A stretch of 64,000 nucleotides of DNA from a virus, in IMG/VR virus record IMGVR_UViG_3300025327_000717, positions 8,954-72,953 of that record; one strand, written 5' to 3'. Of the stretch, positions 1 through 64,000 are shown in pieces; position 1 is the first letter of the stretch, and each line of letters begins with the position of its first letter. The notes beneath the pieces are model-generated. The model saw only the letters and a program-made list of their open reading frames with translations. It did no database searches and was not told the origin of the DNA. Position numbers and translations under genes: made by a program.

Positions 1-27
1 TGGTGCGTCGGGATGATGATGCTGACC

Positions 28-951
28 CTAGCCACGCAGCATCCTCGCCAGTCCCTCCTCGAGAGATATCTTCGGCTCGTAGTACGTCTTCATCAGCGTC
101 GGGTCGCAATAACGTTGCATGACCCCGAACGGCTTGTCGGCAAGATTGACTATCTTGGGCTCGTAATCGACGATCGATGCCACCCGTAAGGCAAGTTCGT
201 TGAAACTGACAGGCTCTCCGCACCCGATGTTCATGGCTACATAGCCGTCGATGCCGTTCTTGACCCGAGCGATGGTGGCCCCCACGACATCGTCGACATG
301 GATGAAGTCACGTGTCTGTGTCCCCGGGCCCCAGACTATGAGTGGGTCCTCGCGCGCGCGCGCGCGAGCGACTATGGAAGGCACCGGATACTCAGGCGAC
401 TGGTCCTCACCATACCCGCTGAACGGACGGATACAGAGCGTCCTCACGCCATACTTCGCGGCCTTCCAGGCGAGATATTCGCCAACGACCTTCGTGAAGC
501 CATACATCTCATCAGCGCCAACCCAGAACTGTCCGTTCTTGGGGCTGAAGTCGGCTTCTTGGAGCGGCGCAGTACCCGCATCCTTCTGAAGAGACGTCGG
601 GTAGACCGCTGACGAACTGGGGTAGACGATGACCCTCGGCTTGGCCTTAGCGGCCCAACGGAAGAGAGCCGCATCCAATCTTAGGGAGTCAGCGTTGAAA
701 AGCGGGTCGCCCTCGATCTTCTCCCTGCCTCCGACGGGCGCTGCGAAGTGATAGACGATGTCATACCTCGGATGACCTGATCGCCCGAGAAAAGAGGCAG
801 CATCATCCACCTGCAAACCAGGGCCATGGTCCCATCTGGCATATGGGCTGGACATGTCGTCCACCGCAGTCACACGATGGTCAAGATAGAGATGATGCTT
901 GGCGAAGTGTCGCCCGAGAAATCCGGCGCCCCCGAGTACCAAGATGTTCAT
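28..951 (-). CDS. NAD-dependent epimerase/dehydratase (extended SDR; nucleotide-sugar modifying)
   Basis: N-terminal GGAGFLG Rossmann motif, SSSAVY, catalytic YxxxK (YGFTK), TRDFIHVDD. Confidence 0.92.
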   Translation of the reverse strand: MNILVLGGAGFLGRHFAKHHLYLDHRVTAVDDMSSPYARWDHGPGLQVDDAASFLGRSGHPRYDIVYHFAAPVGGREKIEGDPLFNADSLRLDAALFRWAAKAKPRVIVYPSSSAVYPTSLQKDAGTAPLQEADFSPKNGQFWVGADEMYGFTKVVGEYLAWKAAKYGVRTLCIRPFSGYGEDQSPEYPVPSIVARARAREDPLIVWGPGTQTRDFIHVDDVVGATIARVKNGIDGYVAMNIGCGEPVSFNELALRVASIVDYEPKIVNLADKPFGVMQRYCDPTLMKTYYEPKISLEEGLARMLRG

Positions 952-1436
952 AGCCCACCCTGCATGGCCCGTCTTCCAAACCTAGCCGTAGCTGCCCCGC
1001 GAGCGGCTCCAGAGTCATGACGACCATGGCACGGGCGACATAGGGCCACCCAGTCACTGGGGTCACGTCGATACTCATGGCTCAGGTTGGCCCAATCCAA
1101 CTTGCCCCGCTCGCCACATCCGACGCAGGTCTCAGGCTTAGTGCGTACAGATGCTATCCAGAGATGGAGAGTGCGATAACCCACGGCGCCACCACGCCAG
1201 TGCGAGGATGCCTCGCCCTTCATCTCTACCCTCCCGGGCAAGAACCAGCCAGTGTTGACGACTCGCTTGGTGTAGTGACCGCGTTTCACCCCGATGTTCG
1301 AGTAGAGCGCTCGACACCGCTGACTACAATAACGTCCTCTACCTGCGGCGATACGCCCCTCAGTCACCCTGAACTTCTCGCCGCATAGACAAATCACTTC
1401 GACCTTCGGGACGCGCTCTCCCCAATAGCCCCTCAC
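948..1436 (-). CDS. HNH-type homing endonuclease with N-terminal Cys-rich domain
   Basis: CxC...YCSQRC, then CxxC...ANLSHEY...LCRPCHGRHD; 4-bp overlaps with both neighbours. Confidence 0.7.
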   Translation of the reverse strand: MRGYWGERVPKVEVICLCGEKFRVTEGRIAAGRGRYCSQRCRALYSNIGVKRGHYTKRVVNTGWFLPGRVEMKGEASSHWRGGAVGYRTLHLWIASVRTKPETCVGCGERGKLDWANLSHEYRRDPSDWVALCRPCHGRHDSGAARGAATARFGRRAMQGGL

Positions 1437-2023
1437 TCCCGCTCCCCCCAGCCGATGACCATCTCATAACCCATCGGAAAGTTCCAAGCCTCTCCGAGCC
1501 TGTGCCCACCCATCGAGAACCATGCCTCGAAGTCTTCCGGATAGTAGGCCCAGATGTGCCCTTCTTCCGGGTCCCAGCCATCCCGCACGAGTGGATGACC
1601 GATGATCACAAACTTCGCCAGCGGCATCCATGCCTTCACGAGTCCCACGGGGTCATGGATGTGTTCGAGGAACTCGCAGAGGACGAGGATGTCGCACTCG
1701 GCAGGCTCGATGTCCTCGATCTTCGCCTCTATCACCGCCATCTTCGGATAGCGTTCCCGGGTCGCGGCCACGGCAGCAGGGACGACGTCGTAGCCCGTGA
1801 CGATATGAGCAGGGGTGAACCAACCGCTGATATCACCCGCACTGCATCCAGGCTCGATGATCCTAGCTGGCCCCGGGATGCGTGGCAGGAGACCCCTGAT
1901 GATGTCTCTCGCTTTGTTCACTCGCTCCGTCTGGGTGTCGGCGAAGATCGACACGGCCGTCCCGTCGTAACGGAGGTTGTAGGCGATTATCTGTTCTGGG
2001 GTCCATCCCTGGATACGCCTCAC
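1433..2023 (-). CDS. class I SAM-dependent methyltransferase
   Basis: IIEPGCSAG motif I and CEFLEHIHDP; start placed at the GTG overlapping the upstream TGA (ORF track extends to 2095). Confidence 0.8.
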   Translation of the reverse strand: MRRIQGWTPEQIIAYNLRYDGTAVSIFADTQTERVNKARDIIRGLLPRIPGPARIIEPGCSAGDISGWFTPAHIVTGYDVVPAAVAATRERYPKMAVIEAKIEDIEPAECDILVLCEFLEHIHDPVGLVKAWMPLAKFVIIGHPLVRDGWDPEEGHIWAYYPEDFEAWFSMGGHRLGEAWNFPMGYEMVIGWGERE

Positions 2024-2604
2024 CGACAGACCCAGATCTGGAAGTCGTACTCGAGATGTAGGAAAGCTAGTCCGGTCTTCTGGATCGGTTCCCAACCTGC
2101 CTCGACGAGCATCTTCATGTACCCATCGCTATCGAACATCCAGAGGTGCTCAGGGTTCGTATCGACTTGTCCGACCCGCATCTCTGGCGACGAGGCTATC
2201 AACCTGCCCGCCTTCAAGCGAGCTAGCTTGAGGACATCATCTGGATATTCGAGGTGTTCGAGGATCTCTGTGAGGACGACGACATCGAAGTATTCTTCGC
2301 GGTCGAGCGCCTCTTGGAGGCTCTCGCACCGGATATCGATACCGATCTCGCCCGCCATCTCCTGGAGCGAGAAGATGTTAGGGGTGCTGACATCAGAGAG
2401 CACGAGCCTAGGGATGGGCTGGATGGTCTCGGCAAGACAGACGATGCTGCCATCGCCACAAGCCGGATCGATGAGTGAGTCAGGCTTGAGCCAGGCGATG
2501 AGGCCGGCAGTGACGTTTGTCCTGGCGATGTGATCGCACCAGGCGCTGTTGTGGCGCTCGACCTGATAGTCGAAGCCGGGGGAGTTTCCGGTCCGCTGCC
2601 TCAC
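2020..2604 (-). CDS. class I SAM-dependent methyltransferase
   Basis: LIDPACGDG motif I, FDVVVLTEILEHLEYP; GTGA overlap with upstream gene. Confidence 0.82.
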   Translation of the reverse strand: MRQRTGNSPGFDYQVERHNSAWCDHIARTNVTAGLIAWLKPDSLIDPACGDGSIVCLAETIQPIPRLVLSDVSTPNIFSLQEMAGEIGIDIRCESLQEALDREEYFDVVVLTEILEHLEYPDDVLKLARLKAGRLIASSPEMRVGQVDTNPEHLWMFDSDGYMKMLVEAGWEPIQKTGLAFLHLEYDFQIWVCR

Positions 2605-3269
2605 AGGACAGCCCTGATCGTCTCGATGTCCATGGCTGCTCTCCCAGATGAGACCCACTCGTTGAAGACTCGGCTGTCATGCAGGTACATCGAGTGCGCG
2701 TTCACACGTGCGTAGCCCTCATCCATCTCGGCCGTACCGGCAATCGGATGGCAGTGCTCGATGACGACATCCGGTAAGTAGAAGTACCGATCGACGCCCT
2801 GCGCGAGGACTCGCCACGCATCGTCGAGATAGAGATGCTTAGCGCCCGGCAGGCTCATCCACCCGAGGGTCCTGACGATGCCGCTGCTGATGAAGACCTG
2901 TGAAGGGATGTCGTGACGGATGCGATCATCGCCATAAGCGAAACCTGGCGTCTCGAGCGCCTTCGTGATGGCCGCATCCCAGGCCTGTGTCCGGAAGCGA
3001 TGGTCATCACCGACGAAGCCGACGATGTCGTGAAGCTGTGAGTACTCTGCGGACGCGACGTTGAGCGGGGGCCCCATCCCGCCACCCTCATGCTTGTATG
3101 TCGCGACAGGGACTTGTTGCTTCACGTATCCGATGAACGTGTCGTCGTCGGCATCGACGACGAAGACCATCTTCGTGTCATCCAGCGATCTCGTCGCCTC
3201 GAAGGCGTCATACGCCTCTCGTGCCTTGATGGGTCGCCCCCTGGAAGGGCAGATGACGATCATCGACAT
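2601..3269 (-). CDS. GT-A fold glycosyltransferase (GT2-like)
   Basis: IVICPSRGRP start, VVDADD, GDD (DxD-like), HLYLDD, IEHCHP; start 3269 or 3263. Confidence 0.82.
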   Translation of the reverse strand: MSMIVICPSRGRPIKAREAYDAFEATRSLDDTKMVFVVDADDDTFIGYVKQQVPVATYKHEGGGMGPPLNVASAEYSQLHDIVGFVGDDHRFRTQAWDAAITKALETPGFAYGDDRIRHDIPSQVFISSGIVRTLGWMSLPGAKHLYLDDAWRVLAQGVDRYFYLPDVVIEHCHPIAGTAEMDEGYARVNAHSMYLHDSRVFNEWVSSGRAAMDIETIRAVL

Positions 3270-3287
3270 GATGCACGATTGTGACAC

Positions 3288-3332
3288 AAAGAAACGTCCC
3301 CGTGGAGGGGCTGAGGCTCCACGAGGACGTTT
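3288..3332 (-). terminator. intrinsic terminator
   Basis: Hairpin aaacgtcc-cgtggag / ctccacg-aggacgttt followed on the minus strand by TTTCTTTG. Confidence 0.7.
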
Positions 3333-3593
3333 GATGTTGTGCGACCGGGACGTGTCTCCGGGGTATCAACTCCCAGCCCGTCCGGACATGCTCGTCAGCT
3401 ACCCGCTAGTCTCGGGTACGAGGGAGTCGGTGGTGCCTGATGGGGCCCCACGCCCTCGATGGTCTGAGCAGTCAGTTCTGCTTCGGCCGCACCAAGAGTC
3501 TACTCCACCCATGTTCGCATCACGGCCGCAGCGCGCCTTGCCTCGGAGGCAGTGGTCCTACCTTACAAGGCAAGAGTTAGTGTTTTGCTACCC

Positions 3594-4082
3594 TTAGGTC
3601 TCATCGAACGAGTAGCTGACGGTCTCCTGCCCCCAGTTGCCCGGGTTGGCATCGGCATCCACGACGAGCTGGAACACGAGGTAGCGGGTCGTGGCATCGG
3701 TAGCCGAGTACGACGAAGCATCCCATGCCAGCTTGTTGCCCGAGGTGTAGTTAGCGAACGTCGTGGTCGCGACGGAGGAGGTCGTGGCCACAGGCGTGAC
3801 GCCTGTGATCTGGTTGGCGCCGACCATGAGGGTCGTCGATGAGCCGACCGCGCCATCACCCCAGACCAGGAAGTTCGTGACGCCGTTGTCGGGTGCGGTG
3901 CTGAGCTTGAGCTTGAGCCACTTGTCATAGCTCTTGGTGCCGACGCTGATCGGGTTCGCCTGCCTGTTGGCAAGCGAGTTCGTGGCGTTGTCGGCACTGA
4001 TCATGTCGATACCGGTGACCGTCGCTGATTCGGTCCCGGCGTTGGTTCCCGTGTACACACGGAGCGTGAGTGTCGCGACCAT
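3594..4082 (-). CDS. putative virion structural protein (Thr-rich, beta-rich)
   Basis: Immediately downstream of portal; T/S/A/N-rich composition typical of virion proteins. Confidence 0.6.
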   Translation of the reverse strand: MVATLTLRVYTGTNAGTESATVTGIDMISADNATNSLANRQANPISVGTKSYDKWLKLKLSTAPDNGVTNFLVWGDGAVGSSTTLMVGANQITGVTPVATTSSVATTTFANYTSGNKLAWDASSYSATDATTRYLVFQLVVDADANPGNWGQETVSYSFDET

Positions 4083-4088
4083 CTCTGG

Positions 4089-5501
4089 TTACTCCATCAT
4101 GTCGCCCGCGTCATCCTCGAGGAGGGGGTCGCTCATCCATCCTGAGGACGAGCTTCCACTCGGGAGCGCCGGCTTGCTGGCCTTCGACTCGAGGACCTCT
4201 CGAGCGGTCGGTACTTCACCCTCCATGAGCAGGACGGGTCCAGAAGGACCCATCGCCAGGAGGGACGAGCCGAGCGTCCCACCAAGGGGCGGTCGGCCAT
4301 CCTCACGCCGCGCTTCGTCGACGACCATCCAGGACATCCCTGCAAGCGCGTAACGGTTACGTTGGGCACGAGTGATCGATTCCTTCAGGTTCAGTGCTGC
4401 GAACTTGAAGATGAGGTTGTTGCGAGCACCACCGAAGGACTTGTCATGGACGACGCCCTTCGTGACGTAGCGAGCCGTGAGATCGAGGAGCGGACGCAGG
4501 CCCCGGTCCTCGGTGTTCGCGTTGGTGACAGAGGCCGTAGCGCGGTTGGTATCGAGCGGGATACCGAGGTCCTGGAGTGACATCCCGAAGACCGCTGCCG
4601 TCTTGCGCGCGAGGTACATCTGGAACTCCAGGAACTGCATCTCCCGGTTGCCCATCCGGAAGGGCACGAACTTGCTGCCTTTCGTGCCGCCCAGGAAAGC
4701 CATGGCTCCCCTGCCGGCCACTTCGGCATCCCAATACCGTTTGAAGTCTTCGACCTGGTCGGGGCGCACCTGCTCGCCAAGATCGAGGATGCCGTCCGGA
4801 GCCGGTGACTTCATCTGGCGCACGTTGTAGCTCTGGCCCGTGAGTTCGGCATCCACGACGATGCGCAACGTCTCGAGCGGGGCCAATCCGACCACCCGAT
4901 AGCTCATCGGGTTGGCACGCATGTAGATGAAGTCTTCGTTCTTGAACTGGGCTCGTTCCTGGTAGTCGGGATACCAGAAGTAGCGTGGCTCTTCGGGGTC
5001 GCCATCCCAGTACTTGTTGACACGCATCGTCGATCCGTCAACGACATGGAGATAAGCGATGTCACCTCGGAGGGTACGTTCCTTCTCGATCGACCCGGCA
5101 TCGATGACGAGGGTGTCCTCGATGACCTGCTGGATGAAGGTCGTCCACATCTCGTCGACCGGGTTGGGTTCTTTTAGGAGCCACGTGATCTCCTCGGCAG
5201 CCGAGCGACTCCATGGCTTCTTGTGGTCCTCGGCGTCGATGATCCACTCGGCCTGGGCGACCTGGTCGCGACGGATGTTGAGGGCCGCGCGCACCCACTC
5301 CCCATGTTCGGCCCAGTGGCGGAAGAGCTTTGCGTTGGGCAGCCCGACACGTCCACGGTCCTGCGTCGTGAGCGTCGCTGTCGGTGCGTTGGGGACGCGC
5401 TTGGGGCTCGTCACCATGGCGTTCTGGATGGCGGTACCGACTCCACGCAATCGCATGCGCATCTCGGCGCCCGATTGATCGCGCGCGAAGAGGGTCATCA
5501 T
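4089..5501 (-). CDS. phage portal protein (HK97-like)
   Basis: LLKEPNP, GLAPLE, PDGIL, MQFLE...AAVFG, VDEARREDG motifs; follows terminase. Confidence 0.92.
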   Translation of the reverse strand: MMTLFARDQSGAEMRMRLRGVGTAIQNAMVTSPKRVPNAPTATLTTQDRGRVGLPNAKLFRHWAEHGEWVRAALNIRRDQVAQAEWIIDAEDHKKPWSRSAAEEITWLLKEPNPVDEMWTTFIQQVIEDTLVIDAGSIEKERTLRGDIAYLHVVDGSTMRVNKYWDGDPEEPRYFWYPDYQERAQFKNEDFIYMRANPMSYRVVGLAPLETLRIVVDAELTGQSYNVRQMKSPAPDGILDLGEQVRPDQVEDFKRYWDAEVAGRGAMAFLGGTKGSKFVPFRMGNREMQFLEFQMYLARKTAAVFGMSLQDLGIPLDTNRATASVTNANTEDRGLRPLLDLTARYVTKGVVHDKSFGGARNNLIFKFAALNLKESITRAQRNRYALAGMSWMVVDEARREDGRPPLGGTLGSSLLAMGPSGPVLLMEGEVPTAREVLESKASKPALPSGSSSSGWMSDPLLEDDAGDMME

Positions 5502-5689
5502 CTGGAGGCCTCGAAGTGGGACCGCAGGAGCTCCTGCTGAGCCTTGTACATGTGCTCATCGAGAAGCCGCTTCTCGGCGGCTTTGATGGCCTCTTCGTAC
5601 GTCATCTTGTAGGTGTCGAGGCCGATCACCATGACCTCGACATGGTCGGGCACGGTGCGCCAGCCATCCCGGAACTCGATGTCCTTCAT
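5498..5689 (-). CDS. hypothetical protein
   Basis: ATG with GGAGG RBS between terL and portal; ATGA overlap with portal. Confidence 0.6.
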   Translation of the reverse strand: MKDIEFRDGWRTVPDHVEVMVIGLDTYKMTYEEAIKAAEKRLLDEHMYKAQQELLRSHFEASR

Positions 5690-5690
5690 G

Positions 5691-7124
5691 TCACCTCCGC
5701 AGTGACCCGAAGACGAACCCACCGCCACCGAAGTCCATGCTGAACCCGAGGGCATCGACGAGGTCGTCATGGCCCTTCGGGAAGGTCTTGAGCTGGGTCT
5801 CGAAGTCAGACTTCTCCAGCGAACGGTGATGGAACACCTTGTGCGCCTCGTACTTGGCGGCAACAGCCCTGGCTCGCGTCGTCTTGTCAGTGTCAGAGGC
5901 CTTCCCTTCGATGGGGATGTGCGGGTAATCCCGCATCACCTCCTGCACGAGGGTCGACTGGAACTGCTGGCTCTCTACCACCACCAAGCCGGGATTGAAG
6001 GCGTTGTAACCATCACTGATGAACTTCGCATGTCCAGTCTCGCGCCTATCCTGATAGTAGGCCCTGACGTAGTAGTTCCCCTGCTGGTCACGCGAGGTGG
6101 TCACGCGAGCGGTGTAATCGGCGCGTTCCTTCTCCGAGCTCGCGAGGTCGACTCCCATGACGGTGGTGTAGGCGCCTTCGGGCAAGGCGTCGTAATACTG
6201 GAAGTGGCGTGACTGAAAGACCGAACCCTCCATGAGCCCGCTGATGTCGTTCTGATACGCGCACATGAAGAGCGGCGTCCCCAGCTCCACCCTCTTCGCG
6301 AGCAACGTCTTCCGTGACCAGTGCTCCTCCCAATAGCTCTCGACCTCATCATCCTTCCCAGTCGGACGAAGCGCGCTCACGACCTTGCTTCGCCAGCCTC
6401 GTCCGCCCTTCTCCACGGGGGTGATGAGTTTCTCGTACAGATCATCCTCGGCCCAGCGTGTGCCCAGGATGATGACCACGCCATCCGGTGTCAGGCACGG
6501 TAGGAGGGTCTGGAAGAACCACTTCTCGACCTTCTCGCGAGCCTCAGGGGTGAGGGTGTTCTCCTCGTCGAGGATGTCATCGCAGAGGATGATGTCGAAG
6601 CGCTTGCTGATGATGGCGCCACCGCAACCAGCGGCGTAGAGCGTGACGTCCTTGCTGCCATGCCACTTCGACTGCCTGTGGAGCCACTCCATGTCGCGCC
6701 ACTTCGAGGGACTGACGCAATCCCCGAAGATCTCACGGTGCTTCTCGTTGGACTCGAGCGTGAAGCGGATGGCCCTGGAGAAGTCAAGAGCCTGGGTCGC
6801 CGTGTTGCTGATGAGGCCGATACGGAGATCAGGGAACATCGACGTCAGCCATGAGGCTGAGATCGTGTTGCCCCATGTCGTCTTGGCTGCTCCTCGGGGT
6901 TCGAGCACGACCGCGTTCTGGCGTGCGTACATGGCCTCGAAGATGAACTCGAGCATCTCTCGATGATGCTTCGCCGCCGAGTACCCGAAGACGTACTCCC
7001 CGTACGCCGTGACCCCCTCGATACCGTCAGTTGACCGAGCGAGCCCCCTCAAGGCGAGGGAGAGGACTTGATATGACTGGGCGGGTGTCAGCCCCTGCTT
7101 GTCGGGCTGCGTCGGCGAGGTCAC
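5691..7124 (-). CDS. terL: terminase large subunit
   Basis: Walker A-like PRGAAKTT, Walker B IILCDD, GTRW, RNase H-like GVDLA and HDDLVDAL. Confidence 0.95.
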   Translation of the reverse strand: MTSPTQPDKQGLTPAQSYQVLSLALRGLARSTDGIEGVTAYGEYVFGYSAAKHHREMLEFIFEAMYARQNAVVLEPRGAAKTTWGNTISASWLTSMFPDLRIGLISNTATQALDFSRAIRFTLESNEKHREIFGDCVSPSKWRDMEWLHRQSKWHGSKDVTLYAAGCGGAIISKRFDIILCDDILDEENTLTPEAREKVEKWFFQTLLPCLTPDGVVIILGTRWAEDDLYEKLITPVEKGGRGWRSKVVSALRPTGKDDEVESYWEEHWSRKTLLAKRVELGTPLFMCAYQNDISGLMEGSVFQSRHFQYYDALPEGAYTTVMGVDLASSEKERADYTARVTTSRDQQGNYYVRAYYQDRRETGHAKFISDGYNAFNPGLVVVESQQFQSTLVQEVMRDYPHIPIEGKASDTDKTTRARAVAAKYEAHKVFHHRSLEKSDFETQLKTFPKGHDDLVDALGFSMDFGGGGFVFGSLRR

Positions 7125-7590
7125 GAAGCATCTCCATGGTGAGCTGGTCGGCGCTCACCTCCATGGAGAGATGCGCTTCGCGACTGCTGACTTGTCCGTT
7201 GAGGAGCATGATCTTCTCGAGGATCTTGACGAAGTCACCAGCGGCGATCTGCTGTGCTGGGATGAGGACTGGCTCACTAGCGCCCGGTAGGCTGACCCAG
7301 CGATCCTTGAGCGAGTCGAGAAAGGTATAGACCGCTTGATTGGCGACCATGATGGCGTCGTCTAACGCGCTGGCCAGTTTCGCAGCCCTGTTCTCGACCA
7401 CGACACGCGACTCGGCTTCCCTCAGCTTCTGCTGGAACTCTTCGCGCTTCTCCAGCCAACCGTTGCGCTTGGCATAGACGCTCACGGTCGACCATGTGCT
7501 GATGCCGTTATCACGGCAGAGTTGTCGCATCGACATCGTGCCATGCACGAACTGACGCTCGAGATCCTGATGATCGTACTTCTTGGCCAC
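7027..7590 (-). CDS. terS: terminase small subunit
   Basis: N-terminal HTH-like segment followed by coiled coil, directly upstream of and overlapping terL. Confidence 0.75.
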   Translation of the reverse strand: MAKKYDHQDLERQFVHGTMSMRQLCRDNGISTWSTVSVYAKRNGWLEKREEFQQKLREAESRVVVENRAAKLASALDDAIMVANQAVYTFLDSLKDRWVSLPGASEPVLIPAQQIAAGDFVKILEKIMLLNGQVSSREAHLSMEVSADQLTMEMLRDLADAARQAGADTRPVISSPLPRLEGARSVN

Positions 7591-7605
7591 GATGTCCTCC
7601 TAGAC

Positions 7606-7653
7606 ACGGAAACGCGCCTCGGTCACTTAGCAGGAAACGAGAGGCGCGTTCCG
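7606..7653. promoter_or_regulatory. stem-loop in the terS leader
   Basis: acggaaacgcgcctc ... gaggcgcgttccgt inverted repeat just upstream of the terS RBS. Confidence 0.5.
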
Positions 7654-7708
7654 TCGGGGCCCCAGTCGGCACTTGATGAGTCGCATCCGACGAGCGACAC
7701 CACTGAAT

Positions 7709-8353
7709 CTAACTCAGGAAGTCGGCCGCGATGTACTCCAGTGCCCGCCAGTCCTGATCGATCTCTTCCTGTTCACGCACCTGCGTGATGGCCTGGTCGA
7801 GGACCTTCGCCGATGTCATCGGCATGCGAAAGACGCGCTCCACCCAGCGTTCCTCATCTCCCTGTGCCATCTTCTGGCGCTTCTTCTCGAGCTCATCCCA
7901 GTCGATCTCACGGCGCTCGAGGAGCTGCTCCATGCGCCCCCTGTCGTAAGGCAACAGGTTCGCCAATCGTGAAGCCTCGCGTCGAGATGCGAGATCCTTC
8001 ACCAGCGCCGAGAGGCGGTCCTCCTGCATCGAGCCACGCGTATCGTTGAGGACGATGGTCAGCTCTCGCGCCTCATCATCATCGACATCGAGGACGATGC
8101 AGGGGAAGACATGGATGTCCTCGGCATAGCCAGCCCGCCAGCGGTGCTCGCCGTCGATGATCTCAAAGTCAGCACCGCCCAGGCTACGCACCGTGAGCGG
8201 ATCGACGAAGCCGAACTCCCGGATGGATGCCCGCTCGCGTGCGAACATCCCTTCACTCATCCTGTTGGGGTTCCACGTATTCGGCGTGAGCCGTTCGTAA
8301 GGGACCCAGATGATCTCGAGGCTACTTGATAGCTGTTCCGCGCTCGAACTCAT
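7709..8353 (-). CDS. ParB/Srx N-terminal domain protein
   Basis: PNTWNPNRM, SIREFGFVDPLTVR, IIDGEHRWRA, LNDTRG. Confidence 0.88.
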   Translation of the reverse strand: MSSSAEQLSSSLEIIWVPYERLTPNTWNPNRMSEGMFARERASIREFGFVDPLTVRSLGGADFEIIDGEHRWRAGYAEDIHVFPCIVLDVDDDEARELTIVLNDTRGSMQEDRLSALVKDLASRREASRLANLLPYDRGRMEQLLERREIDWDELEKKRQKMAQGDEERWVERVFRMPMTSAKVLDQAITQVREQEEIDQDWRALEYIAADFLS

Positions 8354-8669
8354 GCCACACATCCACTCTTGTGAGGCCCGGGAAGTGCGCCGCCAGCCGC
8401 TCGAAGAACCAGGCCGCGAGCCCGGTCGTGGTGGTCAGGATGCCAGGAAGCATCTCACTGAGATCACGGTAGTCGAGTTCATCAGTGATGATGCCGACGA
8501 CTCGACGAAGGTCAGCCGAGCCCCTCGGCATGCCGCCGCTATCGATGTCCTCATGGATCACGGTCGCACGGATGTGGTATTCGTGACCGTGCGTCCGCGA
8601 ACAGACCACTGGCTCATCGAGACGATGGGAGGAGTGGAACGGATGGGTCGTCGAAAGCTCGTACCGCAC
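8322..8669 (-). CDS. queD: 6-pyruvoyl-tetrahydropterin synthase / QueD-like protein (divergent)
   Basis: FHSSHRL and CSRTHGHEY Zn/Cys motif; T-fold size (~115 aa); C-terminal motifs altered. Confidence 0.8.
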   Translation of the reverse strand: MRYELSTTHPFHSSHRLDEPVVCSRTHGHEYHIRATVIHEDIDSGGMPRGSADLRRVVGIITDELDYRDLSEMLPGILTTTTGLAAWFFERLAAHFPGLTRVDVWHEFERGTAIK

Positions 8670-8674
8670 GTGGG

Positions 8675-8893
8675 CTAGGTACCCTTCCCCGACCGTTCGG
8701 GTCCCGCGAGCGCGGCGTCCGGTTGCTCTGCAGGATAGCGCACGATCGTGCTGTCCGCACCTCGTTCTGCGGGATACCACGTTCCCAGGACCTCGACGCG
8801 ACCACGCGAGCGGATGACTTGCACCGGCTCTGTGAGGCGTTGGAAGTTGGCGCGGAAGTCACGGACGATGAGGATGCGCTTAGCCTTCCTCAC
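8675..8893 (-). CDS. small protein with Phd/YefM-like N-terminus
   Basis: VRDFRANFQRLTEPVQV resembles the Phd DNA-binding region; paralogous to 16569-16868. Confidence 0.5.
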   Translation of the reverse strand: MRKAKRILIVRDFRANFQRLTEPVQVIRSRGRVEVLGTWYPAERGADSTIVRYPAEQPDAALAGPERSGKGT

Positions 8894-9134
8894 TCGTCGC
8901 TCCTGTCGCTTCTGGAGACACATCACGCCACTTACCATCGCGGAAACGTGTATCGACGACGAAGCTGGAAAGGCTGATGGTCCGCAACTTGCCATCATCG
9001 TCGATGGCGACCCACTCGATAGCCGTAGGGCCCTGATACTCGCCGACACGCTCGACAGAGGAAACGGCACCGACGACGATCACTGGCAAACCGTCGACGG
9101 TGCCGTATAGGGGGTTGAAGAGCTCTGTGTACAT
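8880..9134 (-). CDS. hypothetical protein
   Basis: ORF tiling in the minus-strand operon. Confidence 0.55.
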   Translation of the reverse strand: MYTELFNPLYGTVDGLPVIVVGAVSSVERVGEYQGPTAIEWVAIDDDGKLRTISLSSFVVDTRFRDGKWRDVSPEATGATSEEG

Positions 9135-9164
9135 GTGCCACGAAGGGTACACCATCGTGCCACG

Positions 9165-9398
9165 CTACTTCTTGGGCTTGTCCTTCGGTGCGGTGTCCTG
9201 CATGAAGTAGACGATCTGGTCGGCTGGGACGGCCACGCGCTCACTCGTGCGATTGCCGTTCTTGTCAAGCACCCAGGCCATCAGCCAAGGGATGTTCTTG
9301 TTGGGCTCGAGGACCTCGATGGATCCGCCCTGCCTCGCGACGATGAGTCCACAGGTGCCCTCCTTCGTGACGACCGTGAGTCGATCCCGGATGGCCAT
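9165..9398 (-). CDS. hypothetical protein
   Basis: ATG with GGAG RBS; tiles with neighbours. Confidence 0.55.
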   Translation of the reverse strand: MAIRDRLTVVTKEGTCGLIVARQGGSIEVLEPNKNIPWLMAWVLDKNGNRTSERVAVPADQIVYFMQDTAPKDKPKK

Positions 9399-9602
9399 CA
9401 GAGGCTCCAGCCCAAAGCCTCGGCGACCTGCCAACCGAACAAGAACGCGAGCATCAAGATGAACCAGTGATACCAGAGCCGTAGGGTATCCAGTTGGCTC
9501 ATGATCTCCTCACGAGTCGTCCTGTCCACCATGAGGATCCTCGTATCCCTGCCTCGTTCTTCCATCTCTAGCGTCATGACTGCTCCTTTCGTGTGGTTCT
9601 AA

Positions 9603-9644
9603 ACTATACCGCAACGTGTCACCATCGTGCCACTTGCGTGGCAC
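9603..9644 (-). promoter_or_regulatory. promoter with three phased GTGNCAC boxes
   Basis: GTGNCAC at 9616, 9627, 9638 (11-bp spacing) upstream of a minus-strand -10 TATAGT (9603-9608). Confidence 0.6.
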
Positions 9645-9902
9645 GACATGGAGTGCTAGGATGCCACTCGTGGACGCCAAGCTAGCGTTCACAGGAAGAT
9701 GACGGAAACGGGGGGTCCACGCCCCTCAACGTATCCTCGGGTGCAGAGTAACGTGCCACGTCACAGGGCCGACCGGTGAGTGACGAGGCCGGAAGCCCAG
9801 CCAGGGCCGAAACACCAGGTGGCAACCAACGAGGAGTCGAGTCGCACTCTTGAACGTAGTGATTACGTCTCGTGCGGGTATACGAGAGCCCCGCCTTCCG
9901 CA

Positions 9903-9931
9903 AGATGACCCCGGGATGACCGGGGTCTTCC
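9903..9931 (-). terminator. hairpin terminator
   Basis: gaccccgg / ccggggtc stem directly after the stop of 9936-10565. Confidence 0.5.
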
Positions 9932-9935
9932 TGTG

Positions 9936-10565
9936 TCAGGCGTCGACTGGCAGTGGCATCGGATGCAGCATCGACTGCGGCACGATCCACTTCTCAAGAT
10001 CGCCATCCCTTTTGTAGAGATGACGCAGCTTGCCGTGCTCGACGCGGATCCAGCCACGTAAGACGAAGGGATCGATACCGGTCACGAGCAAGGCGACACG
10101 CTCATCGGGATCGTTGTCATAGAGGACGAGAGGTCCGGTGTGGTCCTTCGTGTTGCGGACCTCGACGTTCTTGCCGATGTCTGCTCTCTTGCGGCTGCGT
10201 CGGTAGCTGGACCGTAGGTAACCTTTGTTGTGCGGCAGGCCTGTCAGGCGCGATGCCACGAGTTCAGCGACGATGCCACGGGCTTTGGCTGCGAGCTCGC
10301 CCTCGCGTGGGATGTACTTGGACTTCCAGCCATGCTCGGTGTTGTCTTTGATGATCTTCACGGCACGTCGGAGAGCCTCCTCAGACTCTCTCGACTCGGC
10401 TCGAGTCGACCAACATCCATAGGCGTAGTCATCGTCGATGACATCGTGATGACAGGCATATGCCGGCTCGTTGCGGTATCGGTCGAAGTAGTGCGATGGC
10501 GGGGACCCGCAGGTATAGCAAGGACGCAGTGGGTCGAACGGCTCCCAGCCGTCTCGCCACTTCAT
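9936..10565 (-). CDS. hypothetical protein (N-terminal Cys motif; possible restriction-endonuclease-like fold)
   Basis: CYTC; AELVAS...ADIGKNVEVR resembles a PD-(D/E)XK core. Confidence 0.5.
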   Translation of the reverse strand: MKWRDGWEPFDPLRPCYTCGSPPSHYFDRYRNEPAYACHHDVIDDDYAYGCWSTRAESRESEEALRRAVKIIKDNTEHGWKSKYIPREGELAAKARGIVAELVASRLTGLPHNKGYLRSSYRRSRKRADIGKNVEVRNTKDHTGPLVLYDNDPDERVALLVTGIDPFVLRGWIRVEHGKLRHLYKRDGDLEKWIVPQSMLHPMPLPVDA

Positions 10566-11134
10566 GCCGTCCTTCTCTTCACCAGTGGCAAGGGACTGAT
10601 ACCAGCAGCCTGGATGGGGCAGGTCGCGTCACGACACAGGCCCTCTGGCTCACACTCCTGACAGAACTTCGCGATGGTCTTCTTGTAGATATCCAGACGT
10701 GCATGCGCGAACACACCGAGGCTCCCACGCGTAGCTCTCTGTCGACGAGCCTCGGCCGCGAGCCGACAACGATTCCCGCAATACTTAGCGGTCATACAAC
10801 TGCTGCCGTCGACGAAACCCGTTCCGCAGGTCGCGCAATCCTTGCTCCTGATGGCCACCACCATGGTCAAGATGGCATGGCACGAAAGCACCTCAGCCAA
10901 GATGCTGGCGTTCTCCAGCAACGGCAACCGAAAGCCTGTCCGCCATCGCCAGATGCGCTCTCGTTGGATACCGCTGAGTGATGCCAGGGCGACGTTGCTC
11001 AATCCGCGTTTCGTCATCTCACGGTCAAGAAGACGACTCCATCGCCGCGTCTCCTCTTTGTTGTCGCCGCTAGTCTCCCTCATCCGAGACCGAAGTGGCG
11101 GCGCGATGGGATGGTCATGGGCGATCGCATCCAT
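10562..11134 (-). CDS. XRE-family HTH regulator with C-terminal zinc fingers
   Basis: GLSNVALASLSGIQRERIWRWRTG HTH; CATC...YCGNRCR and CQEC...C...C; true start may be downstream. Confidence 0.7.
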   Translation of the reverse strand: MDAIAHDHPIAPPLRSRMRETSGDNKEETRRWSRLLDREMTKRGLSNVALASLSGIQRERIWRWRTGFRLPLLENASILAEVLSCHAILTMVVAIRSKDCATCGTGFVDGSSCMTAKYCGNRCRLAAEARRQRATRGSLGVFAHARLDIYKKTIAKFCQECEPEGLCRDATCPIQAAGISPLPLVKRRTA

Positions 11135-11331
11135 GGCGGAAGACGAGGCGTCGCCAATCCTTCAAGATGCAGGTCTGAGGTACCGATCTCCGGCGGTAGC
11201 GGCTCATCATCGCGCAGCCACGCGATGCACTCGTCGGCGTCCGCGAAGTGCAGCCAGCGGTGATCCCATCGATACCACGCCAGGTACGCGGCGGCGGCGA
11301 TGAGGGCCAGCAGGATGGCGGCGCGGGTCAT
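11080..11331 (-). CDS. small membrane-anchored hypothetical protein
   Basis: MTRAAILLALIAAAAYLAW hydrophobic N-terminus; ATGA overlap. Confidence 0.5.
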   Translation of the reverse strand: MTRAAILLALIAAAAYLAWYRWDHRWLHFADADECIAWLRDDEPLPPEIGTSDLHLEGLATPRLPPWMRSPMTIPSRRHFGLG

Positions 11332-11600
11332 GGCACGCACCTTCGGCAGCGGCCCTTGCCCTCGACATAGGCGAACAGCTCGGCCCGTGTGATGGGACGA
11401 GCGTCCCTGGCGATGACGCTCGTGGGGGCTATCGCGCGCCACGTTCCCCAGGTCTTCAGCTCCACCTGGCCGCAGCCGCACTTGCGGACCGCGAACCAGA
11501 CCAAGCTGCCCCACGCGCACTCCTGCCAGCGATGCAGGAACGGCAGCAGGCGATGGGCGAGCCTAGCGATGAGAGCCAGGAGGATGGCGGCGCGGATCAT
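11328..11600 (-). CDS. small Cys-containing hypothetical protein
   Basis: MIRAAILLALIA N-terminus duplicated with neighbour; ATGA overlaps. Confidence 0.5.
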   Translation of the reverse strand: MIRAAILLALIARLAHRLLPFLHRWQECAWGSLVWFAVRKCGCGQVELKTWGTWRAIAPTSVIARDARPITRAELFAYVEGKGRCRRCVP

Positions 11601-11756
11601 GCCGCCACCAGCCTGTTCGTGTGATAGCACGTTCGTTCGTTGCACTCGCCATAGGTGCCGCGATGCTTGCTGACGCGGTGCCAACGCCGTCCCGCAGCTT
11701 CCAACTCCTGCTTGGCCTTCGCGATGCTGATGCCTGTCCTGGTCGGCGTCGTCGGG

Positions 11757-12077
11757 CTAGCCACGGCGCAGCGCCTCGATGTCGCTGGCGGCGAAGTCGA
11801 GCCACGTCTGCTGGTGATCGCAGCCGGCGAGGTCGTGCTCGCCAAGGTCGCTGATGCAGAAGCCCGGTCCCCAGCGGTCGTGCTGACGTACCGCCAGGCT
11901 CTCCACCGTGACCGCGGCACCCGTCTCTAGCAGCGCCTTGATGGCGCTGAGGTCGGGATCCAGCCGTTCCAAGGCAAGAGTCGCGTCGTGTAGCACTTCC
12001 CACGTCGAGGTGAGCCTGCGACGGTGATGCTCCATCGTGGCCTCCAGCACCGCCAGGGCGGCCTCGGCGGGGGTCAT
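11757..12077 (-). CDS. hypothetical protein
   Basis: ATGA-coupled to upstream gene. Confidence 0.55.
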   Translation of the reverse strand: MTPAEAALAVLEATMEHHRRRLTSTWEVLHDATLALERLDPDLSAIKALLETGAAVTVESLAVRQHDRWGPGFCISDLGEHDLAGCDHQQTWLDFAASDIEALRRG

Positions 12078-12427
12078 GGCTTCGTCCCCAGAGCTGCGTC
12101 GATGGCGGCGGCGACAGCGCCCTCCAGCGTCGCAGCCTTGCGCCGGAACTCCAGTTGGTCGCCCGCATACAGCATCGCCTCGTAACCCGAGATGTTGTAA
12201 CCAAGCACCCACCAGAAGTCCGACTCGATCAGCCGCTCCACCGCGGCGCCGATGGCAGCCTGTCGGGCGAGGTCGGAGGGGATGGCCTCCATGGCTCGTT
12301 CAGCACTGCAAGAGCACTCGCGAGCCTCAGCCTCGGGGTCGAGCATCGAACAGTCCGAGAAGTGACCGTGCTCGAAGTAGTACATCCAGTCGTATTCGAC
12401 CTCGGCCAGCATCTCCTCGGGGGTCAT
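12074..12427 (-). CDS. hypothetical protein
   Basis: Strong RBS AAGGAGG; ATGA overlaps at both ends. Confidence 0.65.
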   Translation of the reverse strand: MTPEEMLAEVEYDWMYYFEHGHFSDCSMLDPEAEARECSCSAERAMEAIPSDLARQAAIGAAVERLIESDFWWVLGYNISGYEAMLYAGDQLEFRRKAATLEGAVAAAIDAALGTKP

Positions 12428-12618
12428 GCTCCCTCCTTCTGGGCCTCGTGGGCGGCGAGGGCCTTACGAGCGTTAGCGATGCCGTCTGCATGCAGCGGGT
12501 TGTCGTCACAGGCACGGTGCTGCGTCCGATGCTCCAGTTCGTAGTCCCAGAGCGCCCGGTACAGCGCGTCGGCATCAGCGCGGGCAGCGTCACGCTCGGC
12601 TTGCAGCTCGGGGGTCAT
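12424..12618 (-). CDS. modular hypothetical protein (coiled-coil + AAHEAQKEGA end)
   Basis: Shares internal and C-terminal segments with 15019-15564. Confidence 0.6.
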   Translation of the reverse strand: MTPELQAERDAARADADALYRALWDYELEHRTQHRACDDNPLHADGIANARKALAAHEAQKEGA

Positions 12619-12842
12619 GGCACTCGCTCCACGTGGATGTTGGCTTTGTCTGACTGCCAGATATGCGTCTCGGGCTCGCCCTCCACGTCGTCCCTTGCCC
12701 GCCAGATGATGATGGCTGCCTCGATGGCGGCGAAGGGATCGAGGTGCTCGACCGTCACCACTTCGATGAACCGCCGCGGGGCGATGGACACGCCCGGGCT
12801 CAGGGCGACCATGTAGCGGTAGGACTCAGGCAACGGGCTCAT
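12615..12842 (-). CDS. hypothetical protein
   Basis: ATGA overlaps. Confidence 0.55.
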   Translation of the reverse strand: MSPLPESYRYMVALSPGVSIAPRRFIEVVTVEHLDPFAAIEAAIIIWRARDDVEGEPETHIWQSDKANIHVERVP

Positions 12843-13129
12843 GGCTTCTCCAGCGCGAGGTAGGCATCCACGGCATCGTGCAGGTCATCGCCTTCGTCCT
12901 CGAGCCGCAACCGCATCCCGATACCCATCGTCGATATGGGGTCGTCCGGGTCGCTGAACATCACCAACTCGTTCTCGAGGAAGTCATCGATGCGCACTGC
13001 GGCTTCGACGAGCGCAGCCAGGACCTTGCCTCGTGAGTCCTCGAGGATGCGCGAAGCCAGCACCGTCTGGCCCGCCTTCTCGAGGTCCCATATCACGTCA
13101 GCGAGCAGCGCGTGCAGTGTCATGGACAC
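12839..13129 (-). CDS. hypothetical protein
   Basis: ORF tiling. Confidence 0.55.
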   Translation of the reverse strand: MSMTLHALLADVIWDLEKAGQTVLASRILEDSRGKVLAALVEAAVRIDDFLENELVMFSDPDDPISTMGIGMRLRLEDEGDDLHDAVDAYLALEKP

Positions 13130-13273
13130 GACGCCGTCGACACGGTCATCGCCACGGCGGTGACCGTGAGGCAGATGATGATGACCAGAAGCAGGATCAG
13201 CCAGCGTGTCTGGTCGCTCATCGGATCACCGGTCTCGGTAGCCTGATGTTGACCCTACCCATGTGTCATCTCC

Positions 13274-13714
13274 CTATCGACTCCCGCCTGGCCCGATACG
13301 AGCCAGGCCGCCATCTTCGACGAACTCACCGAGCGTCCTGCCGTTCGGCATGAGCAGGTAGGGCATGAACTCCTGCTCGAGGCTGGTATCCCCACCATCG
13401 ATGAACTCGAGTTTGGCTTTGATGAGCAGGACGTGGGCACGCCAGCGTCGGCGCCACTCTTGCTCGGCTTTCGTCTTCCAGTCGACGTTATGCGAATAGA
13501 CGTAGTCACCGGAGTCACGCTTTCGAATCTCATCAGCCGTAGGCCTCATGATGCGGAACCGGAAGCGCTGGTCCCCGAGTTCGAACTGAAGCGTGTCGCC
13601 GACCGGCTCCGTACCCCAGGCCATGCGCTCACAGCCATGCTTGGCGAGGATGCCACTGATCTCGCCTCGGCTGCTCTCGACCGAGACCTTCGTGCCATCC
13701 GCGAACCGCTTCAT
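13274..13714 (-). CDS. phage hypothetical protein
   Basis: RBS AGGAGG; globular-looking 146-aa sequence. Confidence 0.65.
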   Translation of the reverse strand: MKRFADGTKVSVESSRGEISGILAKHGCERMAWGTEPVGDTLQFELGDQRFRFRIMRPTADEIRKRDSGDYVYSHNVDWKTKAEQEWRRRWRAHVLLIKAKLEFIDGGDTSLEQEFMPYLLMPNGRTLGEFVEDGGLARIGPGGSR

Positions 13715-13853
13715 CGACGCGTCTCCTCCTGTCGCTTCCCCGGGCAGACCTTCGTAGCAGTCAAGTTCGTCTGTCCGCAGTCCATGCAGACCTTCCGCAC
13801 ACCGGTGATCCTCGTGAACGCGGTGTTACTGATCCAGACATGACGACGCTCGA

Positions 13854-14048
13854 TCACTTCGCTCCCTCCTTCTGGGCCTCGGTGTAGAACTCCAATAAGC
13901 CATCGCTTCGCCTCACGACGACAAAGGGGTGGCCGACTAGCCGGAAGCGGTAGGGTCGATCGTCATCCATCTTGGTCGGGTCCAACCTAGCGACGGTGCC
14001 GTACTCGTGGATGGCATCCCTGTCACGACGCAAACGAAGGAACCTCAC
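13854..14048 (-). CDS. hypothetical protein flanked by boundary repeats
   Basis: Both start and stop sit in copies of the GGAGCGAAGTGA motif. Confidence 0.5.
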   Translation of the reverse strand: MRFLRLRRDRDAIHEYGTVARLDPTKMDDDRPYRFRLVGHPFVVVRRSDGLLEFYTEAQKEGAK

Positions 14049-14076
14049 TTCGCTCCTTCCCCCTAGGCCTCGGCGA

Positions 14077-14463
14077 TCACTGGAGATCGATCTCGGGGAC
14101 GATCACGGACGGTTTGAAGATGACCCGGTACTGCTGCGTGCTCGCGTCGGCCGCGTCGAGCTGCTCCACGAAGTAGGTCACGTTGTCGGACAGGCCCAGG
14201 AAGTGCTTCTTGAACTGCCCTTCCGGGGTCTTGCAAGTGACCTCCAGTGAGCCACCGAGCGCCGCGTGCTCTGTCTCGACCGAGCAGCGGCCCTCGATCA
14301 CCAGGAGGTACTTGTCGGTGATGCCGTTCATGAAGATGACCCGGCGCTGGATCTCGAACTGCTCCGCGGCCACGGACAGGTTCTGGGAGGCCACGTCGGC
14401 ATCAGAGCTGCAAGCTGCGATCGCGAAGGCGGACAGCGCCAACGCTACGATGGACTTCTTCAT
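14077..14463 (-). CDS. phage lipoprotein
   Basis: MKK + hydrophobic stretch + lipobox IAAC. Confidence 0.8.
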   Translation of the reverse strand: MKKSIVALALSAFAIAACSSDADVASQNLSVAAEQFEIQRRVIFMNGITDKYLLVIEGRCSVETEHAALGGSLEVTCKTPEGQFKKHFLGLSDNVTYFVEQLDAADASTQQYRVIFKPSVIVPEIDLQ

Positions 14464-14789
14464 CTGGACTCCTCCTTCTGTGGCTCGTAGGTCAGCATGT
14501 CTTCGACACGCTCCTGTAGTTCAGCGATGCGTCGGGCCTCGTGGACGAGAGCTGCGTATGGAGCTGCCATCCGGGCGAGGTCATCGAGTGCGGCCACAAG
14601 GCTGTGATCAGACGTAGCCGCGAGTACGGGGCCCTCTTCCATCGGCGGCGCCAGCCCGCCGTCAGCGCCGAGCAGGCGAGCCGTCCAGCACCCGCGTGGC
14701 TTCCCACTCGGGTTCCACCAGACGTCCATGCGCCAACCGCGGGCCTTCATCACAGCCGCCGTGGCCTGCCAGCGACGCGGCTCACTCAT
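14460..14789 (-). CDS. hypothetical protein
   Basis: Starts and ends in boundary repeats; ATGA overlaps. Confidence 0.55.
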   Translation of the reverse strand: MSEPRRWQATAAVMKARGWRMDVWWNPSGKPRGCWTARLLGADGGLAPPMEEGPVLAATSDHSLVAALDDLARMAAPYAALVHEARRIAELQERVEDMLTYEPQKEESR

Positions 14790-15022
14790 ACTCCCTCCTT
14801 CTGGACGACGATGCGGTCCATCTCGCTGATGGCCCAGTCGAGTGCTGCCTGCCACGCCTTGCCCTCAGTCCCGAAGGGACGCCATCCGACATCCTTGACG
14901 TTCTCGACGGCCCGTCTCATCTGCTCGACCTCCTCGGCCAAGAGGGACCGCGATGGTGGCCGCTTGCGCCGGGCGGGCGGGGTCCAGTCGTCCGGGGAAC
15001 TGCCGACGACGTAGATGCTCAT
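14786..15022 (-). CDS. hypothetical protein
   Basis: Starts and ends in boundary repeats. Confidence 0.55.
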   Translation of the reverse strand: MSIYVVGSSPDDWTPPARRKRPPSRSLLAEEVEQMRRAVENVKDVGWRPFGTEGKAWQAALDWAISEMDRIVVQKEGV

Positions 15023-15564
15023 GCTTTCTCCTTCTGGGCCTCGTGGGCGGCGATGGCGGGTCCCCAATCGCAAGCGCAGAGGCCATACAGCATCCGGCCA
15101 GCCTCGTCGTACCCGACCGCAGAGCGCGACTTGCAGGCCGGGTCGTGTTGCCCAGCTTCGGCCAGCGCCTCGGCATCGGCGCGGGCAGCGTCACACTCAA
15201 GGCTGCGTTGCCGCTCGGCCCGTTGCAGTGTCTTGGTCGTCTCGATGTAAGCATCTCGGGAAGCGGTCATCCGGTCCAGCGCGGCGCGGGCAGCGTCACG
15301 CTCAGCCTCGTACTCCTGGGCCGTGTCGCCCCAGCCGTTACGTTCGGTGGTCATCGCGTCCAGCGCTATGAGGAGGGCCCGGCGATCCTGGGCGGCACGG
15401 TGATACCAACGCCAGAGATTCGCATCCTTGGGCGTCTCTGGAGGCTTACCGGACCCATCCCAAGCCTCGATGGCCTCGATGAAGAACAACATCGGGGAGT
15501 CATCTGAAACACCGGGGTAGGCGCGAGCCCGCTCTCGGATGGCCTCGATGTCAGCCACGCTCAT
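15019..15564 (-). CDS. modular coiled-coil hypothetical protein
   Basis: Two E(R/C)DAARA repeats; ends AAHEAQKEKA. Confidence 0.6.
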   Translation of the reverse strand: MSVADIEAIRERARAYPGVSDDSPMLFFIEAIEAWDGSGKPPETPKDANLWRWYHRAAQDRRALLIALDAMTTERNGWGDTAQEYEAERDAARAALDRMTASRDAYIETTKTLQRAERQRSLECDAARADAEALAEAGQHDPACKSRSAVGYDEAGRMLYGLCACDWGPAIAAHEAQKEKA

Positions 15565-15590
15565 GCTCTCTCCCGGCATGAGCCTCATGA

Positions 15591-15824
15591 CTAGTCCACG
15601 ATGGGCAGGGAGTCATAGAGATCGAACTCCTCGATGAAACGTTCATCTGGATACCACCGAGCGATGGTCTCCATGGGCACCCCGGGATGAAGCTCACGCC
15701 AGCGCTCCCGCGCCTTTTCGAAGAACGCAGCACTGTACTGCTCGGCCAGCTCACGAGTCTCGAAGAGCGCCTCGACCTGGTAGTCCGAATAGCTGCCTGA
15801 CGAGACCGAGTAGACCGTCCTCAT
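15591..15824 (-). CDS. hypothetical protein
   Basis: MRTVYSVSSGSYSDY start; ATGA overlap. Confidence 0.6.
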   Translation of the reverse strand: MRTVYSVSSGSYSDYQVEALFETRELAEQYSAAFFEKARERWRELHPGVPMETIARWYPDERFIEEFDLYDSLPIVD

Positions 15825-16153
15825 GCGATCTCCGAAGCCAACTCGGATAGAGCGGCGAGCAAGACGGGTGTCTCGCGTCGTCGCGTCTCGGTGTGGTACT
15901 GCATGGCGTCGTTCGTGTCGATACCGGTCATGTCCACACGGGTCGGATGACCCACTCGTTCGTGAAGCACTCCCTGGAGGATGTCGCGCATCGTGGTCTC
16001 CCAACTGGCGACGAGCGAACCGCCGCCCCAAGGCTTGGGACCAACGATGCGAAGACCGTTGAGATAGACGCTCGGGCCCTCCACACCACTGACATGTTGG
16101 ATGACGATCGGACGGTCGAGTCCATCGACCGCGAAGGCTGGGTTGTTACTCAT
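15821..16153 (-). CDS. hypothetical protein
   Basis: Start within boundary repeat. Confidence 0.55.
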   Translation of the reverse strand: MSNNPAFAVDGLDRPIVIQHVSGVEGPSVYLNGLRIVGPKPWGGGSLVASWETTMRDILQGVLHERVGHPTRVDMTGIDTNDAMQYHTETRRRETPVLLAALSELASEIA

Positions 16154-16446
16154 GCTCCTTCCTTCTGGGCCGCGAGAGCGGCGAGGGCGGTCACCGCGTC
16201 CCATCCGACGACGTAGCCGTGCTCGAAGGCACGGATGACACCGCAAGGGTAGCGACGCAGGCAGCGCCAGCAGACGCCCAGCCGCTTCCGGTGGTGCCTA
16301 TGGAAGATGGCTGCACGATCGATGGTGACCATATCCGTCTCCTTCACTAGTGATATGTCCTCTTCGAGTCGCTCGTAAGCCCGGCCCATGTCGATGCCAT
16401 CGAGGAAGGCCTGATAACACGGAGCACCGGGACGATAGCCGGACAT
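16150..16446 (-). CDS. hypothetical protein
   Basis: CWRC motif; ends AAQKEGA. Confidence 0.5.
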   Translation of the reverse strand: MSGYRPGAPCYQAFLDGIDMGRAYERLEEDISLVKETDMVTIDRAAIFHRHHRKRLGVCWRCLRRYPCGVIRAFEHGYVVGWDAVTALAALAAQKEGA

Positions 16447-16568
16447 CTAGTCGTGACCCATCTCGAACGTGATGTCCCGATGGCCCTGCAGATATGCCAT
16501 CAGGGTGATCCTCAGGATGGTCCAAGCGATCGCGAAGCCCCTTCGTCGGGGGACCTCGAAGCTCCCTT

Positions 16569-16868
16569 TCATCGCCTCATCTTGCCCTTCACCTGAGCTT
16601 CCTTGGAGAAGTCAGGCAACGGTCGCTTGGCGGTGCTCCGTCCCACCGTCGTCTTGGCGATGGCCTCCACGAGCTCCTTTCGGATGAGGGGCCTGGATGG
16701 AGCGTCCTTGACGACGGGGATGAGCGGGCCCATCGTCCCGCCTTCCGCGATGGCCATGAGCTCGGCTGTCGCTTCAGGGAACCAGATGCCCTCTCCGACC
16801 AGGACCGGCTCATCGAGTCTCTGGAAGCGCTTCTGGAACTCTCTAGCCGTGACCCTACGCATGGGCAC
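16569..16868 (-). CDS. Phd/YefM-like DNA-binding protein (putative regulator)
   Basis: MRRVTAREFQKRFQRLDEPVLV; first gene of the leftward unit; GGAGG RBS. Confidence 0.55.
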   Translation of the reverse strand: MPMRRVTAREFQKRFQRLDEPVLVGEGIWFPEATAELMAIAEGGTMGPLIPVVKDAPSRPLIRKELVEAIAKTTVGRSTAKRPLPDFSKEAQVKGKMRR

Positions 16869-16877
16869 CTCCGTAAG

Positions 16878-16993
16878 TACGATGTAGATACACCTGTGGG
16901 CAGGATATCATGGCGTACCTACGATGTCCATACGATGACCGTACGTCGTCTATACGCTGAGCACGTGTGTCCTCGCGATGTATATACATCGTA
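16878..16993. promoter_or_regulatory. iterated TACGATG operator-like sites
   Basis: TACGATG at 16878, 16920, 16931; palindrome CGATGTATATACATCG at 16976-16991. Confidence 0.6.
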
Positions 16994-17156
16994 GGGCAGC
17001 TTGCTATGTGGATGCGAGGGGAGAACGGGTGTGCGGCGGGTGTCTCTGCACATCACTCGAGCATCCCCAAGCACGCTTGGTTTGGGACCCACCCCCGGCG
17101 GCCTATAGTCTTCTCAGCGGGGCGAACCCTGCCCCGGACAGCATCAGGAGGGCATC

Positions 17157-17402
17157 ATGCCCACGCTCACACAAGCGCAGTACGACGCGCTGATAGCGCT
17201 CATCGACGCGCCCACGTCACGCCCACACAAGGCCAAGGCCAAGTCCACGGTGCGCACGTTCCGCACGCTCGTCGAGCGTGAGGCCGGCCAAGGCTTCCCA
17301 TGCACGGCACCCGAGCCATGCACGCGTACGGATCTGCGCACGGCATCGGGCGCAGGCTCGCATGAGCAGAGCACCGAGCACGGTTGGCACATCGCCAAGT
17401 AG
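17157..17402 (+). CDS. hypothetical protein (first gene of the rightward unit)
   Basis: -10 TATAGT at 17104, AGGAGG RBS, downstream hairpin. Confidence 0.65.
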   Translation: MPTLTQAQYDALIALIDAPTSRPHKAKAKSTVRTFRTLVEREAGQGFPCTAPEPCTRTDLRTASGAGSHEQSTEHGWHIAK

Positions 17403-17413
17403 CCCACGCACGA

Positions 17414-17439
17414 GAGAGCCGGCCTACGGGTCGGCTCTC
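17414..17439 (+). terminator. UNCG-capped hairpin
   Basis: gagagccggcc-TACG-ggtcggctctc. Confidence 0.55.
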
Positions 17440-18066
17440 GTCATGTCTGCCCGAAGCACACAAGGAGCCACCATGTCACTGCAGCTAGCCCGCGACACAT
17501 ACGCACGTTCGGTCGTTCGTGATGGAGGCGCGATGGAAGCACGCTCACAGCGACCCCTCATCGCCGTGTCTGCCCCGGTCACGGCGCACACACACAACAC
17601 AGCCACAGGCTTCGTCCGCGTCCCGCACGTCGGTGCATGGCCCACCACCACCGGTTGTCTCTGCGACTGTCACGGTGACCCTTCCTCTCCATGTGATGTC
17701 GCATCGTGTATCGACCTTCCGTTGACGTTCTAGGACGACAGGGAGGCGGCGAGAGCCTGCCTCCCTTCTCCGTGCGTGGGCATGTGCCAGGGTCCGAGGG
17801 CACACTCGGAGTACATGCTCACGCATGGACGACGTTCGTCCGCCGTGCGCGCCTCGTTCATCGATGCCGCACGTGTCATGTATCCCATAGCAGGGGAGAG
17901 CACAGCATGAGGCAACGCCTCGCGTGGATCATGTGGCGATGGTTGCGCCATCCGTTGATCAGCGGCTCTGATCTCAAGGCCCGCACCACGCCCAGGTAGG
18001 GCGCGTGCAGGCTCGTACCGTACTGGCAGCAGCCGCTCGTTGGCGGCCTAGCATGAGGAGTGTCTG

Positions 18067-18300
18067 ATGACACACATCGGGAACGGCGTGGGCCGCATCC
18101 AGCTCATCCGCGCGGATGGTTCGTTGCGGGCCATCGAGGATGAGCTGGCATCGTTGGGCTACGACGGTATCGACTTCGAGCCGCTCGGGCGCGAGGTACG
18201 AGCCACCTCGTACAACGCTCGTGGGCAGAAGGTCGAAGCGCTCGGCCGTAACGAAGTGCTCGCGGCACAGTCGCTCGTGCGCGTGCTCCGTCGGCCATGA
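18067..18300 (+). CDS. hypothetical protein
   Basis: GAGGAG RBS; ATGA overlap. Confidence 0.65.
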   Translation: MTHIGNGVGRIQLIRADGSLRAIEDELASLGYDGIDFEPLGREVRATSYNARGQKVEALGRNEVLAAQSLVRVLRRP

Positions 18301-18578
18301 CCATCCTGGAGTTCGTCGTCGCGATCAACGCCGGCATCACGGACCGGTCGCGTCGCTTCTACGTCGATCTCGTCAGCTCGGCTGGCGGGAGGCTCACGGC
18401 AACGCTCATGACCAGGACCCTCGACGCGAACGGGCTAGTCTTAGAGAGGCAGGAACTCGGGTCGGTCCAACTCTACGCAGATGACGGCTTGGTCCAATCG
18501 GTCATCCTGCTGCAGAGCGCACCAGTGAGGGTACTACGTCATCTGGAACGTCACGTACCAGAGGTCCCAGTCAAGTGA
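18297..18578 (+). CDS. hypothetical protein
   Basis: Coupled overlaps. Confidence 0.55.
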   Translation: MTILEFVVAINAGITDRSRRFYVDLVSSAGGRLTATLMTRTLDANGLVLERQELGSVQLYADDGLVQSVILLQSAPVRVLRHLERHVPEVPVK

Positions 18579-18805
18579 GGATCAATCGCGAGTACGAGGC
18601 ATCCGACATCGACTTTGCTGATCCTCGCAACAGCGTATTGCTCGCAGTATCACTCATCGCGGTGCTGACGCAACCTCGTCCGGACGAGTCAGGCGAGGAT
18701 CTGGCCAAACGTACCGTCGCCGCCATGCGCACGGTGCTTGAGTCGAGCGGCTTCACCATCACCAAGATCGAAGTGCCCGACATGATCCGACGGTCGTTCG
18801 AGTGA
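18575..18805 (+). CDS. hypothetical protein
   Basis: GTGA overlap. Confidence 0.55.
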   Translation: MRINREYEASDIDFADPRNSVLLAVSLIAVLTQPRPDESGEDLAKRTVAAMRTVLESSGFTITKIEVPDMIRRSFE

Positions 18806-18902
18806 ACGACCGTCAACATGAGCGCATGGCGTTCATGCGAGGCTTCATCACAGGTGTCGGGGTGTCACTCATCATCACGCTCATCTTTCGAGGGGCGCCG
18901 GT

Positions 18903-19169
18903 ATGAGCCGGCGGGTGTGGAAGTTCCCGCTGGATCTTGAAGCGGGGTCGCAGTCACTGCGGTTGCCTCAGGAAACGCGCATCGTCCACGTCGCCATGCA
19001 GGCCGGCGCACCGACGCTCTGGGCGCTCATCGACACGGGAGCCCCCACGGTCCAGCGCGACTTCGTCATCCGGGCTACTGGCGAGCCTGTCTGCGACGAC
19101 GAGATGTACATCGGGACCATGTTCACAGAGATATTCGTCTGGCATGTGTTCGAGGTGGCGCCGGTATGA
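18903..19169 (+). CDS. phage hypothetical protein
   Basis: VWKFPL...LWAL...TGE...YIGT...VWHVFE pattern common in small phage proteins. Confidence 0.65.
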   Translation: MSRRVWKFPLDLEAGSQSLRLPQETRIVHVAMQAGAPTLWALIDTGAPTVQRDFVIRATGEPVCDDEMYIGTMFTEIFVWHVFEVAPV

Positions 19170-19360
19170 GCTACAAGGTCGTCAGGTTCTACTTCGACCG
19201 TCCGGGCTATAGGCGGACCATCATCGAACGCTGCACGTTGGCCGAGGCGCAAGCTCACTGCAACGATCCAGAGACATCGAGCAGCACGGCCACGGGTGCC
19301 GCGGCACGAGCACGGACTCGTCGCATGGGCCCGTGGTTCGATGGATACCAAGAACGATGA
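19166..19360 (+). CDS. hypothetical protein
   Basis: ATGA overlaps. Confidence 0.6.
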   Translation: MSYKVVRFYFDRPGYRRTIIERCTLAEAQAHCNDPETSSSTATGAAARARTRRMGPWFDGYQER

Positions 19361-19668
19361 TCACGTTCGAACAAGCCATGACCGAGGATCGCTTCCACCA
19401 AGGAGCGTGCTCGGTGTCGTACGGCAAGACAGGCAAGGCGAATCCCACGGTAACCATGATGGGGTGGCGACGCAACGGCCGGACCAAGACGTGGAAGACC
19501 CGCCCAGATCAGTTCAGCATCCCGGTCAAATACGGGCTGCACTCGTACGGCCGCATCGATCACACCAACGCATGGGCCTTCCACCTCGCGAACGAGTGCA
19601 AAGCACTCGCCGAAGTCGAGCGATGGTGGGCAGCATACGAAGCAGGCGCACACACAGGGAGGCTTTGA
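19357..19668 (+). CDS. hypothetical protein
   Basis: WRRNGRTKTWKTRP...PVKYGL; coupled overlaps. Confidence 0.6.
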   Translation: MITFEQAMTEDRFHQGACSVSYGKTGKANPTVTMMGWRRNGRTKTWKTRPDQFSIPVKYGLHSYGRIDHTNAWAFHLANECKALAEVERWWAAYEAGAHTGRL

Positions 19669-19838
19669 TGACGACGTACATCGTGAACGTGACGCTAGAC
19701 GATGAGTTCTGGCTTGTGCACGTGGAAGGTATCGGCATGACACAGGCCAAGACTCGGGATGAGGTCGAAGCGATGGCTCGTGATCTCATCGAGGTCATGA
19801 CAGGCGGGCTCGAGTTCGAGATGACGATCCGTGGCTAA
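19668..19838 (+). CDS. HicB-like antitoxin N-terminal domain protein
   Basis: WLVHVEGIGMTQAKTRDEVEAMARDLI; GGGAGG RBS; no HTH and no adjacent HicA. Confidence 0.65.
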   Translation: MTTYIVNVTLDDEFWLVHVEGIGMTQAKTRDEVEAMARDLIEVMTGGLEFEMTIRG

Positions 19839-20136
19839 TCCGATGGGCAAGACACGTCCCGCTGACAAGCCGTATCTCATCGTCGTGCACGGCAGTTGGG
19901 AATACCGTGTGTTGAAGGCGAACACCCAAAACCCCGGCAAGGTCGGCGGCTCGTGGTTCTGTCTCGTCACGACACCCTTCACGGGCCCGAGTGGCGACAT
20001 GGGTGACACGTACATCTCTGATGTGCAGGGCACCGTCACGTTCCGCGATCCAGTCGTCACCGACGACCTGCTGCCACGCCACTTGGGTGGCACGGTGCAG
20101 GTCGCTAAGAACCCGATGGACGCGTGGGGCTTCTGA
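19831..20136 (+). CDS. hypothetical protein
   Basis: ORF tiling. Confidence 0.6.
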   Translation: MANPMGKTRPADKPYLIVVHGSWEYRVLKANTQNPGKVGGSWFCLVTTPFTGPSGDMGDTYISDVQGTVTFRDPVVTDDLLPRHLGGTVQVAKNPMDAWGF

Positions 20137-20474
20137 TGGGCTACGGGATCACGCGCATCGAACTCGACGATGGCAAGGTGTTCTTCGTCGACTCATCCGA
20201 ACTCGAGACATGGCGTGAACGATCACATGATGTCACCGAGAGTGTCATCGACTACGACGAGACGGGACTCGGAGAAGCAGCCAGCGAGCTGACCGCGGAT
20301 ACGTTCGACACCGCGCTCCCTCAGACGTGGGTCGATGAGGTCGTCGCAAAGACGGGGCACTGGCCGTATGGCTTCGTGTGGGTGTATCCCGGTCGCAGCA
20401 TCTTCGGACTGCCGCTCCCTATCACGGTAGCGGCACATCAGCATATGGCTTCCATACGTGAAGCAGGGCTCTGA
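20136..20474 (+). CDS. hypothetical protein
   Basis: TGATG coupling. Confidence 0.6.
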   Translation: MGYGITRIELDDGKVFFVDSSELETWRERSHDVTESVIDYDETGLGEAASELTADTFDTALPQTWVDEVVAKTGHWPYGFVWVYPGRSIFGLPLPITVAAHQHMASIREAGL

Positions 20475-20487
20475 TAGCACAAGGATC

Positions 20488-20527
20488 GAAGGATGGCGCG
20501 TGGGCTTCGGCTCATGCGCCATCCTTC
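20488..20527 (+). terminator. long UUCG hairpin
   Basis: gaaggatggcgcgtgggc-TTCG-gctcatgcgccatccttc, 18-bp stem. Confidence 0.65.
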
Positions 20528-20788
20528 ATGCCCCACGCACCAGCGCACGTGGCTCGTACTGTACTGACCGGCGAGCGACTCGTTGACGACTAGAGAGGGT
20601 CATGCGGGCATCCCGTTCGAGTGCGATTGCTGCGGCGGCCTAGCGGGGCAGCGCAGCGGTTACGCGATCATCGGGGACAAGGCAGTCAGGGTGTGCCTGG
20701 GCTGCCTCGAGCCCGCCCACCGGAACGGAACCCCACAGAAGAGAGAGGCCGACCATGAGGATGTCGAGTGGGTCGGCAGGAGGAACGG

Positions 20789-21019
20789 ATGACCACGCTC
20801 AAGACCACATACACCGGCAAGACCGTGAACATCATGCCCAAGTGGCGTGCCCTCGTCCTGCACATGCTCGAGCTCTACAGGCTCGGTGGTGCTGAGGATC
20901 AGTCGTTCATCCGTGAGCAGTTCTTACGTATGGCCCATGCGGCCGACCTGTACATCGCTCTACCTGACACCGGGCTCGTCGAAACGAGCATCCTGTCTGC
21001 CGAAGGGTTGCGTCCATGA
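20789..21019 (+). CDS. hypothetical protein
   Basis: AGGAGG RBS. Confidence 0.55.
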   Translation: MTTLKTTYTGKTVNIMPKWRALVLHMLELYRLGGAEDQSFIREQFLRMAHAADLYIALPDTGLVETSILSAEGLRP

Positions 21020-21197
21020 ATATCTTGGTCGTGGCTCGCGACATCCCAAGCGATGAGTCCTTGGAGCTAGGCGTCTTCGCAAGCGTCCAACTGACCTACA
21101 GAGTCTTGCGCTCTGACGACGATCTCATCATCGCCACGATGGTGGATCGAGAGGAAGGCGTCATGTGGGAAGCTCAAGGCATCTTTACCTCGAGGAG

Positions 21198-21575
21198 ATG
21201 AAGCGCGAGCACGGCGAAGCTGCAGACTTTGGGGTATCGCCGCCCTGTCCCGAGTGCGGCGGACCGGCCGACACCGGGGCTGGCCATGACTGCGAGGTAG
21301 ATCGTGACGCCATATCGCTCGCCCGGGTCCTGAGCAGCGAGCAGGTGCGGGTCGATGAGGTCAGCACCATCTACGTGGCCGACCTCGACCGCTACATCGT
21401 GTCGCTCATCGTCGGCTATGCCAAGGATGACGAGGTGACGAGCCCCCGTGACGCTGCCTACTTCGCGTTACGGCTCACGACGGACGAGGGCAGCACGGAT
21501 ACGGTCTGGCGCGTCTATGACCGCCTGACCGAGAAGACGTACGAGTTCACTCAACGGGAGATGGAGTGGAGATGA
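21198..21575 (+). CDS. hypothetical protein
   Basis: GAGGAG RBS, CPEC motif. Confidence 0.55.
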   Translation: MKREHGEAADFGVSPPCPECGGPADTGAGHDCEVDRDAISLARVLSSEQVRVDEVSTIYVADLDRYIVSLIVGYAKDDEVTSPRDAAYFALRLTTDEGSTDTVWRVYDRLTEKTYEFTQREMEWR

Positions 21576-21858
21576 GCGCATGGGAGCGCGCAGCACAGAT
21601 GTACTTCGACCCACCCAGCCCGGTGCCCACCTGCGACATCTGCGATGAGCCTGAGTCGTTCGAGTGGGGCGAAGAGGACGACTGGAACGGTGAGATGGGT
21701 AATCACCTGTCTTGCGAAGAACGACGTTCTCAGGATGATGTGATGTCCATCATCGAAGAACGGCTCCTCGAACATGTGATGTACGGAGATCAGTGATCGA
21801 TCACGTTCGTCCGTGAGCTCGACAGCCAGGTAAGCACGACGCACACAGGAGGACACAC

Positions 21859-22362
21859 ATGTCCACGCGCGCGACCATCCACTTCGAAGAGATTCAGACA
21901 CGACGTTGGGACGCCAAGAGACAGAAGCTCATCACGTTACGCAAACCCAAGGTGAGCACAGACGCGATCATCTACCGTCATAACGACGGCTACCCCGAAG
22001 GGCTCGGGCAAGAACTTGTGCGCTTCATCCAAGAAGTGAGGCAGTTACAGGACTCACGCCTTGACGACCCGTCATATCTGGCAGCCAAGTGGGTCGTGTT
22101 CGATGTGCTCTTACACCAGGCCTACCATGCCGCATCGAACGAACAGCGCAAGGCCGTCGGTCAAGAACCCTATTACCCAGATCCGATCCCGCGCCTCGAC
22201 TTCCTGTCGATCGGCATCGTCATGGAAGACCCCGGAGACATCGAGTACCGCTACCACGTCATCGCCGATGGCAGGGTCGAGCAGGTCACGTGGGACGGTG
22301 GATACGGTGAGGCGTTCGATGAGCACGGAGAGATCAGCACACTGGAAGGAGAGGTTGCCTAG
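21859..22362 (+). CDS. phage hypothetical protein
   Basis: MSTRATI...YRHNDGYPEG...DIEYRY; AGGAGG RBS. Confidence 0.7.
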   Translation: MSTRATIHFEEIQTRRWDAKRQKLITLRKPKVSTDAIIYRHNDGYPEGLGQELVRFIQEVRQLQDSRLDDPSYLAAKWVVFDVLLHQAYHAASNEQRKAVGQEPYYPDPIPRLDFLSIGIVMEDPGDIEYRYHVIADGRVEQVTWDGGYGEAFDEHGEISTLEGEVA

Positions 22363-22744
22363 CGCGGAACGCTTCGGGCACCCAAGGTTGTGACTTGTGG
22401 CCCTGCAACCTGACTCCACGAGCAGCCGCACGTTCCAAGATAGGGCGCGCCTGTTCGCGTCGCCTGTCTCCGAGAAGGGGCCACATACGACGGATGAGTC
22501 GAGCAGCATCGTAAGTGCGCGACAGCCTCCACCTCCACAACGGCTTCACGCTGTTCTTTTGGTGATAAGGACCATCGATCGCCCCGATACCCACGATGGC
22601 AGCGAAACGCCGAACGGTCTGCTCGTCAGACATGACCAAGGCCATGGTCGTGATCTTACCGGTAGCACCGTTCCCAAACACCCCCATCGTGCCCTCGCCC
22701 TCGAACAAACCCGTGGCCCAAGCGATGTCGATACGCGGCGTCAT
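22334..22744 (-). CDS. free-standing LAGLIDADG homing endonuclease (antisense to operon)
   Basis: IAWATGLFEGEG single LAGLIDADG motif. Confidence 0.75.
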   Translation of the reverse strand: MTPRIDIAWATGLFEGEGTMGVFGNGATGKITTMALVMSDEQTVRRFAAIVGIGAIDGPYHQKNSVKPLWRWRLSRTYDAARLIRRMWPLLGDRRREQARPILERAAARGVRLQGHKSQPWVPEAFRARQPLLPVC

Positions 22745-22779
22745 ATGGGTCCCCACTGACGAAAGGTAGGTAAGATACC

Positions 22780-23406
22780 ATCGGACAATATCACGTCATC
22801 GTGAATCTCGATAAGCACGAGTTCCTGAACCCGTGGGACATGGGCGAGGGTGCCAAGTTGCTGGAGTGGGGCTACGGCTCTGGCACGATGCTGACCGCTC
22901 TCGCGATCCTGCTCGCAGTGAGCAACGGCCGAGGGGGCGGTGACTACCATGCGAACGAGAAAGACCCTTCGCTCAACGAGTGGGTCGGGCGCTGGGGCGG
23001 CGATCGCATCGCTGTCATCGGTGACTATGCCGAGGATGGCGACCTCCCGGCTGAGTTCAGTGCAGGCGCCATCTGGCACGCCTGCAGTCTGGCCCGCAAG
23101 GGACTGAAGTGGGTGCCACTCAAGAAGCGCATCGCTGAGAACGAGAAGTCGCGTACGTCCTATGGCGATTACGTCGACGAGTGGAACGCGCGAGATCGCG
23201 TGGTCGAGACCATGCCCAGGTTCACGAACATCAGCGCCCCGATGCGACGGGTCATCGAGGCTGATGGAGTCGTCCACTTCACGAGCGAGATATGGAAGTC
23301 GAGAGAGATGGACGGCACGGTGACGGAAGACGAGCACATCCGAGTCAAGAGGAGTGACGACGAGGGGCCGTCACAGATGTTGCGGCCCGACATGGTCGTC
23401 GACTGA
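22780..23406 (+). CDS. phage hypothetical protein (start ATC at 22780 or GTG at 22801)
   Basis: (I)GQYHVIVNLDKHEFLNP...GRWGGDRIAVIGDY. Confidence 0.65.
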   Translation: MGQYHVIVNLDKHEFLNPWDMGEGAKLLEWGYGSGTMLTALAILLAVSNGRGGGDYHANEKDPSLNEWVGRWGGDRIAVIGDYAEDGDLPAEFSAGAIWHACSLARKGLKWVPLKKRIAENEKSRTSYGDYVDEWNARDRVVETMPRFTNISAPMRRVIEADGVVHFTSEIWKSREMDGTVTEDEHIRVKRSDDEGPSQMLRPDMVVD

Positions 23407-23762
23407 TGGGCTACAGCACATATATCAACGGCGATCTGACCATCGCGCCACCACTCTCCGAGGATGACCACGAGACACTCGACGGCATCTTCGATGACCT
23501 GTGTCGCGAGGATCCGAACCTGATGATCGCCTTTGAGGATGACGCAACTAGGTTGACGTTCGACTCTGAGGTCAAGTACTACGACGACGCCCTCGAGCTC
23601 ATCGACAGCGTCATCGAGTTCGCAGGCTCACGTGGGCGCGTGCTCAGCGGCCATGTCATCGGCCAAGGCGAAGATGCTGGCGGCGATTACTGGAAGGTGG
23701 TCATCACGGACAACGCTCGTAAGACAGCGTGGGGAGAGATCACGTACGGGGAGCCTGAGTGA
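23406..23762 (+). CDS. acidic hypothetical protein
   Basis: TGATG coupling. Confidence 0.6.
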   Translation: MGYSTYINGDLTIAPPLSEDDHETLDGIFDDLCREDPNLMIAFEDDATRLTFDSEVKYYDDALELIDSVIEFAGSRGRVLSGHVIGQGEDAGGDYWKVVITDNARKTAWGEITYGEPE

Positions 23763-23826
23763 TGGGCTGGACATGCACACACCGCGATCGCGGTGAGATG
23801 ACGAACCACGGAAGGATGATGTACAG

Positions 23827-24123
23827 ATGACACTCGCGGAGGCGCTGTCGCCAGCTCGCATCAAGACAAGCGGCAAGTTCACGGCCATGCTGGCCTATAT
23901 CCTTGGCCAGCATGGCTGGACCGAGCCGGAGATCGTGGACATGAGGATCACCAGCGACGACGTGCTGCTGGTCGGTGACGAGGACGACCCGCTGCTCGAC
24001 CAGATCGCAGGCTCGGGCAGCGACCTGTTCCGCAACCTGCAAGGGGTGGCCGAGGTCGCAGGCCTGACGAAGGCCCAGGCCACGGAACTCATCCGTCTCG
24101 CTGAGGCGAGGACCCGCATCTGA
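23827..24123 (+). CDS. hypothetical protein
   Basis: ORF tiling with RBS. Confidence 0.6.
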   Translation: MTLAEALSPARIKTSGKFTAMLAYILGQHGWTEPEIVDMRITSDDVLLVGDEDDPLLDQIAGSGSDLFRNLQGVAEVAGLTKAQATELIRLAEARTRI

Positions 24124-24398
24124 TGGGCCTCATCGACGACGCCATCGCACGCAAGATGGATACCCATACCGGTCGGCGCATCGACTACGAGCGCATGAGT
24201 CGTGAGCATCCCAAGCAGAAGGCCGCTCTCACACGGGCCATCAAGACGGACGACTCGGAGGTCATCGCACAAGTCTGCAAGGCCGCCATCAAGTCTTGGG
24301 ATGAGTGCGGGGCGTGGCCGGACGACTGGCACCGATGGCAAGCTGCCCTCGACGCCACCCTACCGTGGACCCAGCACATCGACCTGCGGGACCTGTGA
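24123..24398 (+). CDS. hypothetical protein
   Basis: TGATG coupling. Confidence 0.6.
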   Translation: MGLIDDAIARKMDTHTGRRIDYERMSREHPKQKAALTRAIKTDDSEVIAQVCKAAIKSWDECGAWPDDWHRWQAALDATLPWTQHIDLRDL

Positions 24399-24847
24399 GG
24401 ATCTACCGCCGACCTGTCGGCTGGGCCCGGCGTGAATACGCGGTGTTGGCACCGTGAGACGGTTCGGACCGAAGGAAGCCGGACATCCAAGCATCGGCGA
24501 TGAGTGTCCGGCATGTCACCTTCCCTTCGTGGAAGGTGACTACACGACACTCGTGGCCCTCGGCCCGGGTGATGACGAAGAGGGTCGACGACGACGCGAT
24601 GAGGGACGGTACTACAACGCGGTAGCCGTCGAGGTCCACTGGGACTGCTCGAGCCAAGAAGAAGGATGACGATGATCGAGCCACGCAGATCACAGGATGG
24701 GTACTTCGAGTGCCCACTCTGTGGCATCCGTGGTCGGCGGTGGGCCATCGTTGACCATATCAACCGCGACCACTGGCCCCATAGCGCAAGGCCTCGGCCT
24801 GACCTGACTAGCGCGCCGCTCGTTGGCGGTCACACGAAGGAGGACCC

Positions 24848-25489
24848 ATGGGTCTAGACGTCTATCTGCAAGATGGTTCCACTGAGATCGACCGCTGGGG
24901 TGACGATGCCCCAAAGAGCCCGACGCACCCAGACCACCTCTGCACGCCGTTCTACCTGCGCAGCTCGTACAACAGTAACGGCTTCGACGGGGTGGTCGGC
25001 AACATCATCCCGGGAGGCACGCTCTGGGACATCTTCGCTCCCTGCGGCGACCTCGAGAGCGGCAGGGTGAGGCCGACCAAGAGGGCGCTCCGTGCATCTC
25101 GGGAGAGGGCGATCGCCATCGTCGAAGCGCTGGCCGACGCAGAGGCCATCGGTGCCGAGTTCTACGCCGACAATCCGTTTCGAGCCGAGCCTTCAGTAGT
25201 CGATAGTGATGAGGCCGCGATCGCCGTCTATCGCAAGCAAAAGCATGACGAGAAGCGCCCGGCGGGCCCAGCCCTCGACAGCTTCTCCAACATCGACGGA
25301 GCGTTCTTCTTCGGAGAGCCGCTCGAGGTGATCGCCGCTATCCCAGGCAGGGGCTTCGGTGGCAGGGGCGTCTACCTGGTCTACAAGATGACCGACCTCG
25401 CGTGGTATCAAGCCGCCGCAGATGTCGTGGTCGAGTTCATCGACAACGCCCTGTCGATGAAGCGCCCGGTGATCTCGTGGTCATATTGA
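24848..25489 (+). CDS. phage hypothetical protein
   Basis: AAGGAGG RBS; MGLDVYL start. Confidence 0.7.
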   Translation: MGLDVYLQDGSTEIDRWGDDAPKSPTHPDHLCTPFYLRSSYNSNGFDGVVGNIIPGGTLWDIFAPCGDLESGRVRPTKRALRASRERAIAIVEALADAEAIGAEFYADNPFRAEPSVVDSDEAAIAVYRKQKHDEKRPAGPALDSFSNIDGAFFFGEPLEVIAAIPGRGFGGRGVYLVYKMTDLAWYQAAADVVVEFIDNALSMKRPVISWSY

Positions 25490-25678
25490 TGACCTGCACC
25501 TACAACGTCGGCGGCCCAGACGGCCCCGACAGGGAGTGTGGACGAGAAGCTGTCTGCAAGTGGGTACGACTCGTCGATCAGAGCGTCAGTGTCGTGACTT
25601 GTGGGCGCCATGAGCGCATCGTCGCTCGCGCGCTTGGTATCGCCCTGCCGATCGCCAAGGCACTCTACCGGAAAGAAG

Positions 25679-26095
25679 ATGTCTAGGCCACAGGGAGTGG
25701 CAGAGGCGTTCGCGCGTCTCTGCCCAGACGTCCCCCCCGAACTCTCTCCAGACGTGAGGCTTGCGATATCAAACCCCTACATCTCGCTACAAGACATCGT
25801 GATCACCGGGCTCGAGGGTGGCTATGGCTGGTTCCTGGTCGAGTCCTACAAGCCCGAAGCCACGGGCGCTGACATGGAACCATGGGCCGTCGTCTCCGAG
25901 TATCCGGATGACCCCAACCGCCACTACGCCCTCGATCGCGTCAGCGTTCGGATCGGGCTCATACGATGGATCGACCACATGCTCGATCAGGGCCTCGAGC
26001 CTGTGCATATCGTGAGCAGCCTGGAAGACATGGACCTGAACATGGCGGACTGCGTCCTGCAGTTCGCCACATGGGGAGAGCTTCGATATGGTTGA
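25679..26095 (+). CDS. hypothetical protein
   Basis: Ends ADCVLQFATWGELRYG; ORF tiling. Confidence 0.6.
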   Translation: MSRPQGVAEAFARLCPDVPPELSPDVRLAISNPYISLQDIVITGLEGGYGWFLVESYKPEATGADMEPWAVVSEYPDDPNRHYALDRVSVRIGLIRWIDHMLDQGLEPVHIVSSLEDMDLNMADCVLQFATWGELRYG

Positions 26096-26840
26096 ACGTT
26101 GTGCCGACTACGGGCACGAAGAGATGATCCACGGGACCAAGCTCGCCGCTGCGGTCGCAGCCGACCTCGTGACCGAGAGTGTGGCCTTCACGTTGGACCC
26201 GTTCCCGCATGACGGCTACCGGTTCTCCTTCGGACCGGAGTGGGCGCGGCTATTCCGGGCCATCGTGGGAGACCGCCAGGATGGCGAGATCACGCATGGC
26301 AGCGATAGCGGCGGCGATGACCCCGTCTATCGCAAGCAGATGACCGATGCGGGCAGGGGAGCGTTGCTTCGATGAGCAAGCCACCCATCGCCTATACCAA
26401 CGTGACCCACGACGACTGGGTGGCGACCGATTCGAACGAGATAAGAACGCTCCAAGAAACGAGTGTCGTCTTAGACATATGCCCCGTCTTGATCATCGAC
26501 GACGATGGTGGAGACTTCAGGCGCTGTGGTCTACCGCTCCATGTCGTGCATACACGAACGATCCGTGGAGATGATTACGGATCCTGGCCCGTCCACGACG
26601 CCTATCTCGAGTGTGGTCACACGCTCGATGACATACGGTCGTCGCTTCGGGTGGAGGAGTACCTGTGAAAGACGACGACCCCCCCGTGCATGTGACTTAC
26701 CAAGACCCGAAGGCCAAAGTCGTCCCACATGATCCCATCATGGACGTAGAGGTGGTGACAAAGGACAAAGAAGGGCGGCCCTCGTTGGTGCGGCATGTAT
26801 GTCGCATCTGCGGGCGCCTCATCAGCAGCGGAAGACACGT

Positions 26841-27512
26841 GTGAGCATCCGTACCCTCATGGTGCGGCGGACGGCAAACAGCAAGACCGGGCCGGTGGAC
26901 CTGGCGACATACAGGACGCAGGACTCTTGCCCGGTCACCTGCCCGCTCATGGGGGCAGGCTGCTACGCCGAGAACAACGGCCCACGCGGACGCCCCACGC
27001 TCTTCGCCACAGCGGAACGGGGCACCATCGTGGGCACAGACTATGGCCCGCTCGTCGAGGCACTCGACTCGCTCTCGCAGTGGTCGATCGTCCGCTTCAA
27101 CGTAGCCGGTGACTATCTTCTCGAAGATGGATCCCCGGACATGGCCTACATCGAAGCCACGAACCATGCGAAAGGCGACGTCCTCTCGTACACGCATGCC
27201 TGGCGCACGTTGGACCCAGCATGGTTCACCGACAAAGCCAGACCGAACGCATCCTGTGACACACCGCAGGGCGTCTTCGATGCCAAGGCGGCTGGCTGGG
27301 CCACTGTCATCGTGGACCCGGATGGGAGCTACGGCCAGGGCACGAGCATCGGCGCGTCCCGGTGTGTCACGTGCCCATATGAGGTGAACAAGAGGCAGTG
27401 CATCGACTGCCGTCTGTGCGCACGCGGCAACCGACCATCGGTGGTCGTCTTCCCAGTGCATGGACAACGACGCATGCTTGCCGCGACAGCGCTACAGGAG
27501 ATCACGACATGA
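26841..27512 (+). CDS. Cys-rich radical-SAM-like / Fe-S phage protein
   Basis: NSKTG, SCPVTCP...CYA, RFNVAGD, YTH, CP...CIDCRLC, HG. Confidence 0.6.
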   Translation: MSIRTLMVRRTANSKTGPVDLATYRTQDSCPVTCPLMGAGCYAENNGPRGRPTLFATAERGTIVGTDYGPLVEALDSLSQWSIVRFNVAGDYLLEDGSPDMAYIEATNHAKGDVLSYTHAWRTLDPAWFTDKARPNASCDTPQGVFDAKAAGWATVIVDPDGSYGQGTSIGASRCVTCPYEVNKRQCIDCRLCARGNRPSVVVFPVHGQRRMLAATALQEITT

Positions 27513-27716
27513 TCGATGTCTCGATCCACACCTACCCCAAGACGACGTTCGAACCACGAAAGATCGAGCCCGACGATGGTTCGGCGCCCTTCACGTGCCT
27601 CGACATCCGTTTTGAGGAAGGTGGGATGAACGTGACTATCTACACCGAGAAAGAGGATGTCGAGTCCGTCGACCGCATCATCAGAGCCCTGGTGCGGATC
27701 AGGGCATGGAGAGAGG

Positions 27717-28109
27717 ATGCGGCCGAGCGATTGGCTCACTGAGCTTGGTGCCATCGATTTCTACCCGGAAGCCAAGCTGCACGAACTCGAACCATATGGC
27801 GTGGGATACGACGATGGACTGCTCGTGAGCCACATCGAGATAGGCCTCCCGTACAGCACATACGGCAGGCTGACTCGGGTCCCGCTGTTGACCGAGCGTG
27901 AGCTCATGCGAGAGGTACGACTGCTGGGGTTCGATCCTGTCTTCGAGAGACACGGAGCAGACAAGCTGGTGATCGGCTTCCAGGTCATCACCAGTGTGTG
28001 GACCCTGGTGCGCCCCATCACGATCGAGCGACCACCGTCCACGTTCGAGTCTGATCCTATGGCGAAGGCTCGGCTAGACCTAGCAGCGATCAGAAGGTAT
28101 GGCTACTGA
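27717..28109 (+). CDS. hypothetical protein
   Basis: ORF tiling. Confidence 0.5.
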   Translation: MRPSDWLTELGAIDFYPEAKLHELEPYGVGYDDGLLVSHIEIGLPYSTYGRLTRVPLLTERELMREVRLLGFDPVFERHGADKLVIGFQVITSVWTLVRPITIERPPSTFESDPMAKARLDLAAIRRYGY

Positions 28110-29099
28110 TGGGAGCGCCAGAAGAGGTCGGCCTGCCGCCAACGCGGCTGCGCCACTTCGCCAATCGTGACTTGGAGATGATCGTGGTATGGACGTCACC
28201 GCGCGGAAAGGTCCCGTGGGGCGGCGTGCCTGCTGTCGCCACAGTCGATGGCCAAGGGTTCTATGCAGGAGAAATCGTCGGTGACGAGCTGATGGCGGTC
28301 GACCTGCTGACCAGCCTCGAAGATGCACGGGCCAACGCCAGGCGTCGGGACTGGCGATGACCGCCCCGCTCCGCATCTTCCGGGTGACGTACACAGCCCG
28401 GCGACCAGGCCCCCATGGATATCGCAAGGGACGAGTATTCGTGAAGGTGCCCTATGGGGGCTCCTTCGCGATGACCGAACTCCTGACCAGGATGGTCGCC
28501 ATCGGGCAGGTAGAACGCTTCGAGGTCGCCATGGCGACAAAGCGTGAGATCGCATCATGGCGCCCGTTCCTGCGGCGCTGGCTACCGGCACTGACAGCCT
28601 CGAGCAACCTCACAGGAGTGGACTGGACAGCATGAAGACCAAGGCCGTCGAGGTCGGCGAACGCATCATCATCGAACTTGAGGTCAGGATCGCAAACACT
28701 TGCGACGACAAGACTGGCGGGAGGTGGTACTGCACGACCCACCGCAAGATGCTCCTGAACAACCTTGAGAAAGATGTCCACACCTATGACAGGCGCAGCC
28801 ACAGATTGGCGTGGTTCTGCTTAGAGCACAGCGCCTATGAGGCACCGGGGCCACAGAAGTGAAGACCGTGAAGGTCTTGCGCACCTATATCTGCGACAGA
28901 TGCGGTGCGACCCTCGAGGTTTGGGACGAGGCCGGAAGGGGCGTCGCAGTCGGTCTACCGGCAGGCTGGACGATCATCGAACACCATCTGCGCTCGCTCC
29001 TTTTCACCCATGAACTCTGCGAGATGTGTACGCAGAGTTTCGACAGATGGCTCAAAGATGTACTATCGTGACACGAACCCGCACACGACAGGAGACTAG

Positions 29100-29588
29100 A
29101 TGGCAGGAGTGAACCGCTGGTACGGGATCGGCAACATGACGGCCGACCCCAAGATGAGCCAGGGCGACAACGTAGACAAGGATCGCTGCGAGTTCTCGAT
29201 AGCGATCAACAAGCCTGGGCAGGATAGCGAGCCCACATACCTCGACTTCGTGACATGGGGCAAGCTGGCCGGGCAGGTCGCCGATTTCGGCCGCAAGGGA
29301 CGGCTGGTGTTCTGTGATGGCGAGCTCGAGGTCCGCAAGTGGCAGACCAGCGAGGGTGAGAACCGCAAGCAGTTCCGCATCAAAGCCTACGTGGTGCGGT
29401 TCCTCGACCGACGGGATGATCGGGACGAAGACGATGGGCGCAGGCGCAGTCGTGACGACGAGCCCCGGCGCCAGCGTCGCGACCGAGACGATGAGCCACG
29501 TCGACGTGATCGTAACGATGAGCCAAGAGAAGAGGCACCACGTCGACCACGCGACCAAGCCTCTGACTTCGACGACCTACCGTTCTAG
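29100..29588 (+). CDS. ssb: single-stranded DNA-binding protein
   Basis: NRWYGIGNMTADP OB fold, KGRLVFCDGEL, acidic DDLPF tail. Confidence 0.92.
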   Translation: MAGVNRWYGIGNMTADPKMSQGDNVDKDRCEFSIAINKPGQDSEPTYLDFVTWGKLAGQVADFGRKGRLVFCDGELEVRKWQTSEGENRKQFRIKAYVVRFLDRRDDRDEDDGRRRSRDDEPRRQRRDRDDEPRRRDRNDEPREEAPRRPRDQASDFDDLPF

Positions 29589-30079
29589 TGACCACGCCTA
29601 GTCGGCGCGCAGAGCTGAGACTGCATGTCATCCACGAGGAAGACCTACCCGGGGCGTTCCACGACGTCCCGACACTCTTCCAGAAGTGGGGACTGCACCA
29701 AGAACCGCAGGAGTGCGTCTGGGTCGTCGCCTACGACGCCAACATGACGGTGAGGACGGTCATGGAGGTGGCGCGTGGCTCGCATGTGCGAGCCGAGGTC
29801 CACATCCCGACGCTCCTAGCGTCCGTCCTGACGACCGGGTGCGAGCGATTCATGCTGGTCCACAACCATCCATCGAGACGTCTCGTCCCGAGCCTGGGTG
29901 ATCGTGAGCTGACCATCGAGATCATGGATGCCGCGAACGCCTGCGGACTGTACTTCGAGGACCACGTGATCCTCACGCCGAACGGCAAGTGGTACAGCTT
30001 CGAGGAGCACGGACTCCTGAAACGAGCCGACTACATCGAGCACTCCGGGGCAGCCAGGAAAGCTGCCTCTGACCGATGA
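29588..30079 (+). CDS. RadC-like JAB domain protein
   Basis: QE...HNHPS...PSLGD...EDHVIL. Confidence 0.88.
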   Translation: MTTPSRRAELRLHVIHEEDLPGAFHDVPTLFQKWGLHQEPQECVWVVAYDANMTVRTVMEVARGSHVRAEVHIPTLLASVLTTGCERFMLVHNHPSRRLVPSLGDRELTIEIMDAANACGLYFEDHVILTPNGKWYSFEEHGLLKRADYIEHSGAARKAASDR

Positions 30080-30462
30080 CCAGATACGAACGACTAGCAG
30101 AGGCAGCGGGCGTTCGCCTCTGCACCGACTTCGAGTGTTTCTGGAAGGGTGGCATGGAGCCTGGCGTCGTCCACTTCGGGTACGTCAGGTACACGAGCAG
30201 GAGAGCGCTTTGGTTCCTGAAGGAAGCGCACTGGGCGACCATGATCAAGAAGCCCGAAGGACTGCCCCGATATGAACGAGCGATGTGGATCAACGCCACC
30301 GCCAAGAAAGCTGGCATCAGGATACCGAGATCGGTCTGGGAAGAGGAGCGAGCCAGGATGCGAGAAGACCTCTCGCGCTATGCGCGACATATCCCGCCCA
30401 GGTCGCGATCACTCGAGTACGAGAAGGCTGTCCGATGGGCAGAACGAAAGGAGGATCGATGA
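30076..30462 (+). CDS. hypothetical protein
   Basis: ATGA overlaps. Confidence 0.55.
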   Translation: MTRYERLAEAAGVRLCTDFECFWKGGMEPGVVHFGYVRYTSRRALWFLKEAHWATMIKKPEGLPRYERAMWINATAKKAGIRIPRSVWEEERARMREDLSRYARHIPPRSRSLEYEKAVRWAERKEDR

Positions 30463-31331
30463 CCAAGTCCGATCCAGTGAAGGAGTGGCATCCCGCCCTC
30501 CTCGATGACAGGGGGCTGAAGTTCGAGACGATCCGGATCGCCGACATCAACGTCGACCCGGCCTATCAACGCCCCCTCAGGGAGACGAAGATCAGCATGA
30601 TGTGGCAAGCGTTCGACCCCGCTGAGCTCACGGCTATCGTCGTCTCACGCCGAGACGACGGCAGCCTCTGGGTCCTCGACGGGCAGCACCGCATCGAGCT
30701 CCTGACCCGCCTAGGAAAGGCGGTGGTGCTAGCTGACGTGCGAGAAGGACTGACGAGAGAACAAGAGGCTCATCTCTTCTACCGGCTCAACGAGGGCCAG
30801 ACGAAGGTCGGGTCATGGGACAAGTTCAGAGCCCGCATGGCCGCCAAGGAGCCAGTGGCCATGCGCATCACGGAGATCATAGGGAAGCACGGTTTCCATA
30901 TCGGACGCTCCGATGAGGACCACGCCATCCAGGCCGTCTCTGCACTGGAGGACATCTATAGCATCGGGCGCCTCGACAAGACGTTGGTCATCATCTCGAC
31001 GGTCTGGCCGAACGACAAGACTGCACGCGAAGCCGTCATCCTCCAGGGCATGGGCGCGTTCCTACAGACGTTCGATGGGCAGATGGGCTGGGACGACGGG
31101 CGCATCCTCGAAGTGCTCGACAAGATCGGTCCATCCGCCATCCAGCGACGAGCCAGGGAGATCCAGCTCGAGACCGGGCGCTCTTACCAAAGGGGCGCCA
31201 CTTTGGCCATCGCGTTTCGTGATGCCTACAACGGCCTGATGACACGCGGCTCCAAGCCGAAGGTCCAGCTTTACGGTATGCCACTCATCAACTGGAACGG
31301 CGTGAGAGCACGGACCCAGCACCGAGGATGA
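30459..31331 (+). CDS. ParB-like (DGQHR) domain protein
   Basis: VDPAYQRPL, VLDGQHR, EAHLFYRLN. Confidence 0.8.
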   Translation: MTKSDPVKEWHPALLDDRGLKFETIRIADINVDPAYQRPLRETKISMMWQAFDPAELTAIVVSRRDDGSLWVLDGQHRIELLTRLGKAVVLADVREGLTREQEAHLFYRLNEGQTKVGSWDKFRARMAAKEPVAMRITEIIGKHGFHIGRSDEDHAIQAVSALEDIYSIGRLDKTLVIISTVWPNDKTAREAVILQGMGAFLQTFDGQMGWDDGRILEVLDKIGPSAIQRRAREIQLETGRSYQRGATLAIAFRDAYNGLMTRGSKPKVQLYGMPLINWNGVRARTQHRG

Positions 31332-31752
31332 GACGACTCCCTCAGCGCTTGCTCGCCATCGAACTCCGCACGGAGATCGACCGCGCACTGCTGGGGGACA
31401 CCAGGGCCACACGCCGAGCACTGGACTTGGCGTGCGACCCTGGCGCACGATCATCGCACGTACGGCACAACCTCCGTGCGTGGCGAGTGGCCTGGCTGGA
31501 GGGCGCGCGCCTGCGCGCCCTCAGTCAGGTCGACCCGAAGCCACTCGTTGGTGATATGGAGGACAAGATGGTCAGGAAGAACGAAGAGCTACTCCCGAAA
31601 GACATAGATGAGCGCATCCCTCCCGGGGAATACCTTCCCGACTGGGATAGTGACGGCAAACTCATCGGTGTCGTCCACGTTCCGGCCGACAGTGTCGCCA
31701 CCAGCGATGACTTCTACCCGATCCGTGGCGACGCTGAGCCAGAAGTGAAGAA

Positions 31753-32469
31753 GTGAGTGACTGGAACCTGAGGTGGGCACACACAACCAGGCTCATGAGA
31801 AAGCCACCACCACACTCCATGCCAGGACGCATGGTGGTCAGACTGGTCAGTGGGTCATATGCCTATGGAACGGACGCCGATGACAGCGACTGTGATTACC
31901 GCATGGTCTTCCAATTGCCGAACTCTGAGTTCCTGAGCCTCGGTACCCCGAACTCCACGCACACCGACCCGCTCGACCAGGTCGGCCATGAGCTAGCCCA
32001 CTATCTCCGTCTGCTCCTGAAGGGCAACCCCAACCTCGTGGAGATGCCCTTCATCCGCCCGGAGTGGTGGATTGAATCATCGGACACTTGGGAGGCCATC
32101 GTGGACGTCCGCGAGAGGTGGATCACGCGAGCCATGGCCTCCGCATATCGGGGCTGGATCTTCGGGGAACTGGCGAAGATCGGCCACAGCCCGACCATGA
32201 CCCCAAAGCGCATCAGCCACTGCGTCCGCCTCGCCTACGAACTCCGAGGAGCTCTGAACGACGGCATCATCCAGCCCCATCTGACCGGCTGGCAGCAGCA
32301 CAAGGTCATGGACTTCAAGGAGGACCGGCTCGACGGCTCGACCGCGATCCTCGAGGTCGAGGCGATCATGGAAGAGATCAGTGATGCCACTCTTCAGGCC
32401 CTACCGGAACCCCCCACGGAACTCGCGTCCGCCATCCTCAAAGAAGCTCGTCGGACTCACGGGGGGTGA
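31753..32469 (+). CDS. DNA polymerase beta-superfamily nucleotidyltransferase (RlaP-like)
   Basis: SGSYAYGT...SDCDYR, LLLKGNPNLVE, HCVRL. Confidence 0.85.
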   Translation: MSDWNLRWAHTTRLMRKPPPHSMPGRMVVRLVSGSYAYGTDADDSDCDYRMVFQLPNSEFLSLGTPNSTHTDPLDQVGHELAHYLRLLLKGNPNLVEMPFIRPEWWIESSDTWEAIVDVRERWITRAMASAYRGWIFGELAKIGHSPTMTPKRISHCVRLAYELRGALNDGIIQPHLTGWQQHKVMDFKEDRLDGSTAILEVEAIMEEISDATLQALPEPPTELASAILKEARRTHGG

Positions 32470-32601
32470 ACCGGGCCCACCCGTCGGAGAGCGCCCCATC
32501 GACCGACTTCTCTACTGGGATGGTGGGAGATGGGGCATGGTCTTCGGTGAGCCCGGTCTGTTCCCGTACGGACGGCCCATGATCATCGAACGTCGCCGAC
32601 C

Positions 32602-32967
32602 ATGAGCCACCGTACTCGTCGGAAGCGCAAAGAGGGAGGCAATCTCCAGTCCATCAGGATCCGCGATAAGACGAAGTGTCATCTGTGCGGTCAGGGCGTC
32701 TCTGCTATCGAGGCCTCGCGAGACCATCTCCATCCTCGCTCTTCCGGTGGCTACGACAAGAGCCGCAACTACAAGCTAGCCCACCGCGACTGCAACACGG
32801 CCAGGGGGGCGATGCCCATGGATGTGGCGCGCGCCGCCATCGAGGAACACCGGATATCTGGTGGACGCATGACCCGTCCGGTCATCGTCACGGTCCTGCG
32901 ACGAGCCCATGGACGCTGGGTCAAAGCCGACAAAGAGACCTCACCCCTCCGGGCGGACCCGAAGTGA
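32602..32967 (+). CDS. HNH endonuclease
   Basis: CHLC...DHLHPRSSGG...NYKLAHRDCN. Confidence 0.85.
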   Translation: MSHRTRRKRKEGGNLQSIRIRDKTKCHLCGQGVSAIEASRDHLHPRSSGGYDKSRNYKLAHRDCNTARGAMPMDVARAAIEEHRISGGRMTRPVIVTVLRRAHGRWVKADKETSPLRADPK

Positions 32968-33057
32968 TGAGGTCATCCTGCCCCTCGGTCGCTACTTCCG
33001 AGAGTTGCCGCCCGGGTTGCGAACCCTACGACGACTGAACAAGGAGTGTAACACATC

Positions 33058-33450
33058 TTGTCCCGCCCACGGGTGGCCATCTCTGGCAGTCGCACGTTCA
33101 CGGACCGCGCCCTCGTCGAGCTAGTCGTCGACCGCCTCATCGAACGCCAGGCCAGGATCCTCGTACCCTGCAGTGACAGTGGCTGCACTGCTGGTGTCGA
33201 CACCTTCGTCCATGAGCGTGTCGCCCAGCGCGACGCAGACTATGACCTCTTCATCGCCCAGTGGAAGAGATACGGCAAGCGCGCCGGGTTCATGCGCAAC
33301 GAGACGATGATCAAGGAAGCCACCGAGTTGGTCGCCATCATGGCGACCGGGCCATCACCTGGCACATCCCATGCCCTACTCTGTGCCCAGCGTCTCGGGA
33401 TCACGATGCACGTCTTCTATGACGGCAAGTGGACCTCACTGACAGCCTAA
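33058..33450 (+). CDS. SLOG superfamily protein (YspA/DUF2493-like)
   Basis: VAISGSRTF, GVD, AGFMRNETM, SPGT; TTG start with AAGGAG. Confidence 0.8.
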   Translation: MSRPRVAISGSRTFTDRALVELVVDRLIERQARILVPCSDSGCTAGVDTFVHERVAQRDADYDLFIAQWKRYGKRAGFMRNETMIKEATELVAIMATGPSPGTSHALLCAQRLGITMHVFYDGKWTSLTA

Positions 33451-34074
33451 AGGAGCCACGTCCATGGATCCTATCTGCGACAACTGCCCCCACCTGGAAC
33501 GAGACCACTACGTGAAGAAGGACGAGTCCATGACGGGCTGCATGTTCTGCATCTGTCACGCTTACAGGAGTGCTGTCGTCCCTGAGTTCACCGTCGATGC
33601 CGAGGTCTCAAGGGATGCCGAAGAGAAGCCCGAAAGAGAGTGAGCGTCAGGTCCTCTCCCCGCGAGTAGCAAAGCGAGCCGCACCGAAGCTGGAGCGCAC
33701 GCCATGCTGTGGCGCTCTTGTGCTCTGGTGCCGTCCCTTCCAGTGCGTCCACGAGTGGGAGGCTCGAAGCCAAGGAGGGTCGGTCTACTGACTCTTCCTG
33801 GGCTTAGGGGGGCCCGGGGGTCCATGCATCTCGCCCTGGCGGATGCGAGCGAGCCTCGCGAATATCTGCATGTGGCTCTCGTCGGCGATGGTCCACTTCT
33901 GATGTTCCCCGAACGGGGGGACCACATCCTGACGCCTGATCTTCGGTTCCATGACGTTCCTCGTTCTCGAGGCCCTTCGTGGGCCTCTATAGGATCGTCA
34001 TGTGATGAACCTCCTTATCAGCCTGCTCTGTGCGGCGATCTAGCCGTTTCCTAGATTACTCGAAAGGATGACTG

Positions 34075-34272
34075 ATGAAACCATCATGGTGGAGCAGCGC
34101 CCCAAGATGGCTCAAGGATGAACTCGGCGGGGATGACTACCACCTTCCGGGAACAACGCCCAAGCCACGACTCGAGAGGAGGCCTTTTGGAGGAGGCCGT
34201 CGCAAGATGACTTTCAGAGACATGGATGCCATCTCGCCAGACGATATCGTCCAGAGGCTAGACCGGTCTTGA
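34075..34272 (+). CDS. hypothetical protein
   Basis: AAGGA RBS; short ORF. Confidence 0.4.
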   Translation: MKPSWWSSAPRWLKDELGGDDYHLPGTTPKPRLERRPFGGGRRKMTFRDMDAISPDDIVQRLDRS

Positions 34273-34651
34273 TCTGCCGGAGATCAGAGTGAGAGAGGCA
34301 GACCCTCCCCCTTTCAGGGGAGGTCTTGGTTCTGCCGTATGACCATCGGTCGGTCGGCTGGACCACACATGCTCATAGCGAGGTCGGCTACCCGTCATAG
34401 CCTCTGGCATGTGCCCCCACGGGCGGGTCGGGAGTGTCTATGGTTGATTCATAGCCGAGCACGGCGCAGGGGCCCAAGAACGACGCAAGGGACATCCGCC
34501 GTGCGATCCGAGCCTTTCGCTCGGCTCCCCGTTGCCTGGGGGAAGCACCACTTCGGCTTACGCCTATCCTGGGTATTTGCGGATGGGACACGTTTGTGTC
34601 ACGATGTGTTCGCTTCTGGAGGGCAAAAACCTTACGCAAGGCAGAAGCGTC

Positions 34652-34684
34652 GAACCCCCGGCTCATGGCCGGGGGTTCTTTTTG
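34652..34684 (+). terminator. intrinsic terminator
   Basis: gaacccccgg / ccgggggttc stem followed by TTTTT. Confidence 0.8.
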
Positions 34685-34773
34685 GTCGATGATCTACGCG
34701 AGCGTTCGACAGGAACGTGGTGTCCTTGCCCTGTTCGGATGGCGCTCGCATAGGAGCGTCATCCTACACCTTG

Positions 34774-35409
34774 TCAGAGGCTTGTCACTGGGTCATCTTG
34801 CGAAGTGTCGTGGTCAGGCATGTCCACCGCGCTTGAGGCGCCTGACGTGTAGGAGGCGGCGGCCGTGGATACGTTGCCCCAGGCGGCCCGTGTGCCGATA
34901 GCGGAGTTGACATAGCCGTAAGTCGAGCCAGCGGCCATGCCAAGACTGTCACTCTCGGCGTAAGCGTCGATGTCAGCGCCCATGAAGACGAACTGCCAGC
35001 CCTTCTTGCGCATCTTAGCGATGAGCTCGCGGACTCGTTCCCTGCTCCACTCCCGGCTGGCGTTCTCCAGCCCATCGGTGACGATGAGGACGATGACCTT
35101 GCCCTTCGGCTTGCGATCACGGAGACGGCTGACCACGGACCCGACGGCGTCCATCAACGGTGTCATCCCTCGGGGCCGGTAATCGGCCGAGCGGATGGTG
35201 GCCTCCTTCGTTGGTCTCTGCTCGAAGACGTCTTGGACGGTCGGCTCGCCGGACACAGCATCGAACTGCGACAGTGAGATGAGCGTCCCGGGTGGTTGCT
35301 CTTTCACGAACTTGTTGAAGCCCTTCACCGTCTCGTCGGCCACGACGCCCATCGAGCCTGAACGGTCGAGGATGACAGCCACCTCGGTGGGCTGCTCCTG
35401 TTTGGTCAT
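34774..35409 (-). CDS. vWA domain protein
   Basis: MIDAS DRSGSM, TPLMDA, TDGLENAS. Confidence 0.9.
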   Translation of the reverse strand: MTKQEQPTEVAVILDRSGSMGVVADETVKGFNKFVKEQPPGTLISLSQFDAVSGEPTVQDVFEQRPTKEATIRSADYRPRGMTPLMDAVGSVVSRLRDRKPKGKVIVLIVTDGLENASREWSRERVRELIAKMRKKGWQFVFMGADIDAYAESDSLGMAAGSTYGYVNSAIGTRAAWGNVSTAAASYTSGASSAVDMPDHDTSQDDPVTSL

Positions 35410-35606
35410 GGTGCTCCTTTCTTGAGCCATATCGGTTCCTCATCCGACCAGACGAAGTCGGTCGTGATGCGTCCTGGGATGACGGTGAACACGGTCCTCC
35501 CGCTCTGGTTGGTGACCATCGTGGGGGCCTTGATGTGCTGATAGCCACCACGCAGGAACGACCGCAGGCCCATGGTCTCTTGAGCAGCCCTGTGGTAACT
35601 GGTCAT
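35406..35606 (-). CDS. hypothetical protein
   Basis: ATGA overlap with vWA gene; upstream TTGACG-17bp-CAATCT promoter candidate. Confidence 0.5.
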   Translation of the reverse strand: MTSYHRAAQETMGLRSFLRGGYQHIKAPTMVTNQSGRTVFTVIPGRITTDFVWSDEEPIWLKKGAP

Positions 35607-35762
35607 GTCAGCAGATTGACAGACTCCATGGCATACGTCAAGAGTGAAAGAGGGCCCCCCGGCTTGCGCTCCGAGCCGGGGGGCTGAGTAGAGGAGGAAC
35701 CACAGTCTACCTTATCCGTAAGTACCCGGATGCTCCGAGCAAAGCTCCCGGGTACGGGATAG

Positions 35763-35793
35763 AGCATACCATCGTGTCACCATCGTGTATGCT
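35763..35793. promoter_or_regulatory. bidirectional promoter/operator with GTGTCAC box
   Basis: TATGCT on both strands flanking GTGTCAC (35774); + strand -10 lies 6 nt before the rtcB ATG (leaderless). Confidence 0.55.
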
Positions 35794-35799
35794 TTCGTC

Positions 35800-36981
35800 A
35801 TGACGACCACAGCACAGGAGGTCTTCCAGGATGGCGGAAGGCCAGTGAGGTCCTGGGCCATCGACCTCGATGACGGAGCGCGACAGCAGGCTCTTAACGT
35901 ATCTCGGTTGCCCTTCGTGATGGGCCATGTCGCGCTGATGCCAGATGCCCACCAGGGCTATGGGATGCCGGTCGGCGGGGTCTTCATGGCGGACAGCGCC
36001 ATCGTCCCCTACGCCATCGGCGTGGACATCGGCTGCGGTGTGAGTCTCATCCAGACCGGCAGACCAGCAGAAAAGTTGACCCCAGCGGAGGTCCGCCGCT
36101 TCCTGGGTCAGGTGGCTCGTGACATACCGGTCGGCAACGGTCCACAGGCCCAGCACCGAACGCAAGGCGACCCCGTAAGCCCATGGATCGGTGCGTCTGA
36201 CCGAGTCTCTGCGTTCGTCGAGGCAGCCGAGGTCCAGCTTGGTACGCTCGGTGGTGGGAACCACTTCCTCGAGCTCCAGCGTGGCGACGATGACGGGATG
36301 CTCTACTTCATGATCCACTCGGGGTCGCGCTCGTTGGGCAAGAAGACCTGCGATCTTCACCATAAGCGAGCCCTGGCTCTGGACCGCATGTGGCATAGCG
36401 CGCTGCCTCATGACGAGGTCGCATGGCTTCCTTTCCGCTCACAAGAAGGCGCTGAATACTTCGACGACATGGACACGGTTCTTCAGTGGGCTGAGGAGAA
36501 CCGCAAGCGCATGGCGGTGAAGGTCATCGAGGCGTTCAGCACCGTGCTTGGCATCGAGGCTGCGATGACCCATGACATCCATCACAACTATGCAGCATGG
36601 GAGCAGCACGGCGGCAAGAACGGCATCGTCCATCGCAAGGGCGCGGTGCGTGCTCGAGAGGGCGAGAGGGTCCTCGTCCCAGGCTCCATGTCCACGGGCT
36701 CCTACATCGCCGAGGGCCTGGGTAATCCCGAGAGCTTCTCCACTTGTCAGCATGGTGCTGGTCGAGCACGTAGTCGTGCCGCGACCCGAAAGATGCTCTC
36801 GCTGGAGCAGATGGACCAGATGCTGGTCGACGCCGGAGTCCAGCTCGTGACGCCGAAGCGAGCCGACGTCATCGATGAGGCCGCCCTAGCCTACAAGGAC
36901 ATCGAGTCTGTGATGGCAGCGTCAGCCGATCTCGTGCGTCCGGTCCAACGGCTTTCGCCGATAGGGGTCGTTAAAGGCTAG
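35800..36981 (+). CDS. rtcB: RtcB family RNA ligase
   Basis: MPDAHQGYG, GVDIGCG, GTLGGGNHFLE, HSGSR, HHNY, HRKGA, PGSM, HGAGR, DEA..AYK. Confidence 0.96.
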   Translation: MTTTAQEVFQDGGRPVRSWAIDLDDGARQQALNVSRLPFVMGHVALMPDAHQGYGMPVGGVFMADSAIVPYAIGVDIGCGVSLIQTGRPAEKLTPAEVRRFLGQVARDIPVGNGPQAQHRTQGDPVSPWIGASDRVSAFVEAAEVQLGTLGGGNHFLELQRGDDDGMLYFMIHSGSRSLGKKTCDLHHKRALALDRMWHSALPHDEVAWLPFRSQEGAEYFDDMDTVLQWAEENRKRMAVKVIEAFSTVLGIEAAMTHDIHHNYAAWEQHGGKNGIVHRKGAVRAREGERVLVPGSMSTGSYIAEGLGNPESFSTCQHGAGRARSRAATRKMLSLEQMDQMLVDAGVQLVTPKRADVIDEAALAYKDIESVMAASADLVRPVQRLSPIGVVKG

Positions 36982-36984
36982 TCC

Positions 36985-37013
36985 GTGTCACCATCGTGTC
37001 ACGATGGTATGAT
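36985..37013 (+). promoter_or_regulatory. promoter with two phased GTGTCAC boxes
   Basis: GTGTCAC at 36985 and 36996, -10 TATGAT at 37008. Confidence 0.6.
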
Positions 37014-37126
37014 GGTGATGCTCGGGGACCGGGCTTCGACATCTGGGGAAGGTGTGGTTTGCTCCTGAACACGGTCCCTGAGCAACGTGCCATACAGGTG
37101 ACACGGACGGAGCGCAGACTGGACGC

Positions 37127-37888
37127 ATGGCAGACCCACTGGTCCTCTCAGGTTCTTCCCTCAACACCTTTTTGAACTGTGGTCGCCAGTGGGAATATGC
37201 CTACGTACAGCGCATCAAGCGACCGCCCAGGCTGAAGATGGTCCTCGGCAGCGCTGCCCATCGGGCCGTCGAACTCGACCTCGTGAACAAGATGGAGACC
37301 GGTGAGGATCTTCCTCGGGCCCAGGTCCAAGAGACGTTCCGCGATGAGTTCGTCCGGGGAGCGAACGATACTGACGATGACACCGACGACGTCGGCAAAC
37401 TGACCGACTCAGGTATCAGCACGGTGGGCGTCTGGCATGATGTCGTCGCCCCCAAGACTCACCCCAGACTCATCGAGCAGCACGTCCAGTACAAGCTGAA
37501 CGGCACCGTCATCGATGGCACGATCGACATCGTCCACGAGGATGGCCGCATCGGGGACTGGAAGTTCACCGCCAAGACCCCCGACAAACGGGGCGGAACC
37601 TATCTCATCCCCATGGTCGGCTATGCCATCGGCTACCGGCGTATGAGTGGAGAGGTCGAATCGGGCGTCGTGCTCGACTTCATGGTCAGGCTCAAGCAGC
37701 CCAAGCATCATCCTGTGTCCAGCGGCCCCGTCCCCGACGAGTCCATCGTGGCCTATGCCGGCATCGTGGATGACGTGGTCCGCTCCATCGATGCAGGGCT
37801 GTTCCCGCCGACTGGATTGAAGTCGGGTGCCTGCTCTTGGTGCGGGTATAAATCGATTTGTCCAGCCTTCCGTGCTGCTAGCATCTAG
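37127..37888 (+). CDS. PD-(D/E)XK RecB/Cas4-like exonuclease
   Basis: SSLNTFLNC, GSAAH, GTID...DWK, CSWCGYKSIC. Confidence 0.88.
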   Translation: MADPLVLSGSSLNTFLNCGRQWEYAYVQRIKRPPRLKMVLGSAAHRAVELDLVNKMETGEDLPRAQVQETFRDEFVRGANDTDDDTDDVGKLTDSGISTVGVWHDVVAPKTHPRLIEQHVQYKLNGTVIDGTIDIVHEDGRIGDWKFTAKTPDKRGGTYLIPMVGYAIGYRRMSGEVESGVVLDFMVRLKQPKHHPVSSGPVPDESIVAYAGIVDDVVRSIDAGLFPPTGLKSGACSWCGYKSICPAFRAASI

Positions 37889-38389
37889 ATGATATATGCT
37901 ATTGGCATGGACAGGTTCAAAAGGACAGAAGACCCCGCCACCTTCTTTTCACTCATAAGCCCTGACGGGTGCTGGGAGTGGTCGGGGGCCAGGGACAAAA
38001 ACGGCTATGGACAGACCAAGATTGGGATGCGTTCTGTGAAGGCTCATCGCAAAATCTGGGCCATGCTCTATGGGGGTATCCCCGAAGGTCTTATGATCCT
38101 CCATCACTGTGACAACCCGCCATGCGTCAGGCCTAACCACCTGTTCTTGGGGACTGCGAAGACCAATCGGCAGGACGCAGCATCCAAAGGACACATCCCA
38201 CCCCCTATACATCTCCGTCAAGTCGGCGAGAACAACCCAAGCGCCAAACTAACGGCTGATGATGTCAGGGACATCAGGGCACGCTATGCGACGGGGACCA
38301 TCAGTCAAAAAACACTTGGTGAAGAGTTCGGTCTAGAACAAGCCTCTGTCTCACACATCATCCATCGCAAGTCATGGAAGCATATCTAG
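37889..38389 (+). CDS. HNH homing endonuclease with C-terminal HTH
   Basis: CWEW, AHR, HHCDNPPCVRPNHL. Confidence 0.88.
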   Translation: MIYAIGMDRFKRTEDPATFFSLISPDGCWEWSGARDKNGYGQTKIGMRSVKAHRKIWAMLYGGIPEGLMILHHCDNPPCVRPNHLFLGTAKTNRQDAASKGHIPPPIHLRQVGENNPSAKLTADDVRDIRARYATGTISQKTLGEEFGLEQASVSHIIHRKSWKHI

Positions 38390-38397
38390 GAGGACAG

Positions 38398-39189
38398 ATG
38401 AGTCCAGCGAAAGAAGTCATCACGGATGCTCGGTCGCTCGTCTCCAAGCTCGCTAGGATCGCGAACGCTATCGGTGACAAGGAGCCCATCAGGCACAGCC
38501 GAGACATCAAGTTCCCGTATCACGCCGCGCGTGACGTCTACGGCTGGTGGAGACCGCTCTTGCAGGATGAGGGCATCATCTTGATACCCGATGTGACGAG
38601 ATGTGATGTGATGCAAGCCACGCTGCCACGCTCCGGTGGGGGGACCCGCGTCACCTTCCTCACCACCATCCAGGCCTCGTTCACCATCATCGATGGAGCG
38701 ACGGGAGAGAAGGTCGAGGGGTCTGCTGTCGGTCAGGGCGAGGATCCTAGCGACAAAGGTGCCGGAAAGGCCATGACCTACGCCGAGAAGGCGTTCTTGC
38801 TCGGGATGGGCATGAACGGCTCCGAAAGCGACGTGGAGGCCTACGCCGACTACGAAGACATCCGCACCTCACGTGAAACACGCGACGTCGTCGTCGAAGA
38901 CTCCAACATCGAGGGCATCGCCCGGGGTGGGCGCTCTACGAACGCCACAGACGTCCAAGTGAAGAGGGTCCGCAATCTTGCAGGCGAACTCGGGTATGGC
39001 GTCAACAAGAGTGTGGGGCTCGTGAAGGACGTCCTCGACCTCTCGCCTCGCCTTCCTGAAGAGCCTGATGATCAGGGTCCCGCGTTCGTCCGCTTCCTCG
39101 AGGGCCTGAGCGCAGACGAGATCGGCCGACTCATCCAGTACATGGAGAAGATGCTGGAGCCCACGCCACGTGACGACAGCGGCTACTAG
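38398..39189 (+). CDS. ERF-family ssDNA annealing protein
   Basis: GEDPSDKGAGKAMTYAEKAFL. Confidence 0.82.
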   Translation: MSPAKEVITDARSLVSKLARIANAIGDKEPIRHSRDIKFPYHAARDVYGWWRPLLQDEGIILIPDVTRCDVMQATLPRSGGGTRVTFLTTIQASFTIIDGATGEKVEGSAVGQGEDPSDKGAGKAMTYAEKAFLLGMGMNGSESDVEAYADYEDIRTSRETRDVVVEDSNIEGIARGGRSTNATDVQVKRVRNLAGELGYGVNKSVGLVKDVLDLSPRLPEEPDDQGPAFVRFLEGLSADEIGRLIQYMEKMLEPTPRDDSGY

Positions 39190-39611
39190 GCATGAGCATG
39201 CTTGGGACCGTGTAGACAGCGACACCCTCGAGTGCCTCTGTGGGTTCCGACGCAAGCCTCGTCTTTTCATCATCGAAGAAGCAGCGCCAGTCCTGCATGA
39301 TGCCATCTCGAACCACATCCGTTTCCTCTGGGAGGAGCGCGATATGGTCATCGAGCGCGGTGAGAGCACTCATGAAGCCAACCGTCAGATCAAGATGGCC
39401 AGGGCGATGTTGCATCAACTCATCGAGATAGAGGAGGAGTTCGCGTGGTGATCACACAGCCGGTCTTCGGTGAGATCGTCTGGTGCCCACGCTGCAAGGG
39501 CAAGGGCACCATCCCCAACATCCATCCCGACAAGCCGCGCGTCCCTTGTGGACGATGCAAGGGCACGGGCACCGTGAAGAACGAGGGGCCCATCGCCCCC
39601 ATCAAGAAGCC

Positions 39612-39815
39612 ATGACGACACAGGAGACCCTGGTCGAGGCTTTCATCGAGGCGCTTCTTGAAGAAGGCTATATCGACGTCAGTTCAGGTTCGTTCTGGGA
39701 GCGCGATGAAAAGACGGAAGAGTATGTCCGTCGCACGGATGAAGACGACTACTTCACAGAAGACGTCGAGAGGTTCTGTGCGGCCATGGCGAAGCACTTG
39801 CCAGATCGACCATGA
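39612..39815 (+). CDS. acidic hypothetical protein
   Basis: ATGA overlaps. Confidence 0.5.
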   Translation: MTTQETLVEAFIEALLEEGYIDVSSGSFWERDEKTEEYVRRTDEDDYFTEDVERFCAAMAKHLPDRP

Positions 39816-40436
39816 GCGTCTTCGATGGGTACGGTCCCACGTTTTCCCAGGTCGAGTACACGGCGGAACGGGTCATGAGTAGGCGAGTCCTCGAACCGAT
39901 TTTCGAGGAAGTGGTACGAGGAAAGCGAGGAGCAGGCCATGAAGGAGGGCTGCTTCAGGTTCGCCATGAAGTCCGATGGTGTCATCGTTCCTGACACTTG
40001 GGAGACACGGGTCGACAGTGACATCGACATGTGTCCCTATCCGGTCGTCTTGGGCCCGGTCGTGGCATGGCAGTGGGAGCCTCGCCGTACGGATGTCATG
40101 GTCGTCACCGCATGGGTATGGCCGAACGTCCGTCAAGAGCACCGCAGCCAGCTTCTAGGTTGGCGCCATCCACACTTCATGCATGTCCGCATGTTGGTAG
40201 CAGAGCACTTCGACCTCTCGAAGATGGCTTATGAGTGAACGGCTCACCTGCATGCTTTGCGGGAAGACCGGCTACGACAAGGACGTGGCCAACGCGATGG
40301 CTGTGTGGAAGACAGGGGAGTTCGGCTGGGGACCACGTTGCCGTGACGTCTGGGATTGCTATAAGACCGTGATCGTGATCGATGAGGAGTGGCAGCTCAA
40401 GAGTGTCCCCCGGCGACCAGAGGGAGAGGATCTGCC

Positions 40437-40967
40437 ATGGTGAAGAGAGAACAGGTCCCCTGCGTGTTCAGGACCTCGTTCGTTCGTGAGGAGATCGACC
40501 CGCGCATCAAAGCGGCATGGCCAGGACGAGCGCCATGGGGCGACCTTCGGAAGACGTGGAAGACGGAGTACTGCCTGCGCGTGAACCCGACGGGCTATCC
40601 TGAGGATTGTCCGTTCAGCGAGGAGGACTGTGCTCTGACGTTCTTGCAGGCAGTCCTCATCGTGACCGAGGCAGAGAGGCCTGGGGCCCTGTTCAGACGA
40701 GTCGCAGCGACCAGAGGTATGGAACGTGCCGATCAGCGCCCACTTGCGAGAGACCGTGTTCCTCAGAGACGCCAGAGCGATCTGGCGAGCCAGCGAGGAG
40801 CATATTCATCATCATCTGTCGTTCAAGCGCTTCATGGCCCAGAAACGGTCACGCCCACTATGTCTCGTCGAGGTGCTCGACCCATCAGCATCGGTGAAGT
40901 GCTCGGGGCGCTGGACTTTGGAGCACGTCAAGGATCAGCTCAGGATGGGGAAGAGGGCCCCGGATGA
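40437..40967 (+). CDS. hypothetical protein
   Basis: GAGGA RBS; ORF tiling. Confidence 0.5.
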   Translation: MVKREQVPCVFRTSFVREEIDPRIKAAWPGRAPWGDLRKTWKTEYCLRVNPTGYPEDCPFSEEDCALTFLQAVLIVTEAERPGALFRRVAATRGMERADQRPLARDRVPQRRQSDLASQRGAYSSSSVVQALHGPETVTPTMSRRGARPISIGEVLGALDFGARQGSAQDGEEGPG

Positions 40968-40990
40968 TGAGTGGCATCTGGTAGTGCTCT

Positions 40991-41494
40991 GTGAGTTTCA
41001 CAACGTCTGGTCGCCCCCGAGCAAGCGGCTTCGCGAGAGCATCAGAGCGTACCTCGCAGACGCCTACCCAGAGGCGCCTCTCGAAGGTGGCAGCAGCCCT
41101 GAACCAGGCATGGCGCTGGACGGCGACCAAGAAGCCGGGACGTAACGAGGGTAGAAGGCTCACAGCCGAGGACCTCGCCAAGGTTTGGCTAGATGACGCC
41201 GGACGATGCCGCTACTGCGATATCGATATCCCGCTGATGACCGCTTCGTTCGATCACGTCGTCCCCCTCTCGAAGCAGGGCCCCCATCTGCCACAAAACC
41301 TCGCGGCATGTTGTATCACCTGTCAGCGTTCTAAGTACACCAAGACATCCGATGCTTATCAAGAGTTCATGAGACTTCAGGTAGTATGCCCTTGTGGGAC
41401 CGTCTTCCGACCACGATGGGCTGATTGGGTCAGGGGGTACGGCCACTATTGCTCTCGCTCGTGCTCGGGCAGGGCGGGCGGGGGGCTCTCTTGA
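40991..41494 (+). CDS. HNH endonuclease
   Basis: CRYC...DHVVPLSKQG...NLAACCITC; C-terminal YCSRSC. Confidence 0.8.
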   Translation: MSFTTSGRPRASGFARASERTSQTPTQRRLSKVAAALNQAWRWTATKKPGRNEGRRLTAEDLAKVWLDDAGRCRYCDIDIPLMTASFDHVVPLSKQGPHLPQNLAACCITCQRSKYTKTSDAYQEFMRLQVVCPCGTVFRPRWADWVRGYGHYCSRSCSGRAGGGLS

Positions 41495-41931
41495 ACCACG
41501 CTTCTGGTCCAAGGTCGTCTGTGACGTCAGGACGAGGTGCTGGAACTGGACAGGGACTCGGGACCCCAGCGGGTACGGCATCGTCACGATGTACTACCGG
41601 AACGTGTGAGCGCATCGAGTCAGCGGACCGCCTAGATGAGAAGCTCCTCGTCTGCCATCACTGTGATAACCCATCGTGCGTCTCGCCGGACCATCTCTTT
41701 CAAGGGACAGATGGAGACAACATGGCCGACCGTGACGTCAAGGGTCGCGTCGCGCACGGAGAGACACACTACGCAGCCAAGCTCACGAACTCACAGGTCG
41801 CCGAGATACGGGGACGCTTCAGGTTTCGCGACCAGGGCCCCGATAGTGGAGTTGCCCTTGCTCGGGAGTTCAAGGTGACGAAGGCTGCCATATCGAACAT
41901 CATCCGGGACCGTAGGCGTCTTCATGGCTGA
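41490..41931 (+). pseudogene. frameshifted HNH homing endonuclease
   Basis: RFWSKV...CWNWTG..GYG in one frame (stop 41609); HHCDNPSCVSPDHL and HTH in another frame; the AHR segment is missing. Confidence 0.65.
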
Positions 41932-42343
41932 TCGACGGACGAAACGCCAGAAACTTGAGGCCATGGCGCAACAGCACGTCTCGCCCAACGAGGCCCGCAT
42001 CGCCCAGCGTCTTCTCACCGAGCAGGACAGCGGACCCATCCCTGATAACCCCCATGGTGGGGTCCACTTCACGAAGTGGCGTGGCAGGTGGATACCCTTG
42101 TTCACGAGCAACCACTTCGCTGACGATGACGTTCCGCAGGAGCGCACAGTCGATGCACGGTCATCGCCCGATACCGTCGTCATCAAGCTCGATGGCGTCG
42201 ACATCACCTCGGATGTGGTCTTTGCCCAACCCAGATCGCTAGGCCGCAAGACGAGTCCGAAGAAGGCTTACGACCAGATGACGTTCGAGGAGTTCTGGTA
42301 TCAGGAGACCGGACACTACCCAGAGTGGAAGATAGACGAGTGA
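41924..42343 (+). CDS. hypothetical protein carrying an exact copy of the tail-protein N-terminal peptide
   Basis: DUF2786-like start (KLEAMA...SPNEARIAQRLL); internal TVVIKLDGVDITSDVVFAQP. Confidence 0.6.
   Translation: MADRRTKRQKLEAMAQQHVSPNEARIAQRLLTEQDSGPIPDNPHGGVHFTKWRGRWIPLFTSNHFADDDVPQERTVDARSSPDTVVIKLDGVDITSDVVFAQPRSLGRKTSPKKAYDQMTFEEFWYQETGHYPEWKIDE
42172..42233 (+). repeat. 62-bp perfect inverted repeat, copy 1
   Basis: Exact reverse complement of 53119-53180. Confidence 0.95.
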
Positions 42344-42849
42344 AGTGGGGTTTCACGCTCCCTGGACAACCGCCAAGCTGGAACACGGCCTATCGCATCA
42401 TCACGATGCATGGTCGGCGCGGTGGCTATCAGGCACTCGGCAAGACGCCAGATGCGAAGCGTTACCAGATCGGCGCCGCCAACATCATCCGTAGCGCCAA
42501 GCCATCACGTTGGAAGCCGATCGGGCAACTGCGTATCCACTACTGGCTCTATCTGGCCCGCGATATGGACTGCGACAACGTCCTGAAGCTCATCAACGAT
42601 GTCATCCAGACGGCCACAGGAGTCGACGACAAGTGGTTCCTACCGACAGTCGAGGAGAAGACGACAGGATGGGGCAAGAAGGCGCGAGTGGAGGTCGTCA
42701 TCGAGGACCACGAATCGCCCTATGCGGGTCGACCGGCCTCGAGCACTACCCCGACTCCCTCCTCGAGTTCATCGGCAGTCTCCCCGCCAACACCGTCCTC
42801 TGTCTCAGGGCTCCCGAGAAGCGAGATCCAGGCCTCTTCGAACAGGTGA
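42340..42849 (+). CDS. rusA: RusA-like Holliday junction resolvase
   Basis: PPSWN, DCDNVLKLIND, GVDDK, RVEVVIE. Confidence 0.8.
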   Translation: MKWGFTLPGQPPSWNTAYRIITMHGRRGGYQALGKTPDAKRYQIGAANIIRSAKPSRWKPIGQLRIHYWLYLARDMDCDNVLKLINDVIQTATGVDDKWFLPTVEEKTTGWGKKARVEVVIEDHESPYAGRPASSTTPTPSSSSSAVSPPTPSSVSGLPRSEIQASSNR

Positions 42850-43136
42850 TGGCCAAGCTGGCCATCAGTCTGTGGCTTGACGTGGAGTGGTTTCGTCCTG
42901 ACCCGATAGGGGGGAAGGGGGCGACGTTCCTTCGAGATATCGAGTTGGTGCGCTCGGTCGATCTGGTGTTGGCATACTTCTCCACCACCACGCTGATCGG
43001 CGGGACAGCACACGTCGTCGAGAAGGCGATGGACTTGGAGACACCGGTCTATGCATATGGCTTCACCGGAGATGGCTTTATGCGTGTCGGTGAGCATGAT
43101 TCGCATGACGCATGGGGTCGATCAGTCCCAGGATAG
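42669..43136 (+). CDS. SLOG-like protein
   Basis: RIALCGS, FLRDIELV...DLVLAYF...GGTAHVVEKA; start uncertain. Confidence 0.6.
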   Translation: MGQEGASGGRHRGPRIALCGSTGLEHYPDSLLEFIGSLPANTVLCLRAPEKRDPGLFEQVMAKLAISLWLDVEWFRPDPIGGKGATFLRDIELVRSVDLVLAYFSTTTLIGGTAHVVEKAMDLETPVYAYGFTGDGFMRVGEHDSHDAWGRSVPG

Positions 43137-43170
43137 AGCGCCGGGGGGCTGACCCGACAAAGGCACTGCT

Positions 43171-43545
43171 CTATCGCCCCCCGGCGGACTTGGTCCTACC
43201 ATCCGGCCCCCCTGTGTCGAGGGTCGAAATAGACCGCTGTGATTGTCGCGCATCTGAGAGCATGTTGGCTAGTCGCACCATCTGCTTTGATCGCCAGCCA
43301 CGTGGATACTTCAGGAAGGCTCGTTTGACCGCTCCATCACGCAGGCGTCGTACCGGAGCGGTCCATGATGGATCGGAGCGACGGAGCTCATAGCGCCTCT
43401 GGCGATCACGTTGGCAGGCTCGACAGACCGGCCACTGCTGACCTGCCACATAAAGACCGACGATCTCTGTGGGATGACCCTTTGGGCAAAGGTCCTCATG
43501 GACGCTGACGTCATGGGGTGTCCAGTTGCAATACTGGCACCGCAT
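43171..43545 (-). CDS. Cys-rich hypothetical protein
   Basis: CQYC, CPKGH, CRAC motifs. Confidence 0.5.
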   Translation of the reverse strand: MRCQYCNWTPHDVSVHEDLCPKGHPTEIVGLYVAGQQWPVCRACQRDRQRRYELRRSDPSWTAPVRRLRDGAVKRAFLKYPRGWRSKQMVRLANMLSDARQSQRSISTLDTGGPDGRTKSAGGR

Positions 43546-43548
43546 CTA

Positions 43549-43938
43549 TCAATACCAAGCGAGCAACTTATCTACGGCCGACACGATGATCGTTCTGGTG
43601 TCGGTGACCGAATAACGTTCTGGCTTGGCGTTACGGATGGCTCGGTCGTTGAGCCATGCCGTCGTATGATCTATCGGCTCAGACAGGATGATCATCCTGT
43701 AGGCGACCTCGAACTCCCTCACCGACACTCGGCGTAAACGCCGCATGGCTTTGGTCATCCGATAGCGCGGCCCGTCTTTATCAGCAAGCCATGACTTGAG
43801 CTCCGGACTCCACTGAGGTGCCCCACCAGCATCGAGTGCGACCGAGTGCATCCGGATCGGGATGTCCTTCGTCCAGTCATCACGAAGGATGACCATCCAC
43901 TTGGCGGTGTGTTCGACGACATCTGGAGTGATCGGCAT
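43549..43938 (-). CDS. hypothetical protein (possible helical transcription regulator)
   Basis: C-terminal pattern loosely like sigma region 4 / late activators. Confidence 0.4.
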   Translation of the reverse strand: MPITPDVVEHTAKWMVILRDDWTKDIPIRMHSVALDAGGAPQWSPELKSWLADKDGPRYRMTKAMRRLRRVSVREFEVAYRMIILSEPIDHTTAWLNDRAIRNAKPERYSVTDTRTIIVSAVDKLLAWY

Positions 43939-44175
43939 CGATACACGGTATCAAGTCTGCGGACCATGGTGGCTCTTCTCCTCCCATGCCGCTCGCCGTA
44001 TAGGATCGGTCGGCACGAGGAGCGCACCACAATCAGGACACTTGGGAACCTTGATGCGGGGTGTCTTGAGAGCCCGATGAGCCGTCTCTCGTGGACATCG
44101 AGGACAGATGAGGGGGATCCCATATCCCCCGACGGTCATGGCCCCCCGTTATGGCCGTCCCAGTCCTCCATGCTC

Positions 44176-44559
44176 TTAGCCCTCCGGGACAGGTTGCTGT
44201 GGATCTCGCGTCAGAAGCCGCGGGCCACTCTGGGGCCCCCACGATCTAAGTATCGAGCCTGCGGTCTCGACCACGTAGAGGCCTGCCGCTGCGACACCGA
44301 TCGAGAGCAGGGCTGGCACGTTGGCGACTGGGATGACGATATTGTCAGCGAAGTAGCCCGCGAAGAGCAACAGCCAGATGGGGATGACGCGACCCATGAT
44401 GTGGGTGCGCAAGAAGGCGGCTACGACGTCGAGTTCGAGGGTCTGATCGCGGATAGCTGCCGCGACTCCTAGGGCGAAGTCCAAGAGTGGAAGGACGATG
44501 ACCCAGATAGCCAGTTGCCCCGCTTCTGAGTCGAAGAACGCCTTGATGGCTTCCGGCAT
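44176..44559 (-). CDS. holin-like membrane protein
   Basis: Three hydrophobic segments; directly after endolysin. Confidence 0.65.
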   Translation of the reverse strand: MPEAIKAFFDSEAGQLAIWVIVLPLLDFALGVAAAIRDQTLELDVVAAFLRTHIMGRVIPIWLLLFAGYFADNIVIPVANVPALLSIGVAAAGLYVVETAGSILRSWGPQSGPRLLTRDPQQPVPEG

Positions 44560-44571
44560 GACGATATCTCC

Positions 44572-45327
44572 CTATGTACGGCGCACGACGCTCGAGTGGA
44601 CATATCCCACTTGGCTAGCTGAAGGGACCCAGACACGGAACCATGTCTTGTTCCCTCCGATGGCCTCGCCTTGTTCGGTGCCACCAGATGTGAGTCGTTG
44701 GCGCCCTGCGATCGTGGCGATGACGAACGCCGTGCGGTCAGGATGGAGTCGTACGTTGGCCTTGATCCTGGCCTCCACCCTCTGGACGCGCATGACCACG
44801 GCATAGATGCCACCTGAGAACTGACTCGCGAAGCGCTCGACATACTGTTCGGCTTCATGGATCGGCCAAGTGATCCAACCTTTGGGGATACCAGGACGTC
44901 TGCCATCGTTGAGTGGGTCGCCGACGCGCACTTTGTCCGGCTGGACAGCCTGATACATGACGCTGTGCAGCCCCTTGAAGTCCTTGTCGCCCTTGAGGTT
45001 CTGTGGCAGTGAGTCGTAATCACCGCTCACGACCGCGAAGCGTCCTGCCTTCAGCATCGAGAGCAGTGCGGGCCAGTGGAGGGCATCGGTGAAGTCGAAG
45101 GATTCGACGGGGACACCCAGTCTCTCCATGGCGTTGGTGATGCCGCTGATCGTCAGCCCACCCTCCATGTCGCCTGTGAGTCGACGGAAGTGCTCTGGGG
45201 TGGGGTCCTTCAGGCCTAGCGTGGCCTGGTCGGTAAGCATGGCTCCCGAAGCGGCACCGCAGTTGGTGGACTGCAGCGGACTGCCAGTGAGTTGCTTCTC
45301 GAAGTGCGGCAAGTAAAAACGCATCAC
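44572..45327 (-). CDS. endolysin, C39/papain-like peptidase plus SH3b-like domain
   Basis: Q...NCGAASGAM, HSV, GDPL catalytic triad; C-terminal ANVR...WFRV...GYVHS. Confidence 0.75.
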   Translation of the reverse strand: MMRFYLPHFEKQLTGSPLQSTNCGAASGAMLTDQATLGLKDPTPEHFRRLTGDMEGGLTISGITNAMERLGVPVESFDFTDALHWPALLSMLKAGRFAVVSGDYDSLPQNLKGDKDFKGLHSVMYQAVQPDKVRVGDPLNDGRRPGIPKGWITWPIHEAEQYVERFASQFSGGIYAVVMRVQRVEARIKANVRLHPDRTAFVIATIAGRQRLTSGGTEQGEAIGGNKTWFRVWVPSASQVGYVHSSVVRRT

Positions 45328-45333
45328 ATCCTC

Positions 45334-45462
45334 CTAGCCCATCGGGCCCGCTGGCCAGCGCCACACCGTGGCGTTCCCGGCAAGCACGGGCGCCACCGCC
45401 AGCGCGCCGACGAAGGCCAAGAGGGTGCCGGCGACGCGCGGACCACCATAGAATCTCGTCAC
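45334..45462 (-). CDS. 42-aa membrane peptide
   Basis: GTG start overlapping upstream TGA, GGAGGA RBS, one hydrophobic helix (below ORF-track cutoff). Confidence 0.4.
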   Translation of the reverse strand: MTRFYGGPRVAGTLLAFVGALAVAPVLAGNATVWRWPAGPMG

Positions 45463-45770
45463 GCTGTCCTCCGTAGCGTCAACTCATCCCACGCCCATGC
45501 CGTCACGATGATCGCTGACGCCACCCTCAGGGAGAGGGACACGAACGACACCATCACCTCTATGACCGCACCATCCAACGTGAGGAGATGTCGAGCGAAA
45601 AGCGTCCAGAGGCCGAGGATCGCGAACATGACCAAAGCCATCTTGGCTGCGAGTATGTTCGACCGTCCATCCCAGAATCTGACCACCAAGATGACCATCA
45701 AGATGATGTGGATGGCGACGAGGATGTTGAGAGACATCAACCCATCGTTGATCGTGATCAGGTCATCCAT
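45459..45770 (-). CDS. membrane protein (lysis cassette)
   Basis: Three hydrophobic segments. Confidence 0.6.
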   Translation of the reverse strand: MDDLITINDGLMSLNILVAIHIILMVILVVRFWDGRSNILAAKMALVMFAILGLWTLFARHLLTLDGAVIEVMVSFVSLSLRVASAIIVTAWAWDELTLRRTA

Positions 45771-45987
45771 CTTTCAGTCTCGCGACCCCGGCTAGCGTGA
45801 GAGCGGATGTCGTCAGTGTGGCCAGGAGTGCCACCAAAGTCCCTTCGCTCAGAGCATAGTCCTTCTGGATGAGCGGAAGCAACACGACCGCGACGATGAC
45901 GAAGACCATGGTCCCGACGATGACGGCGACCGAGACAGCCCTGATCTTGGCGAGTAGGCGCTGTTCCTCTGGCGTCGGCTTCGACAT
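45763..45987 (-). CDS. membrane protein (holin-like)
   Basis: Two hydrophobic segments. Confidence 0.6.
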   Translation of the reverse strand: MSKPTPEEQRLLAKIRAVSVAVIVGTMVFVIVAVVLLPLIQKDYALSEGTLVALLATLTTSALTLAGVARLKDG

Positions 45988-46107
45988 GCGTGCTCCGTTC
46001 ATGGTCTTGTCTGCGAGCGGCGCACTGCACCTCACCCATATCGATGACAACCCCCGGTCTTGGTGGCCGACCTCCTGCTTTCTATCTATACCAGCCATCC
46101 AGCCGAT

Positions 46108-46791
46108 CTAGGCTTTGATGATACGGATGTATCCGGGCATGTAGTTACCCGCCCCGCCTGCCCCGGCCTGGATAGTTCCGTTGGAGTCCGCTCGCCATGC
46201 GCGCCATGAGTAGGTGTGCGCCGCAGCCGATGGTGTCAGGCGCACCGTGATGAGCCCCGCGGTGCGCCCGCTCGACTGAGTAAGCTGCGCCGTGATGCCA
46301 AGAGCAGTCGAGCCGTCGAACAGGTCGATGAGCACACTGGCGGTGCCGCTGCCCGTCACGATGTAAGGCGCCCACAACTCGACGATGATTGCGGTGCTGC
46401 CGTTGAACGTGATCTCTGCCGCCGTGACGATCACGTCGGCCCCCGCCTCGGTCGTCGCCGAGACGGCGACTGGCGAAGTGAACTCGACGTAGCTGTATTC
46501 ACGGCCTGGCGCGATCTCCGCGATCGCCTGTGCCAGCCCAGCCGCCGTGAGGACCGCGTCGATGGCGGCTCCGTCGTCATGGGTGGCAGGTGTCGTTCCC
46601 TCTGCTCCTCGTTGGACCGTCAGGGTATTCGTAGCTCGTGAGGTAACGAGCATGAGTTCGTCGTCAACCTTGACGCGGAAGTTACCTGACGATGGGAAGA
46701 CAGCACCAGAGGCGACATCCACCCCTGTCTCGTTGTCATCGAGAGGCTCCGCGAGTGTCGTGTGGCCAAAGTTAGCGAGCTGCTCTGTCAT
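46108..46791 (-). CDS. tail fibre / receptor-binding-like protein
   Basis: DDELMLVT...LTVQRGAEGTTPATH N-domain and beta-sandwich C-domain. Confidence 0.7.
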   Translation of the reverse strand: MTEQLANFGHTTLAEPLDDNETGVDVASGAVFPSSGNFRVKVDDELMLVTSRATNTLTVQRGAEGTTPATHDDGAAIDAVLTAAGLAQAIAEIAPGREYSYVEFTSPVAVSATTEAGADVIVTAAEITFNGSTAIIVELWAPYIVTGSGTASVLIDLFDGSTALGITAQLTQSSGRTAGLITVRLTPSAAAHTYSWRAWRADSNGTIQAGAGGAGNYMPGYIRIIKA

Positions 46792-47402
46792 GTCGTATCT
46801 CCGAGGGTATCGTCACCCAGTGTGATCTCGCCGAGGTTGCTTCGTGCCTCACTATCGCCTATCACAGCATCGATCGTGAAGGAACCCATCAAGGTATCAG
46901 TGAGGATGGCTTCGATGCTGAAACTCTTGCCCAAAAGCCAAGCATCGACCGTCAGTGAACCACTTGTAAGAGCGCGGATGATCGCATCCGCGGAAGCCGA
47001 CCCACTGATCACTCTCTTGGCGATGGCATCTACTGTGAGGAGGCCTGACAGCGTCCTCTTCGCGACGGCACTGGCTGTGAAAGAACCTATCTGGCCGATC
47101 CTGATGATGCTGTCGACCGTGAAGGATCCAGGCACGGTGTCACTTTCAAGCCACGCGTCGATGACCCAAGATTCCAGGCGGGTACGCATGATGATGGCGC
47201 TCGCCGAGAACGAGCCGCTGATCCGGTAGGTGTTCTCAAGTACGGACAGTCTGGAGTCGAGGATCGTGAGAAGGGCTTCGACCGTCGAGCCGGCAGGTAG
47301 GGCTCCGATAGCCTCTGTGAGCTCCACGAACGTCGTTGATAGATCGCCGAAGTGATGCTCTGTCCCGCGCTCATGTCGATTGCGGTAGGTCGTATGGCTC
47401 AT
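46788..47402 (-). CDS. virion protein with FTVDA repeats
   Basis: About nine repeats of (S)F-T-(V/I)-D-A-x-I. Confidence 0.7.
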   Translation of the reverse strand: MSHTTYRNRHERGTEHHFGDLSTTFVELTEAIGALPAGSTVEALLTILDSRLSVLENTYRISGSFSASAIIMRTRLESWVIDAWLESDTVPGSFTVDSIIRIGQIGSFTASAVAKRTLSGLLTVDAIAKRVISGSASADAIIRALTSGSLTVDAWLLGKSFSIEAILTDTLMGSFTIDAVIGDSEARSNLGEITLGDDTLGDTT

Positions 47403-47857
47403 ACGATGAAGGCGTTGATGGTGAAGATGCCAGCGATGCAGGCATCGACAGTGAAGATGCCACCCTTGCTGAGCACAGCATCGACCAGGAACGACCCGGA
47501 GAACGTCCTCTTGATGACAGCATCCATGACGATGACCTGGTCGCTGATCCACGCGTCGACCGCGAACGTCGCCTTCGTGCGCGTGTAGTCCTCGAGATAG
47601 ACCAGACGCTGGGCCATGTCTGCCAGCACCCAGTGGATCGGTGTGAACGCTTCGTACTTCCCGACCTTCTCCGAGAGGACTACGTAGAGATCGCTCTCTG
47701 GTCCGAAGTGATCCCTGACGCGATGATGCTTCCAGCGCTCACCGATGATCCATGCGTCGATGGTGAACGAGCGAGCAGTGATGACGGCATCGATGGCGAA
47801 GGCGGGCAGCGCCGTCTTGAAGATGACAGCGTCGACGACGAACGAGGAGGCTGGCAT
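47399..47857 (-). CDS. virion protein with FTVDA repeats
   Basis: About eight repeats of F-x-(V/I)-D-A-x-I. Confidence 0.7.
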   Translation of the reverse strand: MPASSFVVDAVIFKTALPAFAIDAVITARSFTIDAWIIGERWKHHRVRDHFGPESDLYVVLSEKVGKYEAFTPIHWVLADMAQRLVYLEDYTRTKATFAVDAWISDQVIVMDAVIKRTFSGSFLVDAVLSKGGIFTVDACIAGIFTINAFIV

Positions 47858-47858
47858 C

Positions 47859-49448
47859 TCACTCGCTCACGTATCCGATGGCCCACATCTGATCACCCGT
47901 TCCTGGCGCGGTGATGAACGTCACCTGCTTGCTCGTCGGGTCATAGGTGTAATCGATGGTCGGACGCTGGAAGAGGCCGTTGAGGAAGAGGTCGAACTGA
48001 CCCTGATAGAACGTGTATGGGAACGTGAACGAGGTTCGCGTCCCGTTGGCGGTCTCATCTGGATAGACGGTCGCGAACGACCCTGCAGGCACGCCAGCGC
48101 TTGAGTTATCCACCAAGACGGTCGTTTGGCCGATGGTGCCCTTCTGTCGCCGCAACGCCCTCCAGAGATGCCGAGAGTCCGAGAACGAGGTCCCGAACTC
48201 ACCCTCAAAGCGGACATACGTCTGGCCACCAGGATTTTCGGTCGGCAGGGTCGGGAACGAGACACGGATGCTGCGGCATGGCAGCGTCGTGACCAGTGGG
48301 ACTCCTGGACTCGGTCCTTGGGTGTAGAGGATGAAGTTCATGAGCATACCCGGGACGACATGTGCGCCGCCAGGGACATCATGGGCGAACCACACTACGT
48401 TCATCGTCTCGGTGGGTCGTGAGAGTCCGCCCTCGATGCCTTGTGTCGGGACAGTCCCTGGCGGGCCGTTGATGATGACGAAGGCGCGGTTTTTCACCGA
48501 TCCCTGGGTCAGGTAGTTCTCCTGCCCAGCCCGTTCCTCGGCATACTGCCAGCGCCCATACAGGTTGCGACGGTCGATGGCGGCCTGCTCTCGGTCAGCG
48601 GGCTGTAGCCTTCCGTGCCATGTCGCATCCACGGCTGGCGGGTCAGGATAGCGAGCGAAGACGATGTCGCCTGCTGGTCCACCGGGATTGCGGATCGAAG
48701 AGCCACCCCAGACGAGCGCATCGGTCACGACCTGCTCGAAGTTCTCTGAGTACTCGCCCTCACGGAAGCCGATGGTCGTGACGCCGTTGGGGTTCGAGTC
48801 TGTGAACGCCCACGGCGATAGCAGCGTCTCGTATTCATGGAGATGGACCCTGAAGTCGGCGTCGATGTAGTAGATGACCCCACCGTTGTCTGAGAAGTCG
48901 TCCATCTGTTCGCGCCATGTCTTGCCCTGTCCGACGAAGAGTCCACCGTTCTCCTCTGTCCCATACGAGGTCGTGATGACATCACGGAACGTCGCGAAGT
49001 CGAGTCCGGCAGGGACGTCGATGAAGTTCTCCATCAGGTACTTGAAGGCCTCGCTGATGGTGCGCGAGCCAGAGGGCACCTCGAGCGCGCTCGTGGGGTC
49101 CGCTGAGTCGTAGAGCACACGCTTATCGAAGAGGATGTTGAAGTCTGGCCCTGTCAGGATCCACTTCCTCGAACGGACCGCGGACGGCACGGATGTGTCA
49201 TCTGCGGCGAGGAAGTTGCCACGTCCGATGCGCATGAGATAGCCACCGAAGAGCGGCATGCTATCGAGATGGAACGCCAGCTTTTCGCCCGCTGTCGGCG
49301 AGAAGTTCTGAGAGAGGTCCCGAGCAGCTAGCTTGAACGAACCCTGGACAGGGTTGGCCTGACTCGTGAACATCGTCTCCTGATAGACGACACGGTCGCT
49401 GATCTCTGTCCCGTCGAGCGTGATGGAGATGTCGGATGGTGTCGCCAT
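47859..49448 (-). CDS. minor tail protein
   Basis: Paralogous to the N-terminal part of 49448-53185 (NILF.KR, FYID.D, ALVWG, YGRWQYAE); C-terminal LFLNG...DYT module. Confidence 0.75.
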   Translation of the reverse strand: MATPSDISITLDGTEISDRVVYQETMFTSQANPVQGSFKLAARDLSQNFSPTAGEKLAFHLDSMPLFGGYLMRIGRGNFLAADDTSVPSAVRSRKWILTGPDFNILFDKRVLYDSADPTSALEVPSGSRTISEAFKYLMENFIDVPAGLDFATFRDVITTSYGTEENGGLFVGQGKTWREQMDDFSDNGGVIYYIDADFRVHLHEYETLLSPWAFTDSNPNGVTTIGFREGEYSENFEQVVTDALVWGGSSIRNPGGPAGDIVFARYPDPPAVDATWHGRLQPADREQAAIDRRNLYGRWQYAEERAGQENYLTQGSVKNRAFVIINGPPGTVPTQGIEGGLSRPTETMNVVWFAHDVPGGAHVVPGMLMNFILYTQGPSPGVPLVTTLPCRSIRVSFPTLPTENPGGQTYVRFEGEFGTSFSDSRHLWRALRRQKGTIGQTTVLVDNSSAGVPAGSFATVYPDETANGTRTSFTFPYTFYQGQFDLFLNGLFQRPTIDYTYDPTSKQVTFITAPGTGDQMWAIGYVSE

Positions 49449-52400
49449 CAGGTCACCTTCGTGTAGCCAGCGCTGACCGACCCGTAGCCCACCGTGTCGG
49501 CTCCGATGACGATGCCAGCGGCATACGCTTTCAACTCATCGGTGGTGTAGAGAGTGGGGTAACGATAGAGCGGATCGATGCCCCAGAAGTTGCCGTTCGC
49601 GAAGCGTTCGTTGATGTAGATGGCATGAGCGCCTGTGAAGTTGCTGAGTCGCTTCGAGGCAGGCAGGTTGCTGTAGATGCCTTGCAGGACGGCTCCCTGC
49701 CTGGCGTCGATATGCGTGACGAACGCGCTCCAACTCTGGATGCCCCAGCCATAGAACGTCTCGCCCCAGCCGGCAGACCATGCAGTCTCGACATCGTCCA
49801 ATCCGCCTCCAGTCGACTGGTCGGACTGGAAGCCACGATGATTGGGTGGCGTGTTGCGAGGGGTTCCCGCGAACGCCGTGTTCGCTCCTAGCGTATGCCG
49901 GTCAAGGGCCATCGCCGAGCAAGCGAAGATCGCGTTGTAGCCGTCCATCGGCGTGCCCCAGCCGTACTGGAGTTGTGGAGCCGGGCGATAGACCTCACCA
50001 CCAGATGAAGTCGGGACACTCCCTGCTCGCGTGTACTTCACGAGCAACGATGATGAGATGTCCCTGTCACCAAGGATGCGAAACTCACCGGTCGTCGGGT
50101 CTGTCTCGATATAGTCGACGTTCGGTCGCAAGCGGATGCCCTGGAAATAGACCACCAGCGAACCCGCAGCGTATGGGTACTGAGTGATGTAGTACTGCGC
50201 CCCAGCATGCTCAGCGTTGTCATAGATAGGGATGTTGGTGACAAGTTGTCCCGTCCCACCGCCACCACTGGATGAGGCCACGGCGGTCGGAAGGGCGTCC
50301 CAGACAGCATCAGCAGCCCAGCCGCGAGGCGCCACGATGACGCCACCCGTGGCTCCGTCGATCTCCAGCAGCACGGGTGAGTCGAAGAAATCGGGACTTC
50401 CATGGAACTCAGACCCAGCTACGGAGGCCTTCCCAGAGAAGGCTGCCATCGAAGCCCCGGTATACGTGAAGGCCGGCGCCAGCGTCCAAAGAGCGGCGCC
50501 ATCAGGACTATAACCACCGTACTGACCGGAGCCCGAATACACGATGATGTTGCCTGTGGACTCATCGACACCGACACCATCGGCGATGGCCTGAGAAGCA
50601 CCAGACGTCTTGGTGACGATATTCTTGATGAACGTCATGGTCGACCCGTCCCACTCGTCCAAGTACCACGTCGATGCTTCCCGTCGGATTAAGTAGAACT
50701 TTCCTCGGTCCGGATGGGTGACAAGCCGAAACGATCGGGTGGAGGTCGAGAACACCGAAACGTCAGCCGTAGCTTGTGGTCCACCAGTCGGTCCGTATCG
50801 GTGGACTTGATAGAAACCAGTGACCGTTACGCCGGTCCGGGCTATCGGGCGCGACACCATGTAGTACGTGTCACCTGGCCCCTTGGCGAGCCCAGCATAG
50901 AAACTGCGATCGTGGAAGAACTCCTCTGTAGTGATCAGCCACTCAGTAGTCGGATCATCGAGATCTTCCCAGATCGCGCTCGCAGCAGTCGTGTGATCGA
51001 CGGTGATGCCGCCAGGAGACGCCATCCTTATGTTCGAGTCATCCGAGATGTCGAACCACTCGCCACTCGCATGCTGTCCGACCAAGGATGCGTCAGCGCC
51101 CTCTATCGGACAGTCGACGGAATAGGCAGGGATAGAACCACTGCCTGTATATCCAGGAAGGGTAGTGAAGTCGAAGATTTGGACAGTGTCGGCGTTTCCG
51201 AACTCGATCTTCGCTCGGATCCCATACTGGTCGAGCCTGGGCCCGACCCCCACCCACTCACGTTGTTCGAAACCGTTCACACCAGCGCTAGGATCCCACA
51301 ACCATAAGGGCCATACGCCAACGGTGAACCCGTAATACCGCCAGGGGCTCTCGTTGTAGGCGTTGATGCGATAACCGCTACCAACTAGATAGTTGTATGG
51401 AGAAGCTGGCGGCGTGTTCGGCCAATAACCATAACTTGTTTCCACGTGCCCAAGCCCGGAATCCGGACCCGTCAAGAGTTCACGGAAGAACATGACAGAG
51501 CCGGTCCCGGGATCCAACTGGAGCAGGTTGCCATCCCCACCCCAGAACAGGTAAAGGTATCCGTCAGCGAGCACCATCTGCCCATCGCCAGAGAAGAAAC
51601 TTTGGCTCATGAACGTGGTCCAGAGTGGAGTCCCATCGGGAGAATACTTATGGATACCTACCCATGAACTATCCCAACCCGCTGAGGCGACCTGGGCAAA
51701 AGAGTTGACGTATAAGCCAGTGGCGTCAGCCGCCGCGCTCCACACCTCCAGCTCCTCTGTCGCAGGGAACGGTCCCGAAGGATAGGGATCATCGTCAGGG
51801 TGTCGATAAGTGCCGACCGCACCAAGCATGTCGTCGTTCATCAACAGATTCCATGTGGGCGGTCCATCGTCTGCAAAGGCGGAGATGAAGGCCCTGTCTC
51901 CAGCGGACTGGGCATAGAGCCCCTCGAACGTTGGTCCGTTCGCCCCATCGCTGAAGAACGTGCCCAAGACATAGGTCATCGGTGACGCCCCACCGATGCC
52001 ACCAGGCCCCTCGGGCGGGATGGTCTCTGAGATATCGAAGGGGGACGGAAAAGCGAACTTCCACAGGTCGGGAACGCCGAAGGGTGTATCGACCCGAAGC
52101 GTCAGTTCGATGTCCCAGCGCGGTTCTGTCGGGGTGAGGAACGTGATGGTCGATGAACGGACGGGCAAGTCCTCTTGGTAGTCGAACGTCGTCATGCGAA
52201 AGTCGACGACGTGCCCGACCCGGATGCCCGGGGTGAAGAGACTGCAGGTCACGACCGGGACTGGATCGTTATGACCACGCCGATGGCTTGGTGAGCCCTC
52301 GACATACGTGCGAGCACGGCGGTTGACAGTCTGTTGCTTCCACGCACCGACGTAGACCTCTCCGTACTGCCAGAGTCCATGCAGTGCCACGCGATCGGTG

Positions 52401-53185
52401 TCGGTGTACTTCGCGAAGACAGGGTCCGCAGAACCCAACCCGGCGCCCCAGATGAGGGCTTCGTTGCCAGCGTCGGTGTAGTCTCTCGCGGCCTCAGCCT
52501 CGCGGTAGCCGACCTGACCTGCAGTGGGGGCATCGGAGAGGACGAACGGCGCTGTGACGGTCCTGTCATCGATGTAGCGGAGGACGCGGTCCGGGTCGAT
52601 GTAGAAGACGGCTCCCGTGATCTTCGCGGCGTCATCGAAGAGCACTCCTAGCGGGGCGCTGACGTACCCCAGCGTGAACTCCTCGAAAGGGCCCGGAGAG
52701 GCGACTTGCTCGATGCCTGACTCGATGTCCAAATCATCGCCAGAGAGATCGACGTAGTTGTTCAGGGCGAAGTCGATGGCCTGCTTGTCAGACGTGTCCG
52801 TGGGCCAGATCGTGAAGCCCTCGTTATTGGCAGGGTCGTCGATCCGATACATGAAACGCTTCTGGAAGAGGATGTTCCGGTCGTAACCCTCGATGATCCA
52901 GAAGCGCGGCACGGTGACTGGCTGTGAGGTGTCGTCGACCGGCAGCGGCCATGCACGCCGGACCTTGAACGCCCAGCCATCCCACTCGCGCTGTCCATCG
53001 ATGAACAGCTCGAGCGTCATCCCGGTTCGGATGTCGTCAGGGGTGTAAGCCTGCTGCTCATCATCGATGAGGACGACAGCCGTCCCGGGCTGCCCGTCAG
53101 CAAGACCCCTGAAGTTGGTGGGTTGGGCAAAGACCACATCCGAGGTGATGTCGACGCCATCGAGCTTGATGACGACGGTAGCCAT
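49448..53185 (-). CDS. large multidomain tail protein (hub/Tal-like, beta-propeller-like region, C-terminal C39-like domain)
   Basis: Follows tape measure; YSPDG..LWT repeats; HAIYI...IDPL at C-terminus. Confidence 0.78.
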   Translation of the reverse strand: MATVVIKLDGVDITSDVVFAQPTNFRGLADGQPGTAVVLIDDEQQAYTPDDIRTGMTLELFIDGQREWDGWAFKVRRAWPLPVDDTSQPVTVPRFWIIEGYDRNILFQKRFMYRIDDPANNEGFTIWPTDTSDKQAIDFALNNYVDLSGDDLDIESGIEQVASPGPFEEFTLGYVSAPLGVLFDDAAKITGAVFYIDPDRVLRYIDDRTVTAPFVLSDAPTAGQVGYREAEAARDYTDAGNEALIWGAGLGSADPVFAKYTDTDRVALHGLWQYGEVYVGAWKQQTVNRRARTYVEGSPSHRRGHNDPVPVVTCSLFTPGIRVGHVVDFRMTTFDYQEDLPVRSSTITFLTPTEPRWDIELTLRVDTPFGVPDLWKFAFPSPFDISETIPPEGPGGIGGASPMTYVLGTFFSDGANGPTFEGLYAQSAGDRAFISAFADDGPPTWNLLMNDDMLGAVGTYRHPDDDPYPSGPFPATEELEVWSAAADATGLYVNSFAQVASAGWDSSWVGIHKYSPDGTPLWTTFMSQSFFSGDGQMVLADGYLYLFWGGDGNLLQLDPGTGSVMFFRELLTGPDSGLGHVETSYGYWPNTPPASPYNYLVGSGYRINAYNESPWRYYGFTVGVWPLWLWDPSAGVNGFEQREWVGVGPRLDQYGIRAKIEFGNADTVQIFDFTTLPGYTGSGSIPAYSVDCPIEGADASLVGQHASGEWFDISDDSNIRMASPGGITVDHTTAASAIWEDLDDPTTEWLITTEEFFHDRSFYAGLAKGPGDTYYMVSRPIARTGVTVTGFYQVHRYGPTGGPQATADVSVFSTSTRSFRLVTHPDRGKFYLIRREASTWYLDEWDGSTMTFIKNIVTKTSGASQAIADGVGVDESTGNIIVYSGSGQYGGYSPDGAALWTLAPAFTYTGASMAAFSGKASVAGSEFHGSPDFFDSPVLLEIDGATGGVIVAPRGWAADAVWDALPTAVASSSGGGGTGQLVTNIPIYDNAEHAGAQYYITQYPYAAGSLVVYFQGIRLRPNVDYIETDPTTGEFRILGDRDISSSLLVKYTRAGSVPTSSGGEVYRPAPQLQYGWGTPMDGYNAIFACSAMALDRHTLGANTAFAGTPRNTPPNHRGFQSDQSTGGGLDDVETAWSAGWGETFYGWGIQSWSAFVTHIDARQGAVLQGIYSNLPASKRLSNFTGAHAIYINERFANGNFWGIDPLYRYPTLYTTDELKAYAAGIVIGADTVGYGSVSAGYTKVT
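53119..53180 (-). repeat. 62-bp perfect inverted repeat, copy 2
   Basis: Covers codons 3-22 of the tail gene plus one flanking base each side; identical to 42172-42233 on the opposite strand. Confidence 0.95.
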
Positions 53186-56100
53186 CAGCCCACCAGCATC
53201 GCGACTTCGTCGTGAAGCGCTCGCACCACCTTGCGGACCATACGGTCCTCGTCAGCCTCGCCGCGTACATCGGCCTTCACGTTGACGTTGATGTTGATGG
53301 GACTGCCACCACCACGTCCGAGACCACCAGGGGCTCCGTTCATACGTGGGTTGCGCATGACGACGACAGCCTCGTTCCCGATCTCACCTGCGAGGAAGCT
53401 GGTCGGTCGAGAGACCAGGTCGATCCCGCCAGAAGCACGACGCTTCCCTCTCTCGACGAATAGCGGCAGATCTTCATCTAGCGTGCCTCGTCCGACGTTG
53501 CTGCCAGTACGCGGTTGTGCTGTCCCTTGCTTCTCTGCGAGCCCCACGATGGGCAAGACAGGCTCGAGTCCGTGTAGCCATCCAGTGACGTAGGTATCGA
53601 GCGCCTTGAGGCTGATCTCGGTGACCCTTCCAAGACGCTGCTCGAGTGTCTCGGCGATACGGATGGACCCTTGACGTGCAGCCACGCCCATGTCACGAGC
53701 GAGGTCGAGGGCAGCCTGCTTGACCTGCAGCAACTGCTCTTTCGCTTCGATGACCTTCTGGATGCCTCTGACCTCGATGGTCACAGCACGTGCCCGCTGG
53801 AGCAGTCCGAGCTGCTTCACAGCATCAGTCAACTGACGACCGAACCCGATGTCTTCGATGCGGAAGCCACGCTGAGCCGTGCGTTTACCGATGTCGAGTT
53901 CACGCTGCTGCTCGCGCACGAGCAACTCGGCCTCACGTCGGCGGACTGCCCGCTCTTCTGGCGTCTCACCCGGAGAGCGCAGTCGAGACAGGGAGAGTTG
54001 CAGGTTCAACTCGCGCTGTGAGCGCGCCAACTGGATACGCGTGAGTTCGCGGCCATCGTTGATCTGGGCACGCTGCAGTTCACCAAGCTGTGTGGCCCCG
54101 ACGACTTGGTCGCCGATCGATACGGCCTGTCGCTGGTTCAGAGCGACGAGGTCTCCGATGGAGCGGACGCTGATGCGGATCTGCTCGTTGTACTGAGCTT
54201 GCTCGAGGCCGAGTTGCAAGTCTTCAGCATCCGTTCGCAAGGCCGTGATGGATGCACCCAACTTGGCGACACTCTGGATAGCAACATCGGGGACACCAAG
54301 ATTCCGGAGTTCGGTCAGGCCTTCATCTCGGATGTCGGCGAGCGCATCGCGCGAGCGCGTGATGGCGCCTTCGTACTTGCCAGCGGCCGCAGCGGCAATC
54401 GGGTCGACACCACTCGTGGCCGTGATGCCTGTCATAGCGTTGGTCGGGAAGGGGCGCGCGATGAGTTGCTCTGCTGCAGCCGCAGGGATGAGTTCGCGCT
54501 GCAACTCGAACTGGCGGGCCTGGGCCCGGAAGGATGCTTCCATCTGTCGACGACTCACTGTCAACAACTGGTTGACATCTGGCGTGGTCGCCCCTCGGCC
54601 ACCCAACTCAAGCAGACGATTCAACTCCATGCCAGTGAGTTGACGGTCACCGGGACCAAGCGCCGCGACACCAGCACCAGCCCAAGCCTCCCGGACCTCC
54701 CGACTGGCTCCGATGTCGCTCAACGCCTTCGTCGATCTCTCGATGAGACTCGCATCTGTGGTCGTGATCAGTCGTCCGGGACTCAACTCACCGTTGAACT
54801 TGACCCAACGATCGACACCCTCGTTGAACGAAGCAACAGCCTTGCCTGTCAGGGCGTTTGCTGAGGCAGCAGCCCGCTGCTGCCTTTCGATCATGTCTGT
54901 CAGGCCAAGGAGTTGCTCGTTCCGTGGAGCGCGGCCGAAAGCGATGTCCTCAGCGTTCTGGACTGTCTCAAGCCACTGCGTCAGGGGGTCCTTGACAGCA
55001 GGCGCGATCGTCGTGGCTGCGACCGCTGAAACAGGATTACCGAACGTCCCACCCAGACTCTCTGCGATGCCCGGTGTCTGGCCGATCCATGTCCCGAATA
55101 GGCCGTTCCCAACGCCGACACCCAAGCCAGGGATTTGATTGCCACGCTGGCCCTCGAAGACCTGAGTGGCCCGAAGGAACGCCTGCTGCTGCTGGAACTG
55201 CTGGGCACCAGCCGTGATGGCGGTCATCCTCGCGAGGCCGCCTGTCTCGACCCCGCTGACACCAAGTGCGGCCATCCTCTCTGCGATGACGGCGTTGATA
55301 TCGCCGCTTCGCTGGATCACCTCTGGTGCCATCTCACTGGTGACACGTCTGGCCGTGAAAGCAAAGCCAGACAATCGATCCCCAGCATCCGTGGCTATCT
55401 TCCCGAGATTCTCTATGGCCACCTGGGAAAGATTCATGGCAGCCGTGAACAACATGGTGCCGCCCACGATGCCCACCAGGCCTGCAGCCTGAGACCGGAC
55501 CTGCTGCCCTGGTGACAAGATCGTCTCTGAGGCGGTCTTGGCCGCAGCCACCTTCTCCTCTACGACAGGCCTGATGTCCGCGATCCTCTGAGTCTGCTCC
55601 TCCCAGACCCCGAAGAGCTTGTCGAACGCCTTGCCCTGCACCGCCGACATCCGATCCCTGGCCTCGGCCCACTTCCCTCTATCAGTGGTGCCAGCCATGG
55701 TCTCGAGATCGAACTGCGCCCTATCAGCGATCTCCGTGGCGCCACGTACCTCGCCCAAAGCACCTTGCGCCCTACGCTCGAGCGCACGAGCCTGCGAAGC
55801 ACGCTCCAGGATCCCCTGACGACCGCCGATCATGATCTGTGAGATCTGGCCCATGGCCACAGACAGGGCTCGGACAGGACTCTTCTGGAAAGCCTCGCTG
55901 ATATTGACGCCGACCTGGTCGAGTGTCAGTTGGAGTTCGCTCACCGCATCTTCAGCAGCGAACTTGGCCCTTGACCCGGTGGTGGTCTGGCGACCACTTG
56001 GTACCCCATATCCTTGACGTGGGAGTCCACCACCAAACGGCGATACCTCTGTGCCCAGCTCACCAGCCTGAGTCTCAGCAGCCATCCTGCCAGCAGGCAT

Positions 56101-57918
56101 GGACCTCGCGACACGACCCTTCTCTTCGAGCGCCTCTTTGAACTCCTTCTTCGTGTCACCACCGAAGCCTGTCCCTGGCATGTTGACGACATGGACGCGC
56201 TGGATGTTATTGCTCATCGTGCCGATGTTCGCGGCTCGACCCTCTTGGTATGCGATCTCACCAGCACGGAAACGCCGGGTGGCATATGTACCAGCACCAC
56301 CACCGAGGATCTGTAGACCAGCCGGGCCCACACCGCCCATGGCCCTTCCGGTCAGATCCTTCGCAGGCAGCCGCCCCTCCTGCAGCAACTTCATGAACGG
56401 GCTCATCTGATGAGCAGGCACGACGAACTGGGAGCCACCGGGGAGATCGACGATTCCCTCTGGCCCATGTTCACCGACCTTCGTGAGGTTCAGAGCGTTA
56501 GCAGCGATACCAGGAAGATCGTTGAGAGAAGAGGGTTTGGCCCAGTCAGACTTGCTGAGGCTGGCGCGCAGGCCACCACCACCGGCCACGCCCTTGAGTC
56601 GATCAACGATGGACCCGGTGATAGGTCGCTTGGTAGCGATATCCCATGGACGAGCCAGCGGACCGAACGACGTGGGACCAGCCCATGCGGACTCACCGAT
56701 GTCGATCGGCATGTCTGCGATGCGCTTCTCAAGAGCCGTGTATCCAGCCTGCAGCCTCGCTGCCTCTGAGATAGCGGCTTTGACGGAAGCGGCTGGAGGT
56801 GGTGTCGTTTTGGGGCGCGCTCCAGTCTGACTGATACGTCCTTGCGTACTGGGTGTGGTGCCACCCTGGATAGCTGCGATACCGCCGACCTTCTTCAACC
56901 ATGGCTTGCCGAAGAAGTTGAGGGCTCCCATGGCTTCGGCCATAGCAAAGTCCATCGGATACTGCTCGGACTGCTCGTAGACGTCTCGCCTGCTGCCCTC
57001 ACCGAACTTACCTAGACGCCTGATGATGTTCTGTGGGCGCTTGCCACCGATGGCCCGTGCATAGGCCGTCTTCATCTGGCTCGGGCTCTTGGCAGTGACG
57101 GCGGCCTCCATGCCGGGGAACATCGCCTCTATGGCGCTAAGGTCGCCACCCTCCCATGCGTTGAAGAATAGCGCGGCTTGCTGCTGCTCAGCCCGTACCG
57201 TGGCTGCCGGACGTCTTGTCCGGATGGTACGACCGGTGACATCCTGTTCCTGCCGTCCACCGATCATGGAGCCCATACGCTCATCCCATGTGAGCGGCTG
57301 GATGGGCTGAGATGGTCCGAGTGGACGCGACTCTGGCGCGACACGCTGGTGTCGTGGTGCTGGGCGAGGAGCGACCGCAGCTACTGGAGTAGTAGCAGGA
57401 GGATGAGCGGCTGGTCGTGCTGAGACAGCAGGTGGCTGCTCTGCACGTCCGGAAACCTCCGCTGCCAAGACAGCCCCGGTCGTCGTAGTCACACCGCCAC
57501 GTGCAGGGGCACCCTGTGTCGGTTCACGCCTACTACCACCACCAGTAGGAGGCTGAGTGGAAGAGGGTCCGCCGGCAGGGCCACCGGGCATATCACCACG
57601 CTGGAAGTGGACGGGCACGACGATGGGCTCGACGGCCCCCTGCACCTGATGGATGACAGCCTTGAACTTACGGACGGCATCGTCCGTGTTGAACTCGAGC
57701 GGGACCCTCACGCCCTTCTGATTGCTTCGCTCGACAGCAGTGTTGAGATCCCTCAGCCATGTCTTGACGGCCGTGTCGGAAGGCGCGTTGATCTTGGGGG
57801 TGACGATGACATCACGCTGGAGGCTCTTCGTCATCACGCCGATGTCTTTCTCAAGCTGGCTCATGTCGATGCCAAGTCCGACCTTGATGCTGTCGATCGT
57901 GCCTGATCTACCTGGCAT
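53185..57918 (-). CDS. tape measure protein
   Basis: ~1577 aa Ala/Gly/Gln-rich helical protein after tail chaperones; AGEIGNEAVV C-terminal motif. Confidence 0.82.
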   Translation of the reverse strand: MPGRSGTIDSIKVGLGIDMSQLEKDIGVMTKSLQRDVIVTPKINAPSDTAVKTWLRDLNTAVERSNQKGVRVPLEFNTDDAVRKFKAVIHQVQGAVEPIVVPVHFQRGDMPGGPAGGPSSTQPPTGGGSRREPTQGAPARGGVTTTTGAVLAAEVSGRAEQPPAVSARPAAHPPATTPVAAVAPRPAPRHQRVAPESRPLGPSQPIQPLTWDERMGSMIGGRQEQDVTGRTIRTRRPAATVRAEQQQAALFFNAWEGGDLSAIEAMFPGMEAAVTAKSPSQMKTAYARAIGGKRPQNIIRRLGKFGEGSRRDVYEQSEQYPMDFAMAEAMGALNFFGKPWLKKVGGIAAIQGGTTPSTQGRISQTGARPKTTPPPAASVKAAISEAARLQAGYTALEKRIADMPIDIGESAWAGPTSFGPLARPWDIATKRPITGSIVDRLKGVAGGGGLRASLSKSDWAKPSSLNDLPGIAANALNLTKVGEHGPEGIVDLPGGSQFVVPAHQMSPFMKLLQEGRLPAKDLTGRAMGGVGPAGLQILGGGAGTYATRRFRAGEIAYQEGRAANIGTMSNNIQRVHVVNMPGTGFGGDTKKEFKEALEEKGRVARSMPAGRMAAETQAGELGTEVSPFGGGLPRQGYGVPSGRQTTTGSRAKFAAEDAVSELQLTLDQVGVNISEAFQKSPVRALSVAMGQISQIMIGGRQGILERASQARALERRAQGALGEVRGATEIADRAQFDLETMAGTTDRGKWAEARDRMSAVQGKAFDKLFGVWEEQTQRIADIRPVVEEKVAAAKTASETILSPGQQVRSQAAGLVGIVGGTMLFTAAMNLSQVAIENLGKIATDAGDRLSGFAFTARRVTSEMAPEVIQRSGDINAVIAERMAALGVSGVETGGLARMTAITAGAQQFQQQQAFLRATQVFEGQRGNQIPGLGVGVGNGLFGTWIGQTPGIAESLGGTFGNPVSAVAATTIAPAVKDPLTQWLETVQNAEDIAFGRAPRNEQLLGLTDMIERQQRAAASANALTGKAVASFNEGVDRWVKFNGELSPGRLITTTDASLIERSTKALSDIGASREVREAWAGAGVAALGPGDRQLTGMELNRLLELGGRGATTPDVNQLLTVSRRQMEASFRAQARQFELQRELIPAAAAEQLIARPFPTNAMTGITATSGVDPIAAAAAGKYEGAITRSRDALADIRDEGLTELRNLGVPDVAIQSVAKLGASITALRTDAEDLQLGLEQAQYNEQIRISVRSIGDLVALNQRQAVSIGDQVVGATQLGELQRAQINDGRELTRIQLARSQRELNLQLSLSRLRSPGETPEERAVRRREAELLVREQQRELDIGKRTAQRGFRIEDIGFGRQLTDAVKQLGLLQRARAVTIEVRGIQKVIEAKEQLLQVKQAALDLARDMGVAARQGSIRIAETLEQRLGRVTEISLKALDTYVTGWLHGLEPVLPIVGLAEKQGTAQPRTGSNVGRGTLDEDLPLFVERGKRRASGGIDLVSRPTSFLAGEIGNEAVVVMRNPRMNGAPGGLGRGGGSPININVNVKADVRGEADEDRMVRKVVRALHDEVAMLVG

Positions 57919-58153
57919 CGCCCTTCTCCTTGATCCCGAGGAGTACATCCACGTCGACAGACTTCAGATCACTGTCGTCGCCCACACCACCATGCCGTGG
58001 TGGTGTGTAGTGAGCCCTGAGCAACAGCGCCCGAAGGGCCCGGAAGTATGTATGTGGTAGCCGAGCTACCTGCGCTGGAGTGTACGCTGGCCACTCATGT
58101 GCGATCGCACCGCACATGTCCTGGAACATCCAGGTCAGGCCTTCGCTTCCCCC
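57908..58153 (-). CDS. tail assembly chaperone, frameshift extension (gpGT-like)
   Basis: Open in the -1 frame from the GGGGGAA slippery site. Confidence 0.7.
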   Translation of the reverse strand, partial: GGSEGLTWMFQDMCGAIAHEWPAYTPAQVARLPHTYFRALRALLLRAHYTPPRHGGVGDDSDLKSVDVDVLLGIKEKGDAR

Positions 58154-58506
58154 GCGTCCTCCTCCTCACTCTTCTCCTCCTCGCTCATCTCTGGCGAGTA
58201 GTGGAGTTCGTCGATGAGGTCGTTGAGTTTGCGGATGACCGGGTAGGGCTTCTTCCATAGCTCGCCACCAGCCATCTTCGGCTCGACGAGTGACTTGTCG
58301 AGCATGAGTTTGAACATCAGTGCGTTGTCGACGGTCGAGCGACCGTTCTCGCCATCGGTCGTCGCAGCTTTCAAGCACTTCTCATACTCGGTGGCATCGA
58401 GCTCTCGGAGGACGTAGGTCACCCCGCGCATCGTCGCGCGACGGGTCTTGAACTCACCATCCATGCTCTCGACGGATGGTTCACTGGGCGGCTTCACTAC
58501 TGGCAT
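58135..58506 (-). CDS. tail assembly chaperone (gpG-like)
   Basis: Between tail tube and tape measure; AAGGAG RBS. Confidence 0.75.
   Translation of the reverse strand: MPVVKPPSEPSVESMDGEFKTRRATMRGVTYVLRELDATEYEKCLKAATTDGENGRSTVDNALMFKLMLDKSLVEPKMAGGELWKKPYPVIRKLNDLIDELHYSPEMSEEEKSEEEDAGEAKA
58147..58153 (-). other. programmed -1 frameshift site GGGGGAA
   Basis: GCG GGG GAA at the end of the chaperone; -1 frame reads on into GSEGLTWMFQDMC. Confidence 0.8.
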
Positions 58507-58814
58507 AGCCTGACTCCTTGCATGTGTAGGGTACGTCGACCATCGAGGCTGATAGGGAAGCCCTCTGCCTGCTCGAGGAAGAAAGTCTCTTTCCCCAGAC
58601 CGACCGTGATGGTCTTCACGTAATCGTCGTCGCCCCACAGATGTGGGTTGACATAAGAAAAGACGGCGTGGAGATCGTACAAGTCCTCCCTCGGACCGTC
58701 GTCTCCACGCCGTGTGAGCGTCCAGCTCGAGAACGTCCCCACGAGGACGCCGAGCGATTCGATGCGTATCTCTCCGGTCTTGCCGGATACGCGTTGGAAG
58801 ATGCCTTTCGCCAT
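58497..58814 (-). CDS. hypothetical tail-module protein
   Basis: RBS GAGGGAG; weakly tube-like N-terminus (SGKTGEI). Confidence 0.6.
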   Translation of the reverse strand: MAKGIFQRVSGKTGEIRIESLGVLVGTFSSWTLTRRGDDGPREDLYDLHAVFSYVNPHLWGDDDYVKTITVGLGKETFFLEQAEGFPISLDGRRTLHMQGVRLCQ

Positions 58815-58827
58815 GTCTCCCTCATGA

Positions 58828-58862
58828 GAGGGGGGCGGGTGTGATCGTTGACCGCCCCCCTC
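58828..58862 (-). terminator. hairpin after the tail tube gene
   Basis: gaggggggcgg / ccgcccccctc. Confidence 0.6.
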
Positions 58863-58870
58863 CCTAGAGG

Positions 58871-59293
58871 TTACAGGCTACCGGCTGAGAAGACTGCCCA
58901 TGCGGCGCTGGCGCGGAAGTTGCCGCTGACACGGACAGCATCCGCGTTGCTGACCGTGATGGATGAGTCGATGAGCGCGAGCCCAGACGCGACGAGCACA
59001 GCAGATGCTCCGTCATCCGCGTACAGGTAGAGCGGCACATCGTCGATGGATGTGTTGTTGACCATGAGGTCGCCCGAGACGTCGAGGACACCGTTGAAGG
59101 TGCCAGTGATGTCCTTCAGGCCGGCGACATACGTCTTGTTCGTGTCGCCGAACGTTGTCACCTCGACGTAGTCGCGCGCGAGGTTGAGGTCCCACTGGGA
59201 CTTGGTGGCCACTTTCGTGCCCGTGCCCTTCGGGCCGTTCACGTAGATGGCGCCGTTCTTTCCGTGGAGTTTCGTGCCGGCGTTGGCTGCCAT
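58871..59293 (-). CDS. major tail (tube) protein
   Basis: HGKNG, VEVTTFGD...YVAGLKD..G. Confidence 0.82.
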   Translation of the reverse strand: MAANAGTKLHGKNGAIYVNGPKGTGTKVATKSQWDLNLARDYVEVTTFGDTNKTYVAGLKDITGTFNGVLDVSGDLMVNNTSIDDVPLYLYADDGASAVLVASGLALIDSSITVSNADAVRVSGNFRASAAWAVFSAGSL

Positions 59294-59303
59294 GAGGGGA
59301 CTC

Positions 59304-59771
59304 CTATGCGATCACGGCATCGACCGTGAACCGATGTTCACGCTTGCCCTTGACTTGGCTCGTCTGGATCTCATACGAGCCACCAGTGCGATAGATCTTC
59401 TTCCCCTCTTCGTCGGACTCGGTCAAACGGATGTCACCGACCCGGTAGCAGATAAGGGTGTGTTGCCCGATGACGTTGAGCGGAGCCTCGTCGAGCTCCT
59501 CGTTCATGAGCTGGTCGAGGTTACTGGCCTCGACCGATGACCTCGAGACGATGACCACATCTCCCAGCGCGACGATCGTCCGCTCGCCCCACGTGTCTTC
59601 GTTGACACCAGGGACGACGGGCGTCCAAACGCAGTGCGGGTATGGCACCTTCTCGGCAGCGATCGCTTCGTGGATGTCGCCGACGATGGCGGCACGAAGG
59701 GTCGCGTTGGACCTGATACGCGCCACGAGGGCGCGCCAGATGTTCTGCGAGGTCAGATAGTTCGGCTGCAT
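59304..59771 (-). CDS. tail terminator / tail completion protein
   Basis: ALVARI...PYPHCV pattern and position; C-terminal FTVDAVIA. Confidence 0.72.
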   Translation of the reverse strand: MQPNYLTSQNIWRALVARIRSNATLRAAIVGDIHEAIAAEKVPYPHCVWTPVVPGVNEDTWGERTIVALGDVVIVSRSSVEASNLDQLMNEELDEAPLNVIGQHTLICYRVGDIRLTESDEEGKKIYRTGGSYEIQTSQVKGKREHRFTVDAVIA

Positions 59772-60655
59772 CAGTCTCCTTCCGCAGTCCCGGCCGGGAG
59801 GGCGTTGAAGCGCTTGTCCACAGCTTTGCTGACCTCGAATCGCAGGACGTTCCTGCTCTCATATAGTGCGGGCCTCAGGAACGGCTGGGCTCGGTTGTGG
59901 CGTGTCCCGAACTCCTGGTATGGCGCATACGGAGTCGGCGACTCGACGTACATCCACCATGACCCGCTGTGCTTCTCAGGACCCCTGATGCGAAGCTCGC
60001 CACGCAGCCGACCGCCAACCCGACCCTCGAAGAGCCCCCTACTGCGAGCACGCTTGACCTCATATCGACCCCTTGTCGAAAGGTGCGAACCCTGGATGGC
60101 GGCTCCGCGCCTAGCACTGAGGATCTTCGGTATGGCAGTCACACTGGAGCCTTGTGTGTATCCCGGGACCGGAAGCAGGCTTCTCGTGCTCGGATCGAAA
60201 CGTCGATAATCACCGATGGCGCGAAAGTGACCCTGTCTTAGGACCGGGATGAGCGTGTTCAGATGACCGGAGAAGGCCCCGCGTCGACCCAGTCGTGACC
60301 CCCTCTGTCCGCGTGCTGAGAGTTGCTGGAGGCTTTCATGCTGGAGCGATTCGAGTTGTGTCGGTCCTTGTGCCCTTCGGCCCTCAGACGTTCTTGCCGG
60401 AGGGGCTGGGGCGTCGGCGATATCGGTGACCCTGATGCGTCGCTCCTTCGAGCGCAGGAACGCTTGGTACCGTTGCCTCGAGCGCATCGTCACCCAAGAG
60501 CGTGGGACTTCTGGCCCTCTGCGCCCCCTCTCGAAGACGGCTCGGACAGGAGCATGATGCTGGGCTCGTCCGAGGGCATACTCGGTTGTCGCCCGAAGAC
60601 CAGCCAGTGCCCGGTCCTCGATATACGTCTTGACTCGTGCGAAGTCGAAGCTCAT
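59771..60655 (-). CDS. HK97 gp10-like neck protein with long basic insertion
   Basis: APV...GRLR...YAPYQEFGT...AQPFLRPAL. Confidence 0.8.
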   Translation of the reverse strand: MSFDFARVKTYIEDRALAGLRATTEYALGRAQHHAPVRAVFERGRRGPEVPRSWVTMRSRQRYQAFLRSKERRIRVTDIADAPAPPARTSEGRRAQGPTQLESLQHESLQQLSARGQRGSRLGRRGAFSGHLNTLIPVLRQGHFRAIGDYRRFDPSTRSLLPVPGYTQGSSVTAIPKILSARRGAAIQGSHLSTRGRYEVKRARSRGLFEGRVGGRLRGELRIRGPEKHSGSWWMYVESPTPYAPYQEFGTRHNRAQPFLRPALYESRNVLRFEVSKAVDKRFNALPAGTAEGD

Positions 60656-61032
60656 GTGACCCTCTTGAGATAGACCTCTGTCCACTCTGGCCACGTGTCT
60701 TCGGTGTTGGCCTCCATCACCGTGTACTCAGCACCAGCGATGGTCACCTGGTCTCGGGTCTCGATGACTGTCCCCACCGGGACTCGTAACGTGAAGTCAT
60801 GGATGGCCACGATCCGTTGCCCGTCCTCATCGAAGGAACGATCCATCGTGCTGATGAGCCAGCCCTTCACCGTCGTGGTCGTCGTAGCGAACGATGGCTC
60901 GGCTGCCCCGAAGGGGTTCGAGTCGTCGGAGCCATCGATGCCGACAGAGCGCCTGATCGTCACATCGACGGTCATGCCCTTCTCGCCAAGAGAGCGGATG
61001 GCGGCCATCTGTGAGGCCGTGAGAAGGCTCAC
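60652..61032 (-). CDS. head closure / head-tail adaptor
   Basis: Position; VPVGTVI...DQVTI.G.EYTV. Confidence 0.7.
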   Translation of the reverse strand: MSLLTASQMAAIRSLGEKGMTVDVTIRRSVGIDGSDDSNPFGAAEPSFATTTTTVKGWLISTMDRSFDEDGQRIVAIHDFTLRVPVGTVIETRDQVTIAGAEYTVMEANTEDTWPEWTEVYLKRVT

Positions 61033-61910
61033 CGGACGGTGATGAAGTGATAGCCGTCGAGAAGCTGCTTGGCTTCGTTGGGCAGGTCGACGGACTGATT
61101 GCTGATAGCGGCCCGGGCACGGGGCCGCTCGATGGAGATCTCCCCGACTCGGAGGGCTTCGACACCACTCATGCCCTTCTCGATGAGTTCTTTGTCACCG
61201 ACCGATCTGGCGACCGTGAGGCCAGAGGCTTGCGCGACCTCGCTCGGCAAGGTGTAGCCATAAGAGACCGTGATGACGGAGGCCTCAGCCTGCTGGGTCG
61301 TCATCGTGACGATGCCCTCGTTCTTGTCGACGGAGAACCCTGTCGTCTGTGTCACGCCATCCTTCTTGACAGTGACTGCATCGGCGTTCCAGAACTGGTT
61401 CTGGGCTCGGTACACCATGCCTTCGGTGTTGGCGAGCACCTCATCGACGGCATCGAAGTCGTAGTTGTAGGCGTAAGAGATCCTGGCGATGGCTGTCTCG
61501 AGACCGACGACCGGGATGGCGAAGGCCCCGAAAAGCCCGATGGACGTCTGGGCCAGGCTGATGATCTGGACGTTGTTCCTGGTGACGAAGAGTTCGTCGA
61601 CGTCAAGCTCGACGTACTGAGTGTTGGTGATGTAGACACGCAAGGATGAGACCGAACGTAGCGGCTTGGATCGCACCCAGATGACACGGGTAGGCATCTC
61701 AGAGATACCGTCACCAAGACGGAACTGGTGCTCTTCATCGGTGACCGTCCCGCCCCTGAAGGAATACCTGTCGGGGACCACGGGGATGGCACAGTAGCGG
61801 TCCACGGCCAGGGTCGCTCGGTTGATGAGCGAGAGAAGGTACTCGTCATCGAGATCCGAGGTCCCGAAGCCCATCGAGCGATATCGCTCAGGCGTCAGGT
61901 ACGGAAGCAT
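61029..61910 (-). CDS. head-tail connector with inserted domain
   Basis: YLT...LINRATLAVDRYC, YGY.LPSEVAQA, LLDGY. Confidence 0.75.
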   Translation of the reverse strand: MLPYLTPERYRSMGFGTSDLDDEYLLSLINRATLAVDRYCAIPVVPDRYSFRGGTVTDEEHQFRLGDGISEMPTRVIWVRSKPLRSVSSLRVYITNTQYVELDVDELFVTRNNVQIISLAQTSIGLFGAFAIPVVGLETAIARISYAYNYDFDAVDEVLANTEGMVYRAQNQFWNADAVTVKKDGVTQTTGFSVDKNEGIVTMTTQQAEASVITVSYGYTLPSEVAQASGLTVARSVGDKELIEKGMSGVEALRVGEISIERPRARAAISNQSVDLPNEAKQLLDGYHFITVR

Positions 61911-61953
61911 GTCTCCTCCGCAGGATGTACGATATGGGGATGGAGGTAAAGCC

Positions 61954-62499
61954 ATGCCCAAAGGTGTGTATCAACGTACCTATAACCCAGCCACCAACTT
62001 TCCTCATCGAGAACGAGTCCCTTGGCAAGATCGGTTCTGGGCGAAGGTGGACAAGAACGGCCCAGTGGTCGACGAGACCATCGGACCATGTTGGGTCTGG
62101 ACCGCCGCCATAGACGGCCGGGGATATGGAAAGTTGCAACTTGGCACACTCGCTGCGCCAAGGCTGGTATCTGCTCATCGCTTGGCCTGGAGATTGGCCG
62201 AGGGAGTCGATCCCCCTCGGCACATCCTTCATCACTGCGATAACAAGAGATGCGTCAGAAGGTCGCACCTCTTTGATGGGGGCCCCGCTGACAACATGGC
62301 TGACAAGGTGGCGAAATCACGCCAACGGCGTGGTGTTGATATCTCACAGTCGAAGTTGACCGAGGCCCAAGTCGCAGAGGTCAGGGACCTTTACGCCCGC
62401 GGGCTGATCAACCAGTCTGGTGCCGCCCGTTCCTACGGTGTTTCCGTCACTACGATCAACAACGTGGTTCACCGCAAGACGTGGCGGCACCTTGGCTGA
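61954..62499 (+). CDS. HNH homing endonuclease (antisense in head module)
   Basis: RFWAKV, CWVW, AHRLAW, HHCDNKRCV..HL; GGAGG RBS. Confidence 0.88.
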   Translation: MPKGVYQRTYNPATNFPHRERVPWQDRFWAKVDKNGPVVDETIGPCWVWTAAIDGRGYGKLQLGTLAAPRLVSAHRLAWRLAEGVDPPRHILHHCDNKRCVRRSHLFDGGPADNMADKVAKSRQRRGVDISQSKLTEAQVAEVRDLYARGLINQSGAARSYGVSVTTINNVVHRKTWRHLG

Positions 62500-62513
62500 C
62501 TGTCTTAGGGATA

Positions 62514-63845
62514 TTACGCTACCTTGATTCTGACCTTGTTAGAAAACGGGATAGCCTTGACTGCGAATCCCCACATCCCGAAGATCACGTACAGGTGCGT
62601 CAACTGCCCGGCGATGCCGATGGGGATGTCCAGGACCGTGGGGCCCTCACTCCCGAGATACGGCAACGACATGGTCGACTCGTCGCACAGGTAGGCGTCA
62701 CGCACCGTGTTGCCACTGTACGTATCCGTCGCCGTGTATGAGGCGATGGAGTTTCCCGGCACCGGCCCGAAGGGCAAGCGTCCGAAGGACGTCATCACGC
62801 CATCCACGATGACACCAGGAGCCACGGCAAGCTGCTGGCCAGGCCAACGCTGCAGGGCTTCCTGCTGCTCGCTGAACGTATCGATGTCCAGTGGGTTGGC
62901 CCAGATGATCTCCGGCTTCCCACCACCCTGCTGCATGATCTCTGTCGCAGCATCGGCGAACGCACGACGGAGTGACCCTGTCGTGGTCGGGTCCGTTGCC
63001 GGATCGACGTTGACCGCACGGGCGGTGTTGAGGATCGAGCGGAGGCCTGTGAACGCGTTGGCGTCGTAGAGGCCGAGCTCGTTGGCTGCCGTGCCACCCG
63101 AGTCTGTCGAGTGACCCGAGAAGATCTGGTCCTGCATGGTCTTCGCCATGGCGCGAAGGCCCTGCTGGAGTTCGAGGTTCAGAGGGTTGAAGCCAGAGCC
63201 CGACTGAAGAGCAGCGAACTGGTTCTTCAGCGAGACACCACGTCGTGTCGCCACGATGGCGACGTTCGCGGTCTGGCGAACGTAGGTGGCCTGGTCGTCC
63301 GGCACGGTCCCCAGCTCGCCGATGAACGAAGCGCCACCGAACGAGGTGATCTGCTGGTAGGTATGCACGAGGCCGTTGGCCGGCTCCTTGGGCATCCTGT
63401 CCCAGGCAGGCATCTCGCGGACGAAGAGTTCGTACAGGACCGGCTCGAGGTCCTGCCGGATGAGGGCAGCACCACCGCTCGTGTCGAGCAACTTCTGAAT
63501 CTCGGGGTCGATCCCCGAGGTCGCTAGGTTTCCATATGCGGCGGCCCGAGCCTGTCCACCGGCCATGAGCCAGGCTTCGTAGGGGATCCCGGATCCGCGC
63601 TTGGCTGCCTGCAACGCGAACATCGCGTGCAGTTCTGGCAAGCTCTTCTTCGACAACATCTCGCGCATCGCGAACATGTCCGAAGGGGACATGATCGACC
63701 GCGATGGAGAGGCCTGCATGGCCCCGTCCTCGACTCCCTGCGTCACCGCAGGGGCCACGAGTGGTGTCGGAGTGCTCGCCTGCGCTCCAATCAGTTCCTT
63801 GAGTTCGTCAAGGGACCGCTGGAGCGCTTCGAGTGTCACTGACAT
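62514..63845 (-). CDS. major capsid protein
   Basis: LDTSGGAALIRQDLE, FTGLR; size and position upstream of connector. Confidence 0.85.
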   Translation of the reverse strand: MSVTLEALQRSLDELKELIGAQASTPTPLVAPAVTQGVEDGAMQASPSRSIMSPSDMFAMREMLSKKSLPELHAMFALQAAKRGSGIPYEAWLMAGGQARAAAYGNLATSGIDPEIQKLLDTSGGAALIRQDLEPVLYELFVREMPAWDRMPKEPANGLVHTYQQITSFGGASFIGELGTVPDDQATYVRQTANVAIVATRRGVSLKNQFAALQSGSGFNPLNLELQQGLRAMAKTMQDQIFSGHSTDSGGTAANELGLYDANAFTGLRSILNTARAVNVDPATDPTTTGSLRRAFADAATEIMQQGGGKPEIIWANPLDIDTFSEQQEALQRWPGQQLAVAPGVIVDGVMTSFGRLPFGPVPGNSIASYTATDTYSGNTVRDAYLCDESTMSLPYLGSEGPTVLDIPIGIAGQLTHLYVIFGMWGFAVKAIPFSNKVRIKVA

Positions 63846-63846
63846 C

Positions 63847-64000
63847 TCACTTCTCCAACATCTTCATGAACTCGGTCCCATAGACGGACACGAGATGCGA
63901 GATCTTGGATCCCTGCTCTCGGATGGCCGTCTTGCGACCGAGGGGCATATCGCCCACGGCCTCGATGACCTGTGCGGTGTCGGCAAGGATCCTGCCGGTC
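63847..64000 (-). CDS. partial CDS upstream of capsid (probably protease/scaffold)
   Basis: Open frame running off the window edge, ending just before the capsid start. Confidence 0.45.
   Translation of the reverse strand, partial: TGRILADTAQVIEAVGDMPLGRKTAIREQGSKISHLVSVYGTEFMKMLEK

Follow-up and report, generated by a model that had tools for sequence, protein, structure and literature searches.

A perfect 62-nt inverted repeat between an early gene and the baseplate-hub gene of an uncultured soil phage probably marks a recent templated insertion

Results

The window analysed here is a 64-kb (64,000-nt) stretch of a 72,953-nt viral record. On its plus strand lie the genes for a PD-(D/E)XK exonuclease (37127..37888) and an ERF-family single-strand annealing protein (38374..39189), both recognized by family matches, and further downstream an HNH_5-type endonuclease gene (40991..41494, also a family match). 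An HNH_3-type endonuclease gene (41425..41931) directly precedes ORF139 (41924..42343, plus strand; protein P0001), a small early gene, the stop codon of which overlaps the start of a RusA-like resolvase gene (42340..42849, plus strand; 169 aa from GTG 42340; 10 haplotypes in public contigs). The initial annotation had noted ERF, exonuclease and RusA genes nearby, and all three were found. A scan of positions 41000-45000 for promoters and terminators found none.

On the minus strand, a presumed tape measure gene (53185..57918; 1577 aa from ATG 57918) is followed by a gene for a 1245-aa protein, P0002 (49448..53185), and the stop of the former overlaps the ATG of the latter. The tape measure protein was named by size and position, having no family match, and its start was picked by an upstream AAGGAG motif and an exact database match. 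P0002 has 547 relatives at E<=0.001 and no match in Pfam or PHROG, and searching the sequences of solved structures with its N-terminus returned nothing meaningful. The predicted structure of its N-terminal part (about 375 residues) was of high confidence (pLDDT 90.2, pTM 0.85). When compared by Foldseek, this model matched 3cdd, 1wru, 3gs9, 1k28_D and 6v8i_AE with a probability of 1.00 and E-values between 1e-16 and 1e-10 (about 1e-16 for 3cdd, 1wru and 3gs9, and 4e-11 for 6v8i_AE), which assigns residues 1-377 to the N-terminal fold of baseplate hub, gp27, Mu gp44 and Tal proteins. With this match and with its gene adjoining the presumed tape measure gene, the 1245-aa protein is, as judged from the model, a baseplate-hub (Tal-like) protein, which specifies the tail protein proposed earlier for this reading frame.

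The two genes are linked by a perfect inverted repeat. Positions 42172-42233 (copy 1, plus strand, in ORF139) and 53119-53180 (copy 2, minus strand, in the hub gene) are exact reverse complements over 62 of 62 nt, with 100% identity, as the initial annotation had it. This is the sole long perfect inverted repeat in the window, the runner-up pair having only 35 nt at 74%. The 62-nt sequence occurs in two copies only in the whole record, and a short-word self-BLAST of positions 41900-42360 gave no further match longer than 19 nt. Also as described earlier, both copies are read in the same frame, and genes of 139 and 1245 codons carry them: the shared reading, TVVIKLDGVDITSDVVFAQP, corresponds to residues 84-103 of the 139-aa protein and to residues 3-22 of the 1245-aa protein. 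Copy 2 extends from the last base of hub codon 2 to the first base of codon 23; the copied stretch starts 5 nt after the hub ATG and has kept its source frame. The 62-nt identity is made up of a 60-nt insert (42173-42232, ORF139 codons 84-103) and one shared nucleotide on either side. Reading by eye showed no stop codon in any of the three sense frames of the 62 nt.

Between the arms lie 10,885 nt (42234..53118, a segment assigned to neither strand) with the end of ORF139, the RusA gene, small ORFs, holin-like and other lysis-region genes, fibre-like genes and the body of the hub gene.

Comparison with relatives indicates which copy is the original. The N-terminal motif of P0002 is kept from residue 1 onward in most of the 53 hub family members listed, and this settles the direction of copying: copy 2 is the native source. 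In ORF139, the stretch is an addition. The closest homologue, P0003, matches at 113 of its 118 residues and shows a clean 20-residue gap exactly at TVVIKLDGVDITSDVVFAQP, as seen at the protein level. None of the four ORF139 homologues found (P0003 and P0004-P0006) has the insert, so the idea that it might track the tail gene in relatives did not hold. BLASTN of both repeat arms against nine related loci (L003-L011) gave no match, and L003 has no counterpart of copy 1. The insert is letter-identical to the phage's own hub gene, including S15, where the nearest variants (P0159, P0007 and P0158) have A15. Together with the insert-free closest homologue, this bears out the recent origin suggested earlier, and nothing was found in favour of active homogenisation of the copies. 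The P0003 allele is represented by one 2411-nt contig and the insert-bearing ORF139 allele by nine contigs, making the latter the commonest allele seen.

The homologue alignment places the insert in a variable, indel-prone linker of the ORF139 family, and residues 61-112 were modelled at pLDDT <50 from a shallow alignment of five sequences. P0001 and P0003 differ at six positions, all of them at most 13 residues before or at most 14 residues after the insert; at the right joint there is at least one extra substitution, K to R. A putative microhomology of about 1 nt per joint is deduced from the window and the protein alignment, the P0003 allele being known at the protein level. ORF139 itself matches no Pfam family at E<=0.01. 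The 'DUF2786-like' N-terminus ascribed to it thus has no direct match, and a weak hint comes from two distant homologues, in L007 and L005, which score 22.4 and 20.3 bits against DUF2786 (PF10979), below the cut-off of 23.9.

It was considered whether the inserted 20 residues are functional, either as a decoy against a defence that recognizes the N-terminus of the hub protein or as an early-expressed regulator of tail-tip assembly. The insert preserves the reading frame of ORF139 and is translated as it is in the hub gene, and its allele outnumbers that of P0003 by 9 contigs to 1. Against such a role, all four homologues do without any such insert, and the region of ORF139 that contains it is modelled as unstructured. 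In the hub model, residues 3-22 make up the initial strand and turn of a large domain rich in beta structure and would not fold alone. Further, keeping the frame is a 1-in-3 chance given a length that is a multiple of three, with all sense frames open. We regard a functional insert as very improbable, and the decoy or assembly-inhibitor role put forward in the initial annotation gained no support.

Since the record is a metagenome-assembled viral contig of an uncultured soil phage, linear and 88% complete, an assembly or library artefact could be suspected. However, the exact 139-aa protein is present on nine contigs from several sources (which may include one assembly filed by several sources), and independent k=31 unitigs from two runs of different samples, X1 and X2, hold the left junction. 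The corresponding unitig covers positions 41035-42201 with 0 differences and breaks off after exactly 30 nt of the repeat, which is what k=31 predicts; its depth (10.3 in X1, 9.48 in X2) equals that of the flanks. The right junction of copy 1 is supported only by bin depth and is absent among the contig pieces listed. From the nine contigs and the left-junction unitigs we conclude that the insert itself is no assembly artefact, an explanation which we consider extremely improbable. A candidate insert-free allele in X1 and X2, a minor contig with the joint 41346->42240 and a 3-nt deletion at 42265, was rejected: it belongs to an L003-type lineage with a different cassette.

Copy 1 lies at the edge of a mosaic region. 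The window and L003, a 95%-identical relative, do not share positions 41347..42239 (plus strand, 893 nt), where L003 has 571 other nucleotides. This cassette contains the end of the HNH_5 gene, the HNH_3 gene, which is absent here in L003, and the first 105 codons of ORF139. Identity is nil over 41986-42239 and 95.3% from 42240 on. The insert is thus 6 nt from the boundary of an HNH-endonuclease cassette, and the insertion point is about 240 nt downstream of the HNH_3 gene. Minor contigs of runs X1 and X2 show the same cassette boundaries, in the form of a joint 41346->42240. By its position, the HNH cassette may be tied to the insertion. A break or HNH cleavage in the region 42170-42240 is putative, with positional hints.

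Three candidate traces of error-prone repair were examined and discarded. The densest cluster of substitutions between the window and L003 (42262-42276) represents about four events and is not beyond chance, other 12-nt windows also reaching four. Residues 15 and 27 alone distinguish the hub protein from P0159; both show the P0007 state, and the sequence is window-like at the next sites specific to P0007, so that a recombination tract fits equally well. Finally, the differences between P0001 and P0003 around the insert fall in the stretch that is the hypervariable linker of the family.

A site-specific recombination system was not detected. In agreement with the initial annotation, which saw no site-specific invertase, a Pfam scan of 108 ORFs revealed no recombinase, invertase, integrase or reverse transcriptase, and six-frame searches of the whole 72,953-nt record, 88% complete, gave 0 matches to PF00239 and PF00589 (controls were positive in 13 of 14 and 14 of 14 genomes, respectively) and 0 matches to PF00078. 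For a segment of the Gin/Cin/Hin type, the recombinase is missing from the record, outside of which about 12% of the genome lies, and the repeat is not a conserved crossover site, being absent in all four homologues and in the nine related loci. A diversity-generating retroelement does not fit either: there is no reverse transcriptase, and the repeats are 100% identical, so there are no adenine-specific mismatches. What is found corresponds to a templated or filler insertion in two respects: identity to a clear native source elsewhere in the genome (62/62 nt) and a closest allele that lacks the stretch with precise boundaries (P0003, at the protein level). The single nucleotide shared on each side of the 60-nt insert may represent microhomology at the joints.

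Several wider searches were made. GenBank phages contained no DNA match to positions 41400-43000 and no protein match to the hub N-terminus or ORF139, and a phage portal search returned only matches below 27% identity. In viral_contigs, P0001 and the hub N-terminus retrieved no confirmed relative and alignment A1 one distant locus, L011, while alignment A4 retrieved nothing from genome_contigs. No RNA runs were listed as carrying the sequence.

The repeat could in principle allow host RecA, or the phage ERF, exonuclease and RusA proteins, to flip the 10.9-kb module of tail-tip, fibre and lysis genes. We therefore considered whether recombination between the arms occurs often or viably enough for both isomers to exist in natural populations. 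In the flipped form, residues 1-83 of ORF139 would be fused to the hub protein, and a 58-aa stub, then RusA, would follow behind the tape measure gene; both products would be in frame, and the ERF, exonuclease and RusA genes are present. A 58-aa stub of this kind, predicted in the initial annotation, does exist as a called protein (P0157) on one public 1773-nt JGI contig. It reads M-A, the 20 repeat residues and then the C-terminal 36 residues of ORF139, and the hub-gene side is the only possible origin of its M-A. A complete RusA (P0168) lies next to it on the same contig, as expected of the flipped form.

However, the RusA on the P0157 contig is L003-like at 9 of 169 residues, whereas the stub is window-type, which points to mixed lineages co-occurring in the same runs. 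An assembler that switches strains can also exit a 62-nt repeat wrongly, and thus the 1773-nt contig may be an assembler path. Moreover, P0157 may be truncated by the end of its contig, in which case the hub side may contribute as few as 5 nt, and the tape measure cluster contains no fragment from any 1773-nt contig. The reciprocal fusion was found in none of 243 longer candidates, none of four near-length matches and none of three hub-cluster members, and one contig with the stub stands against nine with the canonical ORF. Four runs (Logan contigs) list no strand-changing joint, although k=31 contigs cannot bridge a 62-nt repeat. In viral_contigs the flipped junction pattern occurred 0 times and the canonical control, which does match the window, also 0 times, so that these counts do not bear on flipping. 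In the flipped form, the late operon would be expected to lose the hub, fibre and lysis genes. Of the inversion of ~11 kb with an in-frame fusion that had been proposed, the stub thus has a counterpart on one contig of mixed lineage, while its reciprocal partner was not found. Flipping is therefore unproven, and we judge the existence of both isomers to be unlikely.

Discussion

We favour the explanation, to which we assign a probability of roughly 0.7, that copy 1 is a recent, lineage-specific 60-nt copy of the hub gene, left as a scar of repair or recombination and without programmed function. The 5' end of the hub gene would have been copied, inverted and in frame, into an indel-tolerant linker of ORF139. 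We infer that a break or a stalled recombination intermediate arose at an exchange hotspot beside the HNH cassette and was healed with a short piece of DNA for which an ectopic site of the same genome served as template or donor. Such an event could be classed as filler DNA, templated insertion or template switch, with about 1 nt shared at each joint. Being in frame and located in a poorly constrained linker, the insert would have persisted, and the perfect 62-nt inverted repeat would be a side effect. As a counterpoint to a scar, a random event keeps the frame only about once in six.

A different route to the same structure is a staggered-break inversion followed by re-inversion. Here, the hub gene would be cut in a staggered manner around its first 60 nt and ORF139 would be cut in its linker; the segment would be inverted, fill-in would duplicate the 60 nt in inverted orientation, and homologous recombination between the copies would then restore the canonical order seen in the window. 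Under this model, a single inverted duplication of unique coding sequence is expected at the segment ends; the model would also explain a surviving flipped form (P0157) and has a precedent in size, the part of PMC1885836 consulted here documenting duplications down to 46 bp in Drosophila inversions. It needs two rearrangements and a viable flipped intermediate, however, and the relatives L003 and P0003 have the canonical gene order. Since this route and a simple templated insertion lead to the same end structure, nothing discriminates between the two. We consider this route highly unlikely.

On the assumption of a repair scar, the locus is a clean, datable natural example of a phage genome that gained a short ectopic patch at a recombination hotspot beside a mobile endonuclease gene, and it helps to some extent in understanding phage mosaicism. 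With such a scar, the genome at once acquires a substrate for large inversions. It is also a warning for metagenome assembly, since a 62-nt inverted repeat can yield chimeric junction contigs. The finding reveals no new system. Should the 1773-nt stub contig be genuine, the repeat would amount to more than a passive scar. Then it would drive an invertase-independent flip-flop of the 10.9-kb tail-tip, fibre and lysis module in a wild population, a distinctly doubtful scenario. The two isomers would have, respectively, a late-operon hub gene and a fusion of early gene and hub with RusA coupled to the tape measure gene. If both orientations do exist, the locus would be one of the rare documented examples of a phage module that flips through homology.

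Invertible tail-fibre segments are known from the phages Mu (G segment, Gin) and P1 (C segment, Cin). As in these phages, inverted repeats flank tail genes at the locus described here, and inversion would alter the fusion to a constant N-terminal part. In contrast to the G and C segments, an invertase gene is lacking, relatives do not have the repeat, and the segment comprises 10.9 kb with lysis genes and without alternative fibre C-termini. Template-switch mutations at inverted repeats and quasi-palindromes are explained by the Ripley and Lovett models. Like copy 1, such mutations consist of a sequence complementary in reverse to a template within one molecule, but the template of copy 1 lies at a distance of 10.9 kb, and its site is not flanked by inverted homology that existed beforehand.

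The staggered-break inversions of Drosophila, as far as the excerpted part of PMC1885836 describes them, are similar in that an inverted duplicate of unique coding sequence bounds the segment, and the size is within their range (shortest 46 bp). They differ in organism and repair context, and the segment is canonical here, so that a re-inversion would be needed. According to the portion of PMC10448857 used here, homing-endonuclease genes are found at boundaries of genetic exchange between phages. This resembles the free-standing HNH gene that one phage has and its 95% relative lacks, with a sharp identity boundary. Homing is putative at our locus, as is a cleavage site, and an ectopic 60-nt patch beside the boundary is not known as a feature of homing.

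Close parallels are insertions made during break repair in bacteria. In the excerpt of PMC5869714 available to us, scars of I-SceI breaks in Streptomyces ambofaciens contain 30-, 42- and 83-bp copies of other genome sites, and NHEJ in Sinorhizobium meliloti can capture DNA fragments into breaks, as stated in the consulted part of PMC6379672. The insert of ORF139 differs from these cases in that it lies in a wild phage, in frame inside a gene, and at a presumed break. It agrees with the filler insertions, as presented in these parts of the two reports, in consisting of tens of bases from the same genome, with sharp ends, intact flanks and, probably, little or no junction homology.

An exact inverted repeat between an early gene and a late gene

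The 62 nt at 42172-42233 recur, reverse-complemented and with 100% identity, at 53119-53180; the second-best inverted pair in the window has 35 nt at 74%. In the whole 72,953-nt record, which originates from a viral metagenome (class linear, completeness 88%) and of which the window covers bases 8954-72953, the 62-nt sequence occurs twice only, and a short-word self-BLAST of 41900-42360 gave no further match longer than 19 nt. Both copies are read as the peptide TVVIKLDGVDITSDVVFAQP, corresponding to residues 84-103 of the 139-aa ORF 41924-42343 (ORF139, protein P0001) and to residues 3-22 of the 1245-aa protein P0002 (49448-53185). This confirms the perfect repeat, read in one frame at both sites, of the initial annotation (62/62 nt).

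ORF139 belongs to the early genes, which are located on the plus strand, reach approximately 43.1 kb and face the converging late genes on the minus strand. It is preceded by genes for a PD-(D/E)XK exonuclease (37127-37888), an HNH_3 endonuclease (37889-38389), ERF (38374-39189), an HNH_5 endonuclease (40991-41494) and a further HNH_3 endonuclease (41425-41931), and followed by RusA (42340-42849, GTG start at 42340), all on the plus strand. The late genes include a presumed tape measure (1577 aa; the name relies solely on its size and position), the gene of the 1245-aa protein, and fibre-like and holin-like genes. Since portal, terminase and major capsid genes (in that order, 4089-5501, 5691-7124 and 62514-63845) are all present on the minus strand, the record represents a permuted, nearly whole phage. 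Its GC content is approximately 0.61, and no tRNAs were found. No close isolated phage was found either. Phage_VG64, a Pfam family whose name comes from a Mycobacterium phage, includes the gene 14077-14463.

Among the early genes are also an RtcB RNA ligase (35785-36981, E 1e-101) and an RlaP-type nucleotidyltransferase (31753-32469), possibly an RNA-repair module which perhaps counters tRNA-cleaving defences. Non-structural regions encode a ParB_N-domain protein (7709-8362), a QueD-like 6-pyruvoyl-tetrahydropterin synthase (8322-8780), a RadC-like JAB protein (29588-30079) and a DUF6551 protein with a weak GmrSD_N match (30285-31331). On the late strand, the interval from the portal region to a 1435-aa protein, which weakly matches BppU_N, contains an NAD-dependent epimerase gene and three glycosyltransferase-like genes of family 2 (window 28-951 and positions 6373-8988 of L012, a stretch of the record; record bases 6373-9904). 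A 29-49-nt motif (80-86% identity) is repeated at 12416-12464, 15011-15059, 16142-16190, 13854-13882 and 14045-14073. In several minus-strand genes this motif extends over the ribosome-binding region and the start codon, and a GC-rich inverted stretch comes after it; within the 9-17 kb block it may serve as a common regulatory element.

Copy 2 is the native start of a hub gene

Searching with residues 1-400 of the 1245-aa protein gave 547 relatives at E<=0.001 in a set of protein representatives, and most of these begin at residue 1 with M-x-T-V-x-I-[KR]-x-D-G-x-D-I-T-x-D-V (53 N-termini listed). A structure model from 51 sequences (pLDDT 90.2, pTM 0.85) matched solved baseplate hub proteins in Foldseek (E 1e-16 to 1e-10), namely the MuSo2 43-kDa protein (3cdd), Mu gp44 (1wru), Listeria prophage gp18 (3gs9), T4 gp27 (1k28_D) and a phage 80alpha baseplate chain (6v8i_AE). 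Thus, judged from the conserved N-terminal motif and the modelled fold, the protein is a Tal-like hub, with copy 2 encoding its native first strand and turn. It is without Pfam or PHROGs match, although the gp27-like fold is clear; its N-terminal domain belongs to a family of at least 547 representatives unmatched by the two databases. No separate Dit-like gene was found between tape measure and hub.

Copy 1 is a recent insert in ORF139

In a set of 5.8 billion proteins ORF139 has four homologues, and the 20 residues are absent in all of them. The closest one, P0003 (118 aa, encoded on one 2411-nt contig), matches ORF139 at 113/118 residues with a clean 20-residue gap precisely at the repeat; further along, one alanine is also missing. 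Moreover, in a blastn comparison of nine related loci (L003-L011) with the window, neither arm was matched. According to these alignments, therefore, the 62-nt identity corresponds to a 60-nt insert (42173-42232) and one common base per side. At the position at which P0159, P0007 and P0158, the nearest hub variants, have A, there is S in the insert; the latter was therefore copied recently from the hub gene of its own lineage. In the family alignment the insert zone is the junction of a variable middle and the conserved GRKTSPK motif, and residues 61-112 of ORF139 have a pLDDT below 50 (shallow model). Differences concentrate near both copies, but these clusters have ordinary explanations, namely chance, the hypervariability of the linker, or a recombination tract in which only residues 15 and 27 match P0007, and were not counted as evidence.

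An assembly artefact, considered in the initial annotation, was largely refuted for the insert. The exact 139-aa protein is present on 9 contigs (JGI, ENA, MetaClust), some of which may be one assembly filed twice, and Logan k=31 contigs were compared for four sequencing runs. In two of them, X1, possibly the source run, and X2, which is from a different sample, a 1167-nt unitig spans the left junction (41035-42201) with no differences at a depth of 10.3 and 9.48, respectively. It stops exactly 30 nt inside the repeat, as k=31 requires for a 62-nt word present twice, and the copy 2 unitigs (52443-53148 and 53151 onward) end likewise. The right junction of copy 1 is covered by bin depth only and is absent from the unitig pieces listed.

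The insert adjoins an exchange boundary beside an HNH cassette

The close relative L003, a 10,052-nt metagenome contig, shows 95.3% identity to window 42240-45345, 94.0% to 46528-49297 and 80% to 40448-41346. The stretch between 41346 and 42240 comprises 893 nt in the window vs 571 nt in L003, and only the ORF aligns here, over its first 62 nt (82%). Only 6 nt separate the insert end from the onset of 95% identity. At the place of the HNH_3 gene in the cassette of the window, L003 has a 102-aa ORF without Pfam match, and its ORF139 counterpart is a 76-aa version. Minor contigs of X1 and X2 (depth approximately 5) contain the joint 41346 to 42240 together with a 3-nt deletion at 42265, so that window-type and L003-type lineages co-occur. 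HNH genes of various types adjoin the homologues in four of the eight other loci (L004, L009, L010 and L011), in varying arrangements.

The 73-kb phage has five HNH endonuclease genes (32602-32967, 37889-38389, 40991-41494, 41425-41931 and 61822-62499), one of them on the plus strand inside the late operon. Three are of the HNH_3 type and have the 54-nt repeat family D1 in common (38101, 41655 and 62229; 61-74% identity).

Does the segment between the arms flip?

The initial annotation predicted two products of an inversion of the segment between the arms (10.9 kb), a fusion protein and, behind the tape measure, a short stub. A protein like the latter exists: P0157 (58 aa, on one 1773-nt JGI contig) consists of M-A, the 20 repeat residues and the last 36 residues of ORF139. 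Since ORF139 has P-D ahead of the repeat, this M-A must derive from the hub-gene side. A complete RusA (P0168) is encoded on this contig as well. However, P0168 is L003-like at 9/169 residues, yet the stub has the window-type KKAYDQ, and thus the contig changes lineage within approximately 130 nt. In 17 contig sightings, RusA (42340-42849) showed 10 protein haplotypes, among which blocks are reshuffled; this reflects either rampant recombination among co-occurring lineages or strain-chimeric assembly. The variant blocks among public contigs are residues 23, 37-38, 61, 125-129 and 155-168. Further, short proteins are often cut at contig ends, and the tape measure cluster contains no fragment from any 1773-nt contig. 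The predicted fusion was seen in none of 243 longer candidates, the hub cluster consisting of two full-length forms and one C-terminal fragment, and nothing else. The k=31 contigs cannot bridge the 62-nt repeat, and a search of viral contigs for junction patterns gave no match, the control pattern included. Altogether, we consider real, appreciable flipping of the segment unlikely; that the scar now mediates inversion is an unproven, testable possibility.

Proposed origin of the insert

Among the 108 ORFs scanned in Pfam, none encodes a serine or tyrosine recombinase or a reverse transcriptase, and PF00239, PF00589 and PF00078 had 0 matches in six frames of the whole, 88% complete record, while controls worked. 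The earlier statement that no site-specific invertase is visible thus holds. In our best reading, the insert is a scar that repair or recombination recently left, in frame, in a tolerant linker. A break at the site, beside a mobile-type endonuclease gene, would have been repaired using an ectopic template, giving the 60-nt inverted copy. This is suggested by its sharp ends, the apparent junction homology of approximately 1 nt and the mosaic joint beside the endonuclease gene. That an in-frame insert retains the source frame is an approximately 1-in-6 coincidence; on inspection by eye, no stop codon interrupts the 62 nt in any of the three sense frames. Alternatively, staggered-break inversion followed by re-inversion, treated in PMC1885836, would give the same end product, but it requires two events.

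As an ectopic repair or recombination scar, the insert would be a further case of a known phenomenon. The literature describes that DNA can be captured into breaks by NHEJ (PMC6379672) and that nuclease genes are located at phage-phage exchange boundaries (PMC10448857). The experimental precedent for ectopic copies at breaks comes from an actinobacterium, Streptomyces ambofaciens, in which, according to PMC5869714, I-SceI scars contained copies (30, 42 and 83 bp) of sequences from elsewhere in the genome.
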